Source: Candidatus Latescibacterota bacterium (GTDB lineage Bacteria > Latescibacterota > UBA2968 > UBA8231). From it: DNA of 64,000 nt. How positions within the stretch are numbered: the first letter of the stretch is position 1; each line of letters starts with the position of its first letter. Shown here piece by piece: positions 1 through 64,000 of this stretch. The stretch lies in the NCBI GenBank assembly GCA_965203355.1, contig OZ241889.1, positions 3,392,001 to 3,456,000 of the forward strand, given 5' to 3'. The position numbers were made by a program, and so were the translations under genes. A model generated the notes under the pieces. The model saw only the letters and a program-made list of their open reading frames with translations. It was not told where the DNA came from and searched no databases.

Positions 1-2
1 GG

Positions 3-929
3 AGTGCGTGGTCGAATCCGGTGTCGATCGATTCGACGGGTTCCTACGAACTCAGCCTCGATTTTTTGCCGATGCCGAGGCCCTTCTTCCAGTTCAGGTT
101 CTTCTTTGAGGGCACTGCGACCGACGTGATTCGGATTGACGCTCTGGAATTCACCCACTCGCCCCCCCTCGCCCAAGGGACGCGCGCCGAGATCGCCCTT
201 GTCGGCGATCCTTTTCCGCAGGCAGGCGTGGCCACCGTCGCTACGGGACAGCCGGCGACCTTGGAATACGCTTTGACTGCGGAGTTGTCCGGCGATGAGG
301 GATTCGATGGTTTGCGCATCGCAACGCCGGGTGCTGTTCAGTTGGAATCCGTGCTGATCGGCGACGACCGAGAGCAAGTGATCGTCGACAGCCTCGTTGT
401 CGACGACAGCGGCATGTCGCTCTTCTTTCCGAGCCGCCGGATTACGGCAGAGAGCAACGCCACGCTCTTCGTGCGGTTCACGGCAACGCCCTTGCGATAC
501 ACGACCCTATTTCAGGGTTGGCTCTTAGATTCGGTTGGCGCGGTTCCGCAGCGGGTTGCCCCCGGGGATGCCACCAACCTGCTCGGCACGAATTCCGTCC
601 TCGTCTTCGGTTCCCTTGGCGATCCGCTTGGCCGATTCGACTTGGGCACCGGTGTCGTGACCCCGAATGGAGACGGGCGGAACGACGACTTGGCGTTGCG
701 GTACGACCTCGTATTCCTCATTGAACCCGCGCAAATAGGCATTACAGTACACGATCTCTCGGGTCGGCTCGTTCACACCCTCCGGCAAGAGGAGCAGGCG
801 GCAGGCAGCTACTTAGCCACGTGGACCGAGGCCCACAGACTGGTGCCGGGGCACTACATCGTCCGACTGCACGTCGAAACGCAGACCAAGACGTTTGAGC
901 GCCTCCGGATCGTGGCGGTGTCCTACTGA
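3..929 (+). CDS. Secreted protein with FlgD-Ig/T9SS type-B-like C-terminal domain (5'-partial)
   Basis: Frame is open back to the window start (SAWSNPV...). C-terminus has TPNGDGRND...G.Y.V.L...VAVSY; paralogous to the next two genes. Confidence 0.75.
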   Translation, partial: SAWSNPVSIDSTGSYELSLDFLPMPRPFFQFRFFFEGTATDVIRIDALEFTHSPPLAQGTRAEIALVGDPFPQAGVATVATGQPATLEYALTAELSGDEGFDGLRIATPGAVQLESVLIGDDREQVIVDSLVVDDSGMSLFFPSRRITAESNATLFVRFTATPLRYTTLFQGWLLDSVGAVPQRVAPGDATNLLGTNSVLVFGSLGDPLGRFDLGTGVVTPNGDGRNDDLALRYDLVFLIEPAQIGITVHDLSGRLVHTLRQEEQAAGSYLATWTEAHRLVPGHYIVRLHVETQTKTFERLRIVAVSY

Positions 930-952
930 GAAAGTAGGCGAGAGGAGGATTT

Positions 953-3022
953 ATGCGCACGCGAACGATGCTTGCCACGACGATTCTGCTCGTCGCGACA
1001 GCGGTTGTAGGCTACGGTCAGCGCCGCGTCGTGCAGATCGGTGGGGCGGCGGGAGACTTCTCGTGGTCACAGGTGCGTCAGAAGGCCGTCGCCCTCGATG
1101 ATACGACCGCTCCGGGTGCCTTGCAGCCGAGAGAGCTGCGGCCATGGGAAAACATCATGGTCGGCCCCGGGGCCTTCGCCAATATATTCGGCTTATCTTG
1201 GGCGGAGGGACAGGTAACAGGTAAGGCCTTCGGTTTCCAAGCGGGCGTTGACCCGCGTTTCTGGCACGGTGGCTACAGCCGCGAGGAGGCCGCGATCATC
1301 GATGGCGATCCCGAGACGGCAATCTCGCTGCGGCAGCTAATCGGCGAGGGGCCGGTACAAGTATTCAACCAGATTCTGCGCTTGCAGGAAGAAGTTTGGA
1401 CCTTTGATCTAGTGTTGGAAACGCCGATCAACCGGATCCTATTCTTTCCTCGGCAATCGGGTGTTGATAAGCGCGGCATTCCCAACAAGCAGGGATCGCC
1501 GCGGGCGTATCGTCTCTCGATACAGAACGAGGCGGAAGAATTTCTCCTCGAAGGCTCCGAGCCGGTCCCCAAGCGGACCCTTGCCACCCTTATCGAGGAA
1601 ACCAAGTCCAACGCGAAAAGCCGAATTGACGTCAGCTTTCCGCTGCAGCCAGCCAGATTTATCCGACTCGATTTGAGTTTGGCGGACCAGTTCTACAGCA
1701 TGGCTGAGTTCCAGGTCTATGGCGAGGGCGTCCCGACCCATGTAAGCTACGTTTCCACCGCCATTCCAATCGACGAGCCGGTCAACTTCGGCGAGATTAC
1801 CTACTCTTTCCGCCCGCTGCGACGAGACCGGGAAGCGGACGCGCTCGTCGAAGACCCCGCAGGCGACGCCCGCCTACTCATAGAAACCCGTTCCGGCACT
1901 GACGACACCCCGTTGGCTTACTACGTCGTCGATGACTTCGGGCGCGACAAGGAGGCGACAGAAGCGGAATGGCAGCGCGCTTCGTTGCCCCGGCGAGAGA
2001 GTCTCACCGTCCGCTATCCCAATCAGCGCAGTGTCGTCCTCGACGACGAGACCAACTGGTCGCCGTGGTCTTCACCCTATCGCTCATCTGGCCAGTTGAA
2101 CCGATCCCCGGATGGTCGCCAGTATTTGCAGTTCCGGGCGACGTTCCTGACGGGCGACGTGCTGTCCATTGGTCGGCTAGATTCCCTACAGTTCGAGGTT
2201 TCTCCGCGGCTCGCCTCGTCGCTCATTGGTGAGGTTTCCCTAGCAGATGCTGTTTCGACGGGCCTGACGACTGGGGAGCAGCCCGCGGAATTTCCCGTTG
2301 GAGAGCGACGTCTGCTCCACTTTGACATCGCGGCGGACTTCTCCAACGATTCACAGGGATTCGATGCCGTGCGGCTGACGGTCCCCTTTGGCACTCGCTT
2401 CAAGGGGCTGAGGATGGGCGATGCGGACCTCGTGGCAGTGGTGCCCGACAGCGTGTGGCCCGGGGACGGGATCGCCACCGATGGCGAGCTTTTCATCTCC
2501 TTCGCCTCCAATCGGGTGTCACGCGGCAATGATAGGCCCGTCCGCATTGATCTCGAATCCGCTCTTTTTACCTCTTCCGCGATCTTCGCCGGGGAAGTCG
2601 TCGATGCTGCCAGTGCCAACCTGCCCCAGTCGGTGGACGGGGGGAATGCCCGGGACGAGGTCCCCACCAACAGTCTGCAGGTTTTCTCGCGCGATGCGAG
2701 GACGACCGTTCTCGATGGGGTCCGTCTCATGCAGGTGGCGCTGACACCGAATGGGGACCGGGTGAACGACGAAATCCACGTCGAGTTCAGCGTTCTCTTC
2801 GTGGACGAAGCCGATGTGACCGTAAAGGTTTACGATGTCGCCGGACGCTATGTTGCGCTTCTAGACGCTGAGAATCGGGGCCGATCGGCTCAGCAGGTGT
2901 CTTGGGACGGTTTCGATGATGACCGCAACCTAGTCCCGCCAGGCCTGTATCTGCTTGTGATCGCGGTACATACCCAAAGAGAGCTCGCCCGGCAGCTACT
3001 GACAGTACCCGTCGTCTATTGA
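953..3022 (+). CDS. Secreted protein with discoidin/CBM-like region and FlgD-Ig/type-B-like CTD
   Basis: GAGGAGG RBS, signal peptide, WSPWSSPY motif, TPNGDRVND...WDG...PPGLY...VPVVY. Confidence 0.8.
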   Translation: MRTRTMLATTILLVATAVVGYGQRRVVQIGGAAGDFSWSQVRQKAVALDDTTAPGALQPRELRPWENIMVGPGAFANIFGLSWAEGQVTGKAFGFQAGVDPRFWHGGYSREEAAIIDGDPETAISLRQLIGEGPVQVFNQILRLQEEVWTFDLVLETPINRILFFPRQSGVDKRGIPNKQGSPRAYRLSIQNEAEEFLLEGSEPVPKRTLATLIEETKSNAKSRIDVSFPLQPARFIRLDLSLADQFYSMAEFQVYGEGVPTHVSYVSTAIPIDEPVNFGEITYSFRPLRRDREADALVEDPAGDARLLIETRSGTDDTPLAYYVVDDFGRDKEATEAEWQRASLPRRESLTVRYPNQRSVVLDDETNWSPWSSPYRSSGQLNRSPDGRQYLQFRATFLTGDVLSIGRLDSLQFEVSPRLASSLIGEVSLADAVSTGLTTGEQPAEFPVGERRLLHFDIAADFSNDSQGFDAVRLTVPFGTRFKGLRMGDADLVAVVPDSVWPGDGIATDGELFISFASNRVSRGNDRPVRIDLESALFTSSAIFAGEVVDAASANLPQSVDGGNARDEVPTNSLQVFSRDARTTVLDGVRLMQVALTPNGDRVNDEIHVEFSVLFVDEADVTVKVYDVAGRYVALLDAENRGRSAQQVSWDGFDDDRNLVPPGLYLLVIAVHTQRELARQLLTVPVVY

Positions 3023-3029
3023 GGATTTA

Positions 3030-5381
3030 ATGACTATGGCAAAAACAAGCTGGTGCGTCATCGCCATGGCCGCGTGGCTGTCGTCCGGTCACGCCTTAGC
3101 CGATGAACTTCGCTTCGGTCGTCGCAGCGATTGGCAGCAGTGGACAAGCCCGACTGGGGCCATTCAGTTGCGGCAAGACGGCAAGGTCGAGCTGGGGTGG
3201 TACGGAACGGACACCGATCCGATGGACAATATGTCCCTGTTCTCACATCCCACCCGGAAAAGTGGTGCGGTCTTTGGCGGCTTGACGGCACACTCGAACA
3301 ACCGCGCCGCTCGGTTTCTCTTCGATAACGACCACGACACGTGGTGGCAGCCTGATGCTGGTGCCGATCCCGACAATGCGTGGATACACATCGACCTAGG
3401 GCGCCTCGTCCTGCTGAAGGATATCCGCTTGGTCTTTCCCGACACCCTCGACGTACGCCCCTTCCGGGATTTCTCGGTTTTTGTCAGCGAAGGTTCGACG
3501 GTGTCTCCGTCCGCGGATGTCTGGCGATTCCAGCGCGTTTTCACGACCGCCGAGCCCAACGAGTTGGGCGAGATCGTCATTCCCTTGTCGATTGAGGATT
3601 TTGGCGACGTGGCGACCGGCGATAATCTGGTGACGGGCAAGTCGCTGGACTTCATGCCCGTGCATTACATCCGCTTTCTTCCGCACGAGGTTGGCGAAGG
3701 CGCGGCGCTGGCCGAGATCGAAGTGACCGCGATCGGCGATAATATCGCGTTGACGACCTTTGATCGGGGAGGGACGATCCGCTCGGGACGCCCAAAAGTG
3801 GAAGAGCTCCGCGATGGAACTGTGGACAATGCTTGGCCCTTGATTGCAAATAACCTCAATCGCTTCTGGCAGGATGGCGGGATGTGGTTTGAGTGGGATC
3901 TGGGCGCCCTCTTCCACGTCAGCCGGATCGTGTTGTACCAGTGGCCGCCCAATCATCTAGGGCGCACGACATTCGGAATCGGCGGTACCAACAACGGGTA
4001 CAATCTGGAGATGACGGATGGGACGCCGATCGCCCGGGACGATTCATTCCGCAGTCCCTTTGACTACACGCGCATTTCGCTCGTCGACAACAGCCGGGCC
4101 CCGGTGCGCTACGTTTTCGACCACCAACTAGAAGATCGAGTGGGCCGCTATCTGTTTTGGAACCACTTTGATGTCCAGGACAGAAATGTTGGCTATATCA
4201 TGCTGGAAGTATTCATCTATTCCGCTGGCTACCCGGCACAAGCGGCCTTGACCTCCGACTTCATTGACCTCGGGGGCGCCAAGAGCATTACGGGGATTGC
4301 ATGGGATGCCGACACCCCGCCGGGGACCCGAATCACGGTACAGACTCGCACGGGCAATGAGCTCGACGTGGAGCGATTCTTCTTCAAGAAGAACGGCGAG
4401 CCGATCACCGAGGCGCAGTACAACAAGCTGCCCAAAGTGGTCCGGGGTGAGATCGTCGAAGTGCCCAAAGAGGGTGCGGACTGGAGTGGTTGGAGTGAGC
4501 CACACCTTTCGTCAGGCGAGTCCTTTCGGTCGCCCACCCCTAGACGACTCTTGCGAATGCGGGTGAGTCTGGAGACCGACGATCCGGCAATCACTCCGGT
4601 CCTCAACGCAGTGACTCTGCGCTTCGACGAAGCACTCGTGCAAAAAGGCGTTGAGGCTGCGATCTATCCACGGGAGGCGCGCGCTGGCGCGTGGCAGGAT
4701 TTTCGCTACGTGCTGCAACCCACCTTCACAGCCGGAGACCAGGGCTTTGATCGCGTGATTCTGCCTGTGCCAGGGGAAGTGCGGAATGTGTTGCTGCGCA
4801 TCAATGGTGAAGAAGCCGAAGCGGCGGTCGAAGCCACCGTGGACACGCTCGTCGTCGCCATGCCCCGCCGGACGCTGCGGGACTCGGTGGAGGTGATGTT
4901 CACGGCGCGACCGCTGAACAATCCCACCCGCTTCCTCGCATCCGTGGCGAACTCGGCACAACCGGATAATCGGCAAGAAGTGCGGCCGCTAGCGATCGAC
5001 GACGATGGCGATGGCGAGTTCGACCGCACGGACCGAGAGGCCCTTTTCGTCTTCTTGCCGAACACAACCTCAGGAGGTACTATCCGCAATCTCGTTGCAT
5101 CGAGCCGCGTCATCACGCCCAACGGCGACGCTATCAACGACCATTTGCACATTACCTTCGATCTATTTCGCACCAAAGTCGCTACCGAGCTACGGCTCTA
5201 CAACTTGTCAGGGCACTTGCTCAGGGTCATCGCCAGCCAGTCCGGAGCGACGCAGCAGCTAGTGTGGGATGGAATGGTGGATGATCGGCCTGCACCACCC
5301 GGGATCTATGTCTGCCGCATAGCGGTGCCGGCAGAGGCCGGGCCGGAGGCCAAAACGCTGCTGGTAAGTGTCGCCTACTAG
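3030..5381 (+). CDS. Secreted protein with discoidin-like domains and FlgD-Ig/type-B-like CTD
   Basis: Signal peptide; F5/8-type-C-like motif (FDNDHDTWWQP...WIHIDLG); WSGWSEP; TPNGDAIND...PPGIY...VSVAY. Confidence 0.8.
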   Translation: MTMAKTSWCVIAMAAWLSSGHALADELRFGRRSDWQQWTSPTGAIQLRQDGKVELGWYGTDTDPMDNMSLFSHPTRKSGAVFGGLTAHSNNRAARFLFDNDHDTWWQPDAGADPDNAWIHIDLGRLVLLKDIRLVFPDTLDVRPFRDFSVFVSEGSTVSPSADVWRFQRVFTTAEPNELGEIVIPLSIEDFGDVATGDNLVTGKSLDFMPVHYIRFLPHEVGEGAALAEIEVTAIGDNIALTTFDRGGTIRSGRPKVEELRDGTVDNAWPLIANNLNRFWQDGGMWFEWDLGALFHVSRIVLYQWPPNHLGRTTFGIGGTNNGYNLEMTDGTPIARDDSFRSPFDYTRISLVDNSRAPVRYVFDHQLEDRVGRYLFWNHFDVQDRNVGYIMLEVFIYSAGYPAQAALTSDFIDLGGAKSITGIAWDADTPPGTRITVQTRTGNELDVERFFFKKNGEPITEAQYNKLPKVVRGEIVEVPKEGADWSGWSEPHLSSGESFRSPTPRRLLRMRVSLETDDPAITPVLNAVTLRFDEALVQKGVEAAIYPREARAGAWQDFRYVLQPTFTAGDQGFDRVILPVPGEVRNVLLRINGEEAEAAVEATVDTLVVAMPRRTLRDSVEVMFTARPLNNPTRFLASVANSAQPDNRQEVRPLAIDDDGDGEFDRTDREALFVFLPNTTSGGTIRNLVASSRVITPNGDAINDHLHITFDLFRTKVATELRLYNLSGHLLRVIASQSGATQQLVWDGMVDDRPAPPGIYVCRIAVPAEAGPEAKTLLVSVAY

Positions 5382-5443
5382 TAGTTTAGAAAGGTTGATT
5401 TAATGACGATACGCGGTGGGAAACTAACACGGGAGAGTTGGAC

Positions 5444-8080
5444 ATGAAGTGCAAATGGGTCGGTCCCATCTTAGCTGTTTTGCTACTGCAGGGGACGTCA
5501 GGTGGAGCAGTCGAAGTCGGTCTGTTCAATCCCTACATCACGGAAGGAGCCCGAATCAGTCCTGAGACGCTGGTTCCAACTTTGCGGAAGTGGTATCTGC
5601 CCCAAGCACTCTATTCACTATACGGCTGGCAGGGGAGTGCTTACACCAACTATGCTCGGGACCAGTACCGGCGCTATGTGAGAACCGAACTTGAAGGCGA
5701 CCGCTACTACGACCTCTACGGCAATTACTTCACCAAAGGCTGGAACATCTACAACTTCACGAATGAGTATCCGAGGGATTTCGGGAGCGGAATATGGAAA
5801 GATCCCAACTTCAGCCAGTGGTTCAATCGTCTCATCGTAGTCTCTGGAGCCAAGGGGCAGTTCCACACCGCTCTGACCATCGGCGAGGGCATTCGCTCCA
5901 CGATGACGCCGCTCACTTTCTCCAAACCATTGTTCGACGGGCTGCAATGGGACTTCCAGACCGATAAATACGGAGTGAGCATCTTGGCGGCGCGAGCCGA
6001 TTCGCCCGGGCGCGTGGCCGTCGCTGTCGACCAAGGAGCGGCGCGCCAAACGACTTTCACTCAATTACTCGGCTTGAATGGAAGCATGGCTGTCGGCGAT
6101 TTCGCTACATTGGGTGGAACCTATCTGACGACCTTTCACCAAAACTCGGCCCTCTCCCTCGACGAAAATTCGCTGCGTGGCGTCCTCGGCGGTCGCCTGA
6201 ATGCGGGAAATGTCCAGCGGCTGATCGTGCGACTAGCAGACGACTCACCAGAGGATGGCGTCGGCGGTGCCCTACTGCTCCGCGAGCGCATTTTCATCAA
6301 TGGCGTTGAGCATCCCGAGATCGACCCGATCATCGAAGGGGGGGTGGCGCGCGAGGGCCTGCTAGAGGCCAGTGGTTCCAATACGGTCACCCTGACGTAT
6401 AACATTGAGACTGATTTCCGGCCGGGCCCCGATGAGGCGATCACTGATTTCCGGGAGATTGAGCGCATCGAAATAGGGCTGGTCGTGGCCAACGACTATC
6501 TCGTAGAAGTCGCGTCGAACTTGCAAACCAACGCGGCGCTGGAGCCCGCCTTCCTGCCCGTCGCCCAAGCAGAGGGCAACGTCACGGATGCTTCTAACCA
6601 GCGATTCATCCGCTTTCAGTACGGGGTCCCGTCGAGCAACGAACTGCGAGGAGTGAATCTGGCGATTAGCGATGTGGGGGGGTTCAATCTCCGCTCTGAG
6701 TACGTGAGTAATCGGCGCAACCGACGGTTCCCCAACCAAACCATCCGCAGCAACCAAGCCCTCGCTCACGATGCGTCTGAGGCTTATTACGCTACGGCAT
6801 CGCAGATCGCGTACCCCTTCTTCGGCTACGGGGAACTGTTCAGCGTCGAGCCTGGGTACTCGACGTCTATGTTCATCCCGGACTCGCAAGGTTTCATTGA
6901 TTACGAAGACGAGAAGAATTATCTCTACGAGCTCATCGACGATAACGACGACCAAGATCGCTTTCCCGACTGGCAGCGTCGCGCCGTGAATCTGAGTGCC
7001 CTGTTTCCGAACCAGAATCAATTCCCCGACCGGGAGGTGTTTCCGGGCCTCGACGAGAACCAAGACTTCATCTCCGACTTCAATCAGAATCAGAACAACC
7101 AGCCTGACTACAGCGAGCCGTTCTTCCGCTACCACGTCGATCCGCCCGAGTTCCTTTTCGGCACGGACATGAACAACAATACCGTTGTAGATCGTTTCGA
7201 GAACGACACGGAACCGGATTATCCGTACAAGCGGGACCGCAAGGGATACAATCTCTACGTTGGCGTCGAACTGATGCCGAACAGCCGCCTCATGGTCGGG
7301 CGCTCGCGGATGGAACAACACTCCAGCGACCGTCGGGCCGCTTCCACCTACGGGCTGCTGACGCTGAAGAAGGAATATCCGCAGCGCAGCTTGTCGATTC
7401 AGTTGATGGAGTTCGTCCGCGCCGTCCAGGACGATATCGCCGACGATCTCATCCAGTGGGTGCAGCCAGCCTTCTCGCCCGGTACGATGCAGGACTTCAG
7501 CGATCCTTTGATCGCACAGGATACCTTTATCAACACGCTCTACCTACAGGTAGATTGGAATTCGTTCGTCACGACGCAGACAAAGCTCAAGTACGACGCC
7601 TACAATCAGCAGAGGGATGCGGCGGCGGGAACGCGGGATGAGCGGTTCTTGGGTCTAATCAACAAGGCCGATCGTCAATTCTGGGCAACGGAGACGGTGC
7701 TTTTGTGGCCTCAGTGGAAGCAGCGGTTTTCGTCCCGGACCCCGACCAACCCACGCGAGCGTAGTACGCGCGATCTGGCAGAGCTCTTCTTCTTGCTCGT
7801 CAGCTATAGCATCTCCCCGCAGATGACGCTCGGTTTTGGCACCGAGTACGAGCTTTTCAATAACCTGAAGAGCCGCCCGGACGGTGGTGCCGTTGACTAC
7901 CAAGACGACTTCAGCCGATTGACTTTGGCGTCGCAGTTTTCCAATCAGGCGGCGTATCTGGGCTACGAGTTGACCGCGAACATCGGCATACGGTGGACGC
8001 GACGCAGCGTTCGCGGAGAAGATGCCGACACGAACACCATGATCTTCGTGGACGTGTTTGCGGGCCTCGGAACCGATTGA
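5444..8080 (+). CDS. Secreted, probable outer-membrane protein with Asp/Asn-rich Ca-binding-like loops
   Basis: Signal peptide; DDNDDQDRFPD, DENQDFISD and DMNNNTVVD loops; alternating beta-strand-like C-terminal third. Function inferred. Confidence 0.6.
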   Translation: MKCKWVGPILAVLLLQGTSGGAVEVGLFNPYITEGARISPETLVPTLRKWYLPQALYSLYGWQGSAYTNYARDQYRRYVRTELEGDRYYDLYGNYFTKGWNIYNFTNEYPRDFGSGIWKDPNFSQWFNRLIVVSGAKGQFHTALTIGEGIRSTMTPLTFSKPLFDGLQWDFQTDKYGVSILAARADSPGRVAVAVDQGAARQTTFTQLLGLNGSMAVGDFATLGGTYLTTFHQNSALSLDENSLRGVLGGRLNAGNVQRLIVRLADDSPEDGVGGALLLRERIFINGVEHPEIDPIIEGGVAREGLLEASGSNTVTLTYNIETDFRPGPDEAITDFREIERIEIGLVVANDYLVEVASNLQTNAALEPAFLPVAQAEGNVTDASNQRFIRFQYGVPSSNELRGVNLAISDVGGFNLRSEYVSNRRNRRFPNQTIRSNQALAHDASEAYYATASQIAYPFFGYGELFSVEPGYSTSMFIPDSQGFIDYEDEKNYLYELIDDNDDQDRFPDWQRRAVNLSALFPNQNQFPDREVFPGLDENQDFISDFNQNQNNQPDYSEPFFRYHVDPPEFLFGTDMNNNTVVDRFENDTEPDYPYKRDRKGYNLYVGVELMPNSRLMVGRSRMEQHSSDRRAASTYGLLTLKKEYPQRSLSIQLMEFVRAVQDDIADDLIQWVQPAFSPGTMQDFSDPLIAQDTFINTLYLQVDWNSFVTTQTKLKYDAYNQQRDAAAGTRDERFLGLINKADRQFWATETVLLWPQWKQRFSSRTPTNPRERSTRDLAELFFLLVSYSISPQMTLGFGTEYELFNNLKSRPDGGAVDYQDDFSRLTLASQFSNQAAYLGYELTANIGIRWTRRSVRGEDADTNTMIFVDVFAGLGTD

Positions 8081-9687
8081 TGACGAGCATCTTGGTACGC
8101 GTCGTTATCTTGCTGACAGCGGGACTGCTGGCCTGCGGACAGGCCGAACAATACGAGCCGCAGCCTGTTGTCGTCGCCATCATTGACCGGGATACGATCG
8201 ATGTCGAGGCATACAACGAGATGGCGACGACGCTTTTCGCCTCTTCCCATCGCGGCCAAGACCCCGCCAGTCTCGACACGAGGCGTCAACTGCTAAATGC
8301 GATGATAGACAGACAGCTTCTGGTGCTGGAGGGACAACGCAGGAAGCTGGATGCAGCGCCTAAAATCGCAACGGCCCTTGGGCAGCGCGAGCGCAAACTC
8401 CTCTGGCGTGCGCTGTTCAACGCGGTCGCGGTCGACGCGGGGCTCGATACGTCAGGCATCCAGACCTTTGCTGTGGAAGAAGGCTTCACCGAAGAGGTGC
8501 TGCTCCAACACGTGATGCTGGCGAATGAGGCCGATGCGTGGAACGTCCTCGAGGCGCTCGATGCGGGCGAACCGATGGATGTGCTCGCGGTCGAACGTTC
8601 AACCCACCACGAGACCGGGGCCTTGGGAGGCTACTTCAGCTACATGTCTGTATCCGAGGTGCTCCCGGAGGTCAGAGAGCAGATTTTGTCGCTAGCACTT
8701 GGTCAAACCTACCCGGAGCCCCTGACTTCCCGCTACGGGATTCACGTGTTCCGTCTAATTGATCGGCGCCCCGCCGACCTGGCGAGTAGGTGGGATGCTG
8801 TGCTTGAGGAGTTCCGCGTAAGCGAGAGGAGCCGCGTCTTTGAGTCCTTCGCCGACAGCTTGGCGAATGCGCATGGCCTAGTCTGCGTGCCTGCGATCGA
8901 AGACCGCCTAGCATCGGATACGCTCTGTACTTGGGCGGATGGCCAGCTCTTGTCATCCAACGTCGACTGGGCCGCTGCCGAGGATGATCGGCAGCGTTGG
9001 TTGCGCATGAAGGCCCGGGATCAACTGGTCATTGAGGAAGCCAAGCGTCGTGGCATGGACCGCGAACTCGTGGTGCGCGATCAGGTCGAGGCGCTGAGGG
9101 AAGAAATGATGATCGACAGTCTCCAGCAGGTTGTCGTTGGCCGCATTGAGATATCGGATGCCGAAAAACGGGCGTACTACGAGGAACACCCTGAGTTGTA
9201 TGGCCCGCGTCCAACGGTTCGCGTGGCTGAGGTCCTCGTCGCGGATCGTACGCTGGCGCAACGACTCCGCGGCCAAGCAGAGGCGGGTGCCCCGGTCGAT
9301 TCCCTAGCGCGGGTACACAGCATTCGCGAAGTTACGAAAAAAAGAGGCGGGTCGATGTGGCTCGTCACGAGAGACAATCCGCTCTTAGGCGATCTCGCGC
9401 CCCTCGCGCTCGACTCGGAAGTGGGTACGCTCCTAGGCCCTCTCGAAGTACCTGGCGGGTATTCCGTTTTGCGCATCGCCGAAAAGAGCCAGACTCCAGC
9501 GCGACCCTATGAGGCCGTGGAACGGAACATTGAAGCCATTCTCCGTCTGCGCACCGAGCATCAAAAGATGGACTCGCTGCTCGTCCAACTCCGCGTGGAC
9601 TTCGCCGACGAGGTCGCGGTCCATGAAGACGCACTGGACTCCGTACTAACCGATTGGGAAGGTCGCGAAGATGATGCCCAAAATTGA
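8080..9687 (+). CDS. Parvulin-type peptidyl-prolyl isomerase lipoprotein (PrsA/SurA-like, two PpiC domains)
   Basis: Lipobox LLAC; two rotamase motifs (LAVERS..GG..SRYGIHVF and LARVHS..GG..PGGYSVL); start overlaps upstream stop. Confidence 0.8.
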   Translation: MTSILVRVVILLTAGLLACGQAEQYEPQPVVVAIIDRDTIDVEAYNEMATTLFASSHRGQDPASLDTRRQLLNAMIDRQLLVLEGQRRKLDAAPKIATALGQRERKLLWRALFNAVAVDAGLDTSGIQTFAVEEGFTEEVLLQHVMLANEADAWNVLEALDAGEPMDVLAVERSTHHETGALGGYFSYMSVSEVLPEVREQILSLALGQTYPEPLTSRYGIHVFRLIDRRPADLASRWDAVLEEFRVSERSRVFESFADSLANAHGLVCVPAIEDRLASDTLCTWADGQLLSSNVDWAAAEDDRQRWLRMKARDQLVIEEAKRRGMDRELVVRDQVEALREEMMIDSLQQVVVGRIEISDAEKRAYYEEHPELYGPRPTVRVAEVLVADRTLAQRLRGQAEAGAPVDSLARVHSIREVTKKRGGSMWLVTRDNPLLGDLAPLALDSEVGTLLGPLEVPGGYSVLRIAEKSQTPARPYEAVERNIEAILRLRTEHQKMDSLLVQLRVDFADEVAVHEDALDSVLTDWEGREDDAQN

Positions 9688-9711
9688 AGAGTACTTGGCT
9701 TTGCAAATATC

Positions 9712-10932
9712 ATGCCCGTCGTTCTCGTCTTCTGCCTACTGAGTGCTTGCGAGCGGCTTGGGCCCGATCGACAGGCGGCTCGGCAGCCGGAAGCCGCCCG
9801 AGCCCTCCTCGACAGTGCGCTTGAGTACTCGGCTCGCGGTGAATCCACTGAAGCGATTCTACTGCTGCGACGGGCGGTACAGCTCGATCCACGGGATCCG
9901 GTCATCCACTACGATCTCGGCAACAATCTGGCGCGGCAGGGGCGTCTCAACCAAGCGGCCGCGTCGTACCAACAAGCGATAGCCCTCGAGCCTAATTACG
10001 CGGCCGCCCATTACAACCTAGCTTCTGTGCATTCCGCAGCGGGACGGCGCGAAGAGGCCGAAGAACGGATGGTGCGGGCGATTGAGGTCGATAGCGGCTA
10101 TCAGCCCGCCCACAAGGCTTTGGCGCAGTTGCGGGAACGGCGCGGCGACTACGACGGGGCCATTGAAGCCCTGGAGATTGCAGTGGGGATCCGTCCCGAC
10201 GACGTGGAGGCACGCAACCTACTGGGCTATCTGCTGGGGAAGCAGGGGCGACGGGATGCGGCCGCCGTGGTTTTGCAGAGAACGCTACAGATCGACTCGA
10301 CCCACGCAGACACTTGGGCACACTTAGGTGCGCTACAACTCGCCGCTAAGGATTTCGCGAGTGCGCGCCCGTATCTCGAGATGGCCGTTCAGTTCAATGC
10401 GCACCATACGAAGGCGCACTTCGATCTAGCCAACTGTCTGATGCGCTTGGGGCAGAAGGAGAGCGGGCGAAAGATGATGCGCCGGTTCGAGATGTTGAGA
10501 TCGATCGACGCGGATATTGTCAAGTTCCGCGAGGCGATCCGCCACGATCCCGCCGATCCGGCTCTGTATCGGGGATTGGCCCGCCTGTACGCGAGCGGGG
10601 GCGAGCCGGACAAAGCGATTCAGCTCTATCGGCAGGCTATCGCACGAGATGCCGAATTTGCCGCTGCCCACAACAACTTGGGAAACCTCCTGCTACGGCA
10701 GAATCGACCCGAAGAGGCGGCGCGGGCCTATCGAGCCGCTTTGCACGCCGACTCCACCTACGCCTTTGCCCACAATGGGATCGGCACCGTCAACTTACTC
10801 GCCGGGAATAGGACCGGTGCCCTGGAGGCCTTTGAGCGTGCCGTCGAATTAGACTCCGCGAACCAAACATTCGCCGACAACCTCAGATCGGTCCAGATAC
10901 TACAACACGCGGAGGAATCGCATGATCGCTGA
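9712..10932 (+). CDS. Tetratricopeptide-repeat lipoprotein
   Basis: Lipobox LSAC; many TPR units (AAAHYNLA, AHNNLGNLL). Confidence 0.9.
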   Translation: MPVVLVFCLLSACERLGPDRQAARQPEAARALLDSALEYSARGESTEAILLLRRAVQLDPRDPVIHYDLGNNLARQGRLNQAAASYQQAIALEPNYAAAHYNLASVHSAAGRREEAEERMVRAIEVDSGYQPAHKALAQLRERRGDYDGAIEALEIAVGIRPDDVEARNLLGYLLGKQGRRDAAAVVLQRTLQIDSTHADTWAHLGALQLAAKDFASARPYLEMAVQFNAHHTKAHFDLANCLMRLGQKESGRKMMRRFEMLRSIDADIVKFREAIRHDPADPALYRGLARLYASGGEPDKAIQLYRQAIARDAEFAAAHNNLGNLLLRQNRPEEAARAYRAALHADSTYAFAHNGIGTVNLLAGNRTGALEAFERAVELDSANQTFADNLRSVQILQHAEESHDR

Positions 10933-11965
10933 ACGACCTCACATGAAGATCAGACCTATCGCCCTAGCTGCGATGATTTTGGCGCTGGTCGCGAGCAACG
11001 GGTGTGGACCGCAGGCCGCTGAATCCCCCGAAACCGATTCCGCGCCGTCGGGTGAGGAGGAGATCCGGTTGGGGTTTCTGGTGAAAATGCCGGAGGAACT
11101 GTGGTTTCAGAACGAATGGAGATTCGCCCAGCAGTGCGCCGACAAGTACGGATTTGAGCTAATAAAAATTGGCGTCCCAGACGGGGAGAAACTCCTCGCG
11201 GCCATTGACGTCCTCGCGGCCAAGGGAGCCCAGGGCTTTGTCGTTTGTACACCGGACGTTCGGCTGGGGCCAGCCGTGATGGCCAAAGCCGGTAGCCACA
11301 ACATGAAAGTGTTCACGGTGGACGATCAGTTCGTCGGCGCGGATGGCGAGTTTATGGACGTCCCTTACATGGGCATTTCAGCCGAGGAAATCGGGCGCCA
11401 AGTGGGGCGAGAACTCCACAAAGAGTTCGCCAATCGCGGCTGGCCGTTAGAGGAAACGGGGGCGCTTGGGATCGCATTCGACGAACTCGACACCGCACGC
11501 GACCGCATCGAGGGGACGATCGACGCACTGGTCGAGGCGGGCTTCCCGCGGGAGCGCATCTACCTAGGGGCGGAGAAGACCACCGACATTCCAGGGGCTT
11601 TCGATGCGGCCAACATCGTCCTGACCCAGTACCCATCGATCAAACGCTGGTTGGTGTTCTCGATTAATGACGAAGGGGTCCTTGGCGCAGTGCGCGCCCT
11701 AGAAGGGCGCGGGTTTGGCGCGGCCGAGACCATTGGTATTGGCATTGGTGCTGGTACGGGGCTGACCGAATTTGAGAAGGAAGAACCGACGGGGTATTTC
11801 GCCACCTGTATGATTAGCCCCCGCCGTCATGGGTACGAAACGACGGAATTGCTCTACAGATGGGTCAAGGAGGGTATTGCTCCGCCCGCCGACACGCGCA
11901 CTGCTGGCGTCATGGCCTACCGCGATGACTACAAAGAAGTCCAGATAAAGCTGGGGCTTGAGTAG
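10922..11965 (+). CDS. araF: L-arabinose ABC transporter substrate-binding protein
   Basis: GFLVKMPEELWFQNEW, VDDQF, ELDTARDR and DIPGAFDAA match AraF as recalled. Confidence 0.9.
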   Translation: MIAERPHMKIRPIALAAMILALVASNGCGPQAAESPETDSAPSGEEEIRLGFLVKMPEELWFQNEWRFAQQCADKYGFELIKIGVPDGEKLLAAIDVLAAKGAQGFVVCTPDVRLGPAVMAKAGSHNMKVFTVDDQFVGADGEFMDVPYMGISAEEIGRQVGRELHKEFANRGWPLEETGALGIAFDELDTARDRIEGTIDALVEAGFPRERIYLGAEKTTDIPGAFDAANIVLTQYPSIKRWLVFSINDEGVLGAVRALEGRGFGAAETIGIGIGAGTGLTEFEKEEPTGYFATCMISPRRHGYETTELLYRWVKEGIAPPADTRTAGVMAYRDDYKEVQIKLGLE

Positions 11966-13489
11966 ATGCCCGTGCCGGTCCCGGAACCCTCGGCGCCTCC
12001 GGCCGTTGAGTTTCACCGCGTCTCGAAGGCATTTCTAGGAGTTCGCGCCCTGGCGGACGTCTCGTTCGCGGTTTGCCCGGGGGAAGTTCGCGCCCTAATC
12101 GGCGAGAACGGGGCGGGAAAGTCCACGCTGCTGAAGATCTTGAGCGGGGTCTATCGGCCCGATGCCGGAAGCGTGGTTCTGGATGGGCGCGCCCGCGTTT
12201 TTCATTCGACGGCGGAAGCCTTGGACGCCGGCGTTGCCGTCATCCATCAGGAACTCCAACTCGTCCCCGAAATGGCTGTGGCCGAAAACCTCTACCTCGG
12301 CCATCTCCCCGCAAGACTCGGGGTCGTGGATCGCCGGCGTCTGCGCGAAGCCGCGCACCGCACCCTAGAACGTTTGGGTGAGGCCATTGACCCGGCCGTC
12401 AAAGTCGGTAGCCTGCCCATCGCGCAACGGCAGATGGTCGAGATCGCCAAAGCCCTGACTCGCGGTGCGCGGGTGTTGGCTTTGGACGAACCCACTAGCA
12501 GCCTTTCCGCCCGAGAAGTGGAACGCCTCTTTGCGACCGTGGCCGAACTCAAGCGCAATGGCTGTGCCGTACTCTACGTCAGCCACCGCATGGACGAACT
12601 GTTCCGCGTGTGCGATTCCGCGACAGTCCTCCGCGACGGTCGCCATGTTGAGACGTTTCACTCTTTGGCAGGAGTATCCCACGACCTGCTAGTCAACCGC
12701 ATGGTCGGCCGCGATATTGCCGATGTCTTCGACTATCGATCTAGTATGCAGCAAGAGACTGCGCTGGAAGTTGTGGGGGTAGAGGGGCCGGGGCTTTCGC
12801 GGCCGGCCTCTTTCGCTGTCGCGAAAGGCGAGATCGTCGGCCTATTTGGGTTGATCGGTGCGGGCCGCAGCGAGTTGCTGCGCTTGGTGTTTGGCGCGGA
12901 ACCCATGCGGGCTGGCGTGGTAAAAGTTTGCGAGCGGCAAATCCCGAGCTCTTCCCCGCACGACTCGATCCGCTCGGGCGTGGCTTTTTGCCCAGAAGAC
13001 CGCAAAAAGGACGGCATCGTGCCCACAGCGTCCGTGCTTGAGAACCTGAACCTCGTCGCCCGGGGTCGCATGGCCCGGCTCGGCTTTGTCGTCAACCATG
13101 TTTGGGAGAGACGCAACGCCCATGATCAGATTAAGCGACTTGGGATCCGCACCCCGTCGGTGGCGCAGAAGATCGTCAACTTGTCTGGCGGAAATCAGCA
13201 AAAAACCATTCTCGCACGGTGGCTGTCTGAGGACGTCAAGGTGCTGCTGCTGGACGAGCCTACGCGCGGTGTGGATGTCGGTGCCAAGAGCGAGATCTAC
13301 GCCATTATCCGCGATCTGGCTGAGCGCGGGGTGGGGGTGGTGTTGGCATCCAGCGATCTCCCGGAAGCCCTCGGCGTGGCGGATCGTTTGCTGGTGATGC
13401 GCGAAGGTGCCATCGTAGCCGCCATGGCCCGCGGCCAAGCCGATGAGGCAGCGGTCCTGCGGTTGGCACTGCCGGTGTCTCCTTCTTAA
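11966..13489 (+). CDS. araG: L-arabinose ABC transporter ATP-binding protein
   Basis: GENGAGKST, tandem ABC domains, LSGGNQQK, CPEDRK; lies between araF and araH. Confidence 0.9.
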   Translation: MPVPVPEPSAPPAVEFHRVSKAFLGVRALADVSFAVCPGEVRALIGENGAGKSTLLKILSGVYRPDAGSVVLDGRARVFHSTAEALDAGVAVIHQELQLVPEMAVAENLYLGHLPARLGVVDRRRLREAAHRTLERLGEAIDPAVKVGSLPIAQRQMVEIAKALTRGARVLALDEPTSSLSAREVERLFATVAELKRNGCAVLYVSHRMDELFRVCDSATVLRDGRHVETFHSLAGVSHDLLVNRMVGRDIADVFDYRSSMQQETALEVVGVEGPGLSRPASFAVAKGEIVGLFGLIGAGRSELLRLVFGAEPMRAGVVKVCERQIPSSSPHDSIRSGVAFCPEDRKKDGIVPTASVLENLNLVARGRMARLGFVVNHVWERRNAHDQIKRLGIRTPSVAQKIVNLSGGNQQKTILARWLSEDVKVLLLDEPTRGVDVGAKSEIYAIIRDLAERGVGVVLASSDLPEALGVADRLLVMREGAIVAAMARGQADEAAVLRLALPVSPS

Positions 13490-13513
13490 ACCCGGCTGAC
13501 AGAGGAAAGAACG

Positions 13514-14482
13514 ATGACGAAATCTACGAACTCGCCACCAACTTCCCCCGGCGCCATGGCCCTTCTCTGGGAGAGCACAGGCATGCTGGTGGTTTTCGCT
13601 GTGCTGTTTGTAGCATGCTCGCTGTTTGTCGAGGACTTTTTCTCGTGGGTGAACGTGAAGGGTTTGGCGTTGGCGGTGTCGCAAATCGGCATGGTTGGAT
13701 GCACGATGCTGTTCTGTTTGGCGTCGGGGGATTTCGATTTGTCAGTCGGCTCGGTCGTGGCTTGCGCGGGAGTCGTGGCGGCGGTTGTGACCAACGCGAT
13801 GGACAGTGTCCTGTTGGGCATGTTGGCAGGCGTGTTGATCGGTGGCACCGTCGGGCTTTGCAACGGCGTTGTGATCGCGCGATTTCGCATCAACGCGTTG
13901 ATCGCGACGCTGGCGACGATGCAGATCGTACGCGGTTTGGGCTTCATCATCTCAGGGGGCCGGGCTGTCGGTGTGGCCGATTCGGGATTCTTCGCCTTGG
14001 GTGCGTCGTCGTTGCTGGGCGTCCCGACGCCGGTCTGGATTGCGTTGGTATGCTTCGTGGTATTTGGGTTTTTGCTCCAGCGGACCACCTTTGGCCGCAA
14101 TACTTTGGCCATTGGCGGCAACAAAGAGGCCGCCCGGCTCTCTGGTATCCCGGTGGCGCGGCTCAAGACGATCATCTTCAGTGTACAGGGTCTGATGGCT
14201 GGGTTCGCGGGGGTGGTCTTGGCCTCGCGCATGACCAGCGGCCAGCCGAAGCCGCCTGAGATGTTCGAACTCCAAGTCATCTCGGCCTGCGTTTTGGGTG
14301 GGGTGTCCTTGACTGGCGGCGTGGGATCAATCGGCTGCGTCATAGCCGGCGTCCTCATCATGGGCGTGGTTGAGAACGCGCTGAATCTGCTCAACGTCCC
14401 GACCTTCTATCAGAACGTGGTTCGGGGTTTCATCCTATTGGTCGCCGTGATGCTCGATCAACTCAAAAATCGCGCCCGCTGA
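13514..14482 (+). CDS. araH: L-arabinose ABC transporter permease
   Basis: LFCLASGDFDLSVGS, LASRMTSGQP, ISACVLGGVSL. Confidence 0.9.
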   Translation: MTKSTNSPPTSPGAMALLWESTGMLVVFAVLFVACSLFVEDFFSWVNVKGLALAVSQIGMVGCTMLFCLASGDFDLSVGSVVACAGVVAAVVTNAMDSVLLGMLAGVLIGGTVGLCNGVVIARFRINALIATLATMQIVRGLGFIISGGRAVGVADSGFFALGASSLLGVPTPVWIALVCFVVFGFLLQRTTFGRNTLAIGGNKEAARLSGIPVARLKTIIFSVQGLMAGFAGVVLASRMTSGQPKPPEMFELQVISACVLGGVSLTGGVGSIGCVIAGVLIMGVVENALNLLNVPTFYQNVVRGFILLVAVMLDQLKNRAR

Positions 14483-14574
14483 CGAGTTTGACCGCTCGGC
14501 GCGTTCCAACTTTCTTTTTGGCCTTCCTCAGCGACAACCCTGTATCCTCGCTAGATAACGACAAGGAGCGCGAA

Positions 14575-15726
14575 ATGGACAAGGTGAGAATTGGCATCAT
14601 CGGTCTCGGCGGCATGGGCAACAGCCACGCCAGCTATCTCTCGCAAGGCCAGATCAACGGGGCGGAACTCGCGGCTGTCGCCGATGTTGATCCGGCCCGG
14701 CTCGCGGATGTGCAAGACAAATACGGCGCGGGTGTGCAAGCGTTTGCCGGGGCGGATGCGCTGTTTGCCGCCCAATGCGTGGACGCGGTGATCGTCGCCA
14801 CCCCCCACTACTTCCATCCCCCGCTGGTGATCCAAGCGCTCGAAAACGGCCTACACGCGATGAGCGAAAAGCCGGCTGGAGTCTATACGCGCCAAGTCCG
14901 GGCGATGAACGAGGCCGCCGCCCAAAGCGACCGGGTCTTTGGCATGATGTTCAACCAGCGTGCGCGCGGCGAGCATCAAAAGCTAAAGTCGCTGGTTGCA
15001 TCCGGCGAACTGGGGCCGATTCGGCGCACCATCTACATCATCAACAACTGGTTCCGCGCCCAGAGCTACTACGATTCAGGCGGCTGGCGGGCGACTTGGG
15101 CAGGTGAGGGCGGCGGCGTGTTGGCCAACCAATGTCCGCACAACCTCGACCTATGGCAGTGGATTTGCGGGATGCCGCAGCGGGTGCGGGCCTTTTGTCG
15201 CTTTGGACAATACCACGAGATTGAGGTTGAAGACGACGTAACGGCCTATGTCGAATACGAGAATGGTGCTACGGGTGTTTTTATCACTTCGACGGGCGAG
15301 GCTCCGGGGACGAATCGGCTGGAGATTTCGGCGGACCGCGGCAAGGTGGTGTTGGAGGACGGCAAAATCACCTTTTGGCGCACGACCGAGTCGGCGCGCA
15401 AGTTCCTCGTGGAGTGGCCGCATGGGTTTGGCAGCCCAGAGGTCTGGAAGTGCGAGGTCCCGGGCGGCGGCGGCGAGGAGCACAAGGGGATTACCCAGAA
15501 CTGGGTGCAAGCCATCCGCACGGGGTCGCCGCTGTTGGCGGCGGGGACTGAGGGGATCAACGGCGTGGAGTTGGCTAATGCGATGTTGCTTTCGACGTGG
15601 ACGGACGATTGGGTGCCTATTCCGGTGGATGAGGATTTGTACTACGAGGAATTGCAAAAGCGGGTGGCTACCTCCGCGGCGAAGCAGGAAGGCGGCAGGG
15701 TGATGGAGGTGCAGGGGACGTTTTAA
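14575..15726 (+). CDS. Gfo/Idh/MocA family oxidoreductase
   Basis: RIGIIGLGGMG Rossmann motif, EKP, GGGVLANQCPHNLD; AAGGAG RBS before ATG 14575. Confidence 0.9.
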   Translation: MDKVRIGIIGLGGMGNSHASYLSQGQINGAELAAVADVDPARLADVQDKYGAGVQAFAGADALFAAQCVDAVIVATPHYFHPPLVIQALENGLHAMSEKPAGVYTRQVRAMNEAAAQSDRVFGMMFNQRARGEHQKLKSLVASGELGPIRRTIYIINNWFRAQSYYDSGGWRATWAGEGGGVLANQCPHNLDLWQWICGMPQRVRAFCRFGQYHEIEVEDDVTAYVEYENGATGVFITSTGEAPGTNRLEISADRGKVVLEDGKITFWRTTESARKFLVEWPHGFGSPEVWKCEVPGGGGEEHKGITQNWVQAIRTGSPLLAAGTEGINGVELANAMLLSTWTDDWVPIPVDEDLYYEELQKRVATSAAKQEGGRVMEVQGTF

Positions 15727-15855
15727 TAGTGGCCACTGATTAGCGTGGAGAGCAAAGATAGTACAATATAATCGGGGGACATTGCGTCCCATTAACCAAG
15801 GTCGCCTATGCACAGGCGATTCGCACCTAAAAGCAAGCCTAAAGGAGGTGCTTTT

Positions 15856-16752
15856 ATGCGACTCATCCGTACGTTTTGCCTCATGCTGGCCCTAGCGCTG
15901 GCTGGCACGGCCCATGCTCACATCGGCGAAAAGGTCTTTCTGATCTTCGAGATTCCAGACGCCGACTTGGGCAGTATCGACCTCTTTGATGGGGACATCT
16001 CCGACTGGGAGGATGTGGTCGGCGATGCTTCGCTCGCGCCGCCGGACTTTTTTGCCGATCCAACCGTTGGCGACGGGGCGCAGTACAATCCGGCCGATCT
16101 GGACTACCGGATCTGGCTAGGTTGGAACGACACCAACAATCGGCTCTATTTAGCGGCCGAGCGCATTGATGACGTTTACATCAACGAGTACGCTGGCGGC
16201 GCGCCCGCTTCGGTGTGGCAGTACGACTCGGTCGAGTTTATGGTAGATGGAGACCACTCGGGCGGCCAGTACAATTTCAACAACGACGAGACCATGACCG
16301 ACGAGGAGAAGGCACTCAATCAGAACCGCCAAGCCCAGAAGTGGAACGCGATTTTCGACGTGCCCGATGGACGATTTTTGGGCTATCCCGGCCGGGCTAG
16401 TTGGCTCAGCTCGCCCCCCTTGAGCGACGGCGGCGGTAGGTCTGTCGGCGGCGGGCCAACCGTGTCGGTGCTCGAAATCTACGTCACGCCCTATGACGAT
16501 ATCGTCTTCAGCGACCAAGCGGCCAGCGTGGCTACAGACCTAGAGGCCGGTAACATCATTGGCTTCCAGATCGCCATGCCGGACTTCGATACCGCGCCTC
16601 AGGAATACCGGGCCTATCACACCCTCTCCGGCCAAGCGGCGACCTTCCGCTTTGCCGAGCGTTTCGTCGATGGCCAGCTAGTCGGTGCCGACGACGCGAC
16701 GGCGGTGGCCGATCGGTCGTGGGCGCGGATCAAGGCGAGTTTTAGCGAGTAG
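15856..16752 (+). CDS. Secreted CBM9/DOMON-like sugar-binding protein with C-terminal SWARIK motif
   Basis: AAGGAGG RBS, signal peptide, DG.ISDW, WQYDSVEFMVDGD, ends ATAVADRSWARIKASFSE. Confidence 0.65.
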   Translation: MRLIRTFCLMLALALAGTAHAHIGEKVFLIFEIPDADLGSIDLFDGDISDWEDVVGDASLAPPDFFADPTVGDGAQYNPADLDYRIWLGWNDTNNRLYLAAERIDDVYINEYAGGAPASVWQYDSVEFMVDGDHSGGQYNFNNDETMTDEEKALNQNRQAQKWNAIFDVPDGRFLGYPGRASWLSSPPLSDGGGRSVGGGPTVSVLEIYVTPYDDIVFSDQAASVATDLEAGNIIGFQIAMPDFDTAPQEYRAYHTLSGQAATFRFAERFVDGQLVGADDATAVADRSWARIKASFSE

Positions 16753-16765
16753 GTTTTCAGCGTTA

Positions 16766-16810
16766 CCCCCTGCGAGAGAGGGAGTACTTCTCTCACAGGG
16801 GGTGTATTTT
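16766..16810 (+). terminator. Probable intrinsic terminator
   Basis: CCCCTG.GAGAG...CTCTC.CAGGGG hairpin followed by a T-rich stretch just after the stop codon. Confidence 0.5.
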
Positions 16811-16832
16811 TGGGTAGGTACTCGAAACCAGC

Positions 16833-19130
16833 TTGAAAACAACAACACCTAACAAAGCCATCGGCTGGACGGTCGTCGTGCTTTGGCTGCTTTGCGGCTC
16901 GGCGACAGCGCAAGCGACGACGCGCATTGAAGTGCCCATTTTTGAGGGCGGCGCGGGACTCGATTTTTTCTTTTTCGCAGCCCGCGAATACGAAAAGGTC
17001 CGTCCCGAAGTACAGGTCGATCTATACGGCGACCCGCGCATCGCCGACAAGGTGCGAGTGCGGATTCTCGAAGGGACGTTCCCGGAAGTTAGCAACGCGG
17101 GTCTCAATTATTGGGCGCTGATCCGCAATGGCGAAATCCTACCCCTCGACGAGTTTTTGGACGGCCCGAGCTGGGACGGGGACCGGACGTGGCGCGCATC
17201 CTTCCTGCCCGGCAGTCTCGACCGCTATGCGTATCAAGGCAAGATATACGGCCTCCCGTTCCTCTACTCGGTTTACGCCGTTTGGTACAACAAGAACATG
17301 TTTGAAGAACACGGCTGGGAACCGCCGCGCACTTGGGACGAGTTTTTCGCGCTCTGCGAGCAAATTCGCGCCGCCGGGGTCTGGCCGCTGGCCTTTCAGG
17401 GGCGTTATCCAAGCTACATCGGCGGCGTGACCGACAACGCCTATTATCACTTGGCCGGCCGCGCGCGGTTCTACGAGCAGAAGGAGCTCGTGCCGGGCAG
17501 TTTTGCCAACCCGGAATACGCGACCGCACTCGGGCTTATTCAGCGCACGGCGCAGGCGTACTTCCAGCCCGGCGCGCTCGGCATGAGCCACACCGAGGCG
17601 CAGCTTGAGTTTTTCTTGGGGCACACTGCGATGGTCTTTTGCGGCTCTTGGCTCAAAAGCGAGATGATGGGCAAAATCCCCGATGGCTTTCGCTTGGGAG
17701 CGTTTAATCTGCCCGTGGTCGAGGGTGGGGTTGGCGAACCCGGTGCCATATATACGGGTGCCGGGTATTACTTTGTCTTCAAAAACAGCGCCCAGCCCGA
17801 GTTGGGCGTGGATTTTTTGCGCTTTATGACCTCGCGGGAGATGGCCGGCACCTTTGCCGAGATGCGCGATATTTTGGTGGCTGTCGATGGGGCGATGGCC
17901 GGGCGGACCAGCGCAGACTTGCAGGACTTAGTGGCGCTGGCGCAGCAGGCTTCTACGGCCTATGGCAGTGCCCCGGGCGAGGGTTTCCCGGAGATGGACC
18001 AGTTCCTCAATGATGTGCGCTTCAAGATCGTCAATGGGCAGATGACGCCCGAGGAAGGGGCCAAAGCGCTGGAGTCGGCGGCTGAAGCGGTGCGCAACCG
18101 CAGCCAACATCCGGATCGGATTACCATCCGCCACCTGTGGAAGCCCGCACTGCTGTTGGGCCTGTTGGCGCTGGCGATGGGCTATTGGTTTTACACGACG
18201 GCGCGGCAATGGCGCACGCGACAGATCGGCCAAGCTCCTCGACCTACTAGCACGGTGCGCCTGCCTTGGACCGGGGTGGTGTTTTTCGTCGGTCCGGCGG
18301 CGGCGTTCTACACGCTCTTCGTGGTGGTGCCCAGCATCAAGGCTTTCGTCTGGAGCGCGATGCGCTGGGATGGGCTGACCGAGATGGCCTTCGTCGGGCT
18401 GTTGCACTTCCAGCGGCTGCTGTTTGAGAGCGATGAGTTCTGGATCGCGCTGTCGAACAATCTCTTCATCATGTTCGTCATCCCGCTCTGCGTATTGCCG
18501 TTGTCGCTTTTTTTGGCCGTGTGCATCAGCCGCGAGGTCGTAGGGGCTAAGCTCTTCCGCATCGTCTTTTTCTTTCCCAACATACTCGGCGGAGTCGCGG
18601 CGACTTTGCTATGGATGCACTTGTACAATCCACAGGGCGGACCGATCAACACGGTGTTGGTCGCATTGGGATTGGAGGGGTTTGCGGGGTTTGCGTGGCT
18701 GGCACAGGACAATCTTTACTGGGCGCTGATTCCCATGTCGATTTGGGGCGCGGCTGGGTTCAACATGGTGCTGTTTTTGGCGGCGATGGAGAGCATTCCG
18801 CAGAGCATGTACGAGGCGGCTGACATCGACGGGGCCTCGGCTTGGCGGCAGTTTTGGTCGATTACTATACCGCTGATTTGGGAGGTCTTGTCGATAGCGA
18901 TCGTTTTTATGATCATCGGCGGCATGAAGGCGTTTGAGGTGATTTGGCTGCTGACCAATCAGCGGCCGACGACCGACAATCACGTGATTGGTACGCGGAT
19001 GGTGCAGGCGATGTTCACCGAGTTTAAGGTCGGGGAGGCTACGGCGATTGCCGTGCTGCTCTTCTTGATCGTCTTCTTTGGCACTACCGCGACCTTGCGT
19101 GCCATGAAGCGCGAAGCGGTGGAGTTTTGA
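16833..19130 (+). CDS. Fused sugar ABC substrate-binding protein and MalF-type permease
   Basis: N-terminal family-1 SBP (GKIYGLP..YNKNMFEEHGWEPPRTWDE), C-terminal permease with the EAA loop (YEAADIDGASAWRQF). Confidence 0.85.
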   Translation: MKTTTPNKAIGWTVVVLWLLCGSATAQATTRIEVPIFEGGAGLDFFFFAAREYEKVRPEVQVDLYGDPRIADKVRVRILEGTFPEVSNAGLNYWALIRNGEILPLDEFLDGPSWDGDRTWRASFLPGSLDRYAYQGKIYGLPFLYSVYAVWYNKNMFEEHGWEPPRTWDEFFALCEQIRAAGVWPLAFQGRYPSYIGGVTDNAYYHLAGRARFYEQKELVPGSFANPEYATALGLIQRTAQAYFQPGALGMSHTEAQLEFFLGHTAMVFCGSWLKSEMMGKIPDGFRLGAFNLPVVEGGVGEPGAIYTGAGYYFVFKNSAQPELGVDFLRFMTSREMAGTFAEMRDILVAVDGAMAGRTSADLQDLVALAQQASTAYGSAPGEGFPEMDQFLNDVRFKIVNGQMTPEEGAKALESAAEAVRNRSQHPDRITIRHLWKPALLLGLLALAMGYWFYTTARQWRTRQIGQAPRPTSTVRLPWTGVVFFVGPAAAFYTLFVVVPSIKAFVWSAMRWDGLTEMAFVGLLHFQRLLFESDEFWIALSNNLFIMFVIPLCVLPLSLFLAVCISREVVGAKLFRIVFFFPNILGGVAATLLWMHLYNPQGGPINTVLVALGLEGFAGFAWLAQDNLYWALIPMSIWGAAGFNMVLFLAAMESIPQSMYEAADIDGASAWRQFWSITIPLIWEVLSIAIVFMIIGGMKAFEVIWLLTNQRPTTDNHVIGTRMVQAMFTEFKVGEATAIAVLLFLIVFFGTTATLRAMKREAVEF

Positions 19131-19990
19131 GCATGGCAGAACGAGAAAAGTTTTCCATTGCCAAACCTTTGGTCTATTTAGTGCTATGCGGCTATCTGAC
19201 GGTTGTGGTCTATCCGATGCTGTGGCTTTTGTACACGGCACTAAAGACGGACCGCGAGATTTTCCTCAATCCCTTTAGCCTGCCCGAACTCGGCGATTTG
19301 CAATGGATCAACTTTGTCAACGCTTGGACTAAGGGGCACTTCGGCGACTACTTTTTTAACAGCGTCTTTTTGACCGTCTCGACGGTGGCCGTCTCCATGC
19401 TGCTGGCGGCACTAGCGGCCTATGCGCTGGCGCGTTTTAGCTTCTTTGGCGTGAGGCCGATGTTTTTCTACTTCTTGGCCGGGCTGATGATTCCGTTGCA
19501 ACTGTCGATTGTGCCGCTCTTTTTTCAGATGAAGGACTTTGGCCTGCTCAACTCGCGGCTGGGTATCTTGATGGTCTATGTGGCCTTTGGGATGCCGTTT
19601 GCCATCTTTATCCTCACCGGGTTTTTCAAGTCTTTGCCCTCGGGGTTGCACGAGTCGGCGCTGATTGATGGGGCCGGGGAGTTTCGGGCGTTTTGGTCGA
19701 TTATGCTGCCGTTGGCGCGGCCGGGGCTTATCACGGTGGGCATCTTCGCCTTTTTGGGGACTTGGAACGAGTTTTTCATGGCCTTTATGTTCCTGTCTGG
19801 GGAGGGGTCGCAGGCGTTGCGGACGCTGCCGTTGGGGCTGGCTAATATCACCATTGTCAGTCAGTATCGCAGCGATTGGGGCATGGCCTTTGCCGGATTG
19901 GTGCTGATCATGGCGCCGACGATGCTGGTGTATGCTTTCTTGCAGCAATATCTGACGAAGGGGATTACTGTTGGGGCGCTTAAGGGGTAG
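19127..19990 (+). CDS. Carbohydrate ABC transporter permease (MalG-type)
   Basis: ESALIDGAG EAA motif, WNEFF, ends GITVGALKG. Confidence 0.9.
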   Translation: MSMAEREKFSIAKPLVYLVLCGYLTVVVYPMLWLLYTALKTDREIFLNPFSLPELGDLQWINFVNAWTKGHFGDYFFNSVFLTVSTVAVSMLLAALAAYALARFSFFGVRPMFFYFLAGLMIPLQLSIVPLFFQMKDFGLLNSRLGILMVYVAFGMPFAIFILTGFFKSLPSGLHESALIDGAGEFRAFWSIMLPLARPGLITVGIFAFLGTWNEFFMAFMFLSGEGSQALRTLPLGLANITIVSQYRSDWGMAFAGLVLIMAPTMLVYAFLQQYLTKGITVGALKG

Positions 19991-20009
19991 GGGTGCGGAG
20001 TACCGCCGC

Positions 20010-20315
20010 ATGGTCGCTGCGCTTGCGGACGCGGCCGATTCTGCTGCCATCGAACGGGCGTGGGCCGAGGACGCAGCCGGCGAGACGATTCCGGGCGAAG
20101 TCGTAAAGGCCATTCTCGCTGGAGAATCGGCCTTGCGCGTGTGGCGGAAGCACCGCGAATTCACGCTGGACGAGTTGGCTGAGCAAGTGGGCGTCTCAAA
20201 AGGGTATTTGTCGCAGATTGAGAACGGACAGAAGTCCGGGACACTCAGCCTATTTCGCCGACTCGCGGGTGTGCTCAATGTAGCGCTGGACGAGTTAGCA
20301 CACCCAACGAGCTAA
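20010..20315 (+). CDS. XRE-family HTH protein (HigA-like antitoxin), probably 5'-truncated
   Basis: LRVWRKHREFTLDELAEQVGVSKGYLSQIENG HTH; antitoxin-like EYRRMV segment abuts the permease stop with no toxin upstream. Confidence 0.7.
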   Translation: MVAALADAADSAAIERAWAEDAAGETIPGEVVKAILAGESALRVWRKHREFTLDELAEQVGVSKGYLSQIENGQKSGTLSLFRRLAGVLNVALDELAHPTS

Positions 20316-20503
20316 TGGGACCTTAGAGATTCATACTCGCGCAACTGCCCTTCTAAGCCGGCGATCTGACTGCTCAGGGCCTCGCGTTGCGCCTTGACAA
20401 TAAGCGGATGTACTCCGTCGGCCTCGCCGAGGCTCTGCAAGGTCTGTGAGAACCGATTTGCCTGCGCTTTGGTGAGTCGGTATTGCCTTTCGTTTTTGAT
20501 CAT
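20312..20503 (-). pseudogene. N-terminal fragment of a MIKNERQY-type DNA-binding/antitoxin protein
   Basis: MIKNERQYRLTKAQA is typical of the N-terminus of longer HTH proteins; ORF ends at 63 aa with no HTH. Confidence 0.5.
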
Positions 20504-20558
20504 TGGAAGCCTCCCAAGTCTAGGGCAATAATCCCTTTAGATTCGATTCTCCCATAGT

Positions 20559-20885
20559 TCAGTCTCGGCAGACATAGACGGTCTTGCCCTCGCGTAGCGC
20601 GTGAGAAATAAAAGAAAGAGGCGACTGTTGGCCTTTTTCTATTTCGTCCGGGGTGTATACCAGCAAGTCCATGCCGAATGGATACGGGCGTAGCGATTTA
20701 TAGAGGGCGCGGCTGCGTTTGAAGCGCGGTAGGTCGCTTGGGGCGATCACGAGTAAATCGACGTCACTATGCTCGGTAGCCTCGTCTCGGGCATAGGAGC
20801 CGAATAAGATGACCTGCTCGGCGTCTGCTTGGCGACCAATGCGTTCGGCGACGCGCCGTATGTCTTGCTCGCGGATTTTATTCAT
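20559..20885 (-). CDS. Minimal nucleotidyltransferase (MNT antitoxin)
   Basis: ILFGSYAR...SDVDLLVI...DLLVYTPDE motif; no intact HEPN partner downstream. Confidence 0.85.
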   Translation of the reverse strand: MNKIREQDIRRVAERIGRQADAEQVILFGSYARDEATEHSDVDLLVIAPSDLPRFKRSRALYKSLRPYPFGMDLLVYTPDEIEKGQQSPLSFISHALREGKTVYVCRD

Positions 20886-21006
20886 TGGAAGCCTCTCATT
20901 TTTAGAGGATAGGACGGCGACTAGGAGCCGTCAATTTTCTATCTTGCCGGCGTCATCTGTTTGCGAGTAGGTTATGGGTAACTAAGATAAATGTAGGAGC
21001 CAGCCC

Positions 21007-21034
21007 TTGACCTCGCCGGGATCGGCGGTAGAAT
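21007..21034 (+). promoter_or_regulatory. Putative sigma70 promoter
   Basis: TTGACC-N16-TAGAAT just upstream of the esterase ATG. Confidence 0.45.
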
Positions 21035-21046
21035 TGACGTGATTTT

Positions 21047-21688
21047 ATGAAACGAAAAGTGAAATACATCGCCTGGGTCCTCGCGCTACTCGGCGGCAGC
21101 GTTTCCGCCGAAGAAGCCGAGTCCCGCCGCGTCATGCTCTTTTTTGGCGATAGCTTGACCGCTGGCTATGGCCTCGACCGCGAACAGGCTTTCCCGGCCT
21201 TGGTACAGGCGCGGATCGATTCGCTCGGCTGGAACTTTGAGGTTTTCAATGCCGGGCTTGGCGGCGAGACTTCGGCCGGTGGCTTGCGCCGCATTGATTG
21301 GCTCTTGCGCCGCCCGATTGACGTTTTCGTCCTCGAGTTGGGGGCCAACGACGGCCTGCGCGGCATAGACCCCAAAGACACCCACGCCAACTTGCAACAA
21401 ATCGTCGAGCGGGTGAAAGCGAAAAATCCCGCCGCGGCCTTGGTCATCGCCGGGATGCAGATGCCACCCAATATGGGCGCGAAATACACCGAGGCGTTTG
21501 CGGCGATTTTTCCGGCGTTGGCCAAAGAAAACGGCGCGGCCTTGATTCCCTTTTTGTTAGAAGGCGTGGCCGACCAGCCCGCGCTGAATCTGCCCGACGG
21601 CAACCATCCCAACGTCGAAGGCCATCGGATTGTCGCCGAAACCGTGTGGGCGACGCTGGGGCCGGTGCTGGAGGCGTTGCGCCGCTAA
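21047..21688 (+). CDS. tesA: SGNH/GDSL arylesterase (TesA-like)
   Basis: GDSLTAG, GGETSAGG, ELGANDG and DGNHPN blocks; next to ybbP/ybbA-like genes. Confidence 0.85.
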   Translation: MKRKVKYIAWVLALLGGSVSAEEAESRRVMLFFGDSLTAGYGLDREQAFPALVQARIDSLGWNFEVFNAGLGGETSAGGLRRIDWLLRRPIDVFVLELGANDGLRGIDPKDTHANLQQIVERVKAKNPAAALVIAGMQMPPNMGAKYTEAFAAIFPALAKENGAALIPFLLEGVADQPALNLPDGNHPNVEGHRIVAETVWATLGPVLEALRR

Positions 21689-24210
21689 CCGAGCGAGCGC
21701 AGGACTTCGAGGGGTGGGCTGCTGTGGACGCCGCGACTGGAGATCATGCCAACGGCGACCGTTAGCAGGCTGACCGCGGCAACGGCGAGGATCAGCGGCA
21801 GGTAATAGGGCGCGAAGCTGATCTCGAAGAGATAGCGGCTCAAAGCCCAGACGCCCCCCAGCGACAAAATCGCCCCGGTCGCCGCCGCAAAAGCTCCCAA
21901 AAACAGATATTCGAGCGCCATGATCGCTACCACTTGGCGGCGGCTGGCTCCCAAGGTCTTGAGCAAGACGCTTTCCTCAATGCGTTGGTAGCGGCTGCTG
22001 GCAATCACGCCGACGAGCACGATCAGGCCAACCGAGACGCTGAAAAAGGCCATAAAGCGCACCACTAGCGCAACCTTGTCGAGGATGGTATCGACCGTGC
22101 TGAGGATGCTGCCGAGATCGATGACCGAGACATTGGGAAACCGCTGCACGGTGGCCTGCTGCAAGGCGGCCATTTGCGCGGTCGTGGCAGCGCGGGTGAC
22201 GAGGACGTGGGATTGCGGTGCGGCTTCGAGGATGCCGGGCGGGAAGACCACCAGAAAGTTGGGCATGATGCGCTGCCAGTTGACTTGGCGCAGGCTGCCG
22301 ACGACCACCTCGATCGGGACGCCTTGGACATCAAAGGTCAGGGAGTCGCCGACGCCAACGTCCAAAGAAGAAGCGACGTTTGTTGCCAAGGAGACGTAGA
22401 GGGTGTCGCCCGCAGGTTGGCTGCGCCACGTGCCGGCGACGATTTCTTCGGTGTTGGTGAGGGAATCGCGGTACGTTGCGCGATACTCGTGCCGCAAGGC
22501 CCAGTTGCCGCGTCGGTCGCTAGCGGTGGTGTCGCGGAGCATGGCGCGGACGGGTTGGCCCTTGACGCTGTGGATGTGCATGGTGACGATGGGCATCTGT
22601 TGCAACAGCGGCAGTTCCATCCCGGCGACGAGGGTGTTCAGCGCTTGGCGCTGGTCGTTTTGGATGTCGAAGAGCACGACGTTGGGATTTTGGTCGGAGC
22701 CGACGCTTTTGATATAGGACAGCAGGTTACTCTGGGTGAGGAAAAGGGTGCTGAGCAGAAAAGTCCCCAGCCCGAGGCCCAACATCAGCAGCGTAGTCTG
22801 GTTGTTGGGCCGGTAGAGATTGGCCAAGCCCTGACGCCAGATATAGCTCCAAGAGGCGGGAAAAAATCGCCGGGTGCCGTAGATGATCGAGCGGGCGGTC
22901 AGCGTTAGGAGCGCAAAAGCGACGCCAACCCCGCCGACAAAGCCGAAAGCCAGCGGCCAGCGGTCGGTGAGCCGGTAGGCAAAAAGCACCGTCGTCAAAA
23001 CGATTCCCAAGTACAAAGCCCAGCGCAGCAGGCCGCTGTCGGCGGGATTGGCGTCTTCAAACGAGGCGCGCAAAGTCAGCAGCGGCGAGGTCTTGTGGAT
23101 GGCCAGCAGGGGCCGAGCAGCAAACAGCAGCGACAGGCTAATGCCGAGGCCGAGGCCCTCCAAGACCGCAAGCCGATCAAAACGCGGCTCGACTTGGAGG
23201 GGCAGCACGTCGGCGAGGACGTTGGGGAGCAGGTAGAGGACCCCGACCCCGAGCAGGACGCCCATGAGCGAGCCGACCAAGCCCATGCCGCCGGCTTGGA
23301 TTAGATAGATCGAGACGGTCTGCCGGGCGGTGGCACCGAGGCTGCGCAGCACCGCAACGGTGGGCAACTTCTGCCGCGTATAGGTGTGAATGGCGCTGGC
23401 CACGCCCACGCCGCCGAGTAGCAGGGCGATAAAGCTGCCGAGGTTTAAGAAGCGATAGAGGTTGTTGAGGGTGCGGCCGAGGCGGGCTTTGCGGCTCTCG
23501 ATGGTTTCGAGCCGGAGGCGGTCGCCTCGGGTGTGCGGCCGGATGGACTTGGCTATCGCTTGGACATCCCGCTCGGGGAAGCGGAAGAATGCGGTGTACG
23601 TGACGCGGCTGCCTCGTTGGATCAGGCGGGTGCGGTCGAGGTAGGACATCGGGATGTAAACGCGCGGTTGGATGTCGCTGAAGAGGGCGTTCTCGCCGGG
23701 TATGCGCAGGAGCCGCCCGCCAATGCAAAAGACCGTGTCGCCGATCTTGATGGAGTCGCCGACCGCCGCGTCAAACTGCAACATGAGGGCGTCGTCAACG
23801 AGGGCGTGAGGCTGGGTGCGGAAGTGCTGCGCGGCTTCGGCCGGTGCCGTTTTTAGCTCGCCGTAAAAGGGGAAAGGGCCGTCAAGGGCGCGGATCTGGG
23901 CGAGGCGGGTACTGTGGGTCTTGGGCAGGTAAATCATGGAATTGAAGGCGATTTGGCGCGCCTGAACCCCGCCGAGCGAGTCCACGAGCGTCTCGGTGGC
24001 GGGCGCGAAGGGCTGGCGGCTCGTCAAGGCCATATCGGCACCTAAGAGCTCGGCGGCTTGTTGGTCCATGGCCTCTTGCAACGTGGAACTGAGGCTGCCC
24101 AAGCCGACGAGCGCACCGATGCCGATGGAGATCGCAGAGGTAAAAAGCAGGAGTTTGCGGTGGTGGCTGCGGCTATCGCGCCAAGCCATTGTACCGAGCC
24201 AAGCCATCAT
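21685..24210 (-). CDS. ybbP: ABC transporter permease, FtsX/YbbP family
   Basis: Two FtsX-like halves (LRSLGAT, LKTLGAS), FPFYGEL, LFDIQ. Confidence 0.8.
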   Translation of the reverse strand: MMAWLGTMAWRDSRSHHRKLLLFTSAISIGIGALVGLGSLSSTLQEAMDQQAAELLGADMALTSRQPFAPATETLVDSLGGVQARQIAFNSMIYLPKTHSTRLAQIRALDGPFPFYGELKTAPAEAAQHFRTQPHALVDDALMLQFDAAVGDSIKIGDTVFCIGGRLLRIPGENALFSDIQPRVYIPMSYLDRTRLIQRGSRVTYTAFFRFPERDVQAIAKSIRPHTRGDRLRLETIESRKARLGRTLNNLYRFLNLGSFIALLLGGVGVASAIHTYTRQKLPTVAVLRSLGATARQTVSIYLIQAGGMGLVGSLMGVLLGVGVLYLLPNVLADVLPLQVEPRFDRLAVLEGLGLGISLSLLFAARPLLAIHKTSPLLTLRASFEDANPADSGLLRWALYLGIVLTTVLFAYRLTDRWPLAFGFVGGVGVAFALLTLTARSIIYGTRRFFPASWSYIWRQGLANLYRPNNQTTLLMLGLGLGTFLLSTLFLTQSNLLSYIKSVGSDQNPNVVLFDIQNDQRQALNTLVAGMELPLLQQMPIVTMHIHSVKGQPVRAMLRDTTASDRRGNWALRHEYRATYRDSLTNTEEIVAGTWRSQPAGDTLYVSLATNVASSLDVGVGDSLTFDVQGVPIEVVVGSLRQVNWQRIMPNFLVVFPPGILEAAPQSHVLVTRAATTAQMAALQQATVQRFPNVSVIDLGSILSTVDTILDKVALVVRFMAFFSVSVGLIVLVGVIASSRYQRIEESVLLKTLGASRRQVVAIMALEYLFLGAFAAATGAILSLGGVWALSRYLFEISFAPYYLPLILAVAAVSLLTVAVGMISSRGVHSSPPLEVLRSLG

Positions 24211-24896
24211 GGGATTAGCTGATCGTCGGCGACTCGGCCGCCTTGGAGGCGGATGATGCGCTGGGTGAGGCGGGCCAGTGTCTGGTCGTGGGTGACCAAA
24301 ATTAGGGTGGCCTTGGATTCTTGGTTGAGGCTAAAGAGCAAGTCCCGCACTTTGCCGCTGGTGCCGTCGTCGAGGTTGCCGGTAGGCTCGTCGGCAAAGA
24401 GGAGGGCCGGGCGGTTGACAAAGGCCCGCGCCAGCGCCACGCGCTGCTGCTCGCCTCCTGAAAGCTGCGCTGGGTAATGGTGCAGCCGGTCGCCTAAGCC
24501 CACTCGGTCGAGGAGGTCGCGGGCGCGCTCGCGGGCGGCTGGCTCGCGGCGCAATTCGAGCGGCACCATGGCGTTTTCGAGGGCGCTGAGGGTGGGGATG
24601 AGCTGGAAGTTTTGGAAAACGAAGCCGACTTTTGCGCTGCGGAGGTGTGCGCGTTGGTCTTCGTCGAGACGGCCTAAATCCACCCCGTCGAGCGCGACCG
24701 ATCCCGAACTCGCGCGATCCAAGCCCGCGCACAATCCGAGCAGCGTGGTTTTGCCGCTGCCCGAAGGGCCGACGACCGCGCAGGTCGATCCGGTTGCGAG
24801 GGCGAAACTCACATCGTCGAGGACGGTCAGGGCGTTTGCGCCGGTGCCGTAGGTTTTGGTTAGGTGTTGGACGTTTAGGGCTATTGGGTCGCCCAT
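24207..24896 (-). CDS. ybbA: ABC transporter ATP-binding protein, YbbA/LolD-like
   Basis: GPSGSGKTT, LSGGEQQRVALARA, FADEPTGNLD. Confidence 0.85.
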   Translation of the reverse strand: MGDPIALNVQHLTKTYGTGANALTVLDDVSFALATGSTCAVVGPSGSGKTTLLGLCAGLDRASSGSVALDGVDLGRLDEDQRAHLRSAKVGFVFQNFQLIPTLSALENAMVPLELRREPAARERARDLLDRVGLGDRLHHYPAQLSGGEQQRVALARAFVNRPALLFADEPTGNLDDGTSGKVRDLLFSLNQESKATLILVTHDQTLARLTQRIIRLQGGRVADDQLIP

Positions 24897-25792
24897 GATG
24901 CCTCCTCTGTGGACTGGCGGTTTAGGATGCGTAACAAGCGGTCGGGATAGTCGGTGATTAGGCCATCGACGCCCAGGGCTAGGTAGTGCTGCATGGCGGC
25001 GGGATCGTTGATGGTCCAGACGTGGACGTGGACGTTGTGGGCATGGGCGCGGGCGATGAAACGCTGGTCTATCAGATCGATTTTGCCCAACCGGGCCGGG
25101 AACTGAAAGGCTTGGCTTACCGGGTGGTACGCGGCGTCGAGCCGCAGCCAGTGGAGCAAGATAAAGGACATGCCCGCCGATGCAGCAGCCGAAGTCGCCA
25201 CTTCGGGGCAAGCTTGGCGCAAGTGCGCTAAAGGGCGGCTGTGAAAGGAAGCGGCGATGACGCGCTCGCTTAATTCAAAGCGGCGGATCGTTCCGCAGAA
25301 GTCGCGTGCTAGCGCAGCGGAATCGTCCTTGATTTCGATGAGAAAGCGCGTGTTGGGAAAAGCGGTGAACACCTCGGCGAGCGTGGGGATTGCGACCCCT
25401 TGGCCGCGATAGGGAAAGGTTTGGCCGCTTGGACTGAAGTGGTAGCCCGCGTCTAACTGCTTCAACTGGGCGAGGCTCAAGCTATCGGCCGCGCCTTGGC
25501 CGTTGGTCGTGCGGTCAACGCGCCGGTCGTGCAGGACGATGAGCGCGCCGTCGCGGCTTTGGCGCAAGTCCATTTCTAGCACATCGACGCCCAAGGCGAC
25601 CGAGCGGGCAAAGGCCGTTAGGGTGTTTTCCGGTGCCAGCCCCTTGCCGCCGCGGTGTGCAATGACCAAAACGTCCCCGGTCTCAAAGTAGGGATGCGGC
25701 TCTACCGGGTGCGATGTTAGGGCGAAGGCACCGTACAACACTCCGGCTAAAAGCAGCAAGGCGAGCAAGGCCCGCTTGAGGAATACGCGCAT
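24881..25792 (-). CDS. Glycerophosphodiester phosphodiesterase
   Basis: IAHRGG..PENT, EMD, HD, WTIND, ITDYPD; N-terminal TM segment. Confidence 0.9.
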   Translation of the reverse strand: MRVFLKRALLALLLLAGVLYGAFALTSHPVEPHPYFETGDVLVIAHRGGKGLAPENTLTAFARSVALGVDVLEMDLRQSRDGALIVLHDRRVDRTTNGQGAADSLSLAQLKQLDAGYHFSPSGQTFPYRGQGVAIPTLAEVFTAFPNTRFLIEIKDDSAALARDFCGTIRRFELSERVIAASFHSRPLAHLRQACPEVATSAAASAGMSFILLHWLRLDAAYHPVSQAFQFPARLGKIDLIDQRFIARAHAHNVHVHVWTINDPAAMQHYLALGVDGLITDYPDRLLRILNRQSTEEASWATQ

Positions 25793-25901
25793 GGGTGGTG
25801 TCGGGGTTCTTTCGGGGAGTTCGCAAGAATATATTAGGTGGCTGGTTACGAGCAAGTTTTGAACGGTCCGTTTTTTCATAGACAATGGAAAGGAGTCGGC
25901 G

Positions 25902-26066
25902 ATGCGCCTATTGACCACGGATGGGGATCGGATTTCTCGTGCGAGCACTGGTTGGAAAACGCGACCTATTCAGCACTTGGCGGTGTTCACCGAAGAATTG
26001 GGGCTGAGTGTGGCTGAACAGGAGCAAGTGTTGGGGGCGACAGCTAGGCGGCTGTTTTTTAATTGA
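25902..26066 (+). pseudogene. Amidohydrolase remnant (internally deleted, frameshifted)
   Basis: AAGGAG RBS and ATG followed soon after by WGSDFSCEHW in one frame and ...EQEQVLGATARRLFF* in another, typical of an amidohydrolase C-terminus. Confidence 0.55.
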
Positions 26067-26100
26067 CAAGTCTTTACTGAAAGCCTAAATAAGTTATAAT
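26063..26100 (+). promoter_or_regulatory. Putative sigma70 promoter for the poly-C leader
   Basis: TTGACA at 26063 with TAAATA 17 bp downstream; also TATAAT at 26095. Confidence 0.55.
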
Positions 26101-26406
26101 TCACAGCGGCGGAGATACAAAACCCCGCGGCTTGCGGCACGCTCAGGCGGATTAACAGGACATGGGCACAGCGTCAATATCACAAAGAATACCATCGCTG
26201 GGATCGGTGCCTTGTTCTACGCTTGCAATAACGCCGAGGCTTTATCGTCATAAATCGTTAAAAAACAATGATTTACCCCCCCCCCCCAACTCCGATTTCT
26301 TGGGCATTAAGCTCTAGCATTCATCAGCTTATTCTCCTCCCGCCCCTTCCTAAGCAGAAGCGGGAAGAGGTATTGCTCTGCTCTGCCGCATCGGCAAGGC
26401 ACCCGC
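26098..26406 (+). repeat. Conserved leader element with C12 tract (copy 1)
   Basis: Aligns by eye to the reverse complement of 40548-40881 (shared GGATTAACAGGACATGGGCACA, GGTGCCTTGTTCTACGCTTGC, TTTCTTGGGCATTAAG). Confidence 0.9.
26162..26317 (+). CDS. Putative leader peptide (51 aa) spanning the poly-C tract
   Basis: Hand translation MGTASISQRIPSLGSVPCSTLAITPRLYRHKSLKNNDLPPPPNSDFLGIKL*; homologous ORF at 40645-40800 differs by an in-frame 12-nt indel. RBS spacing is poor. Confidence 0.55.
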   Translation: MGTASISQRIPSLGSVPCSTLAITPRLYRHKSLKNNDLPPPPNSDFLGIKL

Positions 26407-26485
26407 GGAGACATACCAAAAACGCACCGAGACAACTTGAGACTTCAAAATGTAGCACTACCCGGCATCGAGTTAGGTTGACACA

Positions 26486-28486
26486 ATGAAGGCTCTCACC
26501 TTTGCCGAGGAACTCTGCCTGCTCTTACAGGACGACGCCTTGGGTCAACTCCATCCGCTCGAGGGGCGGACCTTGGCCTTCGGCCTTGCGACCGCGACGT
26601 TGCTGGAGCTGGCTCAGCATGATCGCATAGACACCGATCTGGCCCATCTTCAGCTTATTGACCCGACGCCGCTGGGCGATCCCATCGCTGATCCCGCCTT
26701 GGCCCTGATCGCGGGAAACTCGGAGACTAACACTCCCCAATACTGGATTCGCCGCCTAGGGTTGCAGTTGGGCCCGCAGATACTTGACGCGGCCCGAGAA
26801 CGCCTATGCGAGCGGGGCATTCTGGAACGGGACCCGGGCGACCACTTCTTCTTGGCCCCGGCTGTGGCGCACGCGAAGCGCTATCCCGGCGTGCCGGGCG
26901 ACAGCGCGGAAGAGGTTCAGGTGCGCGTCATGCGGATTCTCTTCAACGAGGATGTCCCCCAACCGTGGGAGGCCGACCTGATCGGTCTCGCCGCTGCCTG
27001 CCGCGCATTCGAGAAGGTGCTGAGCGCCCGGGAACTCGACCGGGTGGGCGCCCGGATTGAGGCGGTGAAGTCGCTGAATCTCCTGTGCCGGGCGGGCCGT
27101 ATCGCCATCGACGAGGACTTGGCGGCCAGCCGGACCGCTCCCGATCTGCAGTACAAGCCGATTCCCAAGGTGCCCGGATTGCCGTTGATCGGCAACGCCC
27201 TCGGCATGACTGGCGACCTGAACGATTTCTTTACCAAGCTTCATCGGCGACACGGGCCGATCTTTCGCATTCGGTTGCCGGGTCGTCGCGTCGTCGTCTT
27301 GGCCGGCCGGGAGGCGAATGCTTTCGTACTTCAGCATGCGCGTACGCACTTGCGCTCAAACCGGGAGTTCAGCGAGTTCTGCCGGGCCATGGAGACCGAT
27401 CGCGCCCTGATATCAATGGACGGTGCCGATCACGTCAAGCTCAGGCGCGTGGCTCAGGCCGGCTACTCAAGGGCGGTCATTGAGCGAGACATAGGTCAGG
27501 CGATAGAAATAGCCCGGCGCCATGTGACCTCTTGGCCAGTGGGACAGCGGCTGCGGGCGTTCGAGACCATACAGCGGATCGTAACCGAGCAGGTAGGCAT
27601 CTTGGCAACCGGCCTGTCGCCGCGCGACTACATCGATGATCTCAAGTACTACTTCGATACGTTGGTTTTGACCGTCCGACGCGACCGTCCTCGGTTCATG
27701 TACGCGCACCGCATGCCTCGGGTTAGGGGCCGGATACGGGCGCTCTGCCAGCAGGTGATTGAGCTGCACGACCCCGACCTGCGGAAGGGGTGTCCACGCG
27801 ACGTCATCGACGCCTTTCTGGAGTTGCACCGCCAAGATCCGCAATTCCTGCCCGAAACCGACCTCATGTCCGCCGTGGTCGGGCCGTACATTGCCGCCGT
27901 GGATACTGTGGCTGGGACGTTGGGTTTTGCCGTTCTGCGTCTGCTCTCCGAGCCCAAGTACCTAGCGATACTTAGGGCCGAGGCGGATGCGCTCTTCGCC
28001 AACGGTATGCCCGACGCCCAGGACGTTCGCGCCCTGGTGAACACCCATGCCTTCGTGACCGAGGCACTTCGCTGTTACCCGACCGTGCCGGCAATGGTTC
28101 GCACCGTTTGCAATGGCTTTGAGTTCCAAGGGCACTACGTTCCCGCCGGAACCACGATCATGGTAGCGACCACGGTGGTTCACAAAGATCCCGAGTATTA
28201 CCCGGACCCCGACCGTTTTGAGCTCGAACGGCACCTGCCGCCCCGGACGGAATCAAAGCAGAAGGGTGCGTTTGCTCCGTTCGGCATCGGGCCGCACACC
28301 TGCCTAGGCGGAGCATTCGGTCAAGTGCAGATGGCGACGGTCATCGCCACGATGCTGCGCTACGGAGCGTTTGAGTGCGACCCCGCGCCCGAGAATGGCG
28401 TGATCCGGGCTACGGGCTATCCTTCATATCGTCCGCACCGCAAGGTCGGATTCCGTCTCGTTAGCCGCAGAAACGAAGGGGGTTGA
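26486..28486 (+). CDS. GPP34 (GOLPH3-like) domain fused to cytochrome P450
   Basis: N-terminal LTFAEELCLLL...LLELA...DPTPLGDP...L.ERGIL (GPP34-like); P450 I-helix AAVDT, EALR, heme motif FGIGPHTCLG. Confidence 0.85.
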   Translation: MKALTFAEELCLLLQDDALGQLHPLEGRTLAFGLATATLLELAQHDRIDTDLAHLQLIDPTPLGDPIADPALALIAGNSETNTPQYWIRRLGLQLGPQILDAARERLCERGILERDPGDHFFLAPAVAHAKRYPGVPGDSAEEVQVRVMRILFNEDVPQPWEADLIGLAAACRAFEKVLSARELDRVGARIEAVKSLNLLCRAGRIAIDEDLAASRTAPDLQYKPIPKVPGLPLIGNALGMTGDLNDFFTKLHRRHGPIFRIRLPGRRVVVLAGREANAFVLQHARTHLRSNREFSEFCRAMETDRALISMDGADHVKLRRVAQAGYSRAVIERDIGQAIEIARRHVTSWPVGQRLRAFETIQRIVTEQVGILATGLSPRDYIDDLKYYFDTLVLTVRRDRPRFMYAHRMPRVRGRIRALCQQVIELHDPDLRKGCPRDVIDAFLELHRQDPQFLPETDLMSAVVGPYIAAVDTVAGTLGFAVLRLLSEPKYLAILRAEADALFANGMPDAQDVRALVNTHAFVTEALRCYPTVPAMVRTVCNGFEFQGHYVPAGTTIMVATTVVHKDPEYYPDPDRFELERHLPPRTESKQKGAFAPFGIGPHTCLGGAFGQVQMATVIATMLRYGAFECDPAPENGVIRATGYPSYRPHRKVGFRLVSRRNEGG

Positions 28487-28555
28487 GTCTCCCTCGGTGG
28501 CTTGACGATGCGCGGGCGGGATTGAATCGGTCCATGTGCGTGGGAGGCTAATACT

Positions 28556-29662
28556 ATGGCTCGATCAGAAGAGTTCAATCCGATGTCGATGGCGCCTTTG
28601 CGCGTTTGGTGCCGGCTTCTCGCCAAGGTGGGCGGCGTGAAGCATCCCTACCGGGCCAGGCTCAGGCAGGCACTCATCACCAGTCTGATTACGGCCGTTC
28701 CACGCTGGCTGGAATGGGGTTTATACGGCCTGCCGGTCGCGCGGACCCGAATCACCAAGCCCCCCATTATCATCCTCGGCTTTCCGCGCTCGGGCACGAC
28801 TTTCCTCCACAACCTCTTGGCACACGACCCGGACTTAGGATATTGTTCCAACTATCAGGCCGCGATCCCATTCTGCCTGATTGGCGGGGAGCGCTTAAAG
28901 AGGAAGTTGGCGTCCCGGGTGCCCCAAAACCGGGGCATCGACAACATGGCGGCCGATATGGATCTGCCTCAGGAAGAGGTCTTCGCGCACGCGATGCATT
29001 CGCACCGTTCAGTCACACACGCATTCACCTTTCCCTCGCTGACGGAAGAACTGGGCCGGAAGTACGTGCTCATGGAGGCCAGCGACGCCGAGGTGCGTGC
29101 GTGGCGCAGGGGCTACATGAAGGTTGTGAAAAAGGCGACCTACATGCACGGTGGCAGGCGCGTCGTACAGAAGGCCACCCCAAATCTGGGGCGACTCCCC
29201 CAGATCATGGAGATGTTTCCGGGAGCCTACTACATACACATCGTTCGCAATCCCTACGATCTGTATCCGTCGTACATGCACATGCTGTCCACGCTGACTA
29301 AGTCGTACACTATGGAAGAATACGATCCGGCCGAGTTGGAGGCCGGGGCCGTCCGCATGTACCAGCGAATCATGCAGAACTACCTGAGGGACAGGTCATC
29401 TATTCCGCCCGACCGGTTCATCGAGATGCGTTTCGAGGATTTGCGTCGGGATCCAATGGGGGAGATTGGTCGGATTTACCGGAGCTTCGGCTTCGACTGG
29501 GAGAGAGCCGAAGCTCCGATCGCGGACTACGTCGCCACGCTGTCGTCGTACAAGCAGAACCAGTACGATCCCGATCCCCGCGTCCGCGAACAGGTCGATG
29601 CACACTGGAGGTTCGCGGTCGATGAGTGGAACTATGGCTCGCCGCCACCCGAGACCCCGTAG
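28556..29662 (+). CDS. PAPS-dependent sulfotransferase (Stf3-like)
   Basis: 5'-PSB motif GFPRSGTTFLHNLL; 3'-PB motif IHIVRNPYDLYPS. Confidence 0.9.
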   Translation: MARSEEFNPMSMAPLRVWCRLLAKVGGVKHPYRARLRQALITSLITAVPRWLEWGLYGLPVARTRITKPPIIILGFPRSGTTFLHNLLAHDPDLGYCSNYQAAIPFCLIGGERLKRKLASRVPQNRGIDNMAADMDLPQEEVFAHAMHSHRSVTHAFTFPSLTEELGRKYVLMEASDAEVRAWRRGYMKVVKKATYMHGGRRVVQKATPNLGRLPQIMEMFPGAYYIHIVRNPYDLYPSYMHMLSTLTKSYTMEEYDPAELEAGAVRMYQRIMQNYLRDRSSIPPDRFIEMRFEDLRRDPMGEIGRIYRSFGFDWERAEAPIADYVATLSSYKQNQYDPDPRVREQVDAHWRFAVDEWNYGSPPPETP

Positions 29663-29721
29663 CATACCATGTTGTTCCTCCCGAAAGGGCAGGCCGGGGA
29701 AGCACTCGAGAGCGGCCTGAT

Positions 29722-30573
29722 ATGAGCGTGGTGGTAGTCATTGGCTCGGCGACGATTGACCGCGTGGTGCAAGAAGGCATAAGCGCGTGCAAACGCGGGG
29801 GGGTGGTTGCGTATGCTGGGTTGACCTTTGCCGAGTTGGGCGTGGAGACGCGGATATTGACCAACATCGCCGCGGCTGACCGGGCGATGCTGGCGGCGTT
29901 GCAGCAGCGGGGTATTGCCGTCTATGTGGGCGAGAGCGCGGCGACGACCTGTTTTGTCAACTACGTGGATGGCGACGCACGGCATCAGGCGTTGCTCGCT
30001 TGTGCCGCGCCGATTGCCGCAGCGCAACTCGGGCCGGTGCTCGCCGGCGCGACGCACGTGCATTTGGGGCCGCTCCACCCGCGCGATCTGGCCGAGGATA
30101 TGCTGACGGCGATAGACGGCGTGGTGAGCTTGGACATCCAGGGCTATGTGCGGCGGATTGAGGGGACGCAGGTGTGCCAAGGGGTTGCTGACGATCTGTA
30201 TGCCGCTCTGCAATGCGCGGACTATGTCAAAACTTCCAATGATGAATTAGAACTCGTGCTCGCCGATTGCGGCCTGACGCTAGATCGGTTGATGCGCGAG
30301 TACTCGGTGGCAGAGTGGATCGTCACCGAAGGTTCGCACGGCGGCTGGGTGGCAAATCGGCCGGGACAACGGACGAAGTTTGCGTCGGCTCCGGTGGCGA
30401 TGGTGGCCGATCCAACCGGGGCTGGAGACGTGTTTTTCGCCGCGTATTTGGCGCATCGGTTGCATCGAGGCGTGGGGATTGATACGGCCGCTCAACGTGC
30501 GGCGGCGTTGGCTGCGCGCCAAGTGGAGGGTGGGTTTATCGACGAGGTGACGTTGCGTTTGGAAGGGGAGTGA
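29722..30573 (+). CDS. PfkB family carbohydrate kinase
   Basis: GGVVAYA, VSLDIQG, DPTGAGDVF. Confidence 0.85.
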   Translation: MSVVVVIGSATIDRVVQEGISACKRGGVVAYAGLTFAELGVETRILTNIAAADRAMLAALQQRGIAVYVGESAATTCFVNYVDGDARHQALLACAAPIAAAQLGPVLAGATHVHLGPLHPRDLAEDMLTAIDGVVSLDIQGYVRRIEGTQVCQGVADDLYAALQCADYVKTSNDELELVLADCGLTLDRLMREYSVAEWIVTEGSHGGWVANRPGQRTKFASAPVAMVADPTGAGDVFFAAYLAHRLHRGVGIDTAAQRAAALAARQVEGGFIDEVTLRLEGE

Positions 30574-30575
30574 AA

Positions 30576-30668
30576 TGTTATCGAGAGGAGGATGCAGTGA
30601 TCAGGATTATTTCAGCTCGGAAGGCTAACAGAAACGAACAGCGAGAATACGAAGGATTCATGGGATGA
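30576..30668 (+). pseudogene. brnT: BrnT toxin C-terminal fragment
   Basis: Reads CYREEDAVIRIISARKANRNEQREY...*, has no start codon or N-terminal half, and overlaps the BrnA start. Confidence 0.75.
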
Positions 30669-30871
30669 GAAAAGAATACGATTTCTCAAAGTCCGTCCGG
30701 AATCCCTATGCAAAGCATTTTAAGAAACAGATTACGCTTCGTCTGGGGACGGATGTGATTGCGTATTTCAAGGATCTGGCGGGCGAAACCGGTATTCCAT
30801 ACCAGAGTTTGATCAATCTGTATCTACAGGATTGCGTTCAGACCAAGAAAAAGCTCAAGTGGGCATCGTGA
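30665..30871 (+). CDS. brnA: BrnA family antitoxin
   Basis: MRKEYDFSK..NPY...ITLRL..DVIAYFK....GIPYQSLIN. Confidence 0.85.
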   Translation: MRKEYDFSKSVRNPYAKHFKKQITLRLGTDVIAYFKDLAGETGIPYQSLINLYLQDCVQTKKKLKWAS

Positions 30872-30881
30872 GCTAAGAAAT

Positions 30882-31715
30882 TCAGCACTCAGCACCGCGC
30901 ACCTCACCGCCGAAGTGCTGCATGCGCTCGTCGGTGTCAATCTGATCGGTGCTGGCGGGTCGGTAGTGTAGCTGGAGGGCGCGGCGCATTTTTTGCGAGG
31001 GGTTGGTCGGGCTGCCGTGGTGGGTCATGCCGTGCCAGAGCAGGCAACCACCGGGAGCAAGGGGTACGAAGACGTCGCGCTCGGTCTGGACGTCGGTGTC
31101 GCAAATCTGCCAATCGCGGCGCTTGAAGTGATGGACCGGGCCTTCGCGGTGCGTACCGGGCAGGATGTGTAGGCAGCCGTTATCCGCGTCGGCGTGGTCG
31201 AGGGCAATCCAGACGCCGATGATGGTGGCGCCCAAAGGATAGTTGAAATACGCACAGTCTTGGTGCCAGGGTTTCTCCCGGCCCCTAGGCGGCTTGAGCA
31301 GGGCCATCTCTTGGAATAGAACGGGGGTGTCGTCCATCAGGCGGGCGAGGACGTCCAAGAGCGCTGGGGCGGTGGCGAGCGGTTGGAAACGCTCATCCCA
31401 ATCGACAAAATTCATCAGTTTGCGCACCGCGCCACGCCGTGCTGTGCCCGTCAGCTTTTGGCCCTGAGCGGACGCTTCGAGTTGGACGCCGCGAAATTCG
31501 GGCTTTTTGCCGTCGATCAGGTCGTACACGGCGTCGCCCGCGTCGGCGACTTGGTCGGGCGAAAATGCCTCTGCTATAGCGAGGTAGCCTTGCTCGTGAA
31601 AGAAGGCTAGCTGCTCGGGGCCGATGTCGGCGAAGCAAGCGACTTGCTGGGCCTGGGCGTCGCAGCGGTAGAGCGCCGGGGCGCCGTCGTCGATGATGGG
31701 TTCGGCACTCGTCAT
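30882..31715 (-). CDS. Phytanoyl-CoA dioxygenase (PhyH) family protein
   Basis: PWHQD, WIALD..NGCL..PGTH, HGS..N...RR. Confidence 0.9.
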   Translation of the reverse strand: MTSAEPIIDDGAPALYRCDAQAQQVACFADIGPEQLAFFHEQGYLAIAEAFSPDQVADAGDAVYDLIDGKKPEFRGVQLEASAQGQKLTGTARRGAVRKLMNFVDWDERFQPLATAPALLDVLARLMDDTPVLFQEMALLKPPRGREKPWHQDCAYFNYPLGATIIGVWIALDHADADNGCLHILPGTHREGPVHHFKRRDWQICDTDVQTERDVFVPLAPGGCLLWHGMTHHGSPTNPSQKMRRALQLHYRPASTDQIDTDERMQHFGGEVRGAEC

Positions 31716-31927
31716 GTCTGTTCCGCTGATTGGTCCCGGACCAAGATTGCCATGGGAATTAGCACGCAGTAGCCGACGACGAGGAGCACTGGCGCTAGGG
31801 TGAGGGAGAGAAAACCCTCGGCTGGCGGGATGCGCAAAAACACATAGCCGAGCGCGATCACGGCTAAGCCTACTAAGGCCAAGGACCAGTTTTTGCGCGT
31901 AAAAGGCAAGTCGCTGTGTAGGGCCAT
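31712..31927 (-). CDS. Small two-TM membrane protein (DUF3098-like)
   Basis: LPFTRKNW...LSLTLAPVLLVVGY pattern; directly follows rplS. Confidence 0.65.
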   Translation of the reverse strand: MALHSDLPFTRKNWSLALVGLAVIALGYVFLRIPPAEGFLSLTLAPVLLVVGYCVLIPMAILVRDQSAEQT

Positions 31928-31941
31928 GACGTGGGCCTCGC

Positions 31942-32295
31942 TTAGCGCGACCGCTTTTCGCGGATGCGGGCGGCGCGACCTTTGCGACCGCGCAAGTAAA
32001 AGAGGCGTGCGCGGCGCACCCGCCCTTCGCGCGTGCGCTCAATTTTGGCGATGCGCGGCGAGTGCAGAGGAAAGATGCGCTCAATGGCGATGCCCTGAGT
32101 GATTTTGCGCACGGTAAAGGTCTCTTGGATGCCGCTGCCTTTGCGCTGGATGACGGTTCCCTCAAAGATTTGGGTGCGTTCCTTGTCGCCTTCGATGACG
32201 CGCACGTGGAGGCGCACGGTGTCGCCCGCGCTGAATTCAGGGAGATCGGTTTTGAGTTGGTCCGCGGTTAGTTCGCGCTGGATACTTGCGTCCAT
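31942..32295 (-). CDS. rplS: 50S ribosomal protein L19
   Basis: [23 protein letters not shown]...[10 protein letters not shown]. Confidence 0.97.
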
Positions 32296-32311
32296 TGTAT
32301 CACCTTGTTTG

Positions 32312-33052
32312 TTACGGGGCTTTTTCCAGCCCTTGCTCCCGCCAAGTGGCGATGAGTTGTTGTTCTTCTTCGTCGAGTTCGATCTGTTGCAGCAAGTCGG
32401 GCCGGCGCGCAAACGTGCGCCGCAAGGCTTGGCGTCGCCGCCAGTGCTCTATGCGCTCGTGGTCGCCGGAAAGCAGGGCATCCGGGACGCGCTGCCCGCG
32501 GAATTCAACTGGCCGCGTGTACCAAGGGCAATCGAGTACGGCCTCTTGGAACGAGTCGTCCAAGGCCGAAGAGAAGTTGCCCAAAACGTTGGGTATGAGC
32601 CGCACCACCGCGTCGATGAGGACTAGGGCGGCCGGCTCGCCGCCAGTGAGCACGTAGTCGCCGATTGAAATTTCTTGGTCGATAAGCCCAGTGCGAATCC
32701 GCTCATCTACTCCTTTGTAATGCCCGCACAACAGCACCAACCGCTCCGCTAGCGCCAGTTCGACGGCGAGGGCTTGATTGAGCGGCTGGCCGTCGGCCGT
32801 CAGGTAAATGCAGCGGCCAGCCGCGAGGCCCCGCTCCTGCCAAAGCTGGTACACCGGCTCGGGCTTGAGGACCATGCCGCCGCCGCCGCCGTAAGGCGCG
32901 TCATCCACGGTGCGGTATGCGTCGGTCGCACAATCGCGCGGGTCGTGGGTCTCGACGGTCAACAGGTTGCGGGCGATGGCGCGGGCCATCATGCTGGTCG
33001 CCAACGGCGAGGTAAAGAAATCTGGAAAGAGGGTTACGATGTCTATTTTCAT
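32312..33052 (-). CDS. trmD: tRNA (guanine37-N1)-methyltransferase
   Basis: [32 protein letters not shown]. Confidence 0.97.
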
Positions 33053-33558
33053 GGCTCAAATAGCGCTTCAATGCCTCGCACGACGACCCGCCCCGGCGCG
33101 ATTTCCACGACAAAGTCGCCGACAGCCGGCACGAGGGCTTCGCCTTTAGGTCCGCGGACCACGTAAACGTCGGTCGTCGGCATGGATAAGACCTCGACGA
33201 TGCGACCCAATGAGTGCCCCGCCGAATTGACGACCGCGCAATCCACAATGTCGTCGATGTAGTGCGTGCCTTCCGGTAGGGGATCGCGCTGGTCCGGGGC
33301 GATGGTAACGTAGCCACCGGCCAGCATGGAACGCGCCTGTTCGGGCGAGTCAATGCCCGCGAATTTGAGCAACAAGCTCTTGGCATCTGTGCGCCAGCAC
33401 TCGAGTTCGAGCGGCTGGTCGGCTCGGCCCGCGCATTGGACGACGACGCGCCGCAGGTCGCTGAAGCGCTCGACGCGGTGCGTCAGGGCCTCGGCCCGGA
33501 CTTCGCCGCGCACGCCCCACGGGCGGGAGATATAGGCTACGGCGACGCGCCCAGCCAT
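33049..33558 (-). CDS. rimM: Ribosome maturation factor RimM
   Basis: WGVRGEV, PRC-barrel C-terminus; between rpsP and trmD. Confidence 0.93.
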   Translation of the reverse strand: MAGRVAVAYISRPWGVRGEVRAEALTHRVERFSDLRRVVVQCAGRADQPLELECWRTDAKSLLLKFAGIDSPEQARSMLAGGYVTIAPDQRDPLPEGTHYIDDIVDCAVVNSAGHSLGRIVEVLSMPTTDVYVVRGPKGEALVPAVGDFVVEIAPGRVVVRGIEALFEP

Positions 33559-33570
33559 GCGGTGGTCCCT

Positions 33571-33939
33571 CTATTTTTCTTCTGGCTCGCCCGATTCAGC
33601 GGCTGCTTGCTCGGCGGGCACTGCCGCCGCTTGCTTGCGCCGGCGCTTGGGCTTGTCGCCAGCGAGGGCGTCGGCGCGCACCCGGCCTGCTTGGCCTTTC
33701 CAGCGGGCCAAGACTCCTTGGCTGTGGAAGAGGTCGGCGACGGTCTCGCTCATCTGCGCCCCTTTGTTGAGCCACTCAATGGCCCGCTCTTCGTCGATTT
33801 TGACGCTGGCGTGCAGGGGGTCGTAGAGGCCCACCTCGGCGAGGGTGCGGCCGTTGCGGGCGACGCTGGCGTGGGTGGCGACGATCCGGTAGTAAGGCTG
33901 TTTGCGTTTGCCTATTCTCTTAAGGCGAAGTTTGACCAA
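33571..33939 (-). CDS. rpsP: 30S ribosomal protein S16
   Basis: MVKLRLKRIGKRKQPYYRIV...WLNKGAQMSETV. Confidence 0.97.
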   Translation of the reverse strand: MVKLRLKRIGKRKQPYYRIVATHASVARNGRTLAEVGLYDPLHASVKIDEERAIEWLNKGAQMSETVADLFHSQGVLARWKGQAGRVRADALAGDKPKRRRKQAAAVPAEQAAAESGEPEEK

Positions 33940-33964
33940 TGCTATTCTCCTTGGCGAAGGATGC

Positions 33965-35293
33965 CTAGCCCACGAAGGGCTTTTTCATTTTTAAGCGACC
34001 GCCTTTGGCGCGGCCCATTTGCCTGAGCATTTTCTGCATCATTTGGAATTGTTTGACCAACTGGTTTACCTCCTGAACGGTCGTGCCGCTGCCGCGGGCG
34101 ATGCGCTTGCGGCGGCTCCCGTTGAGAATTTTGGGTTGAACTCGCTCTTGGCGGGTCATGGAATTGACGATGGCCTCGACTTGCGTGAACGCGCTGTCGT
34201 CGATCTGCATGTTCTTGGTGGCCTTACCGGCTCCGGGAATCATGCTCATGAGCTGGTCGAGCGGCCCCATGCGGCGCACGGCTTGCAACTGCGAAAGGAA
34301 ATCTTCAAAAGTGAAAGAGGCCCGGCGGAGCTTTTCTTCTAGCTGTTTGGCTTTGTCGCGCTCCATGGCTTGCTCGGCCTTTTCCACGAGCGAGACCACG
34401 TCGCCCATGCCGAGGATGCGCGAGGCCATGCGGTCGGGGTGAAAAGACGCTAGGTCTTCGATTTTTTCGCCCGTGCCGACGAACTTGATCGGCTGGCCGG
34501 TGACGGCGCGTATCGACAGGGCCGCGCCGCCGCGGGCATCGCTGTCGAGCTTGGTTAGGATGCAGCCGGTAAACGCGAGACGCTGGTTGAAGCGGGCGGC
34601 AGTCTCTACCGCATCTTGGCCCTGCATGCTGTCGGCGACAAAGAGAATCTCATGCGGCTCAACGGCCTGCTGGATGCGGTCCAACTCGTCCATCATCTCT
34701 TCGTCGATACTCAGGCGGCCCGCCGTGTCTATGAGCGCGATGCTGCGATGGGTTTGTCGAGCTTGGTCGATGCCGCGGCGACAGATGGCGACTGGATCGA
34801 CGCCTGCGGGCTGGCTGAAGACGGGCACGTTGATAGAGGCCCCTAGCGATTGGAGCTGGGCTACGGCTGCCGGGCGATACACGTCGGCGGCAATCAGTAG
34901 TGGTGGGCGACCCCTTTCCTTGAACTGGCGGGCCAACTTGGCGGCCATAGTTGTCTTGCCACAGCCCTGTAAGCCGACGAGCACGACGACGGTGGGTGGG
35001 TACTCGGCGAGGTTGAGCGGGCTGTTGTTGCCCCCGAGCAAGGCGATGAGTTCGCTGTGGACGATTTTGACTAGCTGCTGGCCCGGGGTCAGGCTCTTGA
35101 GGACATCTTGGCCGAGGGCTTGCTCTTTGATCCGCTGAATAAAGTCCTTGGCGACTTTGAAATTGACGTCGGCTTCGAGCAGAGAGCGACGAATTTGGCG
35201 CAGCGTATCGTCGATGTTGCGCTCGGTGATGCGCCCCTGCCCGCGGAGCGAGCGGAATAGGTCGTCAAAGCGTTCGCTGAGTCGGTCAAACAT
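33965..35293 (-). CDS. ffh: Signal recognition particle protein
   Basis: GLQGCGKTT, DTAGR, TKLD, Met-rich M domain; start MFDRL at 35293. Confidence 0.97.
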   Translation of the reverse strand: MFDRLSERFDDLFRSLRGQGRITERNIDDTLRQIRRSLLEADVNFKVAKDFIQRIKEQALGQDVLKSLTPGQQLVKIVHSELIALLGGNNSPLNLAEYPPTVVVLVGLQGCGKTTMAAKLARQFKERGRPPLLIAADVYRPAAVAQLQSLGASINVPVFSQPAGVDPVAICRRGIDQARQTHRSIALIDTAGRLSIDEEMMDELDRIQQAVEPHEILFVADSMQGQDAVETAARFNQRLAFTGCILTKLDSDARGGAALSIRAVTGQPIKFVGTGEKIEDLASFHPDRMASRILGMGDVVSLVEKAEQAMERDKAKQLEEKLRRASFTFEDFLSQLQAVRRMGPLDQLMSMIPGAGKATKNMQIDDSAFTQVEAIVNSMTRQERVQPKILNGSRRKRIARGSGTTVQEVNQLVKQFQMMQKMLRQMGRAKGGRLKMKKPFVG

Positions 35294-35334
35294 GGGCCGA
35301 TGCGTCGAGTGGTAGAATGGGACAAAGAAGTCAA

Positions 35335-35363
35335 AATATAAATTTAATATATAGATATAGCAA
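35335..35363 (-). promoter_or_regulatory. Putative sigma70 promoter of the ffh operon
   Basis: TTGCTA-N17-TATATT in an AT-rich stretch upstream of ffh. Confidence 0.5.
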
Positions 35364-35383
35364 CAGAAGCCGGTCTGCCGATA

Positions 35384-35490
35384 GTGGTACGTTTTGAAAT
35401 TTAGCTTTACTCCCGTTGCACGGGTCGCTCTCGCTCGGCCTGAGCCGCGGCGACCCAAGCCCGATCTCAACCGTACCGCGACAATTGGAG
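35384..35490. repeat. Structured ~100-bp direct repeat, copy 1
   Basis: Shares TTAGCTTTACTCCCGTTG and CCCAAGCCCGA.CTCAACCGTACC.CGACAATTGGAG with 40931-41019. Confidence 0.85.
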
Positions 35491-35550
35491 ATTTCAAAAC
35501 GCATCACGACCGAATGATTTGGCGGTGCAGGGTAGTTGCCGACTTTGACC

Positions 35551-35868
35551 ATAGAAATGGGACCCGGCAGCGGTGGGGGGGCAAACCAGTGCGCTGTCTA
35601 ATTTCTAACATGGACATCCCAGAACATCGGGGTCCCATTTCCGTGCCTTGCGGTGTCGCGTGTGCTACTTGAGCAGCAGCATCTTCTGGACGGCGAGGAA
35701 GTCGCCGCCCGCTCGCAAGTGGTCCTGTAGGCTGTCGATCTGACGTTCATAAGAAAATGGGACCCCAGAACATCGGGGTCCCATTTCCGTGTCTTGCGGT
35801 GTCGTGGATGTTACTTGAGCAGCAGCATCTTCTGGACGGCGAGGAAGTCGCCGCCCGCTTGCAAGCGG
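35551..35868 (-). repeat. Tandem duplication of gene 3' end plus terminator (146-bp unit)
   Basis: The last ~18 codons and stop (35811) recur at 35665, each followed by a GGGACCCC...GGGGTCCC-type hairpin (second one degenerate). Confidence 0.9.
35755..35786 (-). terminator. Intrinsic terminator of the surface-protein gene
   Basis: AAATGGGACCCC-N8-GGGGTCCCATTT palindrome followed by a T-rich run on the minus strand. Confidence 0.75.
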
Positions 35869-38800
35869 TAGAAGTACATCCCCGACGACACGCTCTGGCC
35901 GCTATCGTTGGTCGCGTCCCACTCCACCGCGTAGCGACCGGCACTCTGATGCTCGGCGACCAGCGTCCGAATCGGCTGACCCAACACGTTATACACGGTC
36001 AGCCCCACGTCCGCCGCCTGCGGCAACGCATACTGAATCGTCGTCTGCGGGTTGAACGGGTTGGGATAGTTGGCTGCCAGCGAGAACACAGCCGGGCGCG
36101 TCTGCACCGAAATCGGCGCGGGCAATGCCAGCCGGTTGAAGCCCAACGCCCGGTCATACGTCTGGCTGTCGGTGATTTCGAGGGTCGTGTGCTCGATCTC
36201 GGTCGTCGGCCGGAAGACTAAGCGCAGCATCAGCTCGCCATCGGCAACGACATCGCCGTGCGCGGCTACCGTCAACACGCCCGCTTGGTCGGCCAGTACC
36301 TGCGGCGTAGCGAATGCGCTATCGCCCAGCGGCTGATCGGTCTGCGCCTCGACGAAAGTTAGCTGGTCGGCGTCATACGCTATCTGCAAGCCGTAGCCTT
36401 TGACCGCTACGAAGTCGGTCAACCGCACATTAACGACGAAATCCTCTCCCACGCTCGGCAGGGCTGTCGGCGCGTCCAGATACAGCCGCGCATCCGCATT
36501 CAGCCCGGCCTGCAACGCCACCGGCTTGCCAGCGCCGCTGTTGAACCGATCGAACAACGAACCGAGGTCGACAAAATCCAGCATCGCGTTGATTGTAATC
36601 GTGAACATCAGCGAGACGCTTTCGTCGCCCGCTATGGCCGTGTAGGTGACCTCAACGGCCCCATCGGTCGCCGCTTCCGGCGTCCCGGAAATCGTCCGGG
36701 TCGCCGCGTCAAACGACAGCCCGGCTGGCAGACCCGACACGCTATACGTGATGGCTCCCTCGCCGCCCAGTGCCATCGGCAGTTCCAACGAGTGAATCGC
36801 CGTGCCCGCCGTATAGGCATGTGCGGCAATCGAAGCACCCTCGACGAAAGACAAGGGAATCATCATCTCCTTATCGTCCATCATGCTGCGGTCCGTGTCC
36901 GTCAGCACCAGCGTCGCCGAACCCGCCGTCAAACCCGGTATCATCGCGTTGATCACAATCGTCTCGTCACCTTCGGCCATGCCGTCGGCTGTCGGATCAA
37001 CCAACAGGCGGGTCGAACCCATAATCGAACCGGCGGCAATGGTAATCGTTGGATCGAACAGGGCCGAGTAGTCCGTGTCGCGGGTGGCACTACTCGAAAT
37101 CTCATCAATCGAAACGGTCGCCGTGGCGTCCTCGGCCAACGGCTTGCCGTCCAGCGCGGCCATGACCATTACTTCCGTCAACTCGGCGGACTCGCTGAGC
37201 GCGCTCGGCATCACCGACACGACCAAAGACGTGCTGGCGGTCTCGTCGTCGGAAATCCGCAAGTCCACCTGCCCCCAGCCGCCCGAAGACACCGCCCGGA
37301 TCCCCAAGTGCTTATGACCGTCCGCCGAAGCGTTGTCAATCGGCGATAGGAAAAGCGTCGTCGAACCGACCTTTTCCCCGGCCGCAATGGTGATCGTCCC
37401 CGCCAACGTCGCGGTGTAATCCACGTCGCGGGTGGCCATCGCGCCGCTGGCGGGCGGCACAATCGTGAAGCGGACCGTCTCAGCCGCCGGAGCCGCCTCT
37501 GACAAGGTCGCTGTAATTCGGATTTCAGCCGTGTCGCCGTTTTCGCGCACGGCCGATTGCGAAGCCATCACACTGGCGACGCCCACGGTGACCGGCGGGG
37601 CCTCGCTGACCGTGATGGTGAAGGTCTTTGCGCCGCTATCGCCGTCGCCATCGATCACCGTATAGAAGACTTCCGACATACCCGCCATCGTCGGCGTTCC
37701 CGAAAGCGTCCGCGTCGCCGCGTCAAACGACAGACCCATCGGCAGGTCCGACGAGACCCTGTACCGCAGCGTTCCTTGGCCGCCCGTCGCCGCGGGCAAC
37801 ACCGCGCTGAACGCTTGACCTACCGTCGCTTCAAAGGCTAACGCCCCAGCGCCGAAACTCGGTCGTCCCGTGTCCGCGGGCGTATCCGAAGAACCAGAAT
37901 CATCCGTCATCGCCGCGTCTTTCAGCGTAATCTTCGCGGTGCTGACGGTGATCTTGTCGGCGTCTTGGTTCTTGAGATTGTCCGTGAGTTGCTTGATCGT
38001 GATCGTCTCGTCGTTGTCGTCTTTGCCGTCGTTGACCGGCTTGATCGTGATCGTCGTCGAGCCGGTGATCGCGCCGTGCGGAATCGTCAGCGAGCTAAGT
38101 GCTGCCGTGTAATCAACGTCCCGCGTCGCCGACTTGTCCGGCGTCCGATCCACGACCAAGGTGATCGTCGCCGCCGCGTCGAGCACCTTGCCGTCTAACG
38201 TGCCCGTAACCGTAACCGTCGTCGCCCCGGCGTCCTCTTTGATTTCACTCGGATTGACCGACAGCGTAATTTTTTCGCTCAGCGTCTCATCATCCGTGAT
38301 CGTGAACGTCTCCTCCTTCATCTGATCTTTTTCGTCGCCGACCTTCGCTTTTACCGTGAACGTCCACGGATCATTCTTACCGCTGTTGTTCGTCGGGGTG
38401 ACGCGCAGCATGGCCGTGCCTTTGGTGTCGCCGGCCGGGATCGTCAAGCCCTCAATGACCTCCACCTCGTAATGCACATCGCGCGTCCCGGAAGAACCCG
38501 GCGTAATCTGAAAGTCCACCGTCTTAGAGCCGGTTAAGGCCGCCGCCAATTCAACGTTCATCGCAACGTCCGTCGCCCCGCTTTCCTCGCGGATCGTCGC
38601 CGGACTCAGCGTAAATTTTTTGATCTGCGCCACCGCAACGTCCTCAACCGTGATGATGCCCGGATTGACCTTAATACGAACGACAAAAGAGTCCACATAC
38701 TTTAGCGTTACGGCCGCATCTCCGTAATTCCTCTGGAAAGTATCGCCGAAGTCGTTATCGCCGTTAAAGTCGATTTGATAACCATGTGAGACTTTTCGTT

Positions 38801-40310
38801 TGGATGGTACCTCGGTGATGCCAGGACCGCCGGTGGTCCAATCAGCGCACGTTTGTGGGTTCGAATCCGTTGCATCGAATAAGCAGAGACCTACCTCCGA
38901 TACTACCTTACCCTGGGGCACCACATACTCATCTAAAAGATCGCCATCCGCGAAAAGGTCGATCCCCAAGTCTGCTTCTACCAAGACGGTCCCCGCAGGT
39001 ACGACATCGGAATCTTTATAACTCGTATTTTGGTAATCCCACCCAAAAAACCCATCACCCTCTGGGTCTGTTCCAATATCCCCATCGCCGTTTAAGTCTA
39101 TACCGATACTTCGGAGGGTCTTTGTGGAGCCTTTAATAAATTGGTCGATATAAGTATTGCTATACTTCATAGCCTCTACTAGAGTCGTGCCTTCTGACAG
39201 GGTAAAACCATCGTCATCAAAGCTACCATCAAGATTAAGGTCGATCCGGACCCGCCGCCCCTCACTGTTCTGCCGTTTTAACTTCAGAATCAGCGTATCA
39301 CTACTGGCCTTCAGCACGATCTGGCCCGCCTTATCTTTCGGATCGAGAGTGAACGTAGTCGTCCCTTCAATCTTACGCCGCGGAACGGTCAGCTTCCCCA
39401 GACCACTAAGCGAGTAATGCACATCGCGCGTCAACGTATCGCTGGCAGCCCCCTTGCCCTCAACAATAGCCAATTGGGTTTCAAGGGTTTCAAGGGCTTG
39501 GGTCTTAAACGCACGGCCATCCAACGTCGCCGTCAATTCAATCGGAGTCGCATCCGCCTGCTTGCTGAGCTTGGACGGCTTAAAAGAAAGGTCGATGTTT
39601 TCGGACAACATCTCATCGTCAATCAGCTCCACATACATTCTCGAATACGTTTTTGTGTATACCTTGAAGCGTATAACAGGATGCTCACCGCCAATATATT
39701 CGTCAGACCGTTTGAAACCAGTTTTATATTTACCACTTTCAAACCGAAACATGATAGGGATATTACCTCCACCGACTAAATCCTCGTTGTTGGCTGGTCG
39801 AGCAAAGCCGTCGTCTTCGAGATTACGCTGAGTTGCAGTTAAATCAATAAAGATAGGCAAAGCCGGACTCATAGCCTGCCTCTCATAGTGATTCCATACT
39901 TTTCTTGTGACATCGGCCTCTGTGGCTGTGGGTGAGGTTGTGAAAGGTCCGACTCGCTTATTGTCTATCGGGGTTATGGTCAGCGTTCCAGTCGCCTTTT
40001 TCTCGCCCTTCTTAATCACGAAATTGGGGGTGGATAAGGTGAAGAAGCCGCCGAGATACTTTGAATAGGGACGCTCATCATCAAAAAGCATCGCAACGCG
40101 AATATCTTCGGTCGCCGCCTTCCCATCCTTTGTTTCTAAGGTCACCGTAATATCTTGTGCCCCCCTGTCCTCGCGGATCAAAACCCGGTCAAAGGAGACG
40201 AATAGGCTATCTTGGGCCGTGGCTTCCCCGGCCAACAGCAAGCTGGCCGCTAGCAACAAAGGCACAAACGCCAACCGCGGCATCGGCACGGACAACTTCG
40301 CATGTATCAT
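35811..40310 (-). CDS. Large secreted surface/adhesin-like protein (Calx-beta-like and He_PIG Ig repeats, cohesin-like domain, FlgD/T9SS type-A-like CTD)
   Basis: GGAGG RBS, signal peptide, ATRDVDYTA repeats, LPAGLSFDAATRTISGTP, NYPNPFNPQTTIQY...GMYFYRL...KMLLLK. Confidence 0.85.
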   Translation of the reverse strand: MIHAKLSVPMPRLAFVPLLLAASLLLAGEATAQDSLFVSFDRVLIREDRGAQDITVTLETKDGKAATEDIRVAMLFDDERPYSKYLGGFFTLSTPNFVIKKGEKKATGTLTITPIDNKRVGPFTTSPTATEADVTRKVWNHYERQAMSPALPIFIDLTATQRNLEDDGFARPANNEDLVGGGNIPIMFRFESGKYKTGFKRSDEYIGGEHPVIRFKVYTKTYSRMYVELIDDEMLSENIDLSFKPSKLSKQADATPIELTATLDGRAFKTQALETLETQLAIVEGKGAASDTLTRDVHYSLSGLGKLTVPRRKIEGTTTFTLDPKDKAGQIVLKASSDTLILKLKRQNSEGRRVRIDLNLDGSFDDDGFTLSEGTTLVEAMKYSNTYIDQFIKGSTKTLRSIGIDLNGDGDIGTDPEGDGFFGWDYQNTSYKDSDVVPAGTVLVEADLGIDLFADGDLLDEYVVPQGKVVSEVGLCLFDATDSNPQTCADWTTGGPGITEVPSKRKVSHGYQIDFNGDNDFGDTFQRNYGDAAVTLKYVDSFVVRIKVNPGIITVEDVAVAQIKKFTLSPATIREESGATDVAMNVELAAALTGSKTVDFQITPGSSGTRDVHYEVEVIEGLTIPAGDTKGTAMLRVTPTNNSGKNDPWTFTVKAKVGDEKDQMKEETFTITDDETLSEKITLSVNPSEIKEDAGATTVTVTGTLDGKVLDAAATITLVVDRTPDKSATRDVDYTAALSSLTIPHGAITGSTTITIKPVNDGKDDNDETITIKQLTDNLKNQDADKITVSTAKITLKDAAMTDDSGSSDTPADTGRPSFGAGALAFEATVGQAFSAVLPAATGGQGTLRYRVSSDLPMGLSFDAATRTLSGTPTMAGMSEVFYTVIDGDGDSGAKTFTITVSEAPPVTVGVASVMASQSAVRENGDTAEIRITATLSEAAPAAETVRFTIVPPASGAMATRDVDYTATLAGTITIAAGEKVGSTTLFLSPIDNASADGHKHLGIRAVSSGGWGQVDLRISDDETASTSLVVSVMPSALSESAELTEVMVMAALDGKPLAEDATATVSIDEISSSATRDTDYSALFDPTITIAAGSIMGSTRLLVDPTADGMAEGDETIVINAMIPGLTAGSATLVLTDTDRSMMDDKEMMIPLSFVEGASIAAHAYTAGTAIHSLELPMALGGEGAITYSVSGLPAGLSFDAATRTISGTPEAATDGAVEVTYTAIAGDESVSLMFTITINAMLDFVDLGSLFDRFNSGAGKPVALQAGLNADARLYLDAPTALPSVGEDFVVNVRLTDFVAVKGYGLQIAYDADQLTFVEAQTDQPLGDSAFATPQVLADQAGVLTVAAHGDVVADGELMLRLVFRPTTEIEHTTLEITDSQTYDRALGFNRLALPAPISVQTRPAVFSLAANYPNPFNPQTTIQYALPQAADVGLTVYNVLGQPIRTLVAEHQSAGRYAVEWDATNDSGQSVSSGMYFYRLQAGGDFLAVQKMLLLK

Positions 40311-40522
40311 GACTCAACCTCCTGAAGGAAAGCATCGCCCAAGGGCGAAAGGGAAGGGATAGAAGAAAATGGACTTAGCCGTAGAACTAAGCCGCTGCGT
40401 TCTTGCGTTTTTGCTACCGTTGAGCAAGACGAATCCCGCGCGGCGAGCGCGAGGCTACGACGTCGTCGGCCGATAACCGCGAGGCTACCGAGAATGGGGT
40501 TCGTTTGTGATGTGGATGGGTG

Positions 40523-40545
40523 GCCACTGACCACTGACCACTGGT
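40523..40545. repeat. Heptamer tandem repeat (CCACTGA)n
   Basis: CCACTGACCACTGACCACTGG; a similar run occurs at 45236-45268. Confidence 0.7.
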
Positions 40546-40547
40546 CA

Positions 40548-40881
40548 GCGGGGCTTACCGACGCGGCCGGGCAGAATAAGGCCGTTTCCCGCTTCCGTAG
40601 AGGAAGGGGAGCGAGGCAAATAGGTTGGTGAGTGAAGCTAGGGCTTAATGCCCAAGAAAATTCGGGGGGGGGGGTAAGTGTTTGTTTTTTAACGACTTAT
40701 GACGATCAAGTCTCGACGTTATCGCAAGCGTAGAACAAGGCACCGCCATCAGCACCGCTCCCGGCGATGGCGTTCTTTGTGCTATTGACGTTGTGCCCAT
40801 GTCCTGTTAATCCGACTAAGAATGCCGCCAGCGGCCGAGGTTCTATAACCCAAACGCAACGCGCCGCTGTGCGCTGTGAAT
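40548..40881 (-). repeat. Conserved leader element with C11 tract (G11 on +), copy 2
   Basis: Reverse complement aligns to 26098-26406. Confidence 0.9.
40645..40800 (-). CDS. Putative leader peptide (51 aa) spanning the poly-C tract
   Basis: Hand translation MGTTSIAQRTPSPGAVLMAVPCSTLAITSRLDRHKSLKNKHLPPPPNFLGH*; homolog of 26162-26317. Confidence 0.55.
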   Translation of the reverse strand: MGTTSIAQRTPSPGAVLMAVPCSTLAITSRLDRHKSLKNKHLPPPPNFLGH

Positions 40882-40894
40882 TTCACACCTAACG

Positions 40895-40924
40895 ATTATA
40901 CAACCTCAGTTAAACGTTTGTCAA
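40895..40924 (-). promoter_or_regulatory. Consensus sigma70 promoter
   Basis: Minus strand reads TTGACA-N18-TATAAT directly upstream of the leader element. Confidence 0.75.
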
Positions 40925-40930
40925 ATGTAG

Positions 40931-41019
40931 GTCGTGGTTTTTGAAACTTAGCTTTACTCCCGTTGGATCGCCCCGGCTCCACCCCAAGCCCGACCTCAAC
41001 CGTACCACGACAATTGGAG
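40931..41019. repeat. Structured ~90-bp direct repeat, copy 2
   Basis: Homolog of 35384-35490; closed by a GTCGTGGT/ACCACGAC stem; just downstream of the rpe stop. Confidence 0.85.
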
Positions 41020-41028
41020 GTTGCCCGG

Positions 41029-41679
41029 TCAGCCGCGCAGGTCGGCGATGACGCTGGCTGGGTCTTGAGCACCGAAGATGGCGGAGCCGGCCACTAAGCG
41101 CTGGGCACCAGCACGGCGGCAGGCGGCTGCGTTGCCGGGATGGACGCCGCCGTCGATACCGACGGACACGGATAGCCCTCGGCGCTCGATTTCCGCGCAC
41201 AGATCGCGGATTTTGTCGAGGGCGGTGGGTTGGAAGGGCTGGCCGCCAAATCCCGGCTCCACGGACATGATCAAGGCCGAGTCGAGTTCGTCGAGATGGG
41301 GATAGAGGGCGGAGACAGGCGTTTGGGGGTTGATCGCAAGGCCGCACTGGAGACCGCGCTGGCGGATGGCGCTGAGGACGGCCCGGAGGTCGGATTCGAT
41401 TTCCACGTGGACCACGAGCGAGTCTGCGCCCGCTTCTTTGAAGGGGCCGATAAAGGGCAAAGGGTCTTGCAACATCAGGTGCGTGTCGAGTTCGAGGCGG
41501 GTAGTTTGGCGCACGGCCGCGACGACCGGCAGCCCAAAGCTGATGTTGGGGACGAAGTGCCCGTCCATTACGTCGAGATGGAGAAAGTCAGCCCCGCCGC
41601 GCTCGACGCGGCCGATGTCCTCGGCCAGGCGGGCAAAGTCGGCGGCCAAGAGCGATGGGCCGATGCGCAGGGTGCTCAC
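41029..41679 (-). CDS. rpe: Ribulose-phosphate 3-epimerase
   Basis: PSLLAADF, HLDVMDGHFVPNISFG, MSVEPGFGGQ, DGG. Confidence 0.97.
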   Translation of the reverse strand: MSTLRIGPSLLAADFARLAEDIGRVERGGADFLHLDVMDGHFVPNISFGLPVVAAVRQTTRLELDTHLMLQDPLPFIGPFKEAGADSLVVHVEIESDLRAVLSAIRQRGLQCGLAINPQTPVSALYPHLDELDSALIMSVEPGFGGQPFQPTALDKIRDLCAEIERRGLSVSVGIDGGVHPGNAAACRRAGAQRLVAGSAIFGAQDPASVIADLRG

Positions 41680-42449
41680 GGCTCCTCCCAACGGTCAAAG
41701 GCATCTGGCTTCGGGGGGGGAGCCGCGGCACTGACGACGAGGTCGATGCGGCTGTGACGTGGGATGCGCTGCTCGCTCGTAGGCTCTTGGGCTAGGACCG
41801 TGCCGCTGCGCTTTTGCTCGTCGACGCGCTTGGCGATGTGGCCGATGCGCAACTCGTATTTGCGCAAGGTGTCCGCCACGGCTTTGATGGACAGGCCGAT
41901 TAGATGCGGGACGCGCTTGAGGGCGGTGGGTGGTCCGTTGCTGATTTGGAGATCAACCGCACTATCGCGCGCAAGCTGAGCACCGGCGGGCGGCGACTGC
42001 CCGACGACCGCGCCTTCGGGGAGGGCGTCTGAAGAGCGGTAGAGAATTTGGCCGATCGCTAGCTGGTTTTCCTCTAGTTGCAAACGCGCCTCGCGCAGGC
42101 TAACCCGGCGTACATCGGGCACCTCGTAGTAGCGCGGTCCTTTGCTCACGGTCAAGACGATGCGCCGCCCTTCTTTGACCAACTGGCCGCCACTGGGATC
42201 TTGATCGACGACCGCGGCCGGGGGAACGGTTTCGTGGTGTAGCGAATCGCCGATGGTCATTTTCAGGCCAACTTCTTCGAGCCGGGCCGAGGCTTCGGAC
42301 GCGAAAAGGCCCTGGAGGGTGGGGACTTGGACGCTGGGCGTGTCAACTAAATACGGCATGATGACCACGTCGAGCAGGAGGAGGGCGATGATGCCAGCGG
42401 TAGCAGCACCCGCCGCGAGCAGGCCCAAGTGGCGCAGGATCTTTTTCAC
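41676..42449 (-). CDS. PASTA-domain membrane protein (three PASTA repeats)
   Basis: TM helix then VP....V..Q.P repeats; GTG start overlaps the rsmB stop. Confidence 0.85.
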   Translation of the reverse strand: MKKILRHLGLLAAGAATAGIIALLLLDVVIMPYLVDTPSVQVPTLQGLFASEASARLEEVGLKMTIGDSLHHETVPPAAVVDQDPSGGQLVKEGRRIVLTVSKGPRYYEVPDVRRVSLREARLQLEENQLAIGQILYRSSDALPEGAVVGQSPPAGAQLARDSAVDLQISNGPPTALKRVPHLIGLSIKAVADTLRKYELRIGHIAKRVDEQKRSGTVLAQEPTSEQRIPRHSRIDLVVSAAAPPPKPDAFDRWEEP

Positions 42450-43765
42450 GATGGGCAACGCTTTGTGATGCGCGCGGCAAAACTGCCGTCGTGGCCGTGT
42501 CGGCCCGGTATGGTCAGAACGTAGCGCCCAGCCCAAGGTTGGGCCGGGAAGTGCGTGTCGGCGCGCTCTAGCTGTGCCGTTGGGGTTTGCTTTAAGAAGC
42601 ACTCGACAATGGCCTCGTTTTCCTCCTCTTCCAAGCTACAGGTGCTATACACCAAGACGCCGCCGGGGCGCAGGTGCTCGTAAGCGCGTTGGATGAGTAC
42701 CTGTTGCCGCGTGGTCAATGCGGCTAACTCGGTGGGTTTGCGCCGCCAGCGGGCGTCTGGTCGCCGTCCGAGTACGCCCGTGGTGCTACAGGGCACATCG
42801 GCGAGGACGCGGTCGAAGGTGCCGCACCCAGGGGTCGTGCCGTCGCGGGCTATGGGGCGGATGGCCCGCAGCCGCAAGCGTTGGACGTTCTCGCGCACCC
42901 GCTTCAGGCGCGACAGCGAAATGTCGGCTGCTACGACCCAGCCGCGGTCGGCCATGGCGATGGCCGCTTGCACGGCTTTGCCGCCGGGTGCGCTGCACAG
43001 GTCGAGTAGGCGTTCGCCCGGCTGGGGGTCGAGCAGGGCCACGGCCAAGCCGGCGTTGGGGTCTTGGACTTGAAACTGCCCTTGCTGGTATGCGCGTGAG
43101 GCAAAGAGGTCCGCGCCGTTTGTCGCTCGATAAAAGCCCGGCCTCGCCTCGACTGGGACTAGGTCGAGTTCAGCGGCGGTTGCGCGGCTAGCGCGCAGCG
43201 AATTGAGATAGATGTTGAGCGGGGCGGGCTGGTTGTTGGCCGCGAGCAAAGGTTCGGCGATTGCGCGGCCCCAGCGGCGGACCCAGCGCTCGACCAACCA
43301 TTCGGGATGGGAATGGTACACCGCTAGGTAGCGCGTCAGGGTCTGCTGCTGATCGGGGTAGCTTATCCGCGTGCGTTGGCGCAGCAAGTTGCGGAGCACG
43401 GCATTGACTAGCGACGCGACGCCTTGGTGCGCCAAGTGCTTGGCTAGCTCGACCGAGGTATGGACGGCTGCGGACTGGGGTACGCGGTCGAGCCAGAAGA
43501 GTTGATAGGTGCCGAGGCGCAGGATGTGGCGCGCCCAAGGCGAGAGTTGGGCGACCGGACGCGCACAACAGGTGGCGATGATCCAATCGAGCCGCTTCTG
43601 CCACCGCACCACCCCGAGGACTAGCTGGCGGGCGAAGCGCACGTCGCGGTTGATCGGCAAGCGGGCGTCGAGTGCTCGCAGCAGTTCGTCGAAAGGGCGG
43701 GCTTGCTGCTCTAGGTCGCGGAGGAGGCGTACCGCCGCCAGGCGGGCTGGATCGGAAAAACGCAC
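42446..43765 (-). CDS. rsmB: 16S rRNA m5C967 methyltransferase
   Basis: NusB-like N-terminus, DLCSAPGGK, DVPCS, YSTCS. Confidence 0.93.
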   Translation of the reverse strand: MRFSDPARLAAVRLLRDLEQQARPFDELLRALDARLPINRDVRFARQLVLGVVRWQKRLDWIIATCCARPVAQLSPWARHILRLGTYQLFWLDRVPQSAAVHTSVELAKHLAHQGVASLVNAVLRNLLRQRTRISYPDQQQTLTRYLAVYHSHPEWLVERWVRRWGRAIAEPLLAANNQPAPLNIYLNSLRASRATAAELDLVPVEARPGFYRATNGADLFASRAYQQGQFQVQDPNAGLAVALLDPQPGERLLDLCSAPGGKAVQAAIAMADRGWVVAADISLSRLKRVRENVQRLRLRAIRPIARDGTTPGCGTFDRVLADVPCSTTGVLGRRPDARWRRKPTELAALTTRQQVLIQRAYEHLRPGGVLVYSTCSLEEEENEAIVECFLKQTPTAQLERADTHFPAQPWAGRYVLTIPGRHGHDGSFAARITKRCPS

Positions 43766-43768
43766 GGC

Positions 43769-44977
43769 TCAGCGCAAGAGGAGCATGGCGCGGTGTAACT
43801 CGGCCGAAGCCGTGCGCAGGCGGTATATGTAGAGGCCGCTGGCCGCGGGTGCGCCGGTTGCCGACTGGCTATCCCAGTGGACCACGTGCCGCCCTGGGGG
43901 GGTGCTCGCCGCAAAGGGCGTGGCCACCTTTTGACCTATTAGGTTGAAGATGTCGATCTGGGCAAACTGAGCGCCGCCGCCGGGGATGGCGAAGGGGATA
44001 GTGGTGCCGGCGTTGAAGGGATTGGGGTAGTTCTGCGCGAGGATGAGGTCGCGCGGCAGCGCGAAGCCGGACGGCTCTGAAACGGACGTGGGAAGGTCTC
44101 CCCATACTACTCGGTTTTCGGCGCACGAGCCTTCGGCGCAGGTCTTGAAAATGAGCGTGGTCGCCTGTTCGGCGTCGAGGAGCAGATAGGTCTGGCCGCG
44201 CTCATCGCTAGTGGTCGTCACCTGCTGGGTTGCGCCGGCCGGGATGGGGATGGCCTCGTCGTTGACGAGTGCGTATGCCGGCCCGGTGCCGGGATTGGTA
44301 ACGTCCCAAGTAAAAGACGCGCCAGGGCGGAAGTGTCCAGTTTGCAAGAGGCGCGCCGACACGAGGATTTCGCCGGCGCTGCTGTCGGCCACGCTGCCGG
44401 TACCGGCCGCAGAAAAGGAGGGGTTTTGCCCGACCGAGCGAAAGAAAATGCCATCCGGCAAAGCCTGCCCGTCGCCATCGCAGTAATTGCGCAAGAACGC
44501 GACTTGGGGGCGGATGTCGTCGCGCTCATTAAAGGAAGGCCCGATCGACACCACGTCGAGGTAGATGTCTATGGGTGTGGTGGGGCTGATAGAGTCGGCC
44601 AAGGTGAAAGCCATGCTGACGAGATGGCCCTCGCCCTCTATCCCGGCCCCGCCGAGGGTCGCGATGCCCCATTGAGCGGTTTGGCCTTTTATCTGCGGTG
44701 GCCCCGGAGCGACAAAGGAATTGGCCCGCGCTGTCTCGCCTAGTGCGCCCGCGATGGAGGCGATCGCGTTGGCAGGTTCCCAGCTAAATTCTAACTTGAC
44801 TTGGCGTACGCCGCTCATGTTGCGTGCCGAGACGCTGAACTCCACCGTGCTATCGGCGACAAACCCGCAAAAAGGACCTTCTTCACCAATGAAGATTTCG
44901 GCCTCTGCATTGGGACCAGCGGCCGCGAGGCCAGGCAACGCGATGGCGCCGAGGAGGGCTATATAGCAGAGTAGCAT
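43769..44977 (-). CDS. Secreted protein with FlgD/T9SS type-A-like CTD
   Basis: Signal peptide; QNYPNPFN.....F...GLYIYRL...MLLLR. Confidence 0.8.
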   Translation of the reverse strand: MLLCYIALLGAIALPGLAAAGPNAEAEIFIGEEGPFCGFVADSTVEFSVSARNMSGVRQVKLEFSWEPANAIASIAGALGETARANSFVAPGPPQIKGQTAQWGIATLGGAGIEGEGHLVSMAFTLADSISPTTPIDIYLDVVSIGPSFNERDDIRPQVAFLRNYCDGDGQALPDGIFFRSVGQNPSFSAAGTGSVADSSAGEILVSARLLQTGHFRPGASFTWDVTNPGTGPAYALVNDEAIPIPAGATQQVTTTSDERGQTYLLLDAEQATTLIFKTCAEGSCAENRVVWGDLPTSVSEPSGFALPRDLILAQNYPNPFNAGTTIPFAIPGGGAQFAQIDIFNLIGQKVATPFAASTPPGRHVVHWDSQSATGAPAASGLYIYRLRTASAELHRAMLLLR

Positions 44978-45235
44978 GCCCTTTACCTAAGTGATTGAGT
45001 TGGGAAAATACAGCGAGTAAATGTACGCAACGCTAGCGTCTAGGCAAGCGCACCGGCCCGGCCTTGAGCGGTTTTTGTGATGGTCTAAGCGGCACCAGAC
45101 AATACATTCAGAATCGAGTTACGGGCCAGGTGCTGCGCGTCCATCCCAGCCGCCATGCGCTCGACTTTTCGGGGCGAACAGACCGGGGCGGGTGGGTCGC
45201 TCGTCGGGTGCTTTTATGTGCGCGGGGATGCGGTG

Positions 45236-45268
45236 TGACTGACCACTGACCACTGGCTACTGACCACC
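45236..45268. repeat. Heptamer tandem repeat (CTGACCA)n
   Basis: GACTGACCACTGACCACTGGCTACTGACCAC in intergenic DNA. Confidence 0.65.
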
Positions 45269-45459
45269 TGCTTTTACGAGACGTTTCTAAAGCGGCCAGA
45301 AAGTGTTATGCTATTTCATGGCCGATGTTGGGATTTTCACCCAAGCGAAATCGGCCCAATTACCCGATACCCCTTTTCATTATAGTGCTTGTAGTGTATC
45401 GCGAAAAATTTGACGCAGCCATCCTCGGAGCCTTGTCGCTCCGCCTGACCTAAATACGT

Positions 45460-47139
45460 ATGCGCCGTTATCCCGTCTGGAATGTCCTTTGCGACGATCC
45501 GTACGACAGCTTGATCGATGCCCTGCTCGCCAGCCGCGGCCTGACCCGCGCCGAATTGCAAGTCGGTCCTGAAGCCCTGCATCCGCCCGAGCAAATGCAG
45601 GACATGGGCACTGCGGTGGCGCGTCTAGAACGCGCCGTGCGTAAGCGCGAGAAGATCGTCGTGTACGGCGATTACGATGTCGATGGGATTTGCAGCACCG
45701 CCGTGCTGATGGATTTTCTCGAGCGCGTGGGGGCCGACTGCGATTGCCTGTTGCCCGATCGCCACAAGGACGGATATGGCCTCGAGCCGCCAGGGGTCGA
45801 GCGTGCCATAGCAAAGGGCGCGTGCGTCATCGTCACGGTTGACAATGGCATCTCGGCCTACAAAGCCCTAGCGTTGGCTGAGATGCGCGGCGTGGAGGTC
45901 GTCGTCGTCGATCACCACCAGCAGCTCGCCGAACTACCGCGCGCGCTTGCCATCGTCAACCCCAATCGCCGCGATTGCGCGTATCCGTTCAAGGGCTTGG
46001 CCGGCGTCGGCGTCACCTTCAAGCTAGTGCAGGCCCTCAGCACAGCCTTTCTCGCCGGGGAGGAGCGCCGCCGCTATCTCAACGAACTGCTCGACCTCGT
46101 GGCCTTGGGAACGGTGGCCGATCTCGTGCCCGTGCTGGGGGAAAATCGCCTGTTTATCCAGCGCGGCCTGCAGATCTTCCAGCACACCAAACGCTTCGGG
46201 CTGCGCGCGCTCAAGCAGGTGGCCAGCTACCGGGACCAGCCCCTCGATGCTGCCAGCTTGGGTTTTCGCTTGGGCCCGCGGATCAATGTCGCGGGTCGTT
46301 TGAAGACGCCCGATATAGCACTGCGGCTTTTGCGTTCGACAAGCGAGGGGGAGGCTGCGCCGTTGGCCGACGAACTCAATCGGCTCAATTCCCAGCGGCA
46401 GGCGTGGCAGCGCGAGGGCATACGGGAGGTCGAGGAACAGGTCGGCTCGGAAGAGGATGTGGCGGATCGCATCATCGTGGTGCTGGGGGAGTGGAATTTG
46501 GGAATCATCGGCCTGTTGGCCAGTACGTTGTGCGAAAAATACGCCCGCCCCGCCGTCGTGTGTAGCCAAAGCGGCGCCCACGGCCTCTGCGTCGGCTCGG
46601 CGCGGAGCATCCCGGGCTACGACATCAGCGCTGGCATCCACGCCTGCCAAGAACACTTGCAGAAGCACGGCGGCCATCCGGCGGCCGCGGGTTTTTCGCT
46701 CGCCGTGGATGCCTTTGAGCGCTTTCGCCTCGCGCTGACCGATCACGCCAACGCCCACATTAGCACCGAGGACCTGCAACCGGCCTTGGACATTGACTTG
46801 ATGCTCAACCCGGTCGATTTGACGCTGGACACGGTGGAACAACTCGCCACGCTAGAGCCTTTTGGCACCGGCCTTCGGCGGCCGGTTTTTGCCCTGGCGG
46901 ACTGTCGGGTCGTTTGGGCGCGGCAGATCGGCACCGATGGTCGCCACTTCAAGGCCGAATTGGAGGTAGAAGGTCGCCGCTGTGTGGCGCTGTGGTGGAA
47001 CCAAAAAAACCTCGCGGATCAGGTGCGGCCGGGCGACCGGCTGAGTGCGGCTTTCGAGTTGGAGGTAGATACCTATGCGGGCGATGGTGCCGTGCAGATG
47101 GTGCTCAAGGATTTGTACTTGCAGGAGTCGGTAGCCTAG
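45460..47139 (+). CDS. recJ: ssDNA-specific exonuclease RecJ
   Basis: YGDYDVDG, TVDNG, DHH, GTVAD, GSARS, GGHPAAAG. Confidence 0.95.
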   Translation: MRRYPVWNVLCDDPYDSLIDALLASRGLTRAELQVGPEALHPPEQMQDMGTAVARLERAVRKREKIVVYGDYDVDGICSTAVLMDFLERVGADCDCLLPDRHKDGYGLEPPGVERAIAKGACVIVTVDNGISAYKALALAEMRGVEVVVVDHHQQLAELPRALAIVNPNRRDCAYPFKGLAGVGVTFKLVQALSTAFLAGEERRRYLNELLDLVALGTVADLVPVLGENRLFIQRGLQIFQHTKRFGLRALKQVASYRDQPLDAASLGFRLGPRINVAGRLKTPDIALRLLRSTSEGEAAPLADELNRLNSQRQAWQREGIREVEEQVGSEEDVADRIIVVLGEWNLGIIGLLASTLCEKYARPAVVCSQSGAHGLCVGSARSIPGYDISAGIHACQEHLQKHGGHPAAAGFSLAVDAFERFRLALTDHANAHISTEDLQPALDIDLMLNPVDLTLDTVEQLATLEPFGTGLRRPVFALADCRVVWARQIGTDGRHFKAELEVEGRRCVALWWNQKNLADQVRPGDRLSAAFELEVDTYAGDGAVQMVLKDLYLQESVA

Positions 47140-47168
47140 AGCGCCCGGCGAAATTGGAGAATGCAAAC

Positions 47169-48377
47169 GTGATAAGTTCCCAGTACACGCAGGAATTGTG
47201 CATCCGGGATAGCGACGCCAAGATCGTCCTCCTGGTCGTCGATGGCTTAGGCGGGTTGCCGCATCCCGCCACGGGCAAGTCCGAGCTGGAGACGGCCCAG
47301 TTGCCCAACTTAGACGCGCTGGCCAAGGGGGGCACCTGCGGCCTGCTCTCGCCGTTAGGGGGCGGCTTTACTCCGGGCAGTGGCCCGGCTCATTTGGCTC
47401 TTTTTGGCTACGATCCTTGGCAGAACCAGATCGGTCGCGGTGCTCTTTCGGCGCTTGGCTTGGGGCTGGACTTTGCCCCCGGCGACGTGGCGGCGCGTCT
47501 CAACTTTTGCACGGTAGATGCGGCGGGCCGAGTCTGCGACCGCCGCGCTGGCCGCATCCCCACGGAAAAAGGTCGCCAGCTCTGCGAAGTGTTGAGAGAA
47601 ATCCGAGTGCCCGGGGTGGAGGTGCAGGTCGCCGCTGAGATGGAGTATCGCGCGGGCGTGGTGTTTCGCGGCGCGGGCTTGGGCGACCAAGTCTCGGATT
47701 CGGACCCGCAGGTGACGGGCGTATCGCCCAAGCCGCTGACGGCGCTCGCGCCCGCTGCCGAGCGCACCGTCGAAGTGGCCAATGCCTTTTTAGCGCAAGC
47801 CGCTGTATTGCTCGCCGACGAGCATCCGGCCAACATGGTGTTGCTGCGGGGGTTTGGTCGCTATCCAGAGCTGGCGTCAATGGACGAGGCGTACGGGCTG
47901 AAGGCGCTGGGCATTGCTGGGTATCCCATGTATCGCGGCGTGGCCGGTGCCGTGGGCATGGATGTCGAAGCGGTCGGTTGGGACCTCGAATCCGAATTCT
48001 CGGTGCTCGAAAGCCGCTATGCGGACTACGACTTTTTCTACGTTCACGTCAAGAAGACCGACAGCGCGGGCGAGGACGGCGACTTCGACTTGAAGGTGCG
48101 GCTGCTGGCGGAGTTGGATGCCTACATTCCGAGGTTGCTCGCGCTGCAACCCGAGGTGCTCATCGTCACCGGCGACCACTCGACCCCGTCCATTATGCGC
48201 AGCCACAGTTGGCACCCCGTGCCCACGGTCATCGCTGGCCCGTGGGCGTTGGCCGACGCGGCCGATGAATTTTCTGAACGCGGTTGCAGCGCCGGCTGTC
48301 TCGGAATCGCGCCGTCCACTAGCTTGATGGCACTCGCTTTGGCCCACGCGCGCCGGCTCGACAAGTTCGGTGCTTGA
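47169..48377 (+). CDS. apgM: 2,3-bisphosphoglycerate-independent phosphoglycerate mutase (ApgM type)
   Basis: DGLGG, PGSGPAHLALFGYDP, DRRAGRI, TGDHSTP, HSWHPVP. Confidence 0.9.
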   Translation: MISSQYTQELCIRDSDAKIVLLVVDGLGGLPHPATGKSELETAQLPNLDALAKGGTCGLLSPLGGGFTPGSGPAHLALFGYDPWQNQIGRGALSALGLGLDFAPGDVAARLNFCTVDAAGRVCDRRAGRIPTEKGRQLCEVLREIRVPGVEVQVAAEMEYRAGVVFRGAGLGDQVSDSDPQVTGVSPKPLTALAPAAERTVEVANAFLAQAAVLLADEHPANMVLLRGFGRYPELASMDEAYGLKALGIAGYPMYRGVAGAVGMDVEAVGWDLESEFSVLESRYADYDFFYVHVKKTDSAGEDGDFDLKVRLLAELDAYIPRLLALQPEVLIVTGDHSTPSIMRSHSWHPVPTVIAGPWALADAADEFSERGCSAGCLGIAPSTSLMALALAHARRLDKFGA

Positions 48378-49227
48378 GATGATCGCGCCTCTGCGCATTG
48401 CCCATCGCGGCGCGTCTGGTCCGGGGTTGGCACCCGAGAACACCTTGGCCGCTTGCGAAAAGGCACTCCAGATCGGCGTTGACATACTCGAAATCGACGT
48501 GCGCGCCACCCGCGACGGCCAAGTCGTGGTCCTACACGACGCAACCCTTGATCGGACCACCGATGGCACCGGCCTAGTCGCCCATCTCTTGGGCGAGGAA
48601 GTGCGCCAATTCGATGCGGGCCGCTGGTTTAGCGCAGATTTTGCTGGCGAGCGCGTACCCTTGCTCGAAGACGTACTCGACTTGGCGCGGAACCAAGCCC
48701 TCGTACTGATAGAGATCAAAGCCGACGGCATGGCCGAGCGCGTCCTACAGGTGATTGAAGCGGCCCATGCGGTCGAGCGCGTCATGGTGCAGGCGTTCAA
48801 TCCGCAAACCGTCCGGCGACTCAACTTGCTCGCGCCGACCTTGCCCACCGCGCTGTTGGTCGGTCAGTTGCCGACGACGCCCTCGCGAGTGCGGGCGCGC
48901 CGCCTCGTGCGCCAAGTGCTGCGCGTGGGGGCCAACGCGCTGGCCATGTGGTACGCGGCATTAACCCCGCCCTTCCTCGAAGAGATGCGCCAGCGAGGCA
49001 TTGCGGTCTGGGCTTGGACCGTTGACGAGGATATTGCCATGCGCGACCTGGCGACGATGGGGGTGCAGGGGATCATCACCAATCGGCCAGACCAGCTGAA
49101 TCGAGTGCTCGACGAACTGGTCGCCGACGGGCCCCTGGGGCCGCCGTTGGGCCGGCGCATCAAGCGCAGTCGCTGGGGTCGCCGCCGCCAATGGCGCAAG
49201 CTCCAAGCGGCCAGGCGGGGCCGCTGA
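48370..49227 (+). CDS. Glycerophosphodiester phosphodiesterase
   Basis: IAHRGAS..APENT, EID, WTVD, IITNRPD. Confidence 0.9.
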   Translation: MLEMIAPLRIAHRGASGPGLAPENTLAACEKALQIGVDILEIDVRATRDGQVVVLHDATLDRTTDGTGLVAHLLGEEVRQFDAGRWFSADFAGERVPLLEDVLDLARNQALVLIEIKADGMAERVLQVIEAAHAVERVMVQAFNPQTVRRLNLLAPTLPTALLVGQLPTTPSRVRARRLVRQVLRVGANALAMWYAALTPPFLEEMRQRGIAVWAWTVDEDIAMRDLATMGVQGIITNRPDQLNRVLDELVADGPLGPPLGRRIKRSRWGRRRQWRKLQAARRGR

Positions 49228-49235
49228 GATCGCAG

Positions 49236-49442
49236 ATGCTCTACACCTTATTGGCGGTATTGCTGCTGGTTGTCGTGGTGCTGAAGTTCTGGTCGCCTTG
49301 GGGCCAGCGCTGCCCTCAGTGCCAAACGCGCCGGGAGGATGCGGAATATCCCTTGTGTCCGAATTGCGGGTGGATTTACGAAGTGCCTGGGGAAGAAGAC
49401 GATGATTTTGCGCAGGACGCCGACGAAAACGCGAAATTCTGA
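49236..49442 (+). CDS. Small membrane-anchored zinc-ribbon protein
   Basis: TM helix, CPQC and CPNC motifs, acidic tail. Confidence 0.65.
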   Translation: MLYTLLAVLLLVVVVLKFWSPWGQRCPQCQTRREDAEYPLCPNCGWIYEVPGEEDDDFAQDADENAKF

Positions 49443-49558
49443 AGGGGGTGCCGCTGCGCTGTCGCGCCCTGTTTGCGCTTGACAATACCTTGTACTTCCC
49501 TTTAGATTGTCTCTGATATTATAGAGGTACAGAACGTTCAAACTCAGGAAGGTGAACC

Positions 49559-50182
49559 ATGAAAATGCGGGCAATATCGCTGTTTGTCGCCGTCGCGGTT
49601 TTGGCCGGCTGCGACGACCCTCCCACAGCCGAACTCGACGCAGCCAAGCAAGCCCTTGACGCGGCTCGGGCTGCCGACGCCGAGCGCTTTGCCGCCAGCG
49701 AGTACTCGGCGGCGCAACGTGCGTACAGCGAAGCCGAGACAACGACCCAAACCGAAGACGAGCGTTTTTTCTTTTTCAAGAACTTTGAGCAGGCGCGGGC
49801 GCAAATCGCCGATGCCAAGAGCAAGGCCACACAGGCCGAGTCGGCCGCGCATGCCGAAAAGGAACGCCAGCATGCGGCCGCTGAAGCCGTGATTGCCGCG
49901 GCCCAAGACGCGATCACCGCCGCATACACTAGCCTAGAGGAAGCGCCGTCCGGCAAGGGCACAGAAGCCGATATTGAGGCCCTGCAAGCCGAGTTAAGTG
50001 CCGCCGAAGCCGATATAGACGCGGCCAAAGCCGCACTGGACAGCGAGAATTTCTCCAATGCTGAGTCCCTCGCCGGCAACGCGGATCTGAAGGCTACCGA
50101 GGTCGCCGACGGTGTGATAGTGGCCGTGGACAAATACCACGCGCTAGTCGAGAAGATGCGCCCTTGGTACGAGCGCTTCTGA
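49559..50182 (+). CDS. Ala-rich coiled-coil lipoprotein (DUF4398-like)
   Basis: Lipobox LAGC; PPTAELDAA..A...A..FA..EY..A helical pattern. Confidence 0.75.
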   Translation: MKMRAISLFVAVAVLAGCDDPPTAELDAAKQALDAARAADAERFAASEYSAAQRAYSEAETTTQTEDERFFFFKNFEQARAQIADAKSKATQAESAAHAEKERQHAAAEAVIAAAQDAITAAYTSLEEAPSGKGTEADIEALQAELSAAEADIDAAKAALDSENFSNAESLAGNADLKATEVADGVIVAVDKYHALVEKMRPWYERF

Positions 50183-50192
50183 GCGTGCGCCC

Positions 50193-50786
50193 TTGCGTGC
50201 TTCAATCACAGGCGGCCGGGAATTGCTCCCGGTCGCCTTATTTTTTTTCGCGCTGCTGTGGGCCTCCCCGGCGGCGCATGCGTCCGCGCTCTGGTTGGAA
50301 CATCAGCGCCTATTGCAAGCCGTTGAGCACCACGCGCTAGCTACGCCCTACATCGTCATTAATACCCAAGACAATCTAGTCCTGCTCCGCGACGGAGAGC
50401 AGGTGTTGCGCCAAGCCGCTTGTGCAACGGGCAGCGGGCGCAAACTCGAAGGGGCCAAGCGGTGGCATCGCTGGACCTTCGACACCCCCAAAGGCCGCTT
50501 TGCCATCCGCCGCAAAGTCGCCGATCCCCTGTGGACTCGGCCGACTTGGTACTTTATCGAAAACGACGAGGAGATCCCCATTTTCGCCGAAGATCCGCGG
50601 CGATTCCAACGCGGGGTCTTGGGCGCGTACGCCTTGTACTTCCTCGAGGATTTTATGATTCACGGTACGCTCTTTGAAATCAACTTGGGCAAGAGCATCA
50701 CCCACGGCTGCGTCCGGCTGGGCAGCGAGGACTTGGAATACCTGTACGAAGCCGTCGAAATCGGCTGGCCGGTCTTTATCTACTGA
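50193..50786 (+). CDS. L,D-transpeptidase (YkuD family)
   Basis: TPKGRF, DPLW, IHGT...ITHGCVRL catalytic motif. Confidence 0.9.
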   Translation: MRASITGGRELLPVALFFFALLWASPAAHASALWLEHQRLLQAVEHHALATPYIVINTQDNLVLLRDGEQVLRQAACATGSGRKLEGAKRWHRWTFDTPKGRFAIRRKVADPLWTRPTWYFIENDEEIPIFAEDPRRFQRGVLGAYALYFLEDFMIHGTLFEINLGKSITHGCVRLGSEDLEYLYEAVEIGWPVFIY

Positions 50787-51307
50787 TGAAGTACCTAGCG
50801 TTGTTCTGGGCCTTGGCGTGTGGCGCGAGTGCGGCGTCGGCCGAAGACTTGGCCTATGTCAACGCCGCGCTGCGGGCTTGGTTGCAGGCCATAGAAGCGG
50901 ATGCGCCGTACTTGCTGGTGGATCGGGGTGGGGATGAGTTGCGGCTGATGCACGGGAGGGCGCTCTTGCGGCGCGTACCGCTCGTGGCTGATTCCCTCGG
51001 CGCGCAGCCGTCAGTGCAATCCTCGCTTGTGGCCCGGTTGCGACGCTACCGCCCCAGCAATCCTTGGCAGAGCTTGGTGCCCAGCCCTTTCGATTGGGAG
51101 CAGAACTTGGTTGCCGATGCCGCGGCCACTAGTGCCCTGTATTTTGCGAGCGGTCTGCTGATCTACGCCAGCCCGGCGTGGCATCGCCCCAGTGCTCTAG
51201 ACCTGCAAATTGGCGTTGCTGATTTGCGCGCGTTGTACAATGCCTGCGGCCCGGGCACAACGCTCGTCGTCCTGCCCGCTGACTGGAGAAAGAGGTCGCG
51301 GCCGTGA
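50786..51307 (+). CDS. Secreted YkuD-like protein lacking the catalytic His/Cys
   Basis: Colinear with the upstream LDT (PYLLVD, ALYF..GLLIY, DLRALYN...GTTLVV) but has no HGT/HGC. Confidence 0.55.
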   Translation: MKYLALFWALACGASAASAEDLAYVNAALRAWLQAIEADAPYLLVDRGGDELRLMHGRALLRRVPLVADSLGAQPSVQSSLVARLRRYRPSNPWQSLVPSPFDWEQNLVADAAATSALYFASGLLIYASPAWHRPSALDLQIGVADLRALYNACGPGTTLVVLPADWRKRSRP

Positions 51308-52590
51308 CCTTGCATTTTGGCACGGCGTCGACCGACATCACGCCGCCGGTCGGCATTGCAATGGGCGGGTACTGGGGGCGGCGGTCCGGGGCCACGCACA
51401 TCCGCGACCGCCTCATGGCCAAGGCCCTCGTCTGCGGCTGTGGCGCAACGCGGGTCGCTCTTGTCGCCGTCGATTTGGTGGGATTGGATGCGAGTGTTGT
51501 GCGGGCCATACGGGAGCGGGTCGCACGCGCCACGGGCATTAAAGGCGCGGCCATCATGGTCTGCGCGTCCCACACCCACTCCGGCCCGCTAACGTTCCCC
51601 TTCCGGGGTATGGGGCGCATGGACAGTCGCTACTTGGAACAGGTTGTGGACGCCGTGGTCGAGGTGGTGGTAGCGGCGGACGCCGACAGCCGGCCGGGCC
51701 GTTTGTACTATGCGCGTCCCAAAGTGCAGATCGGCATCAATCGCCGCGAGCCGCACCCGCAAGGTACGCGGATTGGACAGAATCCCGCGGGTCCGGTCGT
51801 GCCCTACGCACACGTGCTGCGCTTTGTTGCTGCCGATGGCCGCGGGGCTACGCTCTTCCATCACGCCTGTCATCCGGTGGTCTTGGGCCATGACAATCTC
51901 AAGATCAGCGGCGACTTTGCCAGTGCGGCGGTGCGCCACATTGAGGAGCAGACCGGCGACGAGGCTCTCTTTGTCAACGGGGCGTGTGGCGACGTCAATC
52001 CGCGGATCACCAACGGCTCTTTTGCCGATGTCGAGGCGTTGGGGCAGGCGTTGGGACAAGCCGTTTTGGAAGGACGGGCTGCGGCTACCCCCTTGGAAGT
52101 TTCAGGGATACACTGGGCGCACGAGCGGTTGGATTTGCCGCTACAGCCCCCGCTGTCGCGCTGTCGCGCTGAAATCGAGCAACTCAAAGGGCACTTGCGG
52201 GTGCGTTTGGCGCGGGGCGATGAGATGTCCAAGGCGCGGCTCGCATGGGCTATAGCTATGCGCGGATGGGTGCAGGCTGGCGCGGTACGCGCTCGAGTGC
52301 AGCCCTTTGAGATGCAGGCGTTGGCTCTCGGCGAGTTGGTGCTTTTGGGGCTGGAAGGGGAGCTCTTCGCCCGCTATCAGCTCGACTTGGAGGCTGCGCA
52401 TGGACCAGCTGTCTTGTGCGGCTTTGCTAATGGCTGCGTTGGTTACGTGCCCACGGCCGACGAGTACGTGCGCGGCGGTTACGAGATTGACTTGGCCTAC
52501 AAGGTTTATCCGAGCGTGCAGATGATTGCGCCGGCGAGCGAGGCGCTGATACGGCAGCGCGCCGCGGCGTTGATCGCAAAGGTGCGTTAG
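51304..52590 (+). CDS. Neutral/alkaline ceramidase-like hydrolase
   Basis: DITPP...MGGY, SHTHSGP, ACHP, GACGDVNP, GYVPT...GGYE. Confidence 0.8.
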   Translation: MTLHFGTASTDITPPVGIAMGGYWGRRSGATHIRDRLMAKALVCGCGATRVALVAVDLVGLDASVVRAIRERVARATGIKGAAIMVCASHTHSGPLTFPFRGMGRMDSRYLEQVVDAVVEVVVAADADSRPGRLYYARPKVQIGINRREPHPQGTRIGQNPAGPVVPYAHVLRFVAADGRGATLFHHACHPVVLGHDNLKISGDFASAAVRHIEEQTGDEALFVNGACGDVNPRITNGSFADVEALGQALGQAVLEGRAAATPLEVSGIHWAHERLDLPLQPPLSRCRAEIEQLKGHLRVRLARGDEMSKARLAWAIAMRGWVQAGAVRARVQPFEMQALALGELVLLGLEGELFARYQLDLEAAHGPAVLCGFANGCVGYVPTADEYVRGGYEIDLAYKVYPSVQMIAPASEALIRQRAAALIAKVR

Positions 52591-52754
52591 CTTACGGAGT
52601 CTTTGACAGGGTTATTTTAGGCGGTGGTGTTATCTTGTAAATTGTGAGGTATAACCAAACTAAAGGAGCTATTGCTATGACACTTGAAGATCAATCGGCC
52701 TTCGGTGGTTTGGAATAGCGCGCTTTCACCGCTTCACCGCAACAGGGAGGATGT

Positions 52755-53429
52755 ATGCGCGATCTAGCAGAGCTCTACGATCAAGTTCCGGCGACGCGGT
52801 GTGCGGGTTCGGGCGATTGCTGCTGGCTCACCGACGAGGAGTTCGGCAACTACTACGCCACCATGTTTCCGCTTTACCAGGTCGAATACGTCCACATCGT
52901 CGCCTATGTGGAGCAGCACTTTTCTCCGCCGCGTCGCCAAGAGTTGCTGCGCTTTACCGAGGAGCGGCCCCGCCGCTGTCCCTTTCTCGGCGCGGACCAT
53001 AGCTGTACCATCTATCCGGTGCGCCCGCTGATTTGCCGCACGTATGGGGCGATGAATCCGGTTTCGATTGCCCGCCAAGCCATGGCGCATCAGGACGCTT
53101 TACCGACGGCACAGATCCGAGCCTTTGTGCGGCGCGAAGCCGGCATGGTATGTCCGCGGGTGGCGGTGCTCGAGCCGGAAAAGGTCGCACGGCACGCCCG
53201 CATGCTCATCGAAGGGACGTACGAGCGCGAATTGGCGCGGCTCAGCGGCGAGGTGGCGTTGGCTGGCGCGGCGCGCAAACGGCTCTTCCAACAGCTTACC
53301 AGCCGAAAAGAGTGGCCGCTGCGCTGGTCTTGGGGAGGCTTTAATGCGCTGCGCTTTGCGCCGCTAGCGTGGCTGCGCCAGCATTTTGCCGCGTATTGGA
53401 AAAGGGCCGAGCTTGTCAATGGCAAATGA
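52755..53429 (+). CDS. YkgJ-family cysteine-cluster protein
   Basis: C..SGDCC, CPFL....CTIYPVRPLICR. Confidence 0.8.
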   Translation: MRDLAELYDQVPATRCAGSGDCCWLTDEEFGNYYATMFPLYQVEYVHIVAYVEQHFSPPRRQELLRFTEERPRRCPFLGADHSCTIYPVRPLICRTYGAMNPVSIARQAMAHQDALPTAQIRAFVRREAGMVCPRVAVLEPEKVARHARMLIEGTYERELARLSGEVALAGAARKRLFQQLTSRKEWPLRWSWGGFNALRFAPLAWLRQHFAAYWKRAELVNGK

Positions 53430-53588
53430 CGCGAAGGGAGACGGCACCCATGCAGCTTGGGTTGCCGCGGCCGGCGCGTAGATTGGCCGCAAAACGACCC
53501 GCTGGCGCGAGGAACACGCGAACCCCATGCCGCGCCCGTCTGCCGAGTGGATCGCTGCCGAAGATCACCGCTTGGGCCGGCGTGCGAG

Positions 53589-55046
53589 TTAGCCGCTGAG
53601 TTTTCCCAACAACCCCCAACCGCTGACAGCGGCCGAGGCGATCAGGACCAAGGTCGAGATCACCGCGCCGATGAGCACCGAGGCGTGGGTGCGGTAGGCG
53701 GCGGGCAGTTTGAAGTTGAGATAGATCGCTGCCACCATCATTATGGCAATGGCCAGATTGGCGATGAGGAAACCGGCGATCTGGGTCAGGATGTCGAAGG
53801 GGATGTTGTGCCAGACGATGAGCATGGTGGCGGTGAAGATGTAGAGGCAGATGACGCGCTTGATCGTCTGGTATTCCCAAGTGCGGTCTGGCCAGCGGGC
53901 GGCGAGAAACTCTTGCGCGACGCGGGCGTAGATTTCGGGCAGGGCTTGCAGGGTGCCCCACAGCGCAGCGAGGATACAGACGTAGTAAATCCACACCAAG
54001 CTCGGATGAATTTGCCGCCAGACGTGGGCTTGGTGCGTCAGCAGGTTCCAGCCCTCGAAGCGGGTTTCGAGCGGGAAGAGCACGGCCGCCCCGGAAATCA
54101 TAAAGGCCCCGGTGACGATAAAGAGGACCAGGGCCCCCAGCGCCACGTCCCAACGCAGCGGCGACACGCGCTGCCGCAGGTGGCGAGTTTGCTGGGGATC
54201 GTCGGGTAGGTAGTCGATGCCCTGGCTGCGGGCGGCGCGGTCGCGGATGGCCTCGATATCTTGGTGGCCGGTCAGCCCCCACTTGTGCAGGCCGATCCAG
54301 TTGGCGTAGGCGATGTAGCCGATGACCGAGCCCCCGACGTAGCCAAAGGTGGTGCCCAACGTCAGCAGCGGATGCGCGATCGCGTCCTCGGGTGCCCACG
54401 CTGGAAAGGGCGGTAAGTCGCCAAAGCGGAAGGTCCCCACAAGGGCTGAGATAAAGTCTGGACGCACGATGAGGGTCCCGACGATGGTGCCCGTGACTAG
54501 AATCCCACAGATGATGAGTTGTTGCTTTTCGAGGCGTTCAAAGGACAGGCGGATGCCAAAGAGCAGCGCCAAGGCAACAAAGGCCGAAGTTATGGCGTTT
54601 TCCCAGAAGACTTCTTCCTCGCCAGCGGGCAACATGTCGCGCAGCAAGAAGTGAAAGAGATCGCCGCAGGGTTTGGAGATGGGCACCCAAGCGAGGGGCG
54701 CGCCGATCATCTCAAACAGCAAGATGGTCAACAGCAACCATCCGCGCGGCCCCGGTAGGCGCACGAGGCGGTGGCCGATCAGTTCGCCGCTGACGGCTGT
54801 GTAGCGGCCGATCAGATAGGTGAAGAAGACGCCCTTGACCAAGCAACTGAGCAAGACCATCCACAGCAAGCCATAGCCGGCCCACGCACCGGCCCGCACC
54901 ACGACGATGGTCTCGCCGGCGCCGATAGCGACCGAGGCGACGATGGCGGCCGGGCCAAAAACCGCGAGCATCCCGAAGAGTTTCTTCAGGGACCAAGTTT
55001 GGGCAAAGACGCCTTCGGGCGGTGGGATTTCTATTTTGTCTCCCAT
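53589..55046 (-). CDS. Nramp-superfamily transporter
   Basis: GPAAIVASVAIGAGE, YGLLW, multiple TM helices; AGGAG RBS before 55046. Confidence 0.75.
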   Translation of the reverse strand: MGDKIEIPPPEGVFAQTWSLKKLFGMLAVFGPAAIVASVAIGAGETIVVVRAGAWAGYGLLWMVLLSCLVKGVFFTYLIGRYTAVSGELIGHRLVRLPGPRGWLLLTILLFEMIGAPLAWVPISKPCGDLFHFLLRDMLPAGEEEVFWENAITSAFVALALLFGIRLSFERLEKQQLIICGILVTGTIVGTLIVRPDFISALVGTFRFGDLPPFPAWAPEDAIAHPLLTLGTTFGYVGGSVIGYIAYANWIGLHKWGLTGHQDIEAIRDRAARSQGIDYLPDDPQQTRHLRQRVSPLRWDVALGALVLFIVTGAFMISGAAVLFPLETRFEGWNLLTHQAHVWRQIHPSLVWIYYVCILAALWGTLQALPEIYARVAQEFLAARWPDRTWEYQTIKRVICLYIFTATMLIVWHNIPFDILTQIAGFLIANLAIAIMMVAAIYLNFKLPAAYRTHASVLIGAVISTLVLIASAAVSGWGLLGKLSG

Positions 55047-55271
55047 TATTGCTCCTATTGTAATAACATCTGACCGAGGCGCAAACTGCCGAGCCTGCAT
55101 TCCATCCTGTGGTAAGAGAACCCACCGCGTCCGAGGCTGTCTTGTTTTTTGCCTATTAGGCAGTCGGGCGGAGATGATGCGTGGGTTCCCTTGTTTTCAG
55201 ATTGAGCAGCTACCAAAGGCAAGGAACGAACATCAGCCGGGTGAACTGCTTTTTGGATATTTGGCTGAGGA

Positions 55272-56285
55272 TCAAACGCCACCAGCGTTGGTGAGTAAAT
55301 CAATGACAGCCGCGCGCCGATCCTTGTCTTTCACCTTGGAGCGCAACGCCATCGCTAGCGGCGTCTGACCCGCATCGTCTTTGGCGTTGACTGCGGCCCC
55401 ATGGTCGAGCAGCAAGGCGACGATTTGGTCGAATCCCGCTTTGGCGGCGCAGTGCAATGCCGTCTGCCCCTTGTAGTTCCCAACGTTGACGTCGGCTCCA
55501 CGGTCGAGTAGGTCGCGTACGCGCTGGATATTGCCGCCGCGGTCGCCGCGCGATTGGAAGACAAGGGGTGGCCAACCGCCCTCGGCGCGATCCACATCCA
55601 CAGCGACGCCGTGCGCGGTCAGCAATTCGATGATCTCGGCATTGACAATGCCGGAGCGAGGGGCCTCAGCGTGCGTTGGATCGGCCCCGGCGTCGAGCAG
55701 GGCCTTGAGGATGTCGGCGCGATCCCGCCACACGGCAAAGCGGATCAGCCCGCTGCTGTACGGCCGCGGATCAGCCCCTCGCTTCAATAGCATCGCGACG
55801 ATGGCGAGGTGCCCGGCACTGACGGCGTAGTGCAAGACCGTCATGCGGAAACTGGAACCGTGCTGTGCTTTTTCTGCCGTTGCTAGCGCTGGTTCGCGGT
55901 CGAGATAGCCAGCGACTGTATCGTCCTCGCCGAGAAAGGTTGCGGTGTAAATGTCGGTTGTGGCGCCGCGTGTCAGCAGGCGGTCGGCGACCGCGTGATG
56001 GCGCTTGTGGTGCGCGGCGCAGTAGGGAGAGATTTCGACGAGCAGCGGCGTGAAGTGACAGCCACAGGCGTGGATGTCAGCACCGCGATCAAGCAGGTAA
56101 TCGACCATGGCCAGCCGCCCCCGATACGCAGCTTCCCACAACATGGTGCGGCCGTGCGAACCAATGCGGCTGATCCATGCAGGCTCCTGCGCCAACACGG
56201 CTTGGACCGTTTGGCGGTCGCCGCGTCCAGCCGCCGCGACCGCGACCTTGAGAAAATCGCTAACTTTTCCCGCCAGAATCGACAC
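55272..56285 (-). CDS. Ankyrin-repeat protein
   Basis: GRTMLWEAA, TVLHYAV, GQTALHCAA..G...IV.LLL..GA repeats. Confidence 0.92.
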   Translation of the reverse strand: MSILAGKVSDFLKVAVAAAGRGDRQTVQAVLAQEPAWISRIGSHGRTMLWEAAYRGRLAMVDYLLDRGADIHACGCHFTPLLVEISPYCAAHHKRHHAVADRLLTRGATTDIYTATFLGEDDTVAGYLDREPALATAEKAQHGSSFRMTVLHYAVSAGHLAIVAMLLKRGADPRPYSSGLIRFAVWRDRADILKALLDAGADPTHAEAPRSGIVNAEIIELLTAHGVAVDVDRAEGGWPPLVFQSRGDRGGNIQRVRDLLDRGADVNVGNYKGQTALHCAAKAGFDQIVALLLDHGAAVNAKDDAGQTPLAMALRSKVKDKDRRAAVIDLLTNAGGV

Positions 56286-56650
56286 TGTTGGTTGACCTTA
56301 TGGACTATAGTAATTCCAAGTCATCTTGCGGCGGACAGGCGCGGATGGTAAAAACCCGGATTCCTGGACTCGTTGAAGCCCTGATTGTTGGTGGCCGGGC
56401 GCATGATAGTTCTCTTGGCGTTGGTTTTATAAAAGCCAAACCTGCCGCACGGCGTGGTGTCGGCAGCCTGTTGAGCCGTATGAAACTAAGCTGGCTCAAC
56501 CCTGTCAAGGATTTATTCGCCGCGACAAGGGTTGAACCATTGGAGCTGTCTAAGTTAAGTTCTCATATGCGAATATAGGTTTAAGTCGCATGGTTCAATG
56601 CTAAAATGGACAATGCGCTATGCGATAAAAATCAAGAGTCTGGAGGAAAA

Positions 56651-57223
56651 ATGGTTCTCAGTGACCGCGTGATTAAGACGCTACTGGCAGAGGGCAAAAT
56701 CGTCGTCGATCCGCTGGGGGAGCGGTGCATTCAGCCCGCTAGCGTTGATGTTCATCTCGACAAACACATTCTCGTGTTCCGCAACTCGCGCCGCCCATTC
56801 ATCGACGTGCGCGAGGACTTGAGCGACCTGACTGAAATGGAGGCGATCGGCGATCAGCCCTTTATGCTGCATCCGGGCGAGTTCGTACTGGGCAGCACCC
56901 TTGAGACGATAGCACTGCCGAATGACTTAGTGGCGCGGCTAGAGGGCAAGAGTTCGCTGGGGCGTATCGGGCTGCTGATTCACTCGACTGCGGGATATGT
57001 GGATCCCGGCTGGCAGGGACATCTGACGCTGGAACTGAGCAATGTGGCGAACCTACCCATCACGCTGTATCAGGGCATGAAGATCGGGCAGCTCTCGTTC
57101 CTACAGCTATCGACGCCAGCCGATAGCCCCTACGGTTCGCCGGGGTTGGGCAGCAAGTACCAGGGACAGACCGCGCCCACGGCCAGCCGCGCCTATCGGG
57201 ATTTTGCGGACGGCAAAGGTTAG
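56651..57223 (+). CDS. dcd: dCTP deaminase
   Basis: [35 protein letters not shown]; GGAGG RBS. Confidence 0.95.
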
Positions 57224-57384
57224 CAACTCCATCCGCGTCTTTTTGGTCCATGTCCATGGGGCAACTTGGCTCACCCGCCCCTTGCTGTTGGAAGAGATGG
57301 ACCCGATTCGTTGAATTGGATCGCTTGAGATGGATTTACTACGCCCTCTCAGTCGTTGACCAGTCTCGGCTCACGAGCACCTCT

Positions 57385-57624
57385 TCATGGCTTTCTAGCG
57401 GCTCCTCGGTCCGCGTCTTCTACACGGCCTATACGTTCATCACGGGTTGCGTCAAGATCGAACAGCGATGGGATGTCGTCCACGTCAAGATCGAATAGCT
57501 GTAGGATGTCGTCCACGACCGTATTCTCGAGTTCGTCCCCGATCCTTTTGGGCGGGTCTTTATCCAGCGTACGAACCGTATAGCGGTGGCCATCTTTTCC
57601 CGTAACTTGAAAAGCCGTAGTCAT
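57385..57624 (-). CDS. Small acidic hypothetical protein
   Basis: 79-aa ORF filling the gap, divergent from arsC; no motif recognised. Confidence 0.4.
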   Translation of the reverse strand: MTTAFQVTGKDGHRYTVRTLDKDPPKRIGDELENTVVDDILQLFDLDVDDIPSLFDLDATRDERIGRVEDADRGAARKP

Positions 57625-57666
57625 TATGCCCACTTCAAATGTCCCTGCATACCAAAAGAAAAAATC

Positions 57667-58092
57667 ATGACCAAAATCCTCTTCCTTTGCACTGGCAACT
57701 CCTGCCGCAGTCAAATGGCCGAAGGCTTTGCCCGCGCCCTAAAATCCAATCGGTTTGAAGCCTACTCAGCCGGAATCGAGACCCACGGCCTCAATCCCAA
57801 CGCCGTCCAAGTGATGGCCGAGGTCGGCATTGATATCTCGGATCAGCAATCGACGCATGTTGACCATCTCAGCCACATCGACTTTGACTGGGTGGTCGCG
57901 GTCTGCGATCACGCGGCCGAACAGTGTCCTGTTTTTCCGGGGTGCGCTCGGATGGTGCATCGGGCTTTTGACGATCCGCCCAAGCTAGCGCGAGATGCGC
58001 GGAGTGCCGAAGAGGCATTGGGGGCGTATCGGCGGGTGCGCGACGAGATTGGTGCTTATATCGAGACCTTGCCCGAGGGTTTGGCGGGTTAA
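57667..58092 (+). CDS. arsC: Arsenate reductase (LMW-PTP family)
   Basis: LFLCTGNSCRSQMAEG, CPVFPG, FDDP. Confidence 0.9.
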   Translation: MTKILFLCTGNSCRSQMAEGFARALKSNRFEAYSAGIETHGLNPNAVQVMAEVGIDISDQQSTHVDHLSHIDFDWVVAVCDHAAEQCPVFPGCARMVHRAFDDPPKLARDARSAEEALGAYRRVRDEIGAYIETLPEGLAG

Positions 58093-58144
58093 ACGCGCTT
58101 GTTCGGCGGTGCTCTTGACCAGCGGCAGTAGCGAGGGCCGGGGA

Positions 58145-58753
58145 TTAAGGCGCGTCGGTGGGAGGTTGTCCAATAGAGACGATGCGGCGGAAGGTGAGGT
58201 TGAGGCGCAGGTCGCACGGGCGTTGGGTCTTGGGAACTTGGTGCTGCCAGTGGGATTGGGTTGGGCCGCGCATGATGAGGAGTGCGCCGTGCCCGAGGGG
58301 GATTTCGACCGGGGGGTGAGCGCGGTGTTTGTGTCGCAGGAGGAAGCGCCGCGTCCCCCCCAAACTCAGCGAGGCGATCGTCGGGTTGGCTCCCAACTCT
58401 GGCTCGTCGTCGCTGTGCCAGCCCATGCTGTCGCGACCGTCGCGGTACTGGTTGAGCAGGACGCTGTTGAAGGGCGAATCAGCGGCGGCTTCGATCCGCG
58501 TCTTGAGGTCTAGCAGCGGCGCAGTCCACGGGCATGGTTCCAGCGCCAGCCCCGAATAGGCGTAGTGGGCTGCTGGGGAGCCGTGCCAGGCTGAAAGACG
58601 CGGCGCGGGATGCTTGCGGCCAAAGATGACGACGTGGTGCTGTTGCCACTCAATGCCGTCCAATAGTTGTCGCGTGAATTGGTCGGCCTCGGCCGAGGGC
58701 AAAAAGTTGGGGGCGTAGCGCAGGTCGCCATCCGGGAGGGGAATGGCCCTCAT
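58145..58753 (-). CDS. AlkB-family 2OG-Fe(II) dioxygenase (ALKBH2/3-like)
   Basis: FNSVLLNQYRDGRDSMGWHSDDE, SLSLG, WQHQVPK, RLNLTFR. Confidence 0.92.
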   Translation of the reverse strand: MRAIPLPDGDLRYAPNFLPSAEADQFTRQLLDGIEWQQHHVVIFGRKHPAPRLSAWHGSPAAHYAYSGLALEPCPWTAPLLDLKTRIEAAADSPFNSVLLNQYRDGRDSMGWHSDDEPELGANPTIASLSLGGTRRFLLRHKHRAHPPVEIPLGHGALLIMRGPTQSHWQHQVPKTQRPCDLRLNLTFRRIVSIGQPPTDAP

Positions 58754-58769
58754 TTCACTGTGTAGCCGA

Positions 58770-58904
58770 GGTCGTCCGGTGGGCTGTTTAGTTCTTGACA
58801 TTGGCAATAGAAATGGGACCCGGCAGCGGTGGGGACGGCGGGTCGTCCGGTGGGCTGTTTAGTTCCTGACATTGACAATAGAAATCGACATTAACAATAG
58901 AAAT
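58770..58904. repeat. Local ~45-bp direct repeats
   Basis: GGTCGTCCGGTGGGCTGTTTAGTTC.TGACATT..CAATAGAAAT at 58770 and 58841, plus a partial third copy. Confidence 0.85.
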
Positions 58905-59312
58905 GAGACCCCAGAACATCAGGGTCCGATTTCCGTAACTCGCGGTGTCGTGTGTGCTACTTGAGCAGCAGCATCTTCTGGATGTCGACAAACGCTTCAC
59001 CTGCCTGCAAGCGGTCCGTAGGTTGTCGATCGGACGTTCATAAAGAAAATGGGACCTCAAACCGAAAATTGAGGTCCCATTTTCGTAACTTGCGGTGTCG
59101 CGTGTGCTACTTGAGCAGCATCTTCTGGACGGCGAGGCAATCGCCGCCCGCCTGCAAGCGGGCCGTAGCCTGTCGATCTGACGTTCATAAGAAAATGGGA
59201 CCCCAGAAAACTGAGGTCCCATTTCCGTAACTCGCCAACATCGTGTCGCGTGTGCTACTTGAGCAGCAGCATCTTCTTGATGTCGAGGAAATCACCGCCC
59301 GCCTGCAAGCGG
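58900..59312 (-). repeat. Tandem array (148 and 150-bp units) of variant gene 3' ends plus terminators
   Basis: Stop-codon-bearing copies at 59255 (gene), 59107 and 58957, each followed by a GGGACC...GGTCCC-type hairpin. Confidence 0.92.
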
Positions 59313-62300
59313 TAGAAGTACATTCCCGACGACACGCTGTGGCCACTATCGTTGGTCGCGTCCCACTCCACCGCGTAACGACCCGCCGCCTGATGCTCGG
59401 CGACCAGCGTCCGAATCGGCTGACCCAACACGTTATATACGGTCAGCCCCACGTCCGCCGCTTGCGGCAACGCATACTGAATCGTCGTCTGCGGGTTGAA
59501 CGGGTTGGGATAGTTGGCTGCCAGCGAGAACACGGCCGGGCGCGTCTGCACCGAAACCGGCGCGGGCAATGCCAGCCGGTTAAAGCCCAACGCCCGGTCA
59601 TACGTCTGGCTGTCGGTGATTTCGAGGGTCGTGTGCGCGATCTCGGTCGTCGGCCGGAAGACTAAGCGCAGCATCAGCTCGCCATCGGCAACGACATCGC
59701 CGTGCGTGGCTACCGTCAACACGCCCGCTTGGTCGGCCAACACCTGCGGCGTAGCGAATGCGCTCCCGCCCAGCGGCTGATCGGTCTGCGCCTCGACGAA
59801 GGTCAACCGGTCGGCGTCATACGCTATCTGCAAGCCGTAGCCTTTGACCGCCACGAAGTCGGCTAACCGCACATTAACGATGAACTCCTCTCCTACGCTC
59901 GGCAGGGCTGTCGGCGCGTCCAGATACAGCCGCGCCTCCGTATTCAGCCCGGTCCGCAGCGGCACCGGCTTGCCCGCCACGGCCACGCTGCGACCGAAAT
60001 GGTCGGCCAACACGAAGAAGTCGTCGAAGTCAATCGTCCCATTCGGGGCCAAGTCAAACGCTGGATCAAACCCCGCGTCGCCTGCCGTCAAGCCGAAGCG
60101 GTCCGCCAACACGAAGAAGTCGTCGAACCCAATGCGAGCATCCGCGCCGAACAGCCCCAACAGAGCCTGCCCTTGGCTATCGGCCACCCGATTGCGCACG
60201 GCTAACGCGGTATGCTCGACCGAACCGGTCTCGTTGTCTAAGTCGAAGGGCCGCACCTGATAGGTGTAATGCACGCCATGCTGCGCCGTCTCATCAACGA
60301 AGGACGCTACCCCGGACGCCACCTCGGCGACCACGGAAAACGCTTCGTCTCCCACGGCGCGGCGGTAGATGCGGTAGCCATGTACGCCCACGACCGGCTC
60401 GACCGGCGCCGGGCCCAAGGCACCAGCTACGACTCCTTGCAGCACCTGATCCGATGGCGACAGTGTCCACGTCAGCGCGATGCGACCGCCTTGATCGTCC
60501 GGCGCATCCAACACCTGCAACGCTGGCACGGCCAACGGCGCGATGTCGTCGGTCGCCCGCACGGCCTCGGCCGTCCAAGTAATCGACGAACTCAGCACGT
60601 TACCGACGACATTTAGCTTCGGTGCCACGCCGCGAGCGTAGGCTAATGCTTCCGGCAGCAACGATGCCAACACCGGACCCTCACCGCCCTGCGCGGCAGC
60701 GCGGCTGGCTTGCAGCGTCGCCGCCATCTGCGCGTAGGGCTGCGTCAGGTCGTCCGCCTCGACGAACACGGCTTTGGCCATCGTGTGCGTGGTGCGGCCA
60801 CCTTTTTCGGCGGCAATGCCCCAGCGCGTCGAGACGTTGTCCAGCGTCGCCACGATGGCGCGGCCCATCGCTACGCCGGGCACGGCATCTACTCGCGCCC
60901 ACGGCACCATCTCATTTTCCAGCACCGGCAACGCACGGAAAATGCGATAGCCGTCCAGCGACTTATGATCGGCCGATAGCTCCCAAGACAGCATCACGAA
61001 ACCGCCTTGGTCGCCTTGGCCGTCCGCACCTTTGTAGTCCTCGGCGACCAGGTTTGTCGGCGCCGACAGCGGCGGCTCCACCACCGCCATGCTCAACGGC
61101 AGCGACTGACTCGCGCCGCTGGCATCTACGACCGTGTAGGTCGCAACCGTCTCGCCCATCACCGTCGGCGTCCCGGAAATCGTCCGGGTGGCCGCGTCAA
61201 ACGACAGTCCCGTCGGCAGCCCCGACACGCTATACGTCAGCGGCGGGGTGCCCCCGGAGACCGCCGGCAACGTCAGGTTTGCCGGCACGTTAATGGTGAA
61301 TTGAATCATGTTGTCGGTGTGCGAATCCGCCGGATTGGCCTTGCCAGCACCGCTGTTGAGACCGAACAACGAACTCAGGTCGCCAAAGTCCAGCATCGCG
61401 TTGATGGTAATCGCGAACGTCAGCGAGACGCTTTCGGCACCAGCCATCGCCGTGTAGGTGACTTCAACGGCCCCATCGGTCGCCGCTTCCGGTGTCCCGG
61501 AAATCGTCCGGGTCGCCGCGTCAAATGACAGTCCCGCTGGCAGATCCGACACGCTATACGTGATGGTGCCTTCGCCGCCTAACGCGACCGGCAGCACCAA
61601 CGGCGTAATCGCCGTGCCCGCCGTGTAGGTGTGTGCGGCAATCGAAGTGCCCTCGACGAAAGCCAAGGCGATCATCATATCCTTATCGCCGTCCATATTG
61701 TCGTCCATCATGCCGCGGTCCGTGTCGGTCAGTACCAGCGTCGCCGAACCCGCTGTCAAGCCGGGCAGCATCGCGTTGAGCACAACCGTCTCGTCGCCTT
61801 CGGCCATGCCGTCGGCGACCGGATCAACCAACAGGCGCGTCGAACCCATGATCGAACCGGCCGCAATGGTGATGGTCGGATCGAACAGGGCCGAGTAGTC
61901 CGTGTCGCGTATGGCACTACTCGAAACCTCATCAATCGAGACGATGGCGGTGGCGTCCTCGGCCAGCGGCTTGCCGTCCAGCGCGGCCATGACCATCACT
62001 TCCGTCAATTCCGCCGACTCGGGGATCGCGCTCGGCATCACCGACAGCACCAAAGACGTGCTGGCGGTTTCGTCGTCGGAAATGCGGATGTCCACCTGAT
62101 CCCAACCGCCCGAAGACACCGCCCGAACCCCCAAGTGCTTATGACCGTCCGCCGAAGCGTTGTCGATGGGCGATAGGAAAAGCGTCGTCGAGCCGACCTT
62201 TTCCCCGGCCGCAATGGTGGCGGTCCCCGCTAACGTCGCGGTGTAATCCACGTCGCGGGTGGCCATCGCGCCGCTGGCCGGCGGCACAATCGTGAAGCGG

Positions 62301-64000
62301 ACCGTCTCGGTGGCCGAAGCCGCTGCCGACAAGGTCGCCGTAACTCGGATTTCAGCCGTATCGCCGTTTTCGCGCACGGCCGATTGCGAAGCTACCACGC
62401 TGGCAACGCCCACGATGACCGGCGGAGCCTCGCTGATGGTGATGGTGATGGTTTTTATCCGGCCATCGCCGTCGGCATCGAACGCCATGTAGACGATCGA
62501 GGACATGCCCGCCATTGTCGGCGTCCCGGAAAGCGTCCGGGTGGCCGGGTCAAACGACAGCCCGGCCGGGAGGTCCGACGTGACGCTGTACATCAGCGTT
62601 CCTTGGCCGCCTGTGGCGGCGGGCAACACCTCGCTGAACGCTTGCCCTACCGTCGCTTCAAAGGCTAATGCACCGTCGCCAAAGGTCGGTCGTCCCGTGT
62701 CCGTGTCCGCGGGCGTCTCGGAAGAATCAGAATCATCCATCATCGCCGCGTCTTTCAGCTTGATCGTCGCGGTGCTGACCGTGATCTTCTCGTCGTCTTG
62801 GTTCTTGAGGTTGTCCGTGAGCTGCTTCAGCGTGATCGTCTCGTCGTTGTCGTCGGTCCCGTCATTGACTGGCGTAATCGTGATCGTCATCGAGCTAACG
62901 ACCTCGCCGGCCGGAATCGTCAGCGAGCCAAGCACTGCCGTGTAATCCAGATCCCGAATCGCCCTCTTTTCAGCCGTCCGATCCAAGCCCAGCGTGATCG
63001 TCGCATCCGCGTCGAGCACCTTGCCGTCTAACGTGCCGGTCACCGTGACGGTCGTCGCCCCGGCGTTTTCTTTGATCTCACTCGGGCTGACCGACAGCGT
63101 GATGTTTTCGCTCAGCGTCTCATTGTCCGTGATCGTGAACACCACCGAATCCATTTGAGACGCTTCATTGCCGACCTTCGCTTTCACCTGGAACTTCCGC
63201 GGCTCATTCTTACCGCTGTCGTCCACTGGCGTGACGCGCAGTGTCGCCGTGCCCTTGGTGTCGCCCGCCGGGATCGTCAAGCCCTCAATCACATCCACCT
63301 CGTAATGCACGTCGCGCGTCCCACCCCCCGACACCGCCGTAAGCTGAAAGTCCACCGCCTTCGCGCCGGTTAAGGCTTTCTCCAATTCAACGTTCATCGC
63401 AACGTCCATCGCTCCGCCTTCCTCGCGGATCGTCGCCGGACTCAGCGTGAACGCCTTGAGCGTCGCAACCGCAACGTCCTCAATCGTGATGGTGCCCGAA
63501 TTGACCGTAACCGGAAAGGCAAAAGAGTCCATGTGCTTTAACGTGTCCCCAGTACCGAACGTGTAAGCCAAGCCGCCATCGCCGTCAAAGTCGATGGCAC
63601 CGACTCTCTTTACTGAGGATTCGCTTCCTGCGATTTTGTCTCCGCTTGCAGGGAATAGGTAGAGACCTACTTCCGTTAATACGCTATCGGCGGGCACCAT
63701 ATAGGTATCCAAATAATCGCCATCCCCGAAAAAGTCGATCCCCAAGTCTTTTTCTACCAAGATGGTTTTCGCCGGGACGAAGTCGGATTCACCGAAACTG
63801 TCATTGCTAACCGTAAACCCAAAATACTCATCACCATCTGTGTTTGTCCCAACATCCCCATCGCCGTTAAAGTCCACTCCGTAAATAGTGTTATTCCCAC
63901 TGGTGCTTTCAGGCGCAGTGGCGTTTTCGGGTATGATATAATCATCGCCGTCAAAGGTCCCATCAAGGGTCAAGTCTAGCCTTACCTGCTTGCCCTTATG
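59255..64000 (-). CDS. Large secreted surface protein, paralog of 35811-40310 (5'-partial), with extra Ig, FN3-like and EF-hand/dockerin-like modules
   Basis: Frame is open to the window end; Calx/He_PIG/CTD blocks nearly identical to the paralog; paired FDDFFVLAD.FG repeat. Confidence 0.88.
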   Translation of the reverse strand, partial: HKGKQVRLDLTLDGTFDGDDYIIPENATAPESTSGNNTIYGVDFNGDGDVGTNTDGDEYFGFTVSNDSFGESDFVPAKTILVEKDLGIDFFGDGDYLDTYMVPADSVLTEVGLYLFPASGDKIAGSESSVKRVGAIDFDGDGGLAYTFGTGDTLKHMDSFAFPVTVNSGTITIEDVAVATLKAFTLSPATIREEGGAMDVAMNVELEKALTGAKAVDFQLTAVSGGGTRDVHYEVDVIEGLTIPAGDTKGTATLRVTPVDDSGKNEPRKFQVKAKVGNEASQMDSVVFTITDNETLSENITLSVSPSEIKENAGATTVTVTGTLDGKVLDADATITLGLDRTAEKRAIRDLDYTAVLGSLTIPAGEVVSSMTITITPVNDGTDDNDETITLKQLTDNLKNQDDEKITVSTATIKLKDAAMMDDSDSSETPADTDTGRPTFGDGALAFEATVGQAFSEVLPAATGGQGTLMYSVTSDLPAGLSFDPATRTLSGTPTMAGMSSIVYMAFDADGDGRIKTITITISEAPPVIVGVASVVASQSAVRENGDTAEIRVTATLSAAASATETVRFTIVPPASGAMATRDVDYTATLAGTATIAAGEKVGSTTLFLSPIDNASADGHKHLGVRAVSSGGWDQVDIRISDDETASTSLVLSVMPSAIPESAELTEVMVMAALDGKPLAEDATAIVSIDEVSSSAIRDTDYSALFDPTITIAAGSIMGSTRLLVDPVADGMAEGDETVVLNAMLPGLTAGSATLVLTDTDRGMMDDNMDGDKDMMIALAFVEGTSIAAHTYTAGTAITPLVLPVALGGEGTITYSVSDLPAGLSFDAATRTISGTPEAATDGAVEVTYTAMAGAESVSLTFAITINAMLDFGDLSSLFGLNSGAGKANPADSHTDNMIQFTINVPANLTLPAVSGGTPPLTYSVSGLPTGLSFDAATRTISGTPTVMGETVATYTVVDASGASQSLPLSMAVVEPPLSAPTNLVAEDYKGADGQGDQGGFVMLSWELSADHKSLDGYRIFRALPVLENEMVPWARVDAVPGVAMGRAIVATLDNVSTRWGIAAEKGGRTTHTMAKAVFVEADDLTQPYAQMAATLQASRAAAQGGEGPVLASLLPEALAYARGVAPKLNVVGNVLSSSITWTAEAVRATDDIAPLAVPALQVLDAPDDQGGRIALTWTLSPSDQVLQGVVAGALGPAPVEPVVGVHGYRIYRRAVGDEAFSVVAEVASGVASFVDETAQHGVHYTYQVRPFDLDNETGSVEHTALAVRNRVADSQGQALLGLFGADARIGFDDFFVLADRFGLTAGDAGFDPAFDLAPNGTIDFDDFFVLADHFGRSVAVAGKPVPLRTGLNTEARLYLDAPTALPSVGEEFIVNVRLADFVAVKGYGLQIAYDADRLTFVEAQTDQPLGGSAFATPQVLADQAGVLTVATHGDVVADGELMLRLVFRPTTEIAHTTLEITDSQTYDRALGFNRLALPAPVSVQTRPAVFSLAANYPNPFNPQTTIQYALPQAADVGLTVYNVLGQPIRTLVAEHQAAGRYAVEWDATNDSGHSVSSGMYFYRLQAGGDFLDIKKMLLLK

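What the first reader, a model, noticed from the sequence alone, without database searches (positions are those of the whole stretch)
26063..26489. Poly-C leader-peptide switch (copy 1): a one-base slip would couple a uORF to the GPP34-P450 start codon
Seen: promoter-like boxes, then a 51-aa uORF (ATG 26162) crossing a C12 tract (26276-26287) and stopping at TAG 26317. With C11 or C14 it would instead read ...PPPTPISWALSSSIHQLILLPPLPKQKREEVLLCSAAS... without a stop to TGA 26487-26489, overlapping the P450 ATG at 26486 (ATGA); C11 gives a 108-aa product. The same architecture occurs at 40307-40924 before an unrelated gene. Established: homopolymer tracts slip during replication, ATGA overlaps give translational coupling, untranslated C-rich RNA can load Rho, and poly-Pro slows ribosomes. 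Inference: a portable phase-variation cassette that switches a downstream operon without altering its coding sequence, assembled here in the uncoupled state. Caveats: poor RBS spacing at the uORF, and a non-conserved ATG (26268) lies in the long frame.
Basis: partly seen in the sequence, partly recalled or inferred. Interest (0 to 1): 0.92.

Follow-up and report, generated by a model that had tools for sequence, protein, structure and literature searches.

The report
Portable poly-C leader switch cassette
Both copies belong to a multi-copy leader cassette of sponge-associated Latescibacterota in which a highly length-variable run of C's sets the reading frame of a short upstream ORF, and so probably switches surface and host-interaction genes on and off.

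Summary
Copy 1 (26073-26489, +) and copy 2 (40924-40307, -) share a promoter-like site, a 51-codon leader ORF, a C12 or C11 tract, and one frame open to a TGA overlapping the next gene's ATG.

It is not a two-copy curiosity. A 24-nt motif (A-rich flank, TTA, C9 or more) gives 77 matches in 20 of 167 genomes of one phylum, against 0 for the reversed control and 0 of 401 genomes of another phylum. I analysed 71 loci:
- Tracts run from 9 to 24 C, in all three phases.
- Only 17 of 135 copy pairs with at least 90% identical flanks share a tract length.
- In 43 of 59 leader-type loci the one long frame stops within 30 nt of the next ORF's start; 21 of these are exact ATGA/GTGA overlaps.
- In 12 loci the tract lies in the gene's own 5' end.

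Downstream genes are mostly LRR, fn3 and cadherin surface proteins, glycan enzymes, and the sponge-specific GPP34-P450. A close relative's GPP34-P450 ortholog lacks the cassette, so it is portable.

The best reading is a slipped-strand phase switch acting through the leader frame, a new variant of a known kind. Tract heterogeneity within a population, and the coupling step itself, remain untested.

The parts
26073..26100 (+). Copy 1 promoter-like site, TTTACT-16-TATAAT
   Evidence: 10 of 12 matches. A TTGACA box stands at the equivalent place in most of the 13 G133 copies aligned.
26146..26164 (+). Conserved start context of the leader ORF (GGCGGATTAACAGGAC-ATG)
   Evidence: The ATG is invariant in W1, W2 and the 13 G133 copies. 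Related GGAGGACGAAC.GGA..ATG contexts occur in the other genomes printed.
26162..26317 (+). Leader ORF as assembled (51 aa, MGT...HKSLKNNDL-PPPP-NSDFLGIKL*)
26249..26275 (+). Conserved 27-nt flank CATAAATCGTTAAAAAACAATGATTTA, read as HKSLKNNDL. It carries stop codons in both other frames.
   Evidence: Motif frame open with both other frames closed in 56 of 71 loci, against 11.9 expected from shuffles.
26268..26270 (+). Second ATG, 8 nt before the tract. At C12 it is in the long frame.
26276..26287 (+). C12 tract, read as Pro codons in every frame
   Evidence: The family range is 9-24 C.
26308..26317 (+). Two closing stops for the two short frames: TAA 26308-26310 and TAG 26315-26317, within GGGCATTAAGCTCTAGC
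   Evidence: Equivalent paired stops recur across genera. Exactly two frames are closed within 38 nt in 34 of 59 leader-type loci, against 20.1 expected.
26289..26489 (+). Long ('SWALS') frame: 66 codons, then TGA 26487-26489 overlapping ATG 26486
26333..26370 (+). Hairpin inside the long frame (CCUC-CCGCCCCUUC...GAAGCGGG-GAGG), with conserved stem and variable loop
   Evidence: the 133-nt post-tract segment folds with z -2.19. One search gives the pair table for columns 305-326.
26486..28486 (+). Downstream gene: GPP34 + cytochrome P450 fusion (666 aa)
   Evidence: This long form is reported as exclusive to sponge symbionts (PMC11706023, abstract passage).
40895..40924 (-). Copy 2 promoter-like site, TTGACA-18-TATAAT
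   Evidence: 12 of 12 matches.
40645..40800 (-). Copy 2 leader ORF as assembled (51 aa, MGT...HKSLKNKHL-PPPP-NFLGH*)
40675..40701 (-). Copy 2 conserved flank CATAAGTCGTTAAAAAACAAACACTTA
40664..40674 (-). C11 tract (G11 on the + strand)
40638..40647 (-). Closing stops of the two short frames: TAA 40647-40645 and TAG 40640-38
40307..40663 (-). Copy 2 long frame: 118 codons, then TGA overlapping ATG 40310
35811..40310 (-). Downstream gene: 1499-aa secreted protein with He_PIG, FlgD_ig and a weak Por_Secre_tail match. It has its own AGGAGG 7 nt before the ATG.

Best explanation
The two copies are members of a portable 5' regulatory cassette used by a clade of Latescibacterota. The window most likely comes from a sponge-associated member of that clade.

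Layout of the cassette, 5' to 3':
1. A sigma-70-like promoter.
2. A leader ORF with a conserved start context.
3. About 38 poorly conserved codons.
4. A conserved A-rich flank (..CATAARTCGTTAAAAAACAAnnnnTTA, read as [HR]KSLKNNxL) that closes both other reading frames.
5. A C tract of 9-24 bases.
6. Two stop codons that end two of the three frames within 4-9 codons.
7. One frame kept open up to the start codon of the next gene, where it stops (ATGA).

Proposed mechanism: slipped-strand changes in tract length during replication decide which frame leader ribosomes leave the tract in.
- In two phases they terminate just behind the tract, leaving 200-380 nt of structured, C-rich leader untranslated.
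- In the third phase they translate up to the gene's start codon. This raises the gene's expression by termination-reinitiation, and/or by keeping the leader free of hairpins, Rho or a terminator.
- A second ATG 8 nt before the tract (ATG 26268 in copy 1) can serve a second phase.

Shown here: the anatomy, its recurrence before unrelated genes, fast evolution of tract length between copies and species, and the frame architecture.
Inferred: heritable switching within a population, and the step that links leader translation to gene expression.
For: Family and restriction:
- A DNA search with copy 1 matched 35 of 167 genomes of the phylum of G001. G001 is the genome of L003, whose record title reads Candidatus Latescibacterota.
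- G133 holds 13 full-length copies at 71-78% identity.
- The motif AAAAACA-N5-TTA-C9 gives 77 matches in 20 of 167 genomes and 0 for the reversed control. It gives 0 of 401 genomes of the phylum of G168 and 0 of 5 single genomes from other groups.
- In G133, all 14 runs of C/G of 11 or more are cassette copies.

Hypervariable tract (71 loci):
- Lengths run from 9 to 24, mode 14. Phases (length mod 3) are 24/20/27.
- 17 of 135 pairs with at least 90% flank identity share a length, and 3 of 9 pairs at 95% or more.
- The near-identical (97%) loci L089 and L090, from two genomes, carry C15 (leader in the long frame) and C12-T-C (out of frame).

Frame architecture (59 leader-type loci):
- The longest frame stops within 30 nt of the start of an ORF of at least 120 codons in 43 of 59.
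- 31 of these have a start codon 1 nt before the stop. 21 are ATGA/GTGA overlaps; 10 have TTGA with an ATG 9 nt further upstream.
- These 43 loci lie before several different gene families: a secreted protein family shared with copy 2, HlyD, fn3, LDL-B/dockerin, dynamin, LRR lipoproteins and GPP34-P450.
- Both other frames close within 12 codons in 37 of 59.
- Upstream, the motif frame is open and both others closed in 56 of 71, against 11.9 expected.

Tract inside the coding region:
- In 12 of 71 loci the tract lies in the 5' end of the main ORF itself. Examples are L165, a GT2 glycosyltransferase with MNKNNNL-P(n), and L092, L106, L107, L134 and L144, all in frame. This is the classical contingency-gene arrangement.

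Gene content fits: LRR, LDL-B, fn3, cadherin, Calx-beta and He_PIG surface proteins; GT2, GDSL, arylsulfotransferase and NTP-transferase.

Portability: the G133 ortholog of GPP34-P450 (88% aa identity) lacks the cassette, while both flanks are conserved.

The leader peptide is not a protein family:
- No hit for the 108-aa reading among proteins of 59-189 aa.
- 1 hit at E 6.7e-5 and none at 1e-10 or better for the 118-aa copy-2 frame in 1.84 billion representatives.
Against: - No within-population heterogeneity was seen. Contigs of runs X1 and X3 cover the copy-1 tract with 0 differences, so they read C12 (table 8). The X2 contig begins inside the tract. The X4 contig has one unlocated 1-nt gap in 26259-26551.
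- The in-frame fraction, 21 of 71 by an ATG-only rule, is close to the one third that a tract with no coding role would also give.
- Single loci are not significant. The chance that any frame stays open in shuffles is 0.04-0.49, and many loci are paralogs, so the counts are not independent.
- 16 of 59 leader-type loci show no ORF start near the long-frame stop.
- Some downstream genes have their own Shine-Dalgarno-like sequence, for example AGGAGG before ATG 40310. Folding gives no sign that the start region is sequestered: z -0.52 and +1.11. Dependence on coupling is therefore not evident.
- MutS and MutL are present in 5 of 5 genomes tested, so instability cannot be put down to loss of mismatch repair.
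- The strict nucleotide conservation of the flank is not required by a plain slippage switch and remains only partly explained. Leu is TTA in all 71 loci and Asn is AAC in nearly all.
Confidence: 0.6

Rival explanations
1. The switch is not heritable. RNA polymerase slippage or ribosomal frameshifting on the long C run produces a mixture of frames from every allele. Alternatively, the run acts as a poly-proline stall site, with the leader sensing EF-P or proline supply. The tract would then tune expression rather than toggle it.
For: - The tract encodes 3-8 prolines in every frame.
- Runs of 12-24 are longer than usually needed for slippage; that threshold is recalled, not tested here.
- Tract phase is evenly spread, 24/20/27, as expected if no single phase is required.
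- The residues before the tract are conserved ([HR]KSLKNNxL), as in arrest peptides.
- A heptamer A-AAA-AAC stands in the leader frame.
Against: - Poly-Pro stalling alone does not explain why exactly one post-tract frame is kept open to the next start codon (43 of 59) while the other two are closed at once (37 of 59).
- The -1 frame after the heptamer meets a stop within 2 codons in copy 1 (CAA TGA, read from the sequence).
- No RNA data were available.
Confidence: 0.17
2. The conserved flank plus C run is an RNA- or DNA-level site, and the reading frames are incidental. It could be the target of a G-rich small RNA (as RepG targets a variable G-repeat in the H. pylori tlpB leader), a protein-binding site, or a Rho-loading site.
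For: - Conservation is at the nucleotide level. The codon before the tract is TTA in all 71 loci, and AAAAAC is nearly invariant.
- In L101 the flank is kept although the only ATG-started ORF reads it in another frame.
- The post-tract 130 nt fold better than shuffles, z -2.19 and -3.21.
- A precedent exists (PMC8295292; search listing and abstract start only).
Against: - No Rfam family matches, at gathering score or up to E 10.
- The whole-leader fold is not special, z -0.84.
- RNAalifold over 13 copies gives an unfavourable covariation term, +2.28, and 4 of 46 pairs with a double change.
- This reading does not explain the stop/start overlaps or the loci where the tract lies in frame inside the gene.
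Confidence: 0.13
3. The cassette is a decaying repeat spread by gene duplication, with no regulatory role. On this view the open frames reflect shared ancestry and base composition.
For: - Many loci are paralogs: G133 has 14 and G145 has 22.
- Some copies are degenerate: L123, L124, L141, and a second collapsed motif in L148.
- The shuffle chance that a frame stays open is up to 0.49.
Against: - The cassette stands before unrelated genes in 17 genomes, and the 27-nt flank is kept across them.
- Stop placement exceeds shuffle expectation: 56 against 11.9, and 34 against 20.1.
- Stop/start overlaps recur in separate gene families.
Confidence: 0.07
4. The tract lengths are sequencing or assembly errors in homopolymers. 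The true sequence would be one continuous leader gene in every copy.
For: Homopolymers are error-prone in long-read data (recalled). Copy 1 and copy 2 are each one base away from the long frame.
Against: - Lengths span 9-24 within single assemblies.
- Independent contigs of two samples reproduce C12 at copy 1.
- 50 of 71 loci are out of frame, far more than +/-1 errors would give.
Confidence: 0.03

Closest known systems
Streptococcus gallolyticus pil1 leader-peptide phase variation (Danne et al. 2014, PMC3894217; abstract read)
   Same: A simple repeat inside an upstream leader ORF changes the leader's length. Long-leader translation raises expression of a surface-structure operon without touching its coding sequence.
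   Different: - The repeat there is GCAGA, not a homopolymer.
- The link there is ribosome-induced destabilisation of an intrinsic terminator. Here the long frame ends exactly on the next start codon (ATGA). A terminator behind the leader is visible only in the G001 copy, by eye; the scan did not find it.
- That system is one locus. Here there are dozens of loci per genome with a conserved portable flank.
Classical homopolymer contingency genes of Neisseria, Haemophilus, Helicobacter and Campylobacter (general account read in passages of PMC3711429; the species examples are recalled)
   Same: A G/C run in the 5' coding region of surface-protein and glycosyltransferase genes, with a mix of in-frame and out-of-frame alleles. 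The 12 loci here whose tract lies inside the gene match this arrangement.
   Different: - In those species the flanks of the tracts are gene-specific. Here a 27-nt flank is shared by unrelated genes, and every long C run in G133 belongs to the cassette.
- Most loci here act through a separate leader ORF.
- The host is an uncultured, mismatch-repair-proficient symbiont phylum.
[quoted passage not shown]
   Same: A variable homopolymer in an mRNA leader sets the expression of the downstream gene.
   Different: The effect there is through base-pairing with a small RNA and is graded. No partner RNA was sought or found here, and the frame architecture points to translation.
Promoter-spacer homopolymer switches (Bordetella fim, Neisseria opc/porA; recalled, no call)
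   Same: Poly-C or poly-G tracts upstream of surface-protein genes, with conserved flanks among paralogs.
   Different: In those systems the tract lies between promoter elements and works within a narrow length range. Here the promoter-like hexamers lie about 176 nt upstream, and lengths span 15 nt.
Haemophilus influenzae lic1 with several in-phase ATGs (recalled, no call)
   Same: Two start codons in different frames before the repeat let two of the three repeat phases give a product. Compare ATG 26162 and ATG 26268, and the 14 of 71 loci with a second ATG.
   Different: That repeat is a tetranucleotide inside the gene itself, not a leader with stop/start overlap.

Membership tests
Simple-sequence-repeat contingency (phase-variable) locus | A repeat tract whose length changes much faster than the surrounding sequence | tested here: met
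   17 of 135 copy pairs with at least 90% identical flanks share a tract length. Range 9-24. This compares copies and species, not cells.
Simple-sequence-repeat contingency (phase-variable) locus | Reversible length heterogeneity within one population | tested here: inconclusive
   Only Logan contigs could be laid, not raw reads. X1 and X3 read C12 at copy 1. X4 has one unlocated 1-nt gap. One contig each in X1 and X2 has GG inserted behind 40663, but these may come from a paralogous copy.
Simple-sequence-repeat contingency (phase-variable) locus | The tract is placed so that length changes alter expression, by frame or by promoter spacing | tested here: met
   The tract lies in a leader ORF or in the gene's 5' coding region. 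The three phases give one long and two short readings.
Simple-sequence-repeat contingency (phase-variable) locus | An ON/OFF phenotype that follows tract length | not testable with these tools
   The organisms are uncultured and no RNA run was listed.
Leader-peptide phase variation with attenuation (pil1 type) | The repeat lies inside an upstream leader ORF, and repeat number sets the leader's length | tested here: met
   51 aa at C12 against 108 aa with one base fewer. The same holds in copy 2 and in G133, G145 and G140.
Leader-peptide phase variation with attenuation (pil1 type) | A premature intrinsic terminator between leader and gene that long-leader translation disrupts | tested here: inconclusive
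   - Copy 1: no terminator-like site behind the tract.
- Copy 2: 3 terminator-like sites within the long frame; the scan found 5 in the region against a shuffle mean of 1.2.
- G001 copy: a GC hairpin followed by T7, seen by eye but not called by the scan.
Translationally coupled gene pair | The upstream stop overlaps or abuts the downstream start | tested here: met
   ATGA at 26486-26489 and at 40310-40307. 31 of 59 leader-type loci have a start codon 1 nt before the stop.
Translationally coupled gene pair | Downstream translation depends on upstream translation | not testable with these tools
   Folding shows no sequestered start region, z -0.52 and +1.11. The copy-2 gene has its own AGGAGG.
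Curated structured RNA family (riboswitch, leader or sRNA in Rfam) | A match to a covariance model, or covariation supporting a conserved fold | tested here: not met
   0 matches at gathering score over the whole window and 0 up to E 10 locally. The covariation term is +2.28.
Promoter-spacer homopolymer switch | The tract lies between the -35 and -10 elements, and length varies within a narrow window | tested here: not met
   The promoter-like hexamers end 176 nt before the tract in copy 1. Tract lengths span 9-24.

The most novel reading that the evidence does not exclude
The cassette is a dedicated, mobile 'phase-variation module'. Its parts would be a conserved start region, a frame-insulating flank, a hypermutable C run, paired stops for two phases, and a ribosome track to the next start codon. 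The lineage would copy this module in front of whatever gene it wants to make stochastic, including host-interaction factors such as GPP34-P450 and eukaryote-like LRR, fn3 and cadherin proteins. The strictly conserved flank may also serve a lineage-specific factor, either a nascent-peptide stall or a protein that sets the tract's mutation rate. If so, sponge symbionts would run a combinatorial surface-variation system comparable to those of pathogens.
Probability: 0.3. Interest if true: 0.9.

Novelty: new variant of a known kind. Interest (0 to 1): 0.78.

Why it matters
Phase variation by simple repeats is known almost entirely from cultured pathogens and commensals.

Here the same logic appears in an uncultured, sponge-associated phylum, and in an unusual form:
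- One conserved, portable leader cassette is used at up to 26 places per genome (G145).
- Most copies act through a separate upstream ORF whose long reading ends on the next start codon.

The genes behind it are those thought to mediate symbiont-host contact. They include eukaryote-like LRR, fn3 and cadherin proteins, glycan-modifying enzymes, and the GPP34-P450 fusion that PMC11706023 reports as exclusive to sponge symbionts and proposes to modulate phagocytosis (passages).

If the switch is real, symbiont populations inside one sponge are mosaics of surface types. That bears on how symbionts avoid being eaten, and on how MAG consensus sequences of these genes should be read: 50 of the 71 loci are out of frame, so gene callers may record them as broken.

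It is directly testable with existing long-read metagenomes. My searches found no paper on it. The library lacks most subscription journals, and supplements were closed.

Tried and rejected
- Whole-genome search of the window's own assembly: none is held.
- Exact 21-mer of the leader start: 0 stretches in genome contigs, metagenome contigs and viral contigs.
- Ribulose-phosphate epimerase as a taxonomic probe: best identity only 53%, to L003. It served only to obtain a genome handle.
- Rfam: nothing. Whole-leader fold not special. RNAalifold gives no covariation. The structured-RNA reading was dropped as the main explanation.
- Protein searches with the long-frame products: none among 59-189 aa (other lengths not searched), and one weak hit at E 6.7e-5. 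A real protein family was rejected.
- Sequencing runs: no RNA holder listed. Runs X1-X4 are held as contigs only, so could not measure tract heterogeneity. Summed word depth over the cassette bins is several times the flanking depth (X1: 173.1 and 552.5 against 31.4). This fits many similar copies in those runs, but the tool warns that depth is not copy number.
- Second metagenome scan with the 24-nt motif: 65 stretches. By eye, only L179 carries the extended flank. The rest are AT-rich chance matches or runs at contig ends. My scoring line was misaligned and I did not use it.
- Promoter-spacer reading: rejected.
- -1 frameshifting on A-AAA-AAC: considered and rejected for copy 1, because the -1 frame stops at once (sequence).
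- Loss of mismatch repair as the cause of instability: rejected, since MutS_I and MutL_C are present in 5 of 5 genomes.
- My first ON/OFF count (22 of 71) assumed one 'motif frame'. In the four G141 loci, and in L147 and L149 of G140, the leader ORF enters the tract in another frame. I replaced the count with an ATG-entering rule, which gives 21 of 71. TTG and GTG starts, such as the one in L081, are not counted by that rule.
- Of the 77 motif matches, I analysed 69 fetched loci from 17 genomes, plus the 2 window copies. One of the 69 (L114) has a variant flank that the exact pattern does not match. At least 9 matches were not fetched: G072 (2), G087 (1), G123 (1), G125 (1) and G145 (4). L124, a partial copy without a tract, was dropped.
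- The split between leader-type and in-gene loci is a threshold rule: the longest post-tract frame is at least 250 codons for the in-gene class.
Supplements of the papers were not opened and may hold locus lists that bear on novelty.

Full report
**1. The observation**

- A promoter-like TTTACT-16-TATAAT lies at 26073-26100.
- An ATG at 26162 opens a 51-aa ORF that crosses C12 (26276-26287) and stops at TAG 26315-26317.
- Read with one base of the tract skipped, the ORF gives 108 aa. It ends at TGA 26487-26489, inside ATGA with the start of a 666-aa GPP34 + cytochrome P450 ORF.
- ATG 26268, 8 nt before the tract, is in that long frame as assembled. It gives a 73-aa ORF to the same TGA.

Copy 2 lies on the minus strand.
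- TTGACA-18-TATAAT at 40924-40895.
- A 51-aa leader at 40800-40645.
- C11, seen as G11 on the + strand at 40664-40674.
- A 118-codon open frame at 40663-40307, ending in ATGA with the start of a 1499-aa secreted protein.

The two copies are 84-89% identical over the leader. They carry the only homopolymer runs of 9 or more in the window. No third copy lies in the window.

**2. The two window copies alone prove little**

In mononucleotide shuffles of the stretch between tract and gene start, some frame stays open with probability 0.165 (copy 1) and 0.075 (copy 2). The leader peptide differs at many positions between the copies. The whole leader does not fold better than shuffles, z -0.84. Rfam has no match.

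**3. Relatives**

No genome is held for the window, and an exact 21-mer found nothing in three collections. A housekeeping protein led to L003, whose record title reads Candidatus Latescibacterota, and so to handle G001.
- G001 carries one element. It has a promoter-like site, a TTG-started ORF through the same A-rich flank and a C24 tract, and then a GC hairpin with a T7 run. I see that hairpin in the sequence, but the scan does not call it.
- A DNA search of the 167 genomes of that phylum matched 35.
- G133 holds 13 full-length copies at 71-78% identity, plus two partial ones.
- G133 also encodes a GPP34-P450 ortholog at 88% amino-acid identity, so it is a fairly close relative of the window's organism.

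**4. A defined motif**

The 24-position pattern AAAAACA-N5-TTA-C9 gives 77 matches in 20 of 167 genomes and none for the reversed control. G145 has 26, G133 has 13 and G140 has 10.
- It gives 0 of 401 genomes of the phylum of G168 (record title Longimicrobiales) and 0 of 5 single genomes from other groups.
- In a very large metagenome collection it gives 65 stretches. By eye only one (L179) has the extended flank.
- In G133, all 14 C/G runs of 11 or more are cassette copies. Tract and flank are therefore one unit.

**5. Census of 71 loci**

The set is the 2 window copies plus 69 loci fetched from 17 genomes.

*Tract length.* Lengths are 9-24, mode 14, with phases 24/20/27. Among 135 pairs of copies whose 240 nt of flanks are at least 90% identical, 17 share a length. 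Among 9 pairs at 95% or more, 3 do. L089 and L090, 97% identical loci from two genomes, carry C15 and C12-T-C.

*Two architectures.*
- In 59 loci, including both window copies, the tract sits in a separate leader ORF.
- In 12 loci, the longest post-tract frame is the main ORF itself (250 codons or more).
- Examples of the second class are L165, where MNKNNNL-P(n) continues into a GT2 glycosyltransferase, and L092, L106, L107, L134 and L144, which are in frame from an ATG 14-40 codons before the tract.

*Leader-type loci.*
- The longest frame stops within 30 nt of the start of an ORF of at least 120 codons in 43 of 59.
- 31 of these have a start codon 1 nt before the stop: 21 ATGA/GTGA, and 10 TTGA with an ATG 9 nt further upstream.
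- 16 of 59 show no such start.
- Both other frames close within 12 codons in 37 of 59. The conserved sequence behind the tract (GGGCATTAAGCnCTAGC and its relatives) carries those two stops in different frames.
- Exactly two frames are closed within 38 nt in 34 of 59, against 20.1 expected.

*Upstream flank.* The flank carries stops in both non-leader frames. The leader frame is open and both others closed in 56 of 71, against 11.9 expected.

These counts include paralogs and are not independent. The overlaps do recur before different gene families.

**6. The flank**

Read in the leader frame it is [HR]-K-[SL]-[LIF]-K-N-[NK]-x-L followed by prolines. Some changes are synonymous: TTA/TTG, TCG/TCT, AAT/AAC. 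But the last Leu is TTA in all 71 loci and AAAAAC is nearly invariant. In L101 the only ATG-started ORF reads the flank in another frame. The constraint is therefore at least partly on the nucleotides. Frame insulation explains part of it. The rest is open.

**7. Starts**

The leader ATG is invariant in the window copies and the 13 G133 copies. It sits in a context conserved across genomes, GGAGGA or GGCGGA, about 12 nt, then A/TGGA and ATG.

A second ATG in another frame that reads into the tract occurs in 14 of 71 loci. In W1, L094, L101 and L149 it is the one that reaches the long frame. Counting any ATG-started ORF that enters the tract, 21 of 71 loci are in the long frame, and copy 1 is one of them.

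**8. What lies downstream**

- LRR and LDL-receptor-B lipoproteins.
- fn3, cadherin, Calx-beta, dockerin and He_PIG proteins.
- GT2, a GDSL/SGNH hydrolase, an arylsulfotransferase and a nucleotidyl transferase.
- An HlyD-type protein, a dynamin-like GTPase and glucose/sorbosone dehydrogenases.
- In the window, a secreted He_PIG protein and GPP34-P450.

PMC11706023 reports the GPP34 + P450 form as exclusive to sponge symbionts, found in 92.59% of 27 Latescibacterota symbiont genomes (abstract and table passages). The runs that hold parts of the window include sponge metagenomes at small shares, which I did not lay.

**9. Portability**

Upstream of the G133 ortholog of GPP34-P450, the end of the neighbouring gene (89% over 141 nt) and the last 35 nt before the ATG (86%) are conserved with the window. 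The 323 nt between them show no similarity to the 405 nt that hold the cassette in the window. The cassette was therefore gained or lost at this locus since the two lineages split.

**10. Mechanism**

*Shown.* The anatomy, its recurrence, and fast tract evolution.

*Inferred.*
- Tract length changes by slipped-strand mispairing within populations.
- Ribosomes that reach the ATGA raise expression of the gene.

How the second step works is open.
- Stop/start overlap suits termination-reinitiation.
- The 130 nt behind the tract fold better than shuffles, z -2.19 and -3.21, with a hairpin whose stem is conserved and whose loop varies. They are C-rich, which would suit Rho or an attenuator when untranslated.
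- Copy 2 has three terminator-like sites inside the long frame. Copy 1 has none.
- Against a strict need for coupling, the start regions are not predicted to be sequestered, and copy 2's gene has its own AGGAGG.
- Poly-proline stalling and RNA-polymerase slippage on such long runs are likely side effects or co-mechanisms, and could not be tested.

**11. What is missing**

- Raw reads were not available. The laid contigs read C12 at copy 1 in X1 and X3, show one unlocated 1-nt gap in X4, and show a GG insertion behind 40663 in one contig each of X1 and X2 that may belong to another copy.
- No RNA holder was listed.
- The in-frame share of 21 of 71 is what a meaningless tract would also give. 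The argument for function rests on the placement of stops and starts, not on that share.
- MutS and MutL are present in 5 of 5 genomes tested.

**12. Comparison and novelty**

The closest described system is pil1 of Streptococcus gallolyticus. There GCAGA repeats set the length of a leader peptide, and long-leader translation destabilises a terminator (abstract). Homopolymer contingency genes and the RepG/tlpB G-repeat are further relatives.

New here:
- The homopolymer-in-leader design with stop/start overlap.
- The paired stops on both sides of the tract.
- The conserved portable flank shared by unrelated genes.
- The host: an uncultured, sponge-associated phylum.

Searches for phase variation together with Latescibacteria, with sponge symbionts, or with leader peptides and translational coupling found no description of it. 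I file it as a new variant of a known kind.

Noticed in passing
window 35454-35493 and 40983-41022: A 40-nt direct repeat (93% identical) brackets the whole unit of cassette copy 2 plus the 1499-aa gene (family D13). One X1 contig joins 35428 to 40980 with 21 other letters between, but with only 21 letters on its shorter side (table 5). A form or paralogous place without the 5.5-kb unit may therefore exist.
   Followed up: partly
window 35811-40310 and 59255-64000 (both minus strand): These are two paralogous giant secreted proteins, 77-93% identical at the DNA level in blocks (D2-D9). The second runs off the window end, so its upstream region was not seen. Summed contig depth over 35476-38000 is about 20-38 times the flanking depth in X1, which hints at many related genes in those runs.
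   Followed up: partly
window 35533-35869 and 58770-59313: Arrays of units about 146 nt long lie just downstream of both giant genes. They contain a GGGACCCC...GGGGTCCC inverted repeat (D1, D8, D12, D16, I5). Their function is unknown.
   Followed up: no
window 40521-40558 and 45240-45277: A short TGACCACTG-type repeat lies inside the variable part of copy 2's long frame and recurs 4.7 kb away (D17).
   Followed up: no
L081 1390-1690 (G001): A single-copy variant of the cassette: promoter-like site, TTG-started 70-aa ORF through C24, then a GC hairpin plus T7 about 18 nt after the stop of the in-frame reading. This looks more like the pil1 attenuator layout, or a small RNA gene. Sequence downstream of it was not examined.
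   Followed up: partly
L148 (G140), behind its C21 tract: A second, collapsed copy of the flank motif (GTAAGTC-TTTAAAAAACAGTAAGTTA-TCCCATC) follows the first. This suggests tandem duplication and tract decay.
   Followed up: no
L179 4280-4460 (metagenome contig): The only metagenome hit with the extended flank. AGGAGG, then an ATG leader, the flank and C9 run in frame into a signal-peptide protein that also has its own internal ATG 30 nt after the tract. In-frame fusion and an independent start may therefore coexist.
   Followed up: partly
window 26486-30573: GPP34-P450 is followed by a sulfotransferase and a PfkB-family kinase on the same strand. This may be an operon under the cassette.
   Followed up: no
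L091, L157-L159 (G141); L147, L149 (G140): In these copies the long upstream leader ORF enters the tract in a different frame from the usual one, so the frame relation between leader and flank is not fixed across the family.
   Followed up: partly

Follow-up and report, generated by a model that had tools for sequence, protein, structure and literature searches.

A poly-C tract in a leader reading frame is a probable on/off switch in front of surface-protein genes of Latescibacterota

A poly-C tract within a short leader ORF probably acts as a switch that turns the downstream gene on and off at random as the tract changes its length. We put the probability of this reading, which was reached by comparison of sequences, at roughly 0.7 for the leader called copy 2. 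It lies in the window, i.e., the whole 64-kb stretch of Latescibacterota DNA that was analyzed, together with a second leader, copy 1. An earlier note on this DNA had suggested stochastic on/off control of a surface protein by such a leader, and the idea gains support from a family of related modules, from frame traps around the tract, from an open frame leading to the downstream gene, from tracts of C9 to C24, and from a pair of orthologues, L140 and L144, that differ in tract length.

Copy 2 consists of the following elements.

40895..40924, minus strand: promoter-like site, TTGACA (40924-40919), 18-nt spacer and TATAAT (40900-40895), 12/12 matches
40645..40800, minus strand: leader ORF at the present tract length (C11, OFF), 51 aa, ATG at 40800, TAA at 40647-40645
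40675..40701, minus strand: A-rich conserved core directly 5' of the tract, with one stop in each of the two other frames
40664..40674, minus strand: poly-C tract, C11 in the sequence, proposed hypermutable switch
40638..40663, minus strand: post-tract frame trap, TAA 40647-40645 and TAG 40640-40638, two of three frames shut within 5 and 7 codons
40307..40663, minus strand: coupling frame (C12, C9 or C15), 118 codons, TGA at 40309-40307 overlapping the ATG of the gene at 40310 (ATGA)
40362..40393, minus strand: terminator-like hairpin of 9 pairs with a U-rich tail, inside the coupling frame, 62 nt before the gene ATG
40318..40323, minus strand: giant gene's ribosome-binding site, AGGAGG, 7 nt upstream of the ATG, read from the sequence
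35811..40310, minus strand: putatively controlled giant gene, 1499-aa secreted protein with He_PIG domains and a C-terminal FlgD_ig / Por_Secre_tail domain

Every coordinate that had been given before for the leader ATG, the C11 tract and the present stop was recovered, as was the TTGACA-N18-TATAAT promoter. Reading the frames also reproduced the predicted C12 product, i.e., a leader of 42 + 4 + 118 = 164 aa that ends on the gene's start codon. The promoter scan found two sites in the copy 2 region versus 0.4 ± 0.6 in shuffles, and the listed site was the sole one on its own strand within 40200-41100. The tract follows it by about 220 nt, within an ORF, and is among just four homopolymers of at least 8 nt in the window. 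Scans for sigma-70-like sites 3' of the tract found none in copy 2, copy 1 or L093, a typical copy from the closest relative, genome G137. Throughout the coupling stretch the other two frames hold five stops each. The strong AGGAGG of the giant gene is its own, and translation without coupling might occur.

Copy 1 has a comparable layout in front of a different gene.

26063..26489, plus strand: copy 1 module, TTGACA 26063-26068, TTTACT-N16-TATAAT 26073-26100, ATG 26162, C12 tract 26276-26287
26315-26317, plus strand: present stop of copy 1, TAG
26487-26489, plus strand: TGA ending the coupling frame of copy 1 (C11 or C14), overlapping the ATG at 26486
26486..28486, plus strand: gene behind copy 1, 666-aa GPP34-cytochrome P450 fusion

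The two copies share 77% identity over 287 aligned columns. The alignment shows the 12-nt indel 5' of the tract that had been described before, and a further indel of 3 nt 3' of it. As had also been described, both copies are one base off the coupled state; we add that the required shifts are opposite, i.e., +1 for copy 2 (to C12) and −1 for copy 1 (to C11).

Copy 2 is, as judged by sequence similarity, one member of a module family in sponge-associated Latescibacterota and not an isolated oddity. BLAST with its leader found at least 11 copies in G137, at 77–80% identity over about 300 nt. A search with the core pattern gave matches in 21 of the 167 genomes of the phylum, whereas the reversed control pattern matched twice in all. 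Distinct sites were most numerous in genome G149 (29), with 14 in G137, where 14 of the 25 tracts of at least nine C fall inside the module. The A-rich core was common to 60 distinct copies from 21 genomes, with invariant columns that include an A5C run and the TT of a final TTA codon, part of this conservation being a consequence of the pattern used to gather the loci. Loci were collected by similarity or by a pattern demanding the A-rich core and C9, which leaves degenerate and tract-less relatives aside.

The reading frames around the tract are arranged in a recurrent manner. In the full architecture, an ATG-started frame leads into the tract; both alternative frames meet stops just 5' of it and usually also just 3' of it, and one frame either continues without a stop as far as the next gene's start codon or is continuous with that gene. 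This was found in 77 of the 89 loci examined; the other 12 failed the filter. All 13 aligned copies kept the leader ATG and its frame, with a ribosome-binding site that is weak or badly spaced in several clusters. Before the tract, the leader frame had no stops in 58 copies, and the other two frames had on average 2.9 and 2.7. After the tract, the corresponding numbers in 63 copies were none for the coupling frame and a mean of 3.3 for each of the two non-coupling frames, a contrast that is partly circular, as the coupling frame was defined as the longest one. The post-tract trap shut two frames within 12 codons in 37 of the 77 copies, one in 33 and none in 7.

At its far end, the leader frame abuts or joins the start of the downstream ORF in 58 of the 77 loci. 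Among the 63 unfused copies, the leader stop lies between −25 and +29 nt from the start codon of an ORF of at least 150 aa in 44; for the remaining 19, no start codon was found near the leader stop. In 18 unfused copies, from several unrelated leader clusters, the stop is exactly at −1 in an ATGA or GTGA overlap. The 14 fused copies have the tract inside the 5' end of the main ORF, several with a signal-peptide-like hydrophobic stretch after it. For any one locus, a long open frame 3' of the tract is not unusual, with p = 0.007–0.52 per cluster representative and mostly 0.1–0.3 in first-order Markov simulations; the case hence rests on recurrence and on the adjacency of stop and start. The recurrence in 77 of 89 loci is, by these sequence counts, more than chance. 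In silico, one length class in three reaches or joins the gene and the others stop within a few codons.

Tract length, taken from assembly calls, ranged from C9 to C24 over the 77 loci, with residues modulo 3 of 23/24/30, i.e., uniform, and 23 of the 77 tracts were in frame (ON). It was the main difference between near-identical copies and orthologues. Within genomes, 11 of the 12 pairs with at least 93% identical flanks differed in tract length. The orthologues L140 and L144 share 97.2% identity across 1878 nt, and their alignment opens just one gap. Their tracts are C11 (off) and C12 (ON), respectively, and 120 nt on each side are identical in an ungapped comparison, so that the sole gap must be the tract. 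Likewise, the tract was C12 in G127 and C14 in G129, with flanks 98–100% identical. For copy 1, a contig from run X4 over 26259-26551 has no substitutions and one gap against the window, which fits C11, with the position of the gap not resolved. MutS1 was present in five of five relatives, which are therefore not general mutators.

Translation of the leader seems to matter rather than the peptide. Substitutions in four leader sets were spread over codon positions 1/2/3 as 10/15/12, 25/27/23, 7/4/7 and 44/39/39, i.e., with no bias, compared with 35/14/84 in the G149 main genes; from this lack of bias we conclude that translation seems to be what counts, not its product. Stop sites after the tract were gained or lost in the other frames at 11 and 31 variable sites, and the leader frame gained none. 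The earlier note had seen the post-tract peptide kept in register. This stands between copies 1 and 2, but not family-wide, where 61 of 93 gap events after the tract (and 7 of 16 before it) were not multiples of three. Frameshifting indels outside the tract had been named beforehand as an observation that would speak against the switch, and they are indeed common. However, in copies with a net frameshift either the early stop is gone or further indels compensate, and the frame stayed open in every copy examined from G137 (12) and G149 (18); the objection thus applies in its letter but not in its intent.

We suggest the following course of events. A promoter would drive a leader ORF that runs into the hypermutable poly-C tract of a portable module, and replication slippage would change the tract by a base or two at a high rate. 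In one length class of three, the ribosome would be held in the frame that is open to the downstream start. Complete translation of the leader would allow expression of the downstream gene, which would remain silent after an early stop. Copy 2, at C11, would be OFF and one insertion away from ON, and copy 1, at C12, would be OFF and one deletion away.

Several routes could link leader translation to the gene, i.e., termination-reinitiation at ATGA, melting of a terminator-like or start-masking hairpin, and/or shielding of C-rich RNA from Rho. Terminator-like hairpins occurred in 15 of 63 leaders versus 3.4 expected from shuffles. Nine G137 copies have one at the homologous place with a different stem sequence, such that in these and in copy 2 it lies 50–62 nt before the main ATG. 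The same scan found none in copy 1 and none in 24 of 25 G149 leaders; the single G149 hairpin is about 180 nt before the leader stop. In the G137 copies, GAGGAG precedes the ATGA, similar to the AGGAGG of copy 2. Rho scored above the family cut-off in five of five relatives, and the leader after the tract contains 31.5% C and 24.9% G, a C/G ratio of 1.27 versus 0.96 in genes. Rho-dependent polarity after an early leader stop, as read from these features, is a possibility only.

The genes behind the module encode He_PIG, FlgD_ig/Por_Secre_tail, LRR, LDL-receptor B, fn3, cadherin, Calx-beta and NHL domains. By these annotations they would mostly be surface proteins (LRR, fn3, cadherin, Calx-beta and CTD-bearing). 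Proteins with LRR, cadherin, fibronectin-III or Calx-beta domains and CTD-bearing proteins are thought to mediate contact between symbiont and host, and the types of gene found behind the module are in keeping with a contingency role. Eukaryote-like protein genes are reported for all the MAGs of a paper on sponge-associated Latescibacterota. With up to 29 loci per genome, the cells of a population would differ at random in which surface and eukaryote-like repeat proteins they display. We advance a wider version tentatively and consider it possible rather than likely: promoter, leader ORF, A-rich core, poly-C tract, second trap and docking spacer ORF may form a self-contained cassette whose copies came to precede dozens of unrelated genes and persisted in deep branches of the phylum, giving uncultured sponge symbionts combinatorial surface variation of a type associated until now with pathogens, with the A5C core pointing to a dedicated slippage or stalling mechanism instead of plain replication slippage.

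Alternatively, the frame might be chosen at the RNA level, with polymerase or ribosome slipping on the C run, possibly upon poly-proline stalling. The leader would then be a damper or noise generator, not a heritable switch, and each locus would yield a fixed fraction of in-frame product. Runs of 9–24 identical bases encode consecutive proline codons, where a tRNA can re-pair regardless of frame, and the ON fraction equals random expectation, as if DNA length were irrelevant. Upstream hairpins are known to stimulate transcriptional slippage, and the consensus flank 5' of the tract is palindromic, with 76.8% of cells paired versus 22–48% in slid registers. This hairpin is weak, however, with a mean MFE of −2.2 kcal/mol, 0.0 in L093, and covariation barely above shuffles. 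RNA polymerase slippage is documented mainly for A/T runs. We rejected a programmed ribosomal frameshift or transcriptional slippage site, as these sequences hold no fixed frame relation (+1 versus −1 in the window copies; 23/24/30), and no single programmed shift direction fits. Moreover, length differences between near-identical copies are seen directly in DNA. We hence regard a choice of frame at the RNA level as unlikely.

The leader might also act as RNA or DNA regardless of frame, i.e., as a Rho-loading or protein-binding poly-C site or as a structured 5' UTR, with open frames as a by-product of C-rich composition. Poly-C is a classic Rho ligand. The core is conserved at the nucleotide level, including rare TTA and AAA codons, and in G137 the leader has changed less than its downstream genes (75 types of substitution across 381 nt versus 216 across 450 nt); the simulated chance of a single open frame, given above, points the same way. 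However, a search of the 64 kb against Rfam 15 gave no matches at the gathering threshold. Over 40250-40960, the only Rfam hit was sR23 (C/D-box) on the opposite strand, at 16.1 bits versus a gathering threshold of 45 (E = 0.17). Leader folding energies were ordinary (z = −0.32 and −1.07). Composition would also leave unexplained why the ATG is conserved, and why stops in the two other frames are conserved 5' and 3' of the tract, as well as the 18 ATGA/GTGA overlaps and the 14 in-gene fusions, which makes a frame-independent leader improbable.

That the module is a dispersed repeat, MITE-like or a mobile-element remnant, which came to lie before genes by chance and has no regulatory role, appears very improbable. 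It is multi-copy, with a depth in run X1 of 5–16 times its flanks and contigs that break within the leader, and the copy 2 leader and giant gene make up a 5.5-kb insertion that separates rpe from ffh and is bounded by a 40-nt direct repeat. Against this stands its orientation, as it reads towards the downstream ORF in the 77 filtered loci and mostly abuts or joins the start of that ORF; in addition, a search that was not systematic saw no terminal inverted repeats or transposase.

An ordinary, translationally coupled small protein gene of about 110–170 aa, with out-of-frame tracts as errors in assemblies, where long homopolymers are indeed error-prone, would suit the fact that one changed base makes each window copy a complete ORF ending in an ATGA overlap, but we consider it hardly credible given tracts in frame at no more than the random expectation, leader substitutions free of codon-position bias, a post-tract peptide that is not alignable between clusters, contigs from runs X1 and X3 that reproduce the copy 1 region without a gap, and a 51-aa leader peptide that has no homologue among proteins of 28–90 aa and only three weak multi-stretch matches among 1.84 billion representatives (best E = 1.3e-5).

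The leader-ORF switch can be compared with several known systems. Repeat-driven phase variation is textbook knowledge for a few cultured pathogens. In Neisseria, Haemophilus and Campylobacter, surface genes contain intragenic contingency loci, such as homopolymers within the 5' coding sequence or the part encoding the signal peptide. Here, too, a hypermutable homopolymer would switch the frame of surface genes, and the 14 fused copies are exactly of this type; in contrast, the tract of copy 2 lies in a separate upstream ORF, and conserved flank and frame traps make up a unit common to unrelated genes across the phylum. In Bordetella, the fim promoters carry poly-C between promoter elements, where it acts on transcription initiation. 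Both systems have paralogous surface-structure genes, each with poly-C and shared flanks, and tract length sets ON/OFF there, as is proposed here, whereas our tract is well past the promoter-like site and in an ORF. Control by Rho has been treated as a route to phase variation where it is stochastic (review PMC12360218). An early stop in the leader ORF would similarly leave C-rich RNA accessible to Rho; in the part of this review considered here, stochastic control is exemplified by invertible DNA elements, not uORF repeats, and Rho enters our model by inference.

By analogy, the precedent nearest to our module is the pil1 switch of Streptococcus gallolyticus, whose leader-peptide gene contains GCAGA repeats that work together with transcription attenuation (Danne et al. 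2014, PMC3894217). As far as that account goes, in both cases a simple repeat in an upstream leader ORF sets the extent of leader translation, and long translation turns on a downstream surface-structure gene with a stochastic, heterogeneous outcome, which in our case is predicted from sequence. Inside the long frame, copy 2 and its G137 relatives likewise contain a terminator-like hairpin. The systems differ in the repeat, a homopolymer of C9–C24 here and a 5-nt unit in pil1, and in number, 14–29 loci per genome here and one operon there. Moreover, our long frame ends on the gene start (ATGA), suggesting translational coupling, and most clusters, all of them from an uncultured phylum, are missing the hairpin. 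The same logic would here be a conserved, reusable module of uncultured symbionts. If so, sponge symbiont populations would be mosaics of surface types, whether or not a MAG contains a given gene would say little on its expression, and existing reads would allow a direct check of the switch through counts of tract length at each locus. After pil1, the module would also be an independent second example of switching by repeats in a leader ORF, one whose coupling geometry differs.

Re-reading of the window confirmed the copy 2 layout described in the earlier note, i.e., a promoter-like site, an upstream ORF, a C11 tract and a coupling frame running into the ATG of the giant surface-protein gene. 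The modules of the window consist of the following features.

40924-40895, minus strand: copy 2 promoter-like site, TTGACA-N18-TATAAT, 12 of 12 positions matching
40800 (ATG) to 40647-40645 (TAA), minus strand: copy 2 leader ORF, 51 aa
40674-40664, minus strand: copy 2 tract, C11; the leader ORF reads into it
40663, 118 codons, to TGA 40309-40307, minus strand: copy 2 coupling frame, reached with one extra C
~26063-26489, plus strand: copy 1; identity to copy 2 is 77% in 287 aligned columns
26276-26287, plus strand: copy 1 tract, C12

The coupling-frame TGA of copy 2 overlaps the ATG at 40310 (ATGA) of the giant ORF, which is 1499 aa long. The coupling frame of copy 1 likewise ends in an ATGA overlap (26486-26489). 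Both copies had been said to lie one base from coupling; this holds, with the refinement that opposite changes are needed, one C more in copy 2 and one C fewer in copy 1. Homopolymers of at least 8 nt occur only four times in the window, and both module tracts are among them.

BLAST with the copy 2 leader found at least 11 copies (77–80% identity, ~300 nt) in G137, the closest relative, and short matches, with the tract and the flank 5′ of it at their centre, in G149, G145, G128, G135 and G112. A pattern composed of the A-rich core and C9 matched 21 of the 167 genomes of the phylum, whereas the reversed control pattern gave two hits in total. Distinct pattern sites numbered 14 in G137 and 29 in G149, and matches extended to a distant clade with an Ffh just 57–62% identical to that of the window. 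We analyzed 89 loci from Latescibacterota, i.e., 87 from relatives (with 28 of the 29 G149 sites) and the two window copies. Fourteen of the 25 G137 tracts of at least C9 belong to the module. The SRP54 (Ffh) of the window is 91–95% identical to that of 23 Latescibacterota genomes (G122-G124, G127-G130, G133-G135, G137-G141, G143-G150); a search with the rpe locus gave, among the matches listed, relatives of only 41–53% identity. Exact scans with two conserved leader stretches gave no match in genome and metagenome contigs, and a third stretch had none in 80 rpe loci. Contigs of four sequencing runs from two studies cover most of the window, and X5, a run labelled sponge metagenome, contributed a 5.9-kb contig with ~130 differences. 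Depth over the leader in run X1 was 5–16 times that of single-copy flanks and contigs broke within the leader, which first hinted at a family of many copies.

The loci share a frame architecture. Our filter required 30 or more open codons upstream of the tract and 40 or more downstream, and 77 of 89 loci passed it. The pre-tract frame with TTA as its last codon runs uninterrupted from an ATG, usually 114–132 nt upstream of the tract and ~42 nt in short forms. Among 58 copies this leader frame had 0 stops before the tract and the other two frames had means of 2.9 and 2.7; the conserved core places one stop per other frame directly before the tract. Behind the tract one frame is open and the other two have on average 3.3 stops each, a comparison that is partly circular, as the coupling frame was picked as the longest frame. 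Within 12 codons, 37 copies have two frames closed, 33 have one and 7 have none. For single copies, Markov simulation of the open frame was not significant (p mostly 0.1–0.3), i.e., a long open frame is not rare.

In 14 fused copies the open frame and the main ORF are one and the same, and the tract of several of these precedes a signal-peptide-like hydrophobic stretch. The open frame is a separate ORF in the 63 unfused copies, and in 44 of these the leader stop lies −25 to +29 nt from the start codon of a reading frame of 150 codons or more. The most frequent stop/start offsets were −1 (ATGA or GTGA, 18 copies), −10 (11 copies) and +14 or +16 (6 copies). The −1 overlap recurs across leader clusters with unlike post-tract sequences, and also in copy 1, which precedes a gene with no relation to the one behind copy 2.

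Substitutions in the leaders had no codon-position bias. Counts at positions 1/2/3 among paralogous leaders were 10/15/12 pre-tract and 25/27/23 post-tract in G137, and 7/4/7 and 44/39/39 in G149; main genes of G149 had 35/14/84. The 51-aa leader peptide had no homologue among proteins of 28–90 aa, and three weak multi-stretch hits to a representative library were not credible. Stop sites were gained and lost in the other frames and none arose in the leader frame. Several copies carried indels of lengths other than multiples of three, for which a lost early stop or additional indels compensated, and the leader was open to the gene start in 12 of 12 G137 and 18 of 18 G149 copies examined. The earlier note had held that frameshifting indels outside the tract would speak against its reading. 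Formally they do: gaps that are not multiples of three make up 61 of 93 post-tract and 7 of 16 pre-tract in cluster-wide alignments. From these comparisons, it appears to be the translation of the leader that matters, not its product.

Tract lengths, taken as assembly readings, range from C9 to C24. Their residues modulo 3 were represented 23, 24 and 30 times and 23 of 77 copies were in frame, as predicted by random length drift. Tract length differed in 11 of 12 pairs from the same genome whose 120-nt flanks were, on both sides, at least 93% identical in ungapped comparison. Moreover, two between-genome pairs with flanks 98–100% identical had C11/C12 and C12/C14, and each change flips the leader from OFF (early stop) to ON (coupling frame). 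The C11/C12 pair aligns over 1878 nt at 97.2% identity and with just one gap opening, which is the tract, because the flanks are identical and the tracts differ. A contig of run X4 on 26259-26551 had no substitution and one gap at an unlocated position, which would fit C11 (ON) in copy 1. Judged by these length differences, the tract acts as a hypermutable repeat.

Some tracts of relatives (loci L161, L169, L141, L091) are interrupted by a single T, e.g., C9-T-C7 or C15-T-C9, which could help to fix the state of a locus. A5C and the TTA codon before the tract are invariant in alignment A2 (60 copies; window 40675-40701), distant clade included, and neither frame-trap stops nor a hairpin explains this.

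The comparative evidence of family, frame architecture and tract variation supports the stochastic ON/OFF control through the leader frame that had been proposed from the window alone. We hence regard the module as a probable heritable frame switch, with a probability of about 0.68. RNA-level slippage on the tract has a small chance of being the explanation; the shifts required by the two window copies are opposite and tract lengths are spread evenly modulo 3, so that one direction of shift does not account for them, and the flanking palindrome is weak. An RNA element acting independently of frame is unlikely, given that Rfam had no matches at the gathering threshold, folding energy was ordinary and the stops that form the frame traps are conserved. 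The random share of in-frame copies and the lack of codon bias contradict a normal small-protein gene disrupted by misassembly, and the constant orientation and the docking on start codons contradict a dispersed repeat with no function.

We also rejected RNA structure as the main explanation (folding z-scores −0.32 and −1.07, weak palindrome before the tract). A −1 frameshift on the A AAA AAC heptamer of the core was rejected as well: its first A varies (G, C or T in other clusters), and by sequence reading the −1 frame meets a stop before the tract in G137 copies.

The putative frame switch may be coupled to its gene by several routes. Firstly, termination–reinitiation could occur at the stop/start overlap, or leader translation could unmask the start site. 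AGGAGG stands 7 nt upstream of the giant-gene ATG, and when two G137 copies (L093, L115) were folded, the ribosome-binding site paired with a U-rich stretch. Secondly, a terminator-like hairpin in the leader might serve as an attenuator. In copy 2 such a hairpin (40393-40372), followed by a U-rich tail, lies 62 nt upstream of the ATG, and nine G137 copies have a hairpin with a different stem at the homologous place. Terminator-like sites were found in 15 of 63 leaders compared with 3.4 expected from shuffles; there was none in copy 1 and only one among 25 G149 leaders, far from the gene start. Thirdly, Rho could act on the C-rich post-tract leader, which has a C/G ratio of 1.27 compared with 0.96 in genes; Rho was present in 5 of 5 relatives. 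A scan of three loci (copy 2, copy 1, L093) found no promoter-like site downstream of the tract. MutS1 was also present in 5 of 5 relatives.

The giant ORF behind copy 2 contains He_PIG domains and a FlgD_ig / Por_Secre_tail C-terminal domain. Copy 1 precedes a GPP34 (Golgi phosphoprotein 3-like)–cytochrome P450 fusion, followed by a sulfotransferase (26486-29662). GPP34–cytochrome P450 is an unusual, eukaryote-like domain pair to lie behind the same switch module. A Pfam scan of ten downstream proteins, one of them without match, gave LRR, LDL-receptor class B, fn3, cadherin, Calx-beta, NHL, FlgD_ig/Por_Secre_tail and dockerin domains, a glucose/sorbosone dehydrogenase–cytochrome c fusion and a dynamin-like GTPase. 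Sponge-associated Latescibacterota MAGs are described, in parts of one report, as having many genes for eukaryote-like proteins (PMC12993501).

Between rpe and ffh, the leader, the giant gene and its trailing repeats make up an insertion of 5.5 kb (35428-41022) with a direct repeat of 40 nt on either side (35454-35493 and 40983-41022, 93% alike); the rpe–ffh gap is ~86 nt in 6 of 6 closest relatives. Contigs of X1 and X5 join 35428 to 40980, a weak joint since its shorter side has only 26–27 letters. Tandem repeats with a period of ~146 nt directly follow both giant genes (35533-35870 and 58770-59313). Each has a GC-rich hairpin and then a T-rich stretch, terminator-like on the minus strand (families D1, D8, D12, D16). 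Summed contig depth over 35533-38574, the C-terminal part of the giant gene, was ~17–40 times that of single-copy flanks in X1, ~17–74 times in run X3 and ~7–27 times in X5, which suggests that the paralogous family is large or that many strains are present. The giant-gene paralogue at 59255-64000, 77–93% identical in blocks, runs off the window with its 5′ end beyond 64000, where a third leader copy, if there is one, would also be. A heptamer-like short repeat with an internal palindrome (family D17) lies at 40521-40558 in the copy 2 leader and again at 45240-45277, in a divergent intergenic region at ~45.2 kb.

A literature search, with supplementary repeat annotations outside its reach, found no description of a poly-C leader module. 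The fused copies match classical intragenic homopolymer switches. A term search of the available text of PMC12993501 gave no mention of phase variation, homopolymer or poly-C. The nearest known system, going by the accessible part of its description (PMC3894217), is the pil1 switch of Streptococcus gallolyticus, where GCAGA repeats alter the length of a leader peptide and leader translation disrupts a terminator. Compared with pil1, the module has a homopolymer as repeat unit and a leader ORF that docks on the start codon. Further differences are the conserved frame-trapping core, the reuse at 14–29 loci in each genome and, as host, an uncultured phylum of symbionts.
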